A DNA stretch of 26,412 nt from Candidatus Zixiibacteriota bacterium. Its GTDB lineage: Bacteria > Zixibacteria > MSB-5A5 > GN15 > FEB-12. Where the stretch lies: positions 1 through 26,412 of the forward strand of contig JBGSIV010000220.1 in NCBI GenBank assembly GCA_041742355.1. The letters run 5' to 3'. A program made the translations under genes and the position numbers. Positions 1 through 26,412 of this stretch are shown piece by piece. Under the pieces are notes generated by a model. The model ran no database searches, was not told where the DNA came from, and saw only the letters and a program-made list of their open reading frames with translations. The stretch's first letter is position 1, and each line of letters opens with the position of its first letter.

Positions 1-2
1 CG

Positions 3-176
3 GGGTTGATGGGTATGTCGGCGATCGAAGGGGCCGGATACAACGTGCGTATCAACCTGACCGGTCTCAAAGATACCGCGTTCGCCTCCCGGATGAGGGA
101 AGAAGTGGCGGCGATTACGAAAGACGGACGGCAGATAGCCGATGATATCCGGGCCATGGTTGAGGCGAAGCTTTAA
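3..176 (+). CDS. 3' end of a formiminotransferase-cyclodeaminase / cyclohydrolase family protein (FTCD C-terminal domain), partial
   Basis: Not in the ORF track. Frame from position 3 reads GLMGMSAIEGAGYNVRINLTGLKDTAFASRMREEVAAITKDGRQIADDIRAMVEAKL*. The 'GA.yNVrINL..ikD..f' motif is typical of FTCD_C. The TAA (174-176) overlaps the next ATG (TAATG). Confidence 0.75.
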   Translation, partial: GLMGMSAIEGAGYNVRINLTGLKDTAFASRMREEVAAITKDGRQIADDIRAMVEAKL

Positions 177-1015
177 TGAACCCCCGGTATGTCGACCTCC
201 ACATGCATACTGATTGCTCCGACGGCCTGTACCTGCCGTCGGAGGTGCTGGCCTTCGTCCGCAAGGCGGACATCGTCGCCTTTTCGATAACCGACCACGA
301 CACCCTGGCGGGCTACCGCGAAGCACGAAGTCTGCTGCAGAAGGATGACCCCGAGTTGATTCCCGGGTTGGAACTGTCGGCCGCGCATGACGGCCTGGAT
401 CTTCACCTCCTGGCCTACCTGTTTGATCCGGAAGATCCGTACCTCAACAGCGCCCTGGCCGAATTTCAGGCCCGACGAAACCAACGGGCCGCGCTCATAG
501 TAGAAAAGCTGAACGACCTGGGAATCTCCATCGACCTTGGTCAGGTAATCCGGAAGGCGGGGAAAGCGGCCGTCGGCCGACCCCACATTGCCGAAGTAAT
601 GTTCGAACAGAGGCAGGTTCCGGCCTACCTGACGGCTTTTGAGAAGTACATCGGCAACGGCAAGCCGGCGTATGTTCTCAAGCGCAATTTCACGCCGCGC
701 GAAGCTATCGAAGCGGTCCACAAAGCCGGCGGCGTGGTGGTTCTGGCTCATCCACAGATTGACGAGACATTCCGGTATATTGAAGAACTGGCCGGGATGG
801 GCCTGGATGGCATCGAAATCCACCATTCGGCTCACCAGCAGCGCCATGTCGAGCAGTTCCGGCACCTGGCCGAACGGTTCCGCCTCGTTTGTTCGGGCGG
901 GTCGGACTTCCACGGCCGGGAGGGCCGTCACGGCGCCATCGGATCTCAGCACGTGCCTGAAGACTGCCTGCTCCGGTTGAAGCAGCGGGCGCAGACGCGA
1001 AAGGACAGACAGTGA
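176..1015 (+). CDS. PHP-domain metal-dependent phosphoesterase (YciV/TrpH / RNase AM-like)
   Basis: All PHP motifs are present: DLHMHTDCSDG, ITDHDT, PGLELSA, HLLAY, GRPHIA, LAHP, GGSDFHG. Confidence 0.9.
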   Translation: MNPRYVDLHMHTDCSDGLYLPSEVLAFVRKADIVAFSITDHDTLAGYREARSLLQKDDPELIPGLELSAAHDGLDLHLLAYLFDPEDPYLNSALAEFQARRNQRAALIVEKLNDLGISIDLGQVIRKAGKAAVGRPHIAEVMFEQRQVPAYLTAFEKYIGNGKPAYVLKRNFTPREAIEAVHKAGGVVVLAHPQIDETFRYIEELAGMGLDGIEIHHSAHQQRHVEQFRHLAERFRLVCSGGSDFHGREGRHGAIGSQHVPEDCLLRLKQRAQTRKDRQ

Positions 1016-3357
1016 AACAGATCATCGGGTTGTGCCTCTTCTTGATCCTGGGGGCGGCTGCTGCGCAGGCCGAGTCCCTTTCCCGCGAACGTCAGAGGGA
1101 GATCCTCGACAACTACCTGTATGTGACAGGCCAGAGCGATCGCCTGACCGATGAGCTCGCTTCCGGTGTAATGGACGAGCACGGCCACCCCGTTATCAAG
1201 TGTGGCATGTCGGCTGTGGCTGACTTCGTGATGAACCGCCATCTGTTTGACAAGGATCTCCTTGCGGGCCTTGGGGCTCAGATCAGCAACCGGCCGGTGC
1301 TGGCCGGAGAACAGGTTGCTACCAGCCCCCTTGGTCTCTTCAAAGTGCACTACACCGTCGTCGGAGACGATGCGGTGAGCGCGATTGACAACGACGACAA
1401 CCTGGTCCCGGACTACGTCGATACGGTGGCGATCATCTTTGACAGCGTCCACACCGCAATAGTACAGCAGCTCGGCTACCCCAAGCCTCCCGCCGACAAC
1501 CTCTATCCGGCCGCCGGCGACTCCCTGTACGATGTCTATCTGCTCGACCTCGGGGCGGGCGTCTATGGGCTGTCATACCTCGACTCCATCTTTATCGATG
1601 GCCCCAACTCCATGCGGGCGACCTCCTTCATGGAGCTCGATCGCAACTACGACGATCTTCCCCAATACGTCGACCGGCCGCTCGATGCGATCCGCGTGAC
1701 CGCCGCGCACGAGTACTTCCACGCTGTGCAGTTCGGCATCGATTTCACGGAGTCCGAGACCTACGGCTCGGGCGCGGGGGCAATCTCGGCCCGCTATTGG
1801 ATGGAGATGTCGGCCACGTGGATGGAAGAGCAGATGTATGACAATCTCAACGACTACTATAACTACCTGCCCTACTTCTACAACGACCCACGGCTGTCCC
1901 TGCAGCAGTTCAACACCTATACCGACCTTCGCCCCTACGCCAGCGTTGTCTTTCCGATTTTCTTGGCCGAGGAGTACGGGCCGAACATTATCAAGTCCAT
2001 CTGGCAGCGCTGCCGGACAGCCGGTCCGGGCCCCCAGTTTCTTTCAGTCGCGAATGCCGCCATTGACTCCGCTTCTATCGGGGAAGAAGACTGGGCGGTG
2101 GCTTTCCGGCACTTCACCTTGTGGAACTGGTTCACCGGACCGCGAGCGGATCTGGCGCCGGCGGGCGTTGGATTTCCCGAGCGGGATTCATTCCCGGCTT
2201 TCCCCGACACTATGATCGCCTCCTGGAACCAGTATCCGGTGGTACAGCCCGCCCAGAACCGCTTCAACCCGCTCCATAACGGGGCCACGTTCGTCAGTTT
2301 CAACGACCTGCTCCTGATCGAGACCGATACCACTTACTGGTTCTGTAATAGTGTCCTCGATTCGACTTGCCTCGATTCGATCGAAGTGATCGATCCCCAG
2401 TCCCCTTCGGAGTACGATTTCTTCCGCGTCGGCTGCGGGACGAACGATACGACCTACTGGGTCTGCTGGGGTGGTTGGGAGGATTCCGTGTGCGCCAAGC
2501 CTCGCCGGGTCGTCACCGGAACCCCCGGTAGTTATCCGATAACCGACTGCGAAGCGGTCATCGACGGCACAGACACCACCTACAGAGAGCGCACCTTTTA
2601 CTACGTCTGTGATTCGCTGGCTGACAGTCGCTGCGTTGACTCCATCCGGACTGACGGCTCCGGCGGCTACGACTGGATGTATATCGACAGCCTCTTTGAC
2701 CTGACCTTTGCGCTCGGCACGAACACGAACGTCCCTGTATTGCCGCAACCCTGGGGAGTGAGCTTCATCTACCGGTTACAGGATGACCCTGACTCAGTCA
2801 TTGTCGACTCTCTCATGATCCCCGATGCGGTGACGGTGCGGCTGGCGGTACCGAATCCGGCCGATTATCTCAATGTCACCATAGCCCTGTCGCCGGCTAC
2901 CGCCTCCAACTCCACTGACTACTACCGCTCCTACCCGTACTCCATCCCCATGGATGTCGGCTACTTCGCGGAAGCCGACATCGAGACTGATGAGTACGCC
3001 AACAAGCCGAGCGCCGTGCTGGCGCCATACCCGAATCCTGCTGTCGTTTCCCGCATGGGCGTCGAGCCGTTGCGATTCCGTATGCAAGTGGCGACCGATG
3101 CTCAGGGATTGCCGCTCATAGAGACTCCGTACCTCGTGGTCGACATCTTCACGGTCGCGGGGGAACTGGTTCGGACCGTAGATCAGCCGGAACCCAATCC
3201 GATTCGCGGCCTGTATGAGGTCGCCTGGGACATGCGCAACGACGGCGGGACAGAGGTCGCCTCGGGTGCCTATATCGCCTACGGCCGGCTGTACGAGTCA
3301 GATGAGAAGAAGCAGCTGCTGGCTGAGGACCACGTAAAGGTCGCCATAATCCGATGA
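1012..3357 (+). CDS. Secreted zinc metalloprotease-like protein (MXAN_6640-like) with C-terminal FlgD-Ig/T9SS-type sorting domain
   Basis: Signal peptide (MKQIIGLCLFLILGAAAAQA); TAAHEYFHAVQ HExxH motif followed by YWMEMSATWMEE (third-ligand Glu). The C-terminus has YPNP...VDIFTVAGELVRT...WDMRNDGGTEVASGAY...KVAIIR. GTGA overlap with the upstream gene. Confidence 0.75.
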   Translation: MKQIIGLCLFLILGAAAAQAESLSRERQREILDNYLYVTGQSDRLTDELASGVMDEHGHPVIKCGMSAVADFVMNRHLFDKDLLAGLGAQISNRPVLAGEQVATSPLGLFKVHYTVVGDDAVSAIDNDDNLVPDYVDTVAIIFDSVHTAIVQQLGYPKPPADNLYPAAGDSLYDVYLLDLGAGVYGLSYLDSIFIDGPNSMRATSFMELDRNYDDLPQYVDRPLDAIRVTAAHEYFHAVQFGIDFTESETYGSGAGAISARYWMEMSATWMEEQMYDNLNDYYNYLPYFYNDPRLSLQQFNTYTDLRPYASVVFPIFLAEEYGPNIIKSIWQRCRTAGPGPQFLSVANAAIDSASIGEEDWAVAFRHFTLWNWFTGPRADLAPAGVGFPERDSFPAFPDTMIASWNQYPVVQPAQNRFNPLHNGATFVSFNDLLLIETDTTYWFCNSVLDSTCLDSIEVIDPQSPSEYDFFRVGCGTNDTTYWVCWGGWEDSVCAKPRRVVTGTPGSYPITDCEAVIDGTDTTYRERTFYYVCDSLADSRCVDSIRTDGSGGYDWMYIDSLFDLTFALGTNTNVPVLPQPWGVSFIYRLQDDPDSVIVDSLMIPDAVTVRLAVPNPADYLNVTIALSPATASNSTDYYRSYPYSIPMDVGYFAEADIETDEYANKPSAVLAPYPNPAVVSRMGVEPLRFRMQVATDAQGLPLIETPYLVVDIFTVAGELVRTVDQPEPNPIRGLYEVAWDMRNDGGTEVASGAYIAYGRLYESDEKKQLLAEDHVKVAIIR
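2326..2691 (+). repeat. Three degenerate Cys-containing ~35-40 aa repeats inside the metalloprotease
   Basis: DTTYWFCNSVLDSTCLDSI (from 2326), DTTYWVCWGGWEDSVC (from 2446, 120 bp later), DTTY...YYVCDSLADSRCVDSI (from 2572). Eight Cys in this segment. Confidence 0.7.
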
Positions 3358-3881
3358 TCCGCCGGTCATCGTTGATCGCCCGCATTGCGCTCTCGGCGGC
3401 TTTGGTCTATGTCCTCTCCTGGGGGACATCGTACCTGCCGAATGTGAACTTGGTTTTCTTCATTGTCTTTTCGGCCGGATTTCTCTGGGGAGCCGGGCCG
3501 GGAGCGTCGGTGGGCGCGATCGGCATGGGACTCTGGACGCTCTTCAACCCGTTCGGCCCGGCAGCTGCCCCGATTATGGTTGCACAGGTTGTCGGCGCCG
3601 CACTCTCAGCTCTCGTCGGAGCACTGTTCCGCAGCATGCTCGGGGCGCACGCTCCCTCGGCCCGTCTCACGGTCGGGCTGGTTCTCTCGGCCGCGCTGTG
3701 TACGGTGCTGTTTTACCTTCCCGTGAATTTCGTCGATGCTCTGGTGTTTCAGCCCTTCTGGCCGCGTTTCATCGGCGGCTTAATCTGGGCCGCCATTTCG
3801 CTCGCCGCCAACATGGTCATTTTCCCGTTGCTTTTCCCCGCCACACGGTATTTATATGACCGAGGATGGGCTTTACAGTGA
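3354..3881 (+). CDS. ECF transporter S component (CbrT-like, possibly cobalamin)
   Basis: 175 aa, highly hydrophobic. N-terminal SAALVYV...YLPNVNLVFFIVFSAGFLWG..PGA.VGA pattern typical of S components, and C-terminal 'AANMVIFPLLFP' helix. Confidence 0.7.
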   Translation: MIRRSSLIARIALSAALVYVLSWGTSYLPNVNLVFFIVFSAGFLWGAGPGASVGAIGMGLWTLFNPFGPAAAPIMVAQVVGAALSALVGALFRSMLGAHAPSARLTVGLVLSAALCTVLFYLPVNFVDALVFQPFWPRFIGGLIWAAISLAANMVIFPLLFPATRYLYDRGWALQ

Positions 3882-5896
3882 CAGGACGTCTCATTCTTCT
3901 GCTGCTCCTGCTGTCCGCCGCTATGGCCCGGGCGCAGGATCTCTCGGTCGACACGACCCGGACTGCTCCGACCGATACCTCCCAGGTTGCCGATACCGCT
4001 GCCGTCAATACGCTCGCACCCTTACCCGGCGACTCCCTTTCGCCGGCAGAACGGGCGCGGCTCGAATTTGAAAAACGCCGCCAGCAGTATCAGGAGGAGC
4101 AGGAGGCGAAAGAGCGGGTTCCGGGGTTCTCCTTCTATGACACGCTGATAACCTACTTCACGAGCCCCCGCCAGAATATCCGGCCGGATGTCGACCGCTC
4201 GTGGTATCATGATGCTTCTGATTACTTCCGATTCAACCCCTCGCACCTCGCGCTCACAGAGCAGTCGACCCCGATGCGCTCCACCGTGCGGCCCTTTGGG
4301 CTGACCGGTGACCGTCTCAACTTCATCACGTACGGCTACGAGCTCCAGCCGTATGGAAACGTCCCGGAACCGGAAGGGCTCACGGAGATGAATGCGATTC
4401 CAACCGCGCTGGATCAGGACATATTCCTCCTGCCGGGGCCGGTGGGGCAGCTCTTCGGCGGCGAGAGCAGCGTCGCATCGCTCGTGACCCGACCGCTCCG
4501 TCCCGATGACAAGGATTTCCACACTTCACTCCTGGCCGACCAGGGTGGGTTCGAGTACTACTTCGTCCGCGGGCGGATGGTCAAGCGGTTCACCGACGGA
4601 CGGTCGATCGACGCCGCCATCGAGTACCGCAACGCCGATGGCGAGAATTTTGGCCGCCGGTCCGACCAGTATATCTACTACGGTGACTTTTTCTTCCCGC
4701 TCAGCGCTTCGAGCGGACTGCGCACCTGGGGCTACCTCTTTGATCTCTCCGGGCCGCTGGCCATCCGCCCCGACCTGGGCGGTGGCAACATAAATCGCGA
4801 CCAGTTCAACCGGCAGGCCCAGGTGTCGTTCGTCAACGACGCCTCCGATGGCTCTCGCCGCTTCGAGGCAGGCTACCGCCACGGCCGCCACGGGAGCTAC
4901 AACACCAGCTCAGGAGGGGGGCTGTCCAACCGCCTGAACTGGACAAGCCACGGCGCGTTTGCTTCCCGAAACTGGATGGCGGGGGGGAAGGCTCTTTCGC
5001 TCGATGCCGAGGGCGAGTACCTTGAGTATGACACGGGCCCGGGGAACTTCGACCGCATCTGCGGTCGCGGCCGGCTGCGTCTGGCCGACCTGTCGACGGG
5101 CTGGCGGTGGGCTCTCAGCCTGGGCGGGGAGTATGCGGACGATTTCGAGTTCTTGCCCGCCGGGTCGCTCACGCTCTTCCGCGAAGGCAGGGGAGGGTTG
5201 TTCTTGCTCTCTCTCGGCTACACCGGGCGCGCCCCTGGAATGACCGAACTGCACCTCCCGGAAGAATCAGCTCCGCTTTATCCTTCCTCGGAAGGATATG
5301 CCGAGAGCGGCAACCCTGATCTGGATGCCGAGGCGGAGCTTATCGGTTCGATCACGGTGGAGCTTGGCTCGGTGCGCAACAACCTGAACATTTCGGCGAC
5401 AGGCGGGCGGATCATCGATGCTGTAGAGTGGCAACCCGTACAGAATGGCTCAACGCTGCGTTTCAGTCCGATCAATACCGATCTCGATTTTGCCACGGTT
5501 GCGGCTATGCCCAGTATCGGGCTTGGTCACTTCCTGGCCTTCCGAGGCGGCGCCTCTTACCACTGGATCGAATTTGCCGAATTCGAGTCGTCGGCGTATA
5601 CCCCCGAGTACCAGGTGTTCACCGGCCTTGAACTGCACGTCTACTGGCCCCAGCGCGGGCTTGATCTCTTTGCCTACGGCGAGCTTGTTTACACCGGCGA
5701 GTACGATGGATACCGGGCGCAGGGCCTTGGACAGGAGTTCGCCCCCAACGGCAAGCTGTCTTTCGGGATGGGCGATGATTTCCGCATGCACTTTGTCTTT
5801 CAAAACGCCCTGTCAGTCGAATACAGCCGGCGAGAGTACTTCACGACCCCCGGCCGCTTCTTCTACTTTGGCTTCGAGTGGAAATTCCTGAACTAG
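3878..5896 (+). CDS. TonB-dependent-receptor-like outer-membrane beta-barrel protein
   Basis: Signal peptide (LILLLLLLSAAMARA); plug-like motif EMNAIPTALDQDIFLLPGPVGQLFGG; amphipathic beta-strands; C-terminal PGRFFYFGFEWKFLN beta-signal. Start placed at GTG 3878 (GTGA overlap, GAGG about 12 nt upstream) rather than ATG 3866. Confidence 0.7.
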   Translation: MTGRLILLLLLLSAAMARAQDLSVDTTRTAPTDTSQVADTAAVNTLAPLPGDSLSPAERARLEFEKRRQQYQEEQEAKERVPGFSFYDTLITYFTSPRQNIRPDVDRSWYHDASDYFRFNPSHLALTEQSTPMRSTVRPFGLTGDRLNFITYGYELQPYGNVPEPEGLTEMNAIPTALDQDIFLLPGPVGQLFGGESSVASLVTRPLRPDDKDFHTSLLADQGGFEYYFVRGRMVKRFTDGRSIDAAIEYRNADGENFGRRSDQYIYYGDFFFPLSASSGLRTWGYLFDLSGPLAIRPDLGGGNINRDQFNRQAQVSFVNDASDGSRRFEAGYRHGRHGSYNTSSGGGLSNRLNWTSHGAFASRNWMAGGKALSLDAEGEYLEYDTGPGNFDRICGRGRLRLADLSTGWRWALSLGGEYADDFEFLPAGSLTLFREGRGGLFLLSLGYTGRAPGMTELHLPEESAPLYPSSEGYAESGNPDLDAEAELIGSITVELGSVRNNLNISATGGRIIDAVEWQPVQNGSTLRFSPINTDLDFATVAAMPSIGLGHFLAFRGGASYHWIEFAEFESSAYTPEYQVFTGLELHVYWPQRGLDLFAYGELVYTGEYDGYRAQGLGQEFAPNGKLSFGMGDDFRMHFVFQNALSVEYSRREYFTTPGRFFYFGFEWKFLN

Positions 5897-5925
5897 CCCC
5901 GCCCATGCACCTCGGCGAGTCCTCC

Positions 5926-5955
5926 TTGACTATTGTGCCGGCCTGCCCTTAATTT
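5926..5955 (+). promoter_or_regulatory. sigma70-type promoter, probably giving a leaderless transcript
   Basis: TTGACT (5926-5931), 18 nt, TAATTT (5950-5955). The ATG at 5962 lies at the expected +1 position and there is no Shine-Dalgarno upstream. Confidence 0.55.
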
Positions 5956-5961
5956 GCCCAC

Positions 5962-6522
5962 ATGGATGCAATGAGTATCTCGCGGGCTGCGGCATATGAC
6001 CTCGTAGTCGAGAAGATCGGCCGCAACAACCTGCTCAAACACATCCTTTCGGTTGAGGCGGGGATGCGGCAGCTGGCGGGCCGTTTCGGCGAGGATGTCG
6101 ACTTCTGGGGGCTGACCGGGCTTCTGCACGACCTCGACTACAACGAGACGATGAATGACACGGCCGCCCACACGTATGTCACCGAAGAATGGCTACGCCC
6201 ATACCGGCTCCCGGGGGAGATGCTTTACGCCATCCATGCCCATCCAGGCCATGTCCCTTGTAAGAGCAAGCTCGATTGGGCGCTGTATGCGACCGACCCC
6301 GCCACCGGCTTCATTGTCGCCTGCGTGCTCATGCATCCCGCGAAACGCCTTGATGTCATCGACGCCGAGTTCATGCTGCGCCGCTTCAAGGAGAAGCGCT
6401 TTGCCGCCGGCGCCTCCCGCGAAAACATGGCCGCTTGCAGCAACCTCGGCCTCGAACTGGAGGACTTCCTCCTGATCGTCCACGCCGGGATGATGACGAT
6501 CCGAGACGACCTCAACATGTAA
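5962..6522 (+). CDS. HD/HDIG-domain metal-dependent phosphohydrolase
   Basis: LLKHILSVE...WGLTGLLHDLDY...H...AIHAH...ATDPATGFIVAC, and FKEKRFAAGASRE typical of this small HD family. Alternative start ATG 5971. Confidence 0.85.
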   Translation: MDAMSISRAAAYDLVVEKIGRNNLLKHILSVEAGMRQLAGRFGEDVDFWGLTGLLHDLDYNETMNDTAAHTYVTEEWLRPYRLPGEMLYAIHAHPGHVPCKSKLDWALYATDPATGFIVACVLMHPAKRLDVIDAEFMLRRFKEKRFAAGASRENMAACSNLGLELEDFLLIVHAGMMTIRDDLNM

Positions 6523-6530
6523 GGACGCTT

Positions 6531-7850
6531 GTGCCATCTCCAGTCTGGCGCAAAGATGTGGTGGGTTGGTCCCTCTACGACCTCGCCAACACCATCTACT
6601 CGATGAATATCGTCTCGCTCTACCTGAAGCGGTACATCGTCGAGGACCTCGGCAAGGATGACCGCTGGTTCGATGTCCCCTTCTCGATTTCCATGGTTTT
6701 CGCCGCGGTGCTGCTGCCGGCGCTCGGCGCGATGTCCGACCACGCCGCCAAGAAGAAGCTCTTCGTCTTTCTGTTTACCCTGACCTGCTGTCTGGCCGTC
6801 GGGGGAATGGCGCTGGTGCCGGCCGGTGCGGTGCTGCTCCTCGTCGCCCTCTTCATGCTGGCCAACTTCAGCTACGAGGCCGCTCAGCCTTTCTACAACG
6901 CGCTGCTGTACTCTGTCGCCGAGGGCGCCCGCGCCCGCTTTGTATCCGGCTTCGGCGTTGGGCTGGGTTATGTCGGCTCGGTCCTCGGAATGATTCTCGT
7001 TCTTCCCTTTGTAACCGGCGATTTGTTCGGCCTCACCATTCCGCTCATCGACGCCTCAGGCAAGACCGGCGCGTTTATCCCGACTGCCCTGCTTTTCCTC
7101 GTGTTCTCCCTGCCCCTGTTTTTCTGGGTCCGGGAACGTCCGGCCATCAAATCGGGCGGCGCCGGCTTGGTCAAGGCGTACGGTGAGGTCTGGGACGGCG
7201 TGCGCCAGACGAAGAAGTACCCGGGCGTCCTTCGCTACCTCATCGCCGACTACTTCTTCGAGGATGCCGTCACCACCGTCATTATCAACATCGGTCTCTA
7301 CTGCTCTATCGTCCTCGGGTTGGAGGACAGCCAGATCACCCTGTTCCTCATCATCTCGACCATTACCGCCGTAATCGGTTCGTTCGTCATCGGACGGATT
7401 GCGGAACACGTATCGCTGAAAACCCTTATGGCCGCCATCGTCTGGGGTTGGATCGTCGCTCTCCTTATCTTCGTCTCGACCGACGCGATGCCCGTGATCT
7501 GGGTGCTCGGATCCGTGGTCGGCATCGTGCTGGGCGGACTGTGGACTGTATCCCGGCCGCTCCTTGCCGAGTTGGTTCCCCGGGACGAGTTGGGTCGGTT
7601 CTTTGGGTTGTTCAGCCTCTCGGGTCGGGCGGCGGCGGTTATCGGACCGCTCGTCTGGACCGCCGCGGTGTACCTCTTCAACGCCGATAGGCCGATCGGC
7701 CGGGCAGTGTCCGAATTGCTCGGATTGGATCCATCCGCACAGGCCAAACTGCCGTACAAGGTAGGAGTACTGTCCCTGGTGCTCATGATGGTGATTGGAC
7801 TGGTGATATTCCGCAAGGTTCCGCGCACCGAAAGGGAGATCCGTGGTTAA
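6531..7850 (+). CDS. MFS transporter, UMF1/Atg22-like family
   Basis: WSLYDLAN N-terminal motif, PALGAMSD, FYNALL, SGFGVGLGYVG, SRPLLAELVP...GRFFGLF, about 12 TM segments. Start moved from 6435 to GTG 6531 (AAGGA 5 nt upstream, avoids overlap with the HD gene). Confidence 0.85.
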   Translation: MPSPVWRKDVVGWSLYDLANTIYSMNIVSLYLKRYIVEDLGKDDRWFDVPFSISMVFAAVLLPALGAMSDHAAKKKLFVFLFTLTCCLAVGGMALVPAGAVLLLVALFMLANFSYEAAQPFYNALLYSVAEGARARFVSGFGVGLGYVGSVLGMILVLPFVTGDLFGLTIPLIDASGKTGAFIPTALLFLVFSLPLFFWVRERPAIKSGGAGLVKAYGEVWDGVRQTKKYPGVLRYLIADYFFEDAVTTVIINIGLYCSIVLGLEDSQITLFLIISTITAVIGSFVIGRIAEHVSLKTLMAAIVWGWIVALLIFVSTDAMPVIWVLGSVVGIVLGGLWTVSRPLLAELVPRDELGRFFGLFSLSGRAAAVIGPLVWTAAVYLFNADRPIGRAVSELLGLDPSAQAKLPYKVGVLSLVLMMVIGLVIFRKVPRTEREIRG

Positions 7851-8892
7851 GAAAATCGGCGACTGGTACCAGTATTCGGGCGCCGTGCATATACACACAA
7901 CCGAATCCGATGGCACCCTGCCGCTGGAGGAGGTCATCAAGATCGGGCAGCGCTCCGGCCTCGACTTCATGATGTTCGCCGACCACATGACCCTCTCGAA
8001 CCGTGAACGCGGGGGAGAGGGGATCTACGGCCACACGCTCGTCGTGATCGGCTACGAGCACAACGACGAGGCCGACAACCACCACTACCTGCTTTTCGAT
8101 TCACCGCGGGTCTACCCGACGAGTTGTTCGGCGAGCGAGTATGTGGCCGCGGGTGCGGCCGACAACGCCATCGGCATCATGGCCCATCCCGATGAGATCC
8201 GCGACGTCATGCCTGAGTATCCCCCCTACGCGTGGCACGACTGGTCAGTCGAGGGATTCACCGGGATCGAGCTGTGGAACCAGATGTCCGAGTGGATGGA
8301 ACGCCTCACGCCCCGCAACAAGCTCCTCATGGCTTTCTCGCCGCGCAAATCGATGATCGGCCCGACCGATCGCATTCTCAGGGAGTGGGACGAGATCAGC
8401 CAGGAACGCAAGTGCGTCGGCATCGTCGGGGTCGATGCCCACGCGTTTCCAATCAAAGTCGGGCCGCTGAAAGTGGAGATCTTCCCGTACAAAGTGCATT
8501 TCAAGTGCCTGCGTACCCACATTATCCTGCCCGAGCCGATAGCGACCGACCTGCCGACAGCCCGAAAGCAGCTTTACGACGCTCTGCGCGATTGCCGCGT
8601 ATTCGGCTCCAATATGCGATGGGGGAGTGCCGATAATTTCGAGTTCTTTGCCGACAACGGCGCCGAACGCGTTCCGTCCGGCGGAACAATGCCGCTTACC
8701 TCAGACACCCGCCTTGTTGTGCGCGCCCCCCACCACGCGACTCTTCGCGTAATCGGCAATGGGCAGATCGTCCGAGAAGAGCATACCTCTGCGCTCGATT
8801 ACCGTGTCGAACGACCGGGAATTTTCCGCGTCGAGGCCTGGCGGGGGCGGCGCGGCTGGATCTTCTCAAACCATCTCCGGATCATCCCATGA
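7843..8892 (+). CDS. PHP-family metallohydrolase (CehA/McbA-like)
   Basis: GAVHIHTTESDG, FADH, GYE, HHYL, MAHP, GIELWN, GVDAH motifs and a C-terminal beta domain ending FRVEAW...WIFSNHL. Confidence 0.8.
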   Translation: MVKKIGDWYQYSGAVHIHTTESDGTLPLEEVIKIGQRSGLDFMMFADHMTLSNRERGGEGIYGHTLVVIGYEHNDEADNHHYLLFDSPRVYPTSCSASEYVAAGAADNAIGIMAHPDEIRDVMPEYPPYAWHDWSVEGFTGIELWNQMSEWMERLTPRNKLLMAFSPRKSMIGPTDRILREWDEISQERKCVGIVGVDAHAFPIKVGPLKVEIFPYKVHFKCLRTHIILPEPIATDLPTARKQLYDALRDCRVFGSNMRWGSADNFEFFADNGAERVPSGGTMPLTSDTRLVVRAPHHATLRVIGNGQIVREEHTSALDYRVERPGIFRVEAWRGRRGWIFSNHLRIIP

Positions 8893-9305
8893 GCCGGGTG
8901 GACAAGACCAAAGTCAACGTCATCGACCTTGCCGACGGCCTCACGCCGCATGATGAGGCAACGGCAGTGCGTTGCAAGTTCATCCTCGTGAGCCAGGAAC
9001 AGGAGGTGACCCTCGTTTTCGGCCGGATCGCCGAATACAAGTATCACGCCAACCTCCTGGAGCGATTCTGCTGGATGCACCGGATTCCCTCCGGTTGGGA
9101 GCACAAGCCGGACATATATGCCCTCTACGAGAAGGGGGTCAATGTGCGGGGGGGAGGGTACTTCATCGTCGATTACTGTGGCCGGGTGCTTCGCATCTTC
9201 GGGCGTTCCACGGCCTACGGGGCCTACGACGAGGATCGGCTGCGAAAGGTGCTGGCCGGGTCGCCTCACTTTTCTACGTGGGAGATCGATTGGGAAGGAG
9301 ACTAA
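8889..9305 (+). CDS. Hypothetical protein resembling the Janus/Ocnus (PHPT1) phosphohistidine phosphatase family
   Basis: Colinear motifs CKFILV / LVFG..YKYHANL / VRGGGY / LRIFGRSTAYG / WEIDW, against PHPT1 FKYVLI / IVRG..EYHADI / CLGGGR / IHVYGYSMAYG / YEVTW. ATGA overlap with the PHP gene. Confidence 0.65.
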   Translation: MSRVDKTKVNVIDLADGLTPHDEATAVRCKFILVSQEQEVTLVFGRIAEYKYHANLLERFCWMHRIPSGWEHKPDIYALYEKGVNVRGGGYFIVDYCGRVLRIFGRSTAYGAYDEDRLRKVLAGSPHFSTWEIDWEGD

Positions 9306-9335
9306 CTTTATGCTCTTTTTTTCACAACCACAGAG

Positions 9336-9364
9336 TTGTGCTTCGACGTGCGAAAGAGTATAAT
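9336..9364 (+). promoter_or_regulatory. Distal sigma70-type promoter upstream of the nuo operon (P1)
   Basis: TTGTGC (9336-9341), 17 nt, TATAAT (9359-9364, perfect -10) in an AT-richer intergenic region. Confidence 0.6.
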
Positions 9365-9443
9365 GGTTTGTACAGCAGGGGGTTGGCCGCAGTACCCGGA
9401 TCTGTGACATAAGCTGACGGACTTGGGGTACAGGCAATTGTGC

Positions 9444-9472
9444 TTGACAACAGTACAGGTATAAACTAAAGT
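9444..9472 (+). promoter_or_regulatory. Proximal sigma70-type promoter of the nuo operon (P2)
   Basis: TTGACA (9444-9449, perfect -35), 17 nt, TAAAGT (9467-9472), about 30 nt before the nuoA ATG. Confidence 0.65.
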
Positions 9473-9502
9473 TGGTGAACTGTTTGGTAATGAAGAGTAA
9501 AT

Positions 9503-9859
9503 ATGTTTGATACCTTCTTCCCAATTCTGCTTCTCGTAATTGTCGCAACCGGCATCGCCGGTGTTCTGGTCGCGTTCTCCATACTCTTCGGCCGGCGCAC
9601 CTCGCTGGGTAAGAAGAACGAGCCATACGAGTGCGGCATCGAGCCCTTTGGCAACACCAGGAACCCGGTGCCGGTCAAATTCTACCTCGTTGCTATTTCG
9701 TTCATTCTGTTTGATATAGAGCTGATTTTCCTTCTCCCCTGGGCAGTGGTCGCCCGCGACTTGGGCGCCTACGGCTTTTGGTCCATGGCCGTCTTTGTGA
9801 CAATTATTGTCGTCGGCTACGTGTACGAATTGAGCCGGGGAGCGCTGAAATGGGATTAG
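9503..9859 (+). CDS. nuoA: NADH-quinone oxidoreductase subunit A
   Basis: [39 protein letters not shown]. Confidence 0.97.
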
Positions 9860-10353
9860 AAGAGAAGATCCCCGACTCAATCATCCTGACCTCGCTGGAC
9901 AAGATGGTCAACTGGGCTCGGAAACGGTCGATGTGGCCGCTCGGGTTCGGACTGGCGTGCTGCGCTATTGAGATGATTTCGACGTTTGCCTCGCACTTTG
10001 ATCTGGCCCGCTATGGCATGGAGGTCATGCGGCCGTCGCCGCGCCAGGCCGACCTGATGATCGTGGCCGGCCGGGTCTCGGTGAAAATGGCGCCGGTGGT
10101 TAAGACCCTGTACGAGCAGATGCCTAACCCGAAATGGGTCATTTCGATGGGAGCATGCGCCTCGTGTGGCGGTGTCTTCAATAATTACGCGATCGTCCAG
10201 GGCGTTGATCGAATCATCCCCGTGGACATATACGTTCCCGGCTGCCCTCCGCGGCCCGAACAACTCATGGATGGTATTCTGCGGCTCTACGAGAAGGTTG
10301 AGAAAGAGTCCGTAAAGGATGTGCGCGACGAGTGGGGGCGCAGGGCCGTATAA
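9850..10353 (+). CDS. nuoB: NADH-quinone oxidoreductase subunit B
   Basis: [45 protein letters not shown] (N2 ligands). Start moved to ATG 9850 (MGLEEK), which overlaps the end of nuoA. Confidence 0.97.
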
Positions 10354-10374
10354 GATCGGGCAGTAAGCGACAGC

Positions 10375-10941
10375 ATGACGGAAACTAACGACCAGCACAT
10401 TGTGAATTCCGGAACAAGCCTGGATATCGACGCAAGGATCCGGCAGTTCCTAATCGAGCAGTTCGGCGATGCCATCCTCAAGGATGAGGTGTTCCGCGGC
10501 GACCGCCAGTACACGGTCAAGGCGGAAAAGCTGTACTCCATCTGCCGCGCGTTGCAGGACAACGACAGCCTGGATGTGCGCTGGCTCGCCGATATCACCT
10601 GCGTCGATTGGCTCGGCCATCCCGAGGAAGAGCACGGCCGATTTGAAGTCGTTTACAACCTCTGCTCGCTGAGCCACAAGTACCGCTTTTTCCTCATGGC
10701 CCGTCTCCCGGGCGACAATCCCCGCATTCAGTCGGTCGTCGACCTCTGGCACGGCGCGAACTGGCTCGAACGCGAGGTGTGGGATTTGTTCGGCATCCGA
10801 TTCGAAGGCCACCCGGAACTGACCAAGATCCTGACCCCCGACGAACTGGAGGGACATCCGCTGCGGAAGGATTTCCCCTTGACCTACGAGCAGCCCAAAT
10901 TCAGTTGGAATCTGAATGAACCGCCGGAGATCGTGAAATAA
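10375..10941 (+). CDS. nuoC: NADH-quinone oxidoreductase subunit C
   Basis: RFEVVYNL, ANWLEREVWDLFGIRFEGHP, GHPLRKDFPL. Confidence 0.97.
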   Translation: MTETNDQHIVNSGTSLDIDARIRQFLIEQFGDAILKDEVFRGDRQYTVKAEKLYSICRALQDNDSLDVRWLADITCVDWLGHPEEEHGRFEVVYNLCSLSHKYRFFLMARLPGDNPRIQSVVDLWHGANWLEREVWDLFGIRFEGHPELTKILTPDELEGHPLRKDFPLTYEQPKFSWNLNEPPEIVK

Positions 10942-12116
10942 TGGCCACCGGAGAGAAGACCATAACCATTAATATGGGCCCCCAGCACCCGTCGACCCAC
11001 GGTGTGCTCCGGGTAATTGTCGAACTCGACGGTGAAACGGTCGTCCGCGCCCGCCCGGTGATTGGCTACCTCCATACGGGTATCGAAAAGACCATGGAGT
11101 CCAAGCTGTACTATAAGGCGCTGCCCTGCACCGACCGCATGGACTACCTCGCTCCGATGTCGAACAACCTCGGCTACTGCCTGGCGGTCGAGAAGCTCAT
11201 GGGCATCGAGGTACCCGAAAAAGTCAAGTGGGCGCGAGTCTGCCTTGCCGAGTTGACCCGTATCAACTCCCACCTGGTCTGGCTCGGCACGCACGCCCTC
11301 GATCTCGGTGCGATGTCGATGCTCCTCTATACGTTTCGCGAACGGGAGCTGATCCTCGACATCTACGAGGCCTGCGGCGGCCAGCGCATGATGACCAGCT
11401 ACATCCGCATCGGCGGGCTCGCTCACGAACTGCCCGGGGACTTCGACGTCAGGGTCCGCAAAATGGTCGACACCATCAGCGAACGGATGAAGGATTACGA
11501 GGGCCTGCTCACCAATAACGAGATTTTCATCAGCCGCACCAAGGGTGTGGCCGTGATCTCGGCCGAAGATGCGATCAACTGGTCGCTTTCCGGCCCGATG
11601 CTGCGCGGCTCCGGTATTGCCCGCGACCTCCGCAAAGATGCGCCTTACTCGGGTTACGAGAACTTCGATTTTAAAGTCGCCCTCGGCAAAAAGGGGGACG
11701 CCTACGACCGCTACCTCCTTCGCCTGGAGGAAATCCGGCAGTCGCTGCGGATCTGCCGGCAGGCAATCGACGGCATGCCGGAGGGTCCATACCGGGCCCA
11801 TGTCCCGGGGGTCGTACTGCCGCCCAAAGAAGATGTGCTGTACAAGATGGAGTCGATGATTTTCCACTTCAAGATAATCACCGAAGGATTCAGCGCCCCG
11901 GTCGGCTCGGTTTACCAGGGGATCGAATCCCCCAAGGGTGAACTCGGGTTTTACATCACCGGCGATGGCACCAACCATCCGCGCCGGATCCGGGTCCGCC
12001 CGCCGTCGTTCGTCAACCTGGCCTGTCTGCCGAAGTTGTGCGAAGGCCGCCTGTTCTCCGACGTCGTCTGCGCCATCGGTTCCATAGATATCGTGCTCGG
12101 TGAGGTGGATCGATGA
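10941..12116 (+). CDS. nuoD: NADH-quinone oxidoreductase subunit D
   Basis: NMGPQHPSTHGVLR, GYLHTGIEK, DRMDY, ESPKGELG, DIVLGEVDR. Confidence 0.98.
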   Translation: MATGEKTITINMGPQHPSTHGVLRVIVELDGETVVRARPVIGYLHTGIEKTMESKLYYKALPCTDRMDYLAPMSNNLGYCLAVEKLMGIEVPEKVKWARVCLAELTRINSHLVWLGTHALDLGAMSMLLYTFRERELILDIYEACGGQRMMTSYIRIGGLAHELPGDFDVRVRKMVDTISERMKDYEGLLTNNEIFISRTKGVAVISAEDAINWSLSGPMLRGSGIARDLRKDAPYSGYENFDFKVALGKKGDAYDRYLLRLEEIRQSLRICRQAIDGMPEGPYRAHVPGVVLPPKEDVLYKMESMIFHFKIITEGFSAPVGSVYQGIESPKGELGFYITGDGTNHPRRIRVRPPSFVNLACLPKLCEGRLFSDVVCAIGSIDIVLGEVDR

Positions 12117-12589
12117 TACTGACCCAGGAATCGGTCAAGCTGATTAAAGAAAAGGTGCCGCTCTACCCGCGGCGCAAGTCGGCCATTCTGCCGGCGCTGA
12201 CGATTGCCTACCACCAGCTGGGCTATGTCGATGACGACATCTACCGCGAGATCGCCGACATTATCAAAGTCCCGTATGTCGAGATCGCCGAGGCGGCGAC
12301 ATTCTACACGATGTTTCCCAAGGCACCGCGCGGCAAGTATCTGATCCAGGTCTGCCACAATATCTCCTGCGCGCTCCTGGGGGCTGATTCCCTTATCGGC
12401 TACCTCGAGAAGCGCCTCGGTATCGCCAAAGGGGAGACCACCCCGGACAAGCTGTTCACGCTGATTTCCGTGGAATGCCTCGGATCGTGTGCGACCGCCC
12501 CGATGATGCAGATTAACCACGATTTCTACGAGAATCTGACCCCCCAGAAGGTGGATCAGATCCTTGATGAGTTGAGGGCCGAAGCCTGA
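12113..12589 (+). CDS. nuoE: NADH-quinone oxidoreductase subunit E
   Basis: ATFYTMF, VCHNISC, VECLGSCATAPMM (N1a [2Fe-2S] ligands). Confidence 0.97.
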   Translation: MILTQESVKLIKEKVPLYPRRKSAILPALTIAYHQLGYVDDDIYREIADIIKVPYVEIAEAATFYTMFPKAPRGKYLIQVCHNISCALLGADSLIGYLEKRLGIAKGETTPDKLFTLISVECLGSCATAPMMQINHDFYENLTPQKVDQILDELRAEA

Positions 12590-13926
12590 TGTTCTACTCG
12601 CCCGTCATAACGAACGCGGCCGAAGCCGCGACGAATGACAAGCTGCACCTGTTCAAGTACGTCGAGGATCCCGAACAGCATAAGCTCGAGACGTACGTCA
12701 AACACTGCGGCTACCAGGCCTGGCAGAAAGTCCTCGCCGGTATGAAGCCGGACGAGGTAATCGACGAGGTCAAGCGCTCCGGCCTCCGCGGCCGCGGAGG
12801 CGCCGGTTTCCCCACCGGCATGAAATGGAGTTTTGTCCCGAAAAACTCCCCCAAACCCCGCTACCTCTGCTGCAACGCCGACGAATCCGAACCGGGCACC
12901 TGCAAGGACCGCGTGCTCATGGAACGCGACCCGCACGGCGTGATCGAGGGCATGGCTATTGCCGCCTACGCTATCGGCTGCCACCGCATGTTCATCTACA
13001 TCCGGGGCGAATTCGGCCACCCCATCCGGCGCATGGAAGAAGCGGTGGCGGAAGCCTACAAAGGCGGACACCTTGGCAAAAACATCTACGGCTCCGGCTA
13101 CGACCTTGACATGGTGGTCCACACCGGCGGCGGTGCCTATATCTGCGGCGAAGAAACCGCCCTGCTGAATTCGCTCGAAGGAGAGCGCGGCATGTCCCGT
13201 ATCCGCCCGCCCTTCCCGGCGATCGAGGGCCTGTACGCCTGCCCGACGATCGTCAATAACGTCGAATCGCTCGCGGCCGTGCCGCACATCATTCGCCACG
13301 GCGCCGACTGGTACAAGAAGATGGGCACGGAGAAGTCGGCCGGCACCAAAATTTTCTCCCTCTCCGGCCACGTCAACCGCCCCGGTAACTACGAAGTCGA
13401 GCTCGGCTTCCCGTTGAAAAAGCTCATCTACGACCCGGCCTACGGCGCGGGCATCAAAGACGGCAAGAAGCTGAAAGGTGTTATCCCCGGCGGTGCCTCG
13501 ACGCCGTTCCTCACCCCGGACATGCTCGAGAAAGCCAATCTCGACTATGAGTCGCTCCAGTCGGTTGGCTCGATGCTCGGGTCCGGCGCGGTAATCGTCT
13601 TCAACGAAGATACGTGCATCGTATGGACTATTCTGAAACTCATCCACTTCTTCCGGCACGAGTCCTGCGGTAAGTGCACGCCCTGCCGCGAGGGCACCGG
13701 CTGGCTGGAGCAGGTGATCCATCGCATCGAGGACGGCCACGGCCGCCAGGGCGATCTTGAAATGATAGAAAACGTGTGCGGCAATATCCTCGGACGGACT
13801 ATCTGCCCGCTGGGTGATGCCGCCGTGATGCCGATTCAATCGGCGGTCAAACACTGGCGCGACGAGTGGGTGTACCACATCGAGCACGGCAAGTGCCAGG
13901 TGAAACCGCACTTCCCTTTTAAGTAA
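12589..13926 (+). CDS. nuoF: NADH-quinone oxidoreductase subunit F
   Basis: GLRGRGGAGFPTGMKW, NADESEPGTCKDR, GAYICGEETAL, ESCGKCTPCREG...TICPLG (FMN/NADH site, N3). Confidence 0.98.
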   Translation: MFYSPVITNAAEAATNDKLHLFKYVEDPEQHKLETYVKHCGYQAWQKVLAGMKPDEVIDEVKRSGLRGRGGAGFPTGMKWSFVPKNSPKPRYLCCNADESEPGTCKDRVLMERDPHGVIEGMAIAAYAIGCHRMFIYIRGEFGHPIRRMEEAVAEAYKGGHLGKNIYGSGYDLDMVVHTGGGAYICGEETALLNSLEGERGMSRIRPPFPAIEGLYACPTIVNNVESLAAVPHIIRHGADWYKKMGTEKSAGTKIFSLSGHVNRPGNYEVELGFPLKKLIYDPAYGAGIKDGKKLKGVIPGGASTPFLTPDMLEKANLDYESLQSVGSMLGSGAVIVFNEDTCIVWTILKLIHFFRHESCGKCTPCREGTGWLEQVIHRIEDGHGRQGDLEMIENVCGNILGRTICPLGDAAVMPIQSAVKHWRDEWVYHIEHGKCQVKPHFPFK

Positions 13927-13932
13927 GGCAGC

Positions 13933-16500
13933 ATGGCCCAGGACGTCAAAGATACACAGCAGCCGAAGACGGAGATCCCGACGGTTACGCTCACGATCGA
14001 CGGTCGCGCAGTGTCGGTGCCCAAGGGGACGACAGTGCTCGACGCCGCCCGTCAGCTCGGAATCCATATCCCGACCTTCTGCTGGCATCCCAAGCTCAAG
14101 TCGGTCGGCGCCTGCCGCATGTGTTATGTCGAGATCGAGAAGATGCCGAAGCTGCAGGTCTCATGTGCGACCGAAGCAATGGAAGGCATGGTCGTGCGCA
14201 CCGACTCCGACCAGGTCAAGCAGGGGCGCAAAGCGGTGCTCGAGTTCATCCTGCTCAACCACCCGCTCGACTGCCCGACCTGCGACAAGGGCGGGGAGTG
14301 CGACCTCCAGAACCTCACCTTCCGCCACGGCTTCGATGACAGCCGCTTCGAGTTCCAAAAGTACCGGTTCACCCACGGCGCCGAACATACGACCTTTGAC
14401 GACGTGCGGATCGGCCCGGAAATCGTCCTGAACCGGAATCGCTGCATCCTGTGCTACAAGTGCGTACGGGCGAACAAGGAAGCCTTCGGCGAGTACGACC
14501 TCGGCGTCTACGAGCGCGGCAACATCGCCGAGATCAATGCAGCCCCCGGCGAACTGGTCGACAACCCGTTTTCCGGCAACCTCGTCGAGATCTGCCCGGT
14601 CGGCGCGCTGACCAACTCCGACTGGCGCTATAAGATCCGCGTTTGGCTGACCAAGACCACGCCCTCGGTGTGCAACTTCTCCAGCACCGGCGCGAATATT
14701 CTGTTCTTCAAAGAAGACCATCAGAACAAGATCTTCCGCACCACCTCCCGGCGCAATGATGCGATCGACGATGGCTGGATTGCGGACGTCACCCGCTACG
14801 GGTACCAGATCGTCGGCTCGCCAGAGCGCCTGCGGACACCGCTCATTCGCCGCAACGGCAAGCAGGAACCGGCCACCTGGGACGAAGCGCTCGAACTCAT
14901 TCGCCGCCGCTTCGGCGAGATCACCGAGCGCAAAGGAAAAGTATGTATCGGCGGGCTGGCATCGCCGACCCTCGACAACGCGGCGCTGTATGCGTTCTCG
15001 AAGTTGTTCCGGACAGTCCTGAAATCGAACAATGTCGATTACCGCATCGACTACAAGATGCTCCCGACCTCGGACGGCAGCCTCTACCTGCGGCTGTCCC
15101 GGCGGCCATTCCGCATCGCCGATCTCGATACGAGCGACGTCATTGTGACCTTCGGCTCCGACCTCGTCCGTGAGCACCAGTTGCCCTACCTGCGTGTTCG
15201 CAAAGCCTGCAGCTTTAACGCTGCCCGGTACTTCTCCCTGACGCCGTATCCGGTGAAATCGGCCGATGTGGCCGAGTCCGAGCTGATCTACCGCTCCGGG
15301 ACCGAAGAGGTGGTGCTGACCGCTATCGGTCTGGCTGCCGTCGAAATGGGCCTGGTCGAAAAGTCGCTGGCGGCGGAGTTCAGCCGAAAGGTTGAGCCGA
15401 AGACACTGGCTGAGGCCTCGGCGATCTGCGGCGTCGACGAAGAGAGCATCCGCCTGCTGGCGCGAGCAATCGCAGATGCGCGTAAGGTTTCGATGTTCAC
15501 CGGAGAAATTGTCAGCGGATCGCCGGCGCGCGATATGATCGCGGCGGCGGCCCTGAATCTCAACCGACTCCTCGGCATTGAGCAGCGCGGACAACTCGCT
15601 GCTCTCGCCCACAGCGCCAACTCGGTCGGTGCCGAGAAGCTGGGCGTCGCACCTGCGCCGCCGGCGAGTGTCGTCGCGAAGCTGAAAGAGCTATGGGGCC
15701 AGTACCCCGAGGCAGAACCGTGCACCACCGATAAGATGCTGGCGCTGATGCGCAAGGAAGATATCGACGGCTTCTTCATTGTCGGGGCCGATCCCGTTAT
15801 GACCTACCCCGAACGCCAGTTCGCCGTCGATGGCCTGGAAAAGCTCGACTTCCTCGTCGTCTGTGATCTCTTTGAAACGGCGACGACCGAGCTGGCCGAC
15901 GTCGTCCTGCCGCTGGCGAGCTGGGCCGAGTTCGCCGGTGATTACACGAACCTCGAGGGGCGTGTGCAGCGGGCGGAACGGGCAATCAAGCCGATGCACC
16001 AGTCGAAGACACCCCTGGAGATCATCAACCTGATCGCCGAACGACTGGGGGGGAGGCTGTTCGAGACAGACCAGCACATGCAACGCGAAGTGTCCGCCCT
16101 CCTGGCCCTGCCGGATCAGGCGCACGCACCCGGGGAGTTCCTCGCGGTTGTTCCCGCGTCCGATGAAAACGCCAATGGCTCTGCGCTGCCCCTGTACGTG
16201 TGCGATGACCCGCATCACAGCGGCCACCTGACCGAAAAGGCCCACTCGCTGGCGAACTTCTGCGGCGAGGCCTACGTCGAGATGTCGCCCGATTTGGCGG
16301 CCAGACTCGATGTCACTGATGGAACCCCGGTGCGCGTCGAGTCCGAGGCGGGCAAGGTAGTCGTGGCGGTGCGGATTTCGGACCATCTCGATAACGACGT
16401 CGTGCTCATACCGCGCAACTTCGCCGCGACGGCCGTCAATGGGCTGCAACTGCGCAAGAGGCGGGTGGACCGGGTGAAAATCTCGAAAGTGGTTGATTAG
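13933..16500 (+). CDS. nuoG: NADH-quinone oxidoreductase subunit G (long form)
   Basis: IPTFCWHPKL..GACRMC...SC (N1b), HPLDCPTCDKGGEC (N5), RCILCYKC...ICPVGAL (N4), followed by molybdopterin-oxidoreductase-like domains. Confidence 0.96.
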   Translation: MAQDVKDTQQPKTEIPTVTLTIDGRAVSVPKGTTVLDAARQLGIHIPTFCWHPKLKSVGACRMCYVEIEKMPKLQVSCATEAMEGMVVRTDSDQVKQGRKAVLEFILLNHPLDCPTCDKGGECDLQNLTFRHGFDDSRFEFQKYRFTHGAEHTTFDDVRIGPEIVLNRNRCILCYKCVRANKEAFGEYDLGVYERGNIAEINAAPGELVDNPFSGNLVEICPVGALTNSDWRYKIRVWLTKTTPSVCNFSSTGANILFFKEDHQNKIFRTTSRRNDAIDDGWIADVTRYGYQIVGSPERLRTPLIRRNGKQEPATWDEALELIRRRFGEITERKGKVCIGGLASPTLDNAALYAFSKLFRTVLKSNNVDYRIDYKMLPTSDGSLYLRLSRRPFRIADLDTSDVIVTFGSDLVREHQLPYLRVRKACSFNAARYFSLTPYPVKSADVAESELIYRSGTEEVVLTAIGLAAVEMGLVEKSLAAEFSRKVEPKTLAEASAICGVDEESIRLLARAIADARKVSMFTGEIVSGSPARDMIAAAALNLNRLLGIEQRGQLAALAHSANSVGAEKLGVAPAPPASVVAKLKELWGQYPEAEPCTTDKMLALMRKEDIDGFFIVGADPVMTYPERQFAVDGLEKLDFLVVCDLFETATTELADVVLPLASWAEFAGDYTNLEGRVQRAERAIKPMHQSKTPLEIINLIAERLGGRLFETDQHMQREVSALLALPDQAHAPGEFLAVVPASDENANGSALPLYVCDDPHHSGHLTEKAHSLANFCGEAYVEMSPDLAARLDVTDGTPVRVESEAGKVVVAVRISDHLDNDVVLIPRNFAATAVNGLQLRKRRVDRVKISKVVD

Positions 16501-16506
16501 GGATAT

Positions 16507-17490
16507 ATGGTTGAGAGCATTATCATAGCCGTGATCAAGGTCCTCGTGGTGGTCGTCACGGTTCTGACCGGCTGCGCCTACGCGACCTACCTCGAACGCA
16601 AGGTGCTCGGACACCTGCAGCACCGCATCGGGCCATCCTACGCCGGACCGTTCGGATTGCTCCAGCCGCTGGCCGACGGCGTTAAGCTCATCTTCAAGGA
16701 GGACATCGTCCCCGCCAACGCCGAACGTGTCACCTATGCCCTTGCGCCGATCGTATCGTTCGTCCCGGCGCTCATGGCGTTCGCGGTCGTGCCGTTCACG
16801 GCTGATTTCGAGCTCTTCGGCTACGCCATCCAGGGCGTCATCTCCGACTTGAACATCGGCATCCTCTGGATTTTCGCCGTGACCTCGCTGGGTGTCTACG
16901 GCATCGTCTTGGCCGGCTGGTCTTCCGGGTCGAAGTACTCTCTCATGGGCGGCATCCGCTCATCGGCCCAGATGATCTCGTACGAAATTTCTTACGGTCT
17001 CTCGATCATCGGCGTCATTCTGCTGGCCAACACGCTCTCCATGCGTGAACTGGTCGAGCAGCAGGCCACGATCATGGATTGGTACATCTGGAAGCAGCCG
17101 CTCGGGTTCATTCTTTACCTGATCTGCGCGATCGCCGAGACCAACCGCGCGCCGTTCGACCTGCCCGAAGCGGAGAGCGAACTGGTCGCCGGGTACCATA
17201 CCGAGTATTCGTCAATGCGTTTTTCGACTTTTTTTGTCGGCGAGTATGCCGCGATGATCGCGGTGTCGGCCGTGGGCACGACCATATTCTTCGGCGGCTG
17301 GCAGGGACCGCTTTTGCCGCCGTTCATCTGGTTTTTCCTGAAAGTGTTCGCGTTCATGTTCTTCTACATCTGGCTGCGGGCAACCTTCCCGCGGTTGCGC
17401 TATGATCAGCTCATGTCATTCGGCTGGAAAGTCCTGTTCCCGCTGGCGTTACTCAACACGATTGTGACCGCTGCATTCGTGATGCTCTAA
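16507..17490 (+). CDS. nuoH: NADH-quinone oxidoreductase subunit H
   Basis: ERKVLGHLQHRIGP, GLLQPLADGVKLIFKED, AETNRAPFDLPEAESELVAGYHTEYS, PRLRYDQLM. Confidence 0.98.
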   Translation: MVESIIIAVIKVLVVVVTVLTGCAYATYLERKVLGHLQHRIGPSYAGPFGLLQPLADGVKLIFKEDIVPANAERVTYALAPIVSFVPALMAFAVVPFTADFELFGYAIQGVISDLNIGILWIFAVTSLGVYGIVLAGWSSGSKYSLMGGIRSSAQMISYEISYGLSIIGVILLANTLSMRELVEQQATIMDWYIWKQPLGFILYLICAIAETNRAPFDLPEAESELVAGYHTEYSSMRFSTFFVGEYAAMIAVSAVGTTIFFGGWQGPLLPPFIWFFLKVFAFMFFYIWLRATFPRLRYDQLMSFGWKVLFPLALLNTIVTAAFVML

Positions 17491-17513
17491 CAGGGATGAT
17501 GAGGTAGCAGGCG

Positions 17514-18020
17514 ATGAAGGAAATTCTGAAAGCGTTTGTCAACACGGTGTATATGACGCCCAAAGGGCTGTTCATTACCCTGAAGCATCTGTTCATGAAA
17601 CCGGTCACGCTGGACTACCCGAAGCAGAAGAAGCCGATGACGCCGCGCTACCGCGGCCGTCACTACCTGGAACGGTACGACGACGGGACCGAGCGGTGCG
17701 TCTGCTGCGGTCTGTGTGCCGCGGCCTGCCCGGCCGATGCCATTTACATGGAGCCCGAGGAGACCGAAAAGGGTGAGCGGCGCGCCAAAACTTACGAAAT
17801 CAACCTGCTGCGTTGCATCTTCTGCGGCTACTGCGAAGAAGCCTGCCCGGAAGAGGCCATCTTCCTCGGCCAGGATTACGAATTCTCTTCGAGCGACAAG
17901 AACTCCTTCATCTGGATGAAGGAAGACATGCTCGTCCCGCACCCCCGGAAGGACAATCCGCTCAAGCGGATGTACCGGCGGGTGCGCAAAGTGTACGGCG
18001 TTACGGATAAGGTGCGATGA
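17514..18020 (+). CDS. nuoI: NADH-quinone oxidoreductase subunit I
   Basis: CVCCGLCAAACP and CIFCGYCEEACP (N6a/N6b). Confidence 0.98.
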   Translation: MKEILKAFVNTVYMTPKGLFITLKHLFMKPVTLDYPKQKKPMTPRYRGRHYLERYDDGTERCVCCGLCAAACPADAIYMEPEETEKGERRAKTYEINLLRCIFCGYCEEACPEEAIFLGQDYEFSSSDKNSFIWMKEDMLVPHPRKDNPLKRMYRRVRKVYGVTDKVR

Positions 18021-18625
18021 GTCTCGACACTGTCATATTCATATTTTCCGCCGTGGTGGCCGTGTTCGGCGCGACCATGATGATTGTGCAGCGCAACCCG
18101 GTGGCCTCGGTGCTGTACCTGATACTCTCGCTGGTGGCCCAGGCGGTCCTGTATATCCAGCTGGGGTCGGTGTTCATGGGGGCGATCCTCGTCGTGGTGT
18201 ACGCCGGGGCGATCCTTGTGCTGTTCCTGTTTGTGATCATGCTGCTGAACCTGCGCGGCACCGAGGACCTCGGACGGGGATCGGGGCCACTCAATCAGCT
18301 CACGAAATATGTATTCGCCGTCCTGTTCGTCGTCGAATTGGTGTTCGTCGTCAGGGCCGGGTTCTTCGCGGAGACTATCGCCGTCAGCGTGCTGACCGGA
18401 CCGCCGGCGACCGACGGCTTCGGCTCGGTGGAGAACGTCGCCAAGCTCCTTTTCACGCGCTACCTCTATCCCTTCGAGCTGACCGCCGTGTTGCTTCTGG
18501 CGGCGGTGGTGGGCGCGGTCGCCATTGCCAAGCGTGAGCGGGAAGATTTCGCGACGGAGGAAGGGGAAGCGGCTCACTCTGGTGACAAGCCGGCGTCGCC
18601 GCCCATGGAAAAGGTGGAAGGGTAA
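18017..18625 (+). CDS. nuoJ: NADH-quinone oxidoreductase subunit J
   Basis: RNPVASVLYL, VYAGAILVLFLFVIMLL, YLYPFELTAVLLL. Confidence 0.97.
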   Translation: MSLDTVIFIFSAVVAVFGATMMIVQRNPVASVLYLILSLVAQAVLYIQLGSVFMGAILVVVYAGAILVLFLFVIMLLNLRGTEDLGRGSGPLNQLTKYVFAVLFVVELVFVVRAGFFAETIAVSVLTGPPATDGFGSVENVAKLLFTRYLYPFELTAVLLLAAVVGAVAIAKREREDFATEEGEAAHSGDKPASPPMEKVEG

Positions 18626-18628
18626 TCT

Positions 18629-18931
18629 ATGGTCCCGATTTCAGCATACCTCATCGTCGCGGCGGTGCTCTTCGGCATCGGTACGGTCGGCGTGCTCGTC
18701 TCACGCAACATCATCATCCTGTTCATGAGCGTGGAACTCATGCTCAACGCGGCGAACCTGGCGCTGATCGCGTTCTCGCGGGCGCTGAATGTCATGGACG
18801 GCCACGCCTTCGTGTTCCTCGTCTTGACTGTCGCTGCGGCCGAGGCCGCAGTCGGTCTGGCTATGGTCTTGACCATATTCCGCAACCGCGATTCGATCAA
18901 CGTTGACAGGTACAATCTCTTGAAGTGGTAG
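18629..18931 (+). CDS. nuoK: NADH-quinone oxidoreductase subunit K
   Basis: FMSVELMLNAANL, VAAAEAAVGLA; 100 aa. Confidence 0.98.
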   Translation: MVPISAYLIVAAVLFGIGTVGVLVSRNIIILFMSVELMLNAANLALIAFSRALNVMDGHAFVFLVLTVAAAEAAVGLAMVLTIFRNRDSINVDRYNLLKW

Positions 18932-18944
18932 GAAGCAGGCAGGC

Positions 18945-20891
18945 ATGTCGGATTACATTTTTCTCATACCGCTCTTCCCGCTGATCGGATTCCTGATCAA
19001 CGGCCTGCTGCTCGGCAAGCTCTCCCGCCCGGTGGTCAACGTGGTGGCCTGCGCCTCCGTCTTCGCCTCCTTTGTCGTGGCGGTGATGACGTTCTTCGAG
19101 TTGACCTCGCTGCCGGCGACCGCCCGGGTGATCGAGCAGACGCTCTTCACCTGGATCCCCTCGGGGAATTTTCACGTCAACATCGGCTTCCTCGCCGACC
19201 CGTTGTCGGCCGTCATGATCCTCGTCGTCACCGGCGTCGGCTTCCTCATTCACGTCTACTCGACCGCGTATATGTCCCACGATCCGGGTTTCGGACGGTA
19301 CTTCGCCTACCTGAACCTGTTTACCTTCTCCATGCTGACCCTCGTGCTGGCGGACAATTTCCTCCTCATGTTCGTCGGGTGGGAAGGAGTGGGGTTGTGC
19401 TCCTACCTGTTGATCGGATTCTGGTTCGAGAAGCAGTCGGCCTCGGATGCGGGCAAGAAGGCGTTCATCGTCAACCGCATCGGCGATTTCGGCTTCCTGC
19501 TCGGCATGTTCATCATCTTCTGGCAGGTCGGCTCGCTGCACTTCCCGACTGTCATGGCTGCAGCCCCGACCGTCTTTGTCGCGGGCGGCGGCCTGATCAC
19601 CGCGGTCTGCCTCCTGCTCTTCGTGGGCGCGACCGGCAAGTCGGCCCAGATCCCCCTGTTTGTGTGGCTGCCCGACGCCATGGAGGGCCCGACCCCGGTG
19701 TCGGCGCTTATCCATGCCGCCACGATGGTGACCGCCGGCGTGTACATGATCGCCCGGACCAACGTGCTGTACCTGATGTCGTCCGATGCCCTGATGGTCG
19801 TGGCGATCATCGGCGCTGCAACTGCCTTCATGGCCGCGACCATCGGCCTGGCGCAAAATGACATCAAACGCGTGCTGGCCTACTCGACTGTCAGTCAGCT
19901 CGGTTACATGTTCCTTGCCTGCGGCGTGGCGTCGTTCACCGCGGGCGTGTTCCACCTGATGACTCACGCTTTCTTCAAGGCCCTGCTGTTCCTTGGCGCC
20001 GGTTCGGTTATCCACGCCATGAGCAACAAGCAGGACATGCGCGAGATGGGCGGTCTGAGCAAGTATCTCCCAATCACCTACCGAACCATGCTGATCGCGA
20101 CCCTTGCGATTGCAGGCATCCCCGGCCTCTCCGGGTTCTTCAGCAAAGATGAGATTCTCTGGAAAGCATTCTCGTCCGAGCACGGCCACCCGATCTTCTG
20201 GGTGGTCGGATTTGCAACCGCCGGCCTGACCGCGTTTTATATGTTCCGCCTCGTATACCTCACCTTCCACGGCAACGAGCGGATGGATGAGCACACGAAA
20301 CACCACCTGCATGAGTCACCCAAAGCGATGACCGTGCCGCTGATGGTTCTCGCCGTGCTCTCGATCGTCGGCGGCTGGGTGGGTATCCCGCACATCTTCG
20401 GCGTTACCAACCAGTTTGAGCATTGGCTTGAGCCGGTCATGGCCGGAGGCGGGGGACACGAAGCCGTCAGCGATGTCGTCCACACTTCGGCCGGCGGCTA
20501 TGGCGCCGGCATGGAGATCACGCTCATGGCGGCCTCGGTCGTGCTGGTTCTGGTGGCGATCTACCTCGCTTTCACGTTCTACCGGAAGCGGACGGACCTC
20601 GCGACCGCCTGGCGGGAACGGCTCTCCGGCCTCCACACGCTGCTCGTGAACAAGTACTACATCGATGAGATCTACCACGCGGTGATCGTGCGGCCGCTCA
20701 TCGGCATCTCGGTCTTCCTGTGGAAGTTCGTCGATGTCATGGTTATCGACGGTATCGCCAACGGCTCTGCCTTCGTGTACCAGTTGTCCTCCGAGGGATT
20801 ACGGAAAGTCCAGACGGGCCGGGTGCGCAGTTATGCCACGGCCTTCGTCGTCGGCGTTGTGGTCATTGTCGCTTACTTTGTGGCGGGCTAA
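18945..20891 (+). CDS. nuoL: NADH-quinone oxidoreductase subunit L
   Basis: GWEGVGLCSYLLIGFW, GKSAQIPLFVWLPDAMEGPTPVSALIHAATMVTAG, HAFFKALLFL. Confidence 0.98.
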   Translation: MSDYIFLIPLFPLIGFLINGLLLGKLSRPVVNVVACASVFASFVVAVMTFFELTSLPATARVIEQTLFTWIPSGNFHVNIGFLADPLSAVMILVVTGVGFLIHVYSTAYMSHDPGFGRYFAYLNLFTFSMLTLVLADNFLLMFVGWEGVGLCSYLLIGFWFEKQSASDAGKKAFIVNRIGDFGFLLGMFIIFWQVGSLHFPTVMAAAPTVFVAGGGLITAVCLLLFVGATGKSAQIPLFVWLPDAMEGPTPVSALIHAATMVTAGVYMIARTNVLYLMSSDALMVVAIIGAATAFMAATIGLAQNDIKRVLAYSTVSQLGYMFLACGVASFTAGVFHLMTHAFFKALLFLGAGSVIHAMSNKQDMREMGGLSKYLPITYRTMLIATLAIAGIPGLSGFFSKDEILWKAFSSEHGHPIFWVVGFATAGLTAFYMFRLVYLTFHGNERMDEHTKHHLHESPKAMTVPLMVLAVLSIVGGWVGIPHIFGVTNQFEHWLEPVMAGGGGHEAVSDVVHTSAGGYGAGMEITLMAASVVLVLVAIYLAFTFYRKRTDLATAWRERLSGLHTLLVNKYYIDEIYHAVIVRPLIGISVFLWKFVDVMVIDGIANGSAFVYQLSSEGLRKVQTGRVRSYATAFVVGVVVIVAYFVAG

Positions 20892-20898
20892 ATAACCG

Positions 20899-22497
20899 AT
20901 GGAAACACAGATCCTCACATATGTGACCTTTTTCCCGGTGATCGGGATCCTTGCGCTCCTGCTCGTGCCCAAAGACAGGCCGGATACGGTCAAAGGGGTG
21001 GCGCTGATCACGGCCGTTATCACCATGCTCCTGTCGTTCTTTCTCTGGGGCATGTTCGACAAGATGGCCCTCGGTATGCAATTCGAGATCGACACGCCGT
21101 GGGTGACCTCGCTGGGAATCCACTACCACCTCGGGATCGACGGCATCTCGCTGTTGCTGATTGTGCTCACCACGGTCCTGACCGTCCTCGCGATCCTCGC
21201 TTCGTGGCACTCGATCACAAAGGATATCAAGGGCTACTTCATCTCGATGCTCCTGTTGCAGGTCGGGATGATCGGCGTGTTTGTGTCGCTCGACCTCTTC
21301 CTCTTTTATGTCTTCTGGGAGGTCATGCTGATCCCGATGTACTTCATCATCGGGCTATGGGGCGGCCCGCGCCGAATCTACGCGGCGATCAAGTTTGTGC
21401 TGTTCACGATGTTCGGCTCGCTCCTCATGCTGGTCGGCATCATCTGGCTCCTCTTTGCCTACCACGGCTTCGCGGGCGAGTACACCTTTGACATCCTCAA
21501 GCTCTCGCAGATGCCGATCGGATTCCGGGAGCAATTGCTGCTCTTCGGGGCGTTTGCGCTGGCCTTTGCCATCAAAGTCCCGCTCTTTCCGTTCCACACG
21601 TGGCTGCCCGACGCTCACGTTGAAGCTCCCACCGCCGGGTCGGTCATCCTGGCCGGCGTGCTGCTGAAAATGGGGACGTACGGTTTCATCCGAATTTGCC
21701 TCCCGATGTTCCCCGATGCGACAGTCGCCTACCTGCCATACATCGCCGTCCTCTCGGTCATCGCGATCATCTACGGCGCGCTCGTCGCGATGGTGCAGAA
21801 AGACGTCAAGTCGCTCGTGGCGTTTTCGTCGGTCTCCCACATGGGTTTCGTCATGCTGGGAATCTTCGCGCTGAACCTCCAGGGTATGGAGGGGGCGATC
21901 ATGCAGATGGTGAACCACGGCGTTTCCACAGGGGCGCTGTTCCTTCTCGTCGGCATGCTCTATGACCGCCGCCACACCCGCCTCATCGAGGAATTCGGGG
22001 GCATCGCCAAAGTCATGCCGGTTTACTCGACCTTCTTCATGATCGTCGCCCTGTCGTCCATCGGCCTGCCGTTCACCAACGGCTTCGTGGGCGAATTCCT
22101 GATCCTGCTGGGCGCCTACGATCGGTCGGCAATTTACGGCGTTCTCGCGGCCTCCGGCGTCATCTTCGCCGCCGCCTACATGCTCTGGATGTACCAGCGG
22201 GTCATCTTCGGCAAAGTCACGAACCCGGCCAACGAGAAACTGATCGATATCGACTGGCGGGAGAGGATTATCCTGATCCCGCTGGTTGTGCTCATATTCT
22301 GGATCGGGATTTATCCCAAGCCGTTGTTCGAACGGATCGAACCGGCCGCGCAGCAGGTGCTCCTGAAAGTGGGGCGGGCGCAGTCGGTCGAGCTCGACGA
22401 TCAGTTCCGGGTGAACAAGGTCACCGTGGTGGATGTTACTGAAGAGAAACATCCCACGACGGTGGGGCTGAACCCGGAAGAAGGAGACGTGAAGTGA
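20899..22497 (+). CDS. nuoM: NADH-quinone oxidoreductase subunit M
   Basis: FYVFWEVMLIP, AIKVPLFPFHTWLPDAHVEAPTAGS, LLKMGTYG, SSVSHMG; polar C-terminal tail. Confidence 0.98.
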   Translation: METQILTYVTFFPVIGILALLLVPKDRPDTVKGVALITAVITMLLSFFLWGMFDKMALGMQFEIDTPWVTSLGIHYHLGIDGISLLLIVLTTVLTVLAILASWHSITKDIKGYFISMLLLQVGMIGVFVSLDLFLFYVFWEVMLIPMYFIIGLWGGPRRIYAAIKFVLFTMFGSLLMLVGIIWLLFAYHGFAGEYTFDILKLSQMPIGFREQLLLFGAFALAFAIKVPLFPFHTWLPDAHVEAPTAGSVILAGVLLKMGTYGFIRICLPMFPDATVAYLPYIAVLSVIAIIYGALVAMVQKDVKSLVAFSSVSHMGFVMLGIFALNLQGMEGAIMQMVNHGVSTGALFLLVGMLYDRRHTRLIEEFGGIAKVMPVYSTFFMIVALSSIGLPFTNGFVGEFLILLGAYDRSAIYGVLAASGVIFAAAYMLWMYQRVIFGKVTNPANEKLIDIDWRERIILIPLVVLIFWIGIYPKPLFERIEPAAQQVLLKVGRAQSVELDDQFRVNKVTVVDVTEEKHPTTVGLNPEEGDVK

Positions 22498-22715
22498 GCA
22501 ACGTCCTGATGTATGTCAAAGACGGCTGCCCATACTGCGCCGCCGCGATCAAGCACTATTCGGAGCAGGGGGTGCCGGTCGAGCAGATCAACGTGCACCG
22601 TGTCCCCGGCGCGAAAGAGAAAGTGCTGGAGCTGACCGGCGGCACGGCCATCGTGCCCGTGATTATCGAAGACGGCCAGGTCAAAAAGGGCTTCGGCGGC
22701 GGCTGAGGTTTCTAA
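22494..22715 (+). CDS. Glutaredoxin-like selenoprotein (Uxx-star type, CPYC ... GGG-U-GF*), with TGA 22704-22706 decoded as Sec
   Basis: RBS AAGGAG (22481-22486), GTG start overlapping the nuoM stop. CPYC motif, IVP cis-Pro motif, then GGC GGC GGC TGA GGT TTC TAA and a SECIS-like hairpin. The ORF track truncates it at 22706. Confidence 0.8.
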
Positions 22716-22743
22716 CAAGTGCGGGCGGCAGGTTGTCGCCCTC
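22704..22743 (+). promoter_or_regulatory. Putative bacterial SECIS element
   Basis: 8-bp stem GGGCGGCA (22723-22730) / TGTCGCCC (22734-22741) with apical loop GGT. There are 24 nt between the UGA and the loop, which fits the general bacterial SECIS model (G at the start of a small apical loop). Confidence 0.7.
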
Positions 22744-22754
22744 CGGGAAAGGCA

Positions 22755-24203
22755 ATGATAGATCTCACATCGGCAGGACTTGACTTCGCGCTCATAGCGC
22801 CGGAACTGGCGCTGATGATTGCTGCCTCGGTCATACTTCTGACCGGCTATGTCAAGAACCTCGGTAAGCTCAGCCCGTCTATCGGGCTGCTCGGCCTGGG
22901 CATCGCTATGGCCCTTGCCATCACCCACTGGGGCCGCCAGCACTCCGGCTTCTTCGGCATGGTCACTAACGACAACTTCGGTATGGCCTTCAAGGTCATC
23001 GCCGCGGGCACCTCGATGCTCGCCCTCCTCATGTCGCAGCGGTGGCTCACGGTCCGTGGGTACAACCGGCCGGAGTTCTACGCCCTTCTGCTGATGTCGA
23101 CTATCGGCATGATGGTCATGGCGAACACGACCGACCTCGTGGTGCTCTTCCTCGGGCTCGAGGTCATGTCGGTGCCGCTCTATGTGATGGCCGGCTACGC
23201 GAAGCGATCCCTTGAATCCAACGAGTCGGGCCTCAAGTACTTTATCATGGGCGCGTTCGCCAGCGCGTTCCTTCTCATGGGAATCGCGTTCGTGTTCGGT
23301 GCGGCCGGCACAACCGACCTGCGGCGCATTGTCGCCGACTTCACGTTCATCCTCGACCGGGCCGACACCTACCTGTTCGCCGGGACCGCGATGGTCCTGA
23401 TCGGGTTTGCGTTCAAAGTCGCGGCGGTACCTTTCCACGCCTGGGTTCCCGATGTCTACCAGGGCGCCCCGACCCCGGTAACGGCCTTCTTCTCGGTCGG
23501 ACCCAAGGCGGCCGGGTTTGCCGCGCTCCTGCGGATTTTCATGTTCGGCTTCGTGTCCCTTGAAATACTCTCGCAGGTGTTCTGGGTGCTGGCTGTGCTC
23601 ACGATGACCGTGGGCAACGTGTTGGCCCTGCGGCAGGGGAATATTAAACGACTGCTGGCCTACTCATCAATCGCCCACGCCGGGTATATCCTCGTGGCGC
23701 TGGCGGTGGGCGGGCCGGAGGCGATGTCGGCGGCCATTTTCTACCTTGTCGGCTATGCGTTCTTCAACCTCGGCGGGTTCGCCGTGGTGACGCTTATCGA
23801 GACGCGGTCCGGAAGCAAGGCGGAGTTCAGCGAGCTGCCGGGGCTGGCGAAAGCGCATCCGTACCTGGCGGTGGTGCTGGCGCTGTTCATGTTTGCCCTC
23901 TCGGGTTTCCCGCCGACAGTCGGGTTTTTCGGGAAGTTCTACCTGTTCTCGGCGGCGGTGAAGGCCGACTTCATCTGGCTGGCGATCATCGGGGTCATGA
24001 ACTCCTTCATCTCCGTCTACTACTACCTGCGGGTGGTAAAGGCGGTGTACTTCGAGGTGCCGGCAAGGGAGTTCGCCCGAGTCACGTACACCCCCGCGAT
24101 TGTGGTTGTGCTCTTTATCACGGCGGCGGGGACATTGGGGCTGGGCTTTTTCCCGCAGCAGCTTCTGGAGTTCTCGCAGAAGGCGCTGTTCGCCTTCCTG
24201 TAA
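22755..24203 (+). CDS. nuoN: NADH-quinone oxidoreductase subunit N
   Basis: LGLEVMSVPLY, ESGLKYFIMG, FKVAAVPFHAWVPDVYQGAPTP, NIKRLLAYSSIAHAGY, GFFGKF. Start moved to ATG 22755 (GGGAAAGG upstream). Confidence 0.97.
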   Translation: MIDLTSAGLDFALIAPELALMIAASVILLTGYVKNLGKLSPSIGLLGLGIAMALAITHWGRQHSGFFGMVTNDNFGMAFKVIAAGTSMLALLMSQRWLTVRGYNRPEFYALLLMSTIGMMVMANTTDLVVLFLGLEVMSVPLYVMAGYAKRSLESNESGLKYFIMGAFASAFLLMGIAFVFGAAGTTDLRRIVADFTFILDRADTYLFAGTAMVLIGFAFKVAAVPFHAWVPDVYQGAPTPVTAFFSVGPKAAGFAALLRIFMFGFVSLEILSQVFWVLAVLTMTVGNVLALRQGNIKRLLAYSSIAHAGYILVALAVGGPEAMSAAIFYLVGYAFFNLGGFAVVTLIETRSGSKAEFSELPGLAKAHPYLAVVLALFMFALSGFPPTVGFFGKFYLFSAAVKADFIWLAIIGVMNSFISVYYYLRVVKAVYFEVPAREFARVTYTPAIVVVLFITAAGTLGLGFFPQQLLEFSQKALFAFL

Positions 24204-24245
24204 GCCGAGTTCTCACACAGCCTCAGTCAGGCACAGATTTCGTGG

Positions 24246-24280
24246 CGGCGCTACCGTAAGAGGGTGGCGCCGTTTTCGTT
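24246..24280 (+). terminator. Intrinsic terminator after nuoN
   Basis: CGGCGCTACC-gtaagag-GGTGGCGCCG stem-loop followed by TTTTCGTT. Confidence 0.65.
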
Positions 24281-24301
24281 GGGGGGCTGTAATGCGCCGT
24301 C

Positions 24302-24339
24302 AAAGAAGAAGGCCGCCCACTCGGGCGGCCTTCTTCTTT
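24302..24339. terminator. Bidirectional intrinsic terminator between the convergent nuo operon and kinase gene
   Basis: Perfect 17-bp inverted repeat AAAGAAGAAGGCCGCCC-actc-GGGCGGCCTTCTTCTTT, giving U-rich tails on both strands. Confidence 0.85.
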
Positions 24340-24379
24340 CTATCCTACGGATCCCACGTTGAATGGTGGGCCACAGAGT

Positions 24380-26412
24380 CTACGCATTCGGCGCGAACGA
24401 TTCCACGAAGTCCTTCAGATCGGTCGCGATCTCAGCGGCCCGCTGATACCGTTTCTGCGGATCCTTCTTCAGCGCCTTCATAATGATATGGTCGAACAAC
24501 ATCGGGATCTGCGGATTGATGTCGCTCGGCTTATCCGGCTCGTGGTTGATAATCGCGTAAATCAATGACGTGATGTTCTCGCCCTTGAACGGACGGCGGC
24601 CAAGCAGCATTTCGTACATCACGACACCCAGCGAGAAGAGGTCGGCCCGATGGTCGCTTTTTTGGCCGCGAAGCTGCTCGGGAGAGATGTAGTTGGGCGT
24701 ACCCATAGCGATACCGGTCTTGGTCATCGAGCTGGTGTCAATACGGGCAATACCGTAATCCATCACCTTGACGCGATAGTCCTTCAGGACCATGATATTG
24801 GCCGGTTTTATATCACGGTGCACGATCCCCTGCTGGTGGGCGTACTGCAGGGCCGAGCAGATCTGCATGATGATCTCGGCGATAATCCGGTAATTGAACT
24901 TGGTCTTCTTCTTGATCATGTCCTCGAGTGTGCGCCCCTCGAGGTATTCCATGGCGATGTACTGCAGGGGGCCATCGGAGCCGACATCGTAGATCGTCAC
25001 GATGTTCGGGTGCGACAGCTTGCCCGCCGCTTGGGCCTCGCGGTAGAGGCGCTCCTTGAGCTCGTTCATCTCCTCAGGATCCGTCACAAAATCCAGCCGG
25101 ATCGTCTTGAGGGCGACCGGGCGGTTGATGGCCGGGTCGACGCCTTTGTAGACTAAGCCCATTGCTCCCTTACCGAGTGCCCCGGTTATCTGGTAGCGGC
25201 CGAGGCTGGCAGGGATCTGCGTCTGACCGGTGGGCCCGCTTCCCCAGGCACCGGACTCGGTTCCGGTCGATTCGTTGGACGTTGCTGCCTCGGTCGAGGG
25301 AGCGGCCAGGGAGATGTCGGCGGCATCATCGTCTTCAACCGTCGGGGCGGGGGAGTACGAGGAGGCGGCTTCACTGATCTGGAAATCGTCGTCATCCACC
25401 GAAGTGGCGTCGAACTGCGGCTCACGCATCTTTGCGCCCGGCTTCTGCTTGCCGTCGAACTCAATGGGCTTGTCGATGTCTATGGCGGTGTGATCGACTG
25501 GAGCTTCATTGCCTTTCCCGCCCACGCCGACAGAATCATAGTCAATAACCGCGGTCGCCGCGTTTTCGGGAGCATTGGCGTGGTCGCGCAGCTCGCGGAC
25601 GGGGGCGCGGGCGATGTCCTCTGGCTTCACCTGCCGGCGTTCGGCCAGCGCGATCGGATCGAGGTCGAGATCCTTGCGTCGGGCCGGGGCCTCGCCCCTG
25701 ATCAACTGGGATTCCAGCATCGGTGCGGCAACCATGAAGAGCAGCAGTTCGAGGGCGATGTAAATCGTTTCCGGGATGACCCGAAACGCGCTGACCATGA
25801 AGTAGTTGACATTGGCCAGCAGGATGAGGCCGATAATGAGGATTACAAACCGGTACATGACCGGCACCTGCGGCAGGAGGAAGCCGAAGACGGCTCCAAG
25901 CGCCAGCATGATCAGAACGGTTGTGCCCGTGCCGCGCTGCGGGATCAGAAAGTCGCTGTTGATGATATTCTCGGCGGCTGCGGCCTGAATTTGCAGTTTT
26001 GTGGCGCCGGCCGACTGGACAGTCCGAAACGTTTCGCGAGCGGCAATGTCGTTGAGTCCGATCATGACCAGTTTGCCCGCCAGCTGTGAGCGATTGAACC
26101 GATCGCTCAGGATATCGGAGGCGGAGAAGTTGACGATCGATCCCTCGGGCGGGAAGTTGACGAAAAACTCACTGCGCTCGTTGATCGGAATGACCGTGTG
26201 ACTGCCCAGGTGAATCTCGGCGGCTTCGATGACTTTGATATCGGACGCGCTCACCCCCCGGTAGGCGGCGGCCGCGATGAGCGGCAGCGCGGGGTAGTAG
26301 TAGCCCTCGAAGTGCACCAGCAGGGGCTGGTGGCGCAGGACGCGGTCGTGATCGGGCTGGACGTAGTCGAAGCCGAGCTTGGGGGAGATCTCCAGCAATC
26401 TTCGGGCCGGCA
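24380..26412 (-). CDS. CHASE2-domain membrane Ser/Thr protein kinase (Hanks type), 5'-truncated by the window
   Basis: The frame stays open to the window edge. CHASE2-like LGFDYVQPDHDRVLRHQPL...LAGKLVMIG...IQAAAAENII, then three TM helices, an acidic linker, and a kinase with LGKGAMGLVY, VALK, HRDIKPAN, DYG, GTPNYISPEQ, DLFSLG. Confidence 0.92.
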   Translation of the reverse strand, partial: PARRLLEISPKLGFDYVQPDHDRVLRHQPLLVHFEGYYYPALPLIAAAAYRGVSASDIKVIEAAEIHLGSHTVIPINERSEFFVNFPPEGSIVNFSASDILSDRFNRSQLAGKLVMIGLNDIAARETFRTVQSAGATKLQIQAAAAENIINSDFLIPQRGTGTTVLIMLALGAVFGFLLPQVPVMYRFVILIIGLILLANVNYFMVSAFRVIPETIYIALELLLFMVAAPMLESQLIRGEAPARRKDLDLDPIALAERRQVKPEDIARAPVRELRDHANAPENAATAVIDYDSVGVGGKGNEAPVDHTAIDIDKPIEFDGKQKPGAKMREPQFDATSVDDDDFQISEAASSYSPAPTVEDDDAADISLAAPSTEAATSNESTGTESGAWGSGPTGQTQIPASLGRYQITGALGKGAMGLVYKGVDPAINRPVALKTIRLDFVTDPEEMNELKERLYREAQAAGKLSHPNIVTIYDVGSDGPLQYIAMEYLEGRTLEDMIKKKTKFNYRIIAEIIMQICSALQYAHQQGIVHRDIKPANIMVLKDYRVKVMDYGIARIDTSSMTKTGIAMGTPNYISPEQLRGQKSDHRADLFSLGVVMYEMLLGRRPFKGENITSLIYAIINHEPDKPSDINPQIPMLFDHIIMKALKKDPQKRYQRAAEIATDLKDFVESFAPNA

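Follow-up and report, generated by a model that had tools for sequence, protein, structure and literature searches.

The window analysed here, a 26,412-nucleotide stretch from a Candidatus Zixiibacteriota bacterium (contig JBGSIV010000220.1), carries a complete nuoA-N operon into which a small glutaredoxin-like gene of the Uxx-star type is set between nuoM and nuoN (Table 1). The sequence-only reading had described this ORF together with a ribosome-binding site, a GTGA overlap with nuoM, a CPYC motif, a TGA-GGT-TTC-TAA end and a following hairpin, and direct reading of the letters found all of them in place. The gene starts with the GTG at 22494-22496, so that its GTGA is common to the stop codon TGA of nuoM (22495-22497), and its 3' end reads GGC GGC GGC TGA GGT TTC TAA. 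The hairpin at 22723-22741, GGGCGGCA-GGT-TGTCGCCC, places its loop 24 nt past the TGA and lies 13 nt upstream of the probable ATG of nuoN, a start position inferred from the sequence and from relatives. No promoter- or terminator-like site was found at the nuoM-nuoN junction.

Table 1. Features of the nuoM-nuoN region and its operon, in window coordinates
Feature	Position	Strand	Evidence
nuoA-N operon, complete	9503..24203	+	NCBIfam; the Uxx-star gene is the sole extra ORF
nuoM	20899..22497	+	TIGR01972, 634 bits (NCBIfam)
Shine-Dalgarno-like AAGGAG	22481..22486	+	7 nt 5' of the GTG; read from the sequence
Uxx-star glutaredoxin-like gene, probable selenoprotein (73 aa, Sec71)	22494..22715	+	NF041212, 99.2 bits
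CPYC motif (Cys12, Cys15)	22527..22538	+	Alignment of loci
Val54-Pro55, cis-Pro loop by homology	22653..22658	+	Invariant in the alignment
In-frame TGA, almost certainly selenocysteine	22704..22706	+	TGA in 98/98 loci; Cys in 8 distant homologues
Gly-Phe and true stop TAA	22707..22715 (TAA 22713-22715)	+	Two codons then stop in 98/98 loci
Putative bacterial SECIS hairpin, 8-bp stem, GGU loop	22723..22741	+	Entirely 3' of the stop codon
nuoN, probable ATG at 22755	22755..24203	+	TIGR01770, 440 bits, same frame

Several other features of the window were recorded in passing. Just upstream of nuoA, a 138-aa ORF (8889-9305) gave a weak match to the Janus/Ocnus family (E 1.4e-5, over the Pfam cut-off), which is unusual in a bacterium, and a CHASE2-domain Ser/Thr kinase on the minus strand (24380-26410) converges on nuoN. 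In nuoG (13933-16500) the four-cysteine motif of the N7 cluster is down to one Cys (C247, S250, A254, A284); the motif varies within the home order and is intact in most distant families. The host genome (G000) also encodes additional NuoN-like antiporter subunits at C250:5161-6648 and C259:9552-10949, and most relatives have one.

When translated through the TGA, the protein scored 99.2 bits against the Uxx-star model NF041212 (cut-off 66), covering model positions 1-70 of 70. It fell below the cut-offs of the named families 1, 2 and 3 (67.7, 59.2 and 58.9 bits against 72, 100 and 97, respectively) and we therefore regard the Zixibacteria protein as an unnamed Uxx-star branch; the HUGP/GUXX-star fusion model was not reached either (70.4 bits against 325). 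NF041114, NF041211 and NF047338 are sub-models of NF041212, and NF045501 is the fusion model.

Judging from the sequence evidence, the product is almost certainly a selenoprotein in which the TGA is read as selenocysteine. The earlier claim of a 73-aa Uxx-star selenoprotein is upheld by the score against NF041212, by the conservation of the TGA, by the Sec machinery of the host and by orthologues with cysteine. Among 105 loci examined, 100 matched the Uxx-star gene; of the remaining five, two had lost it, two gave weak matches to something unrelated and one was later recognised as a fusion. The dropping of two duplicates left 98. The alignment of homologues that had been proposed as a check showed TGA at the Sec site in all 98 related loci, followed in each by exactly two codons and a stop. 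That final stop varied (TAA in 60 loci, TGA in 21 and TAG in 17), all four Gly synonyms were used in the codon after the TGA, and the two post-TGA codons varied synonymously only. Cysteine occupied the Sec site in 8 of 150 distant representatives, among the matches listed; no such form was found among close Zixibacteria homologues, and a DNA pattern scan for a Cys version of the exact tail returned no glutaredoxin among the 80 of 82 matches examined.

For the hairpin, the bacterial SECIS model was taken from the legend of Fig. 2 in the accessible part of PMC13188914, with a loop of 3-9 nt carrying an early G, a stem of 4-16 bp and a distance of 16-37 nt after the UGA. The window hairpin fits this description (8 bp, GGU loop, 24 nt), as do hairpins in 94 of 97 loci; of 570 control segments, 207 fit it. 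Six stem positions were each paired in 90-97 of the 97 loci, by five to eight pair types. Taken alone, the window hairpin was no more stable than its shuffles (z -0.91 to +0.45), so it stands above chance only across relatives. A search of Rfam matched no SECIS family, and a genome-wide survey for a UGA plus hairpin yielded 374 candidates and was too noisy for use.

The genes for selenocysteine insertion, for which the sequence-only reading had asked to look, are all present in the genome (93.8% complete): selA, which passes its cut-off; selB, split into two pieces that lie at the ends of contigs C4 and C18; a tRNA-Sec gene (selC) with a TCA anticodon; and selD, which itself has an in-frame TGA. 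An ordinary stop at the TGA and a protein of 70 residues would agree with the databases, whose entries for 119 of the 120 best homologues stop at GFGGG, and with the other TGA stops in the window, those of 3 of 14 nuo genes plus nuoM. Such a stop is hard to reconcile, however, with a TGA that never varies while the following stop does, with two further codons that change only synonymously, with a conserved SECIS and with the existence of Cys orthologues, and we consider it extremely improbable.

Other selenium-related genes of this genome were seen along the way. On contig C4 (26656-42759), bshC, tRNA-Sec, selA and selB occupy a 16-kb stretch, and in many other Zixibacteria, too, about 20 kb or less separates bshC from selA. 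At C106:2-631 another selD-like match exceeds the cut-off, in a frame that runs to 694 codons or more, and the minus strand of C121 (TGA at 35557) probably encodes a further selenoprotein, a thioredoxin that looks secreted, has a UxxC motif and comes with a SECIS-like hairpin.

NF041212 gave an over-cut-off match in 57 of 61 close relatives; across the Zixibacteria, 137 of 201 genomes had one, and the matches there number 138. A survey of nuoM-nuoN neighbourhoods, suggested together with the original reading, found the gene at this junction in every one of these matches: 135 lay directly before nuoN, the other three directly after nuoM at contig ends, and none elsewhere. One genome (G179) has two differing copies, each before a nuoN (C1:934332 and C1:1854493; L247 and L248), one of which follows a masked or gapped stretch and is perhaps an artefact of assembly or binning. 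An over-cut-off match was lacking in 64 of the 201 genomes, including all those of families f6, f7, f9, f10, f14, f15 and f16 and the single f19 genome, and selA was found in 190 of the 201. In a tree of 38 operons (FastTree, midpoint root) gene-bearing and gene-lacking operons interleave; for this reason we regard residence in the nuo operon as ancient, with an ancestral insertion and repeated loss, and count at least nine separate losses that left the operons intact. Among recent losers, the junction of L227 still holds an entire copy with a frameshift and that of L229 a clear relic of a deletion; L231 and L230 keep faint traces that are singly not significant, and L228 and L232 keep nothing. 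No other change of nuo gene order was found at the junction in 20 gene-lacking loci.

Distances between Uxx-star proteins co-vary with those of NuoM (rho 0.65) and NuoN (0.69; 0.68-0.78 for NuoN windows of the same length), and the median dN/dS of 0.30 over 38 pairs indicates purifying selection. This selection on the protein itself argues against the idea that the element exists for selenium-responsive control, with UGA pausing and SelB on the hairpin tuning nuoN translation and, through it, the assembly of complex I. In 91 loci the median distance from the end of the hairpin to the inferred nuoN start is indeed 17 nt, but compact spacing is normal in operons and the gap widens to 120-370 nt in 9 of the 91 loci, which makes such control very improbable.

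Beyond this setting the gene keeps other company. In a wider sample, 38 of 79 loci had no nuo genes, all 38 with the TGA followed by 2-5 codons, and among 121 neighbouring ORFs at 29 of those loci 62 showed lineage-specific partners, among them citrate synthase (5 loci), heavy-metal ATPase (4 loci), TPR protein (4 loci) and kinase (3 loci). A pattern of nuoM plus the gene gave 109 matches, and in all 80 that were listed NuoM was at least 73% identical to that of a Zixibacteria locus; the pattern is biased to Zixibacteria motifs, and other phyla may have the arrangement. Among 80 metagenome nuoM loci, 73 had no Uxx-star gene nearby.

The sequence-only reading had gone further and suggested that the protein may be dedicated to complex I, an idea that gene order, co-inheritance and rare fusions favour but that repeated loss, unrelated neighbours elsewhere and other passengers in the operon weaken. 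As an accessory factor would be, the gene is encoded and inherited with the nuo genes; it is not required wherever complex I occurs, since some relatives whose operon is intact lack it or hold a decayed copy. Across 18 gene-bearing and up to 20 gene-lacking operons, no cysteine of a Nuo subunit tracked the gene. The cysteine at position 105 of NuoF was present in 13 of 18 gene-bearing and in none of 11 gene-lacking operons, yet was kept in 5 of 5 recent losers. Within the home order, 5 of 6 recent losers and 26 of 100 carriers were without a heme-copper oxidase family gene (post hoc Fisher test, p 0.008), and no oxidase association was seen in other orders (24/37 versus 32/55, p 0.66). Complex prediction of NuoG with the 70-residue form, which has no Sec tail, scored 0.00 in two runs, a value that speaks neither for nor against binding.

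These observations have to be weighed against the possibility that the protein is a general cytoplasmic thiol oxidoreductase whose gene came early to reside in a strongly expressed operon, without any particular connection to complex I. Other phyla fix the gene beside unrelated housekeeping genes, lineage by lineage; the nuo operons of relatives host further passengers, namely a TPR gene, a transposase-like ORF and, in two families, a methyltransferase gene that separates nuoL from nuoM; and both the nine or more losses from operons that stay intact and the lack of a Nuo cysteine signature would be in keeping with such a lodger. Against this, none of the 138 matches has been relocated, the gene interrupts the membrane-arm genes instead of trailing the operon, its start overlaps the nuoM stop or lies no more than 15 nt from it in 86 of 100 loci, and fusions with NuoM exist. 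We regard a mere lodger as possible but unlikely, and the proposition that complex I is the main client of the protein as about evenly balanced.

The passengers themselves were characterised briefly. The methyltransferase gene (L222-L226; for example L225:13356-14117) encodes a SAM-methyltransferase of about 250 aa with a CxxC motif, occurs in two Zixibacteria families that lack the Uxx-star gene, where it is matched strongly in 5 of 9 genomes of one family and 7 of 10 of the other, and is a possible complex I or quinone-modifying factor. Further passengers lie between nuoD and nuoE (L239 and L250) and between nuoE and nuoF (L240): an ORF that resembles by eye a REP-associated tyrosine transposase, with no Pfam match at 1e-4, and a TPR protein gene.

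Among 29 homologues longer than the free protein, 24 were of the known C-GCAxxG-C-C fusion type and three were in-frame fusions of NuoM and the Uxx-star protein; a fourth NuoM fusion cluster was found in a later search. At locus L122 the fusion is seen at the DNA level, complete with the TGA-GF-stop end and the hairpin, and L066 has one further open frame from NuoM into the gene in an assembly that may contain indel errors. NuoM identity among the fusions is 89-97% and linker identity 53-94%, with in-frame indels only, and in all of them the small gene's RBS-like stretch and its Met, as an internal ATG, are preserved. They fall in one small clade, with unfused relatives at 79-96% NuoM identity, and in one fusion cluster the reading passes the Sec position in a different frame, so that the in-frame Sec is lost. 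An ancestral fusion in this clade with a single reversion was considered and then dropped once more unfused relatives turned up. The fusions show that tethering is tolerated and modestly raise the likelihood of a link to complex I; they may be stop-loss events beside continued internal translation.

A stronger interpretation of the fusions would have the protein held at or near NuoM as a stable supernumerary subunit of the zixibacterial complex. Four fusion clusters whose linker indels are all in frame, the further open frame at L066 (subject to the possible assembly indels) and the translational coupling to nuoM could all be cited for it. Fused and unfused forms alternate among close relatives, however, the in-frame Sec has been lost in one cluster and the gene has been lost repeatedly. 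Moreover, the C-terminus of NuoM is periplasmic, but neither a signal nor a membrane segment is present in the free protein. The accessible part of PMC8357420 did not confirm the side on which this C-terminus lies. Even with NDUFA2 as a precedent, as described in the accessible part of PMC8762328, we think a stable subunit improbable.

To relate these patterns to structure, the protein was modelled with AlphaFold2 using 53 sequences and cysteine in place of Sec. The model has a glutaredoxin/NrdH fold with a pLDDT of 94 overall and 89-93 in the tail, and its top Foldseek matches were glutaredoxins (TM 0.74-0.77). The Sec tail, which the sequence-only reading had described as flexible, was modelled as docked at this confidence. 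Val54 and residue 71 appeared as isolated beta-bridge residues in the full model, and the bridge at Val54 was gone in a control model of residues 1-67, from which the tail had been removed. In proteins of the thioredoxin fold, the cysteine of glutathione or of a substrate pairs with the backbone of the cis-Pro loop. Because of this role of the loop and the Val54-residue 71 bridges, the Gly-Sec-Gly tail is predicted to lie in the glutathione site near Cys12, docked on the cis-Pro loop like a tethered glutathione.

Conservation gives some further guidance on the chemistry. Val54-Pro55 and Cys12 are invariant in the aligned loci, and 3 of the 98 have Ser in place of Cys15; among the eight distant Cys forms the second cysteine of the CxxC motif is lost in six and the first in one. 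The loss of Cys15 in some loci and distant Cys forms is consistent with Cys12 and Sec71 forming the redox pair, which we consider fairly likely. The analogy with glutathione-dependent glutaredoxin made earlier fails, since model searches of the genome (93.8% complete) matched neither gshA nor gshB while bacillithiol genes are present: the genome has trxB, bshC and a separate BrxA/B gene, and a YpdA match below cut-off. Bacillithiol is not a determinant of the gene's presence by this survey, in which bshC occurred in 170 of 201 genomes and did not track the Uxx-star gene.

The same three residues could instead bind metals or metalloids, with Cys12, Cys15 and Sec71 chelating Cu, Hg or As and so shielding the Fe-S chain of complex I. 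The accessible part of PMC13188914 suggests that the Sec of UXX-star proteins may be a metal ligand, four Thermoleophilia loci follow a heavy-metal P-type ATPase, and the tail as modelled would add a third ligand at the CxxC face. At the Zixibacteria loci examined, by contrast, no metal-resistance gene was present, the cis-Pro loop is invariant as is typical of oxidoreductases, and Cys15 is expendable; we give this function little credence.

We prefer to explain the locus in terms of thiol chemistry. The gene would yield a soluble 73-aa selenoprotein of glutaredoxin/NrdH fold, translated in step with the membrane subunits of complex I, with SelB on the hairpin just 3' of the stop codon decoding UGA71 as Sec, a step well supported by sequence. 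The Gly-Sec-Gly-Phe tail may fold back on the Val54-Pro55 loop, as in the model, and serve as a built-in substitute for glutathione. Cys12 would then attack an oxidised or thiolated cysteine of a client, and Sec71 would resolve the mixed bond by linking to Cys12 within the protein, which thioredoxin reductase or bacillithiol would restore. From gene context, the likeliest client would be complex I, during assembly or after oxidative or nitrosative damage, and the protein would be a helpful yet dispensable accessory. As a whole, this account of a Sec protein with a tail resembling tethered glutathione and complex I as likeliest client is offered tentatively, as falling a little short of an even chance. 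It is unlikely, in our view, that zixibacterial complex I has a selenoprotein module of its own, a glutaredoxin that carries Gly-Sec-Gly as a tethered mimic of glutathione, binds to the complex, repairs or regulates it and is sometimes fused to NuoM; if true, this would be the first accessory component of any respiratory complex I to contain selenium.

These results may matter beyond the phylum. Uxx-star proteins are widespread and usually mis-annotated, with a function that is so far predicted, and the phylum-wide position in the nuo operon, the NuoM fusions and the natural losses together would give the family a concrete client. The modelled self-docking tail may be a general mechanism of the family, a glutaredoxin that has no need of glutathione. 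Should the link to complex I be true, selenium supply would bear directly on the upkeep of the respiratory chain in Zixibacteria; should it fail, a reliable annotation fix for hundreds of genes remains.

Comparison with known systems sets the protein somewhat apart from each of them. With the dithiol glutaredoxins and NrdH-redoxins (cGrx2, 4tr0; E. coli Grx3; NrdH, 1h75) it has in common the fold, the CPYC motif and the Val-Pro loop, but a Gly-Sec-Gly-Phe tail takes the place of their last helix: the protein ends three residues after the GGG, and the AlphaFold2 model has no helix after the strand at 62-65. It differs from glutathione-dependent glutaredoxins in a host that shows no glutathione synthesis genes. 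Animal thioredoxin reductase carries Sec near its C-terminus in an arm whose Gly-rich tail can reach a dithiol centre, the system to which the tail had originally been compared. The likeness is loose, the present protein having a single Sec without an adjacent Cys instead of a vicinal Cys-Sec pair, no FAD or NADPH domains, and a tail that is modelled as docked. Known Sec glutaredoxins have their Sec in an N-terminal UxxC motif, according to the accessible part of PMC13188914. Closer to complex I, NDUFA2 (B8) is a small mitochondrial complex I subunit of thioredoxin fold with two redox-capable residues (PMC8762328, accessible part). Both are small thioredoxin-fold proteins tied to complex I, here through gene context; NDUFA2 has no CxxC or Sec and is a proven subunit, and the likeness claims no homology.

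The nearest comparison is with the Uxx-star family itself, which is reportedly defined by Haft and Tolstoy 2025 (mSystems) and by Haft and Gwadz 2023. In its accessible part, PMC13188914 treats the UXX-star families as predicted selenoproteins and suggests a link to metal binding or handling, not respiration, with no mention there of complex I or Zixibacteria, and 'UXX' does not occur in the accessible main text of PMC13326102. The family is thus already known and its placement in the nuo operon apparently undescribed; the literature searched, which excluded the papers defining the Uxx-star families and the supplements, held no description of a nuo-embedded selenoprotein. What is new here is the in-frame fusion to NuoM and the modelled docking of the tail in an organism without glutathione genes. 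Like the rest of its family, the protein has a CxxC glutaredoxin fold with Sec three residues from the end and is usually annotated three residues short; it differs in that the Zixibacteria gene is fixed between nuoM and nuoN and is occasionally fused to NuoM.
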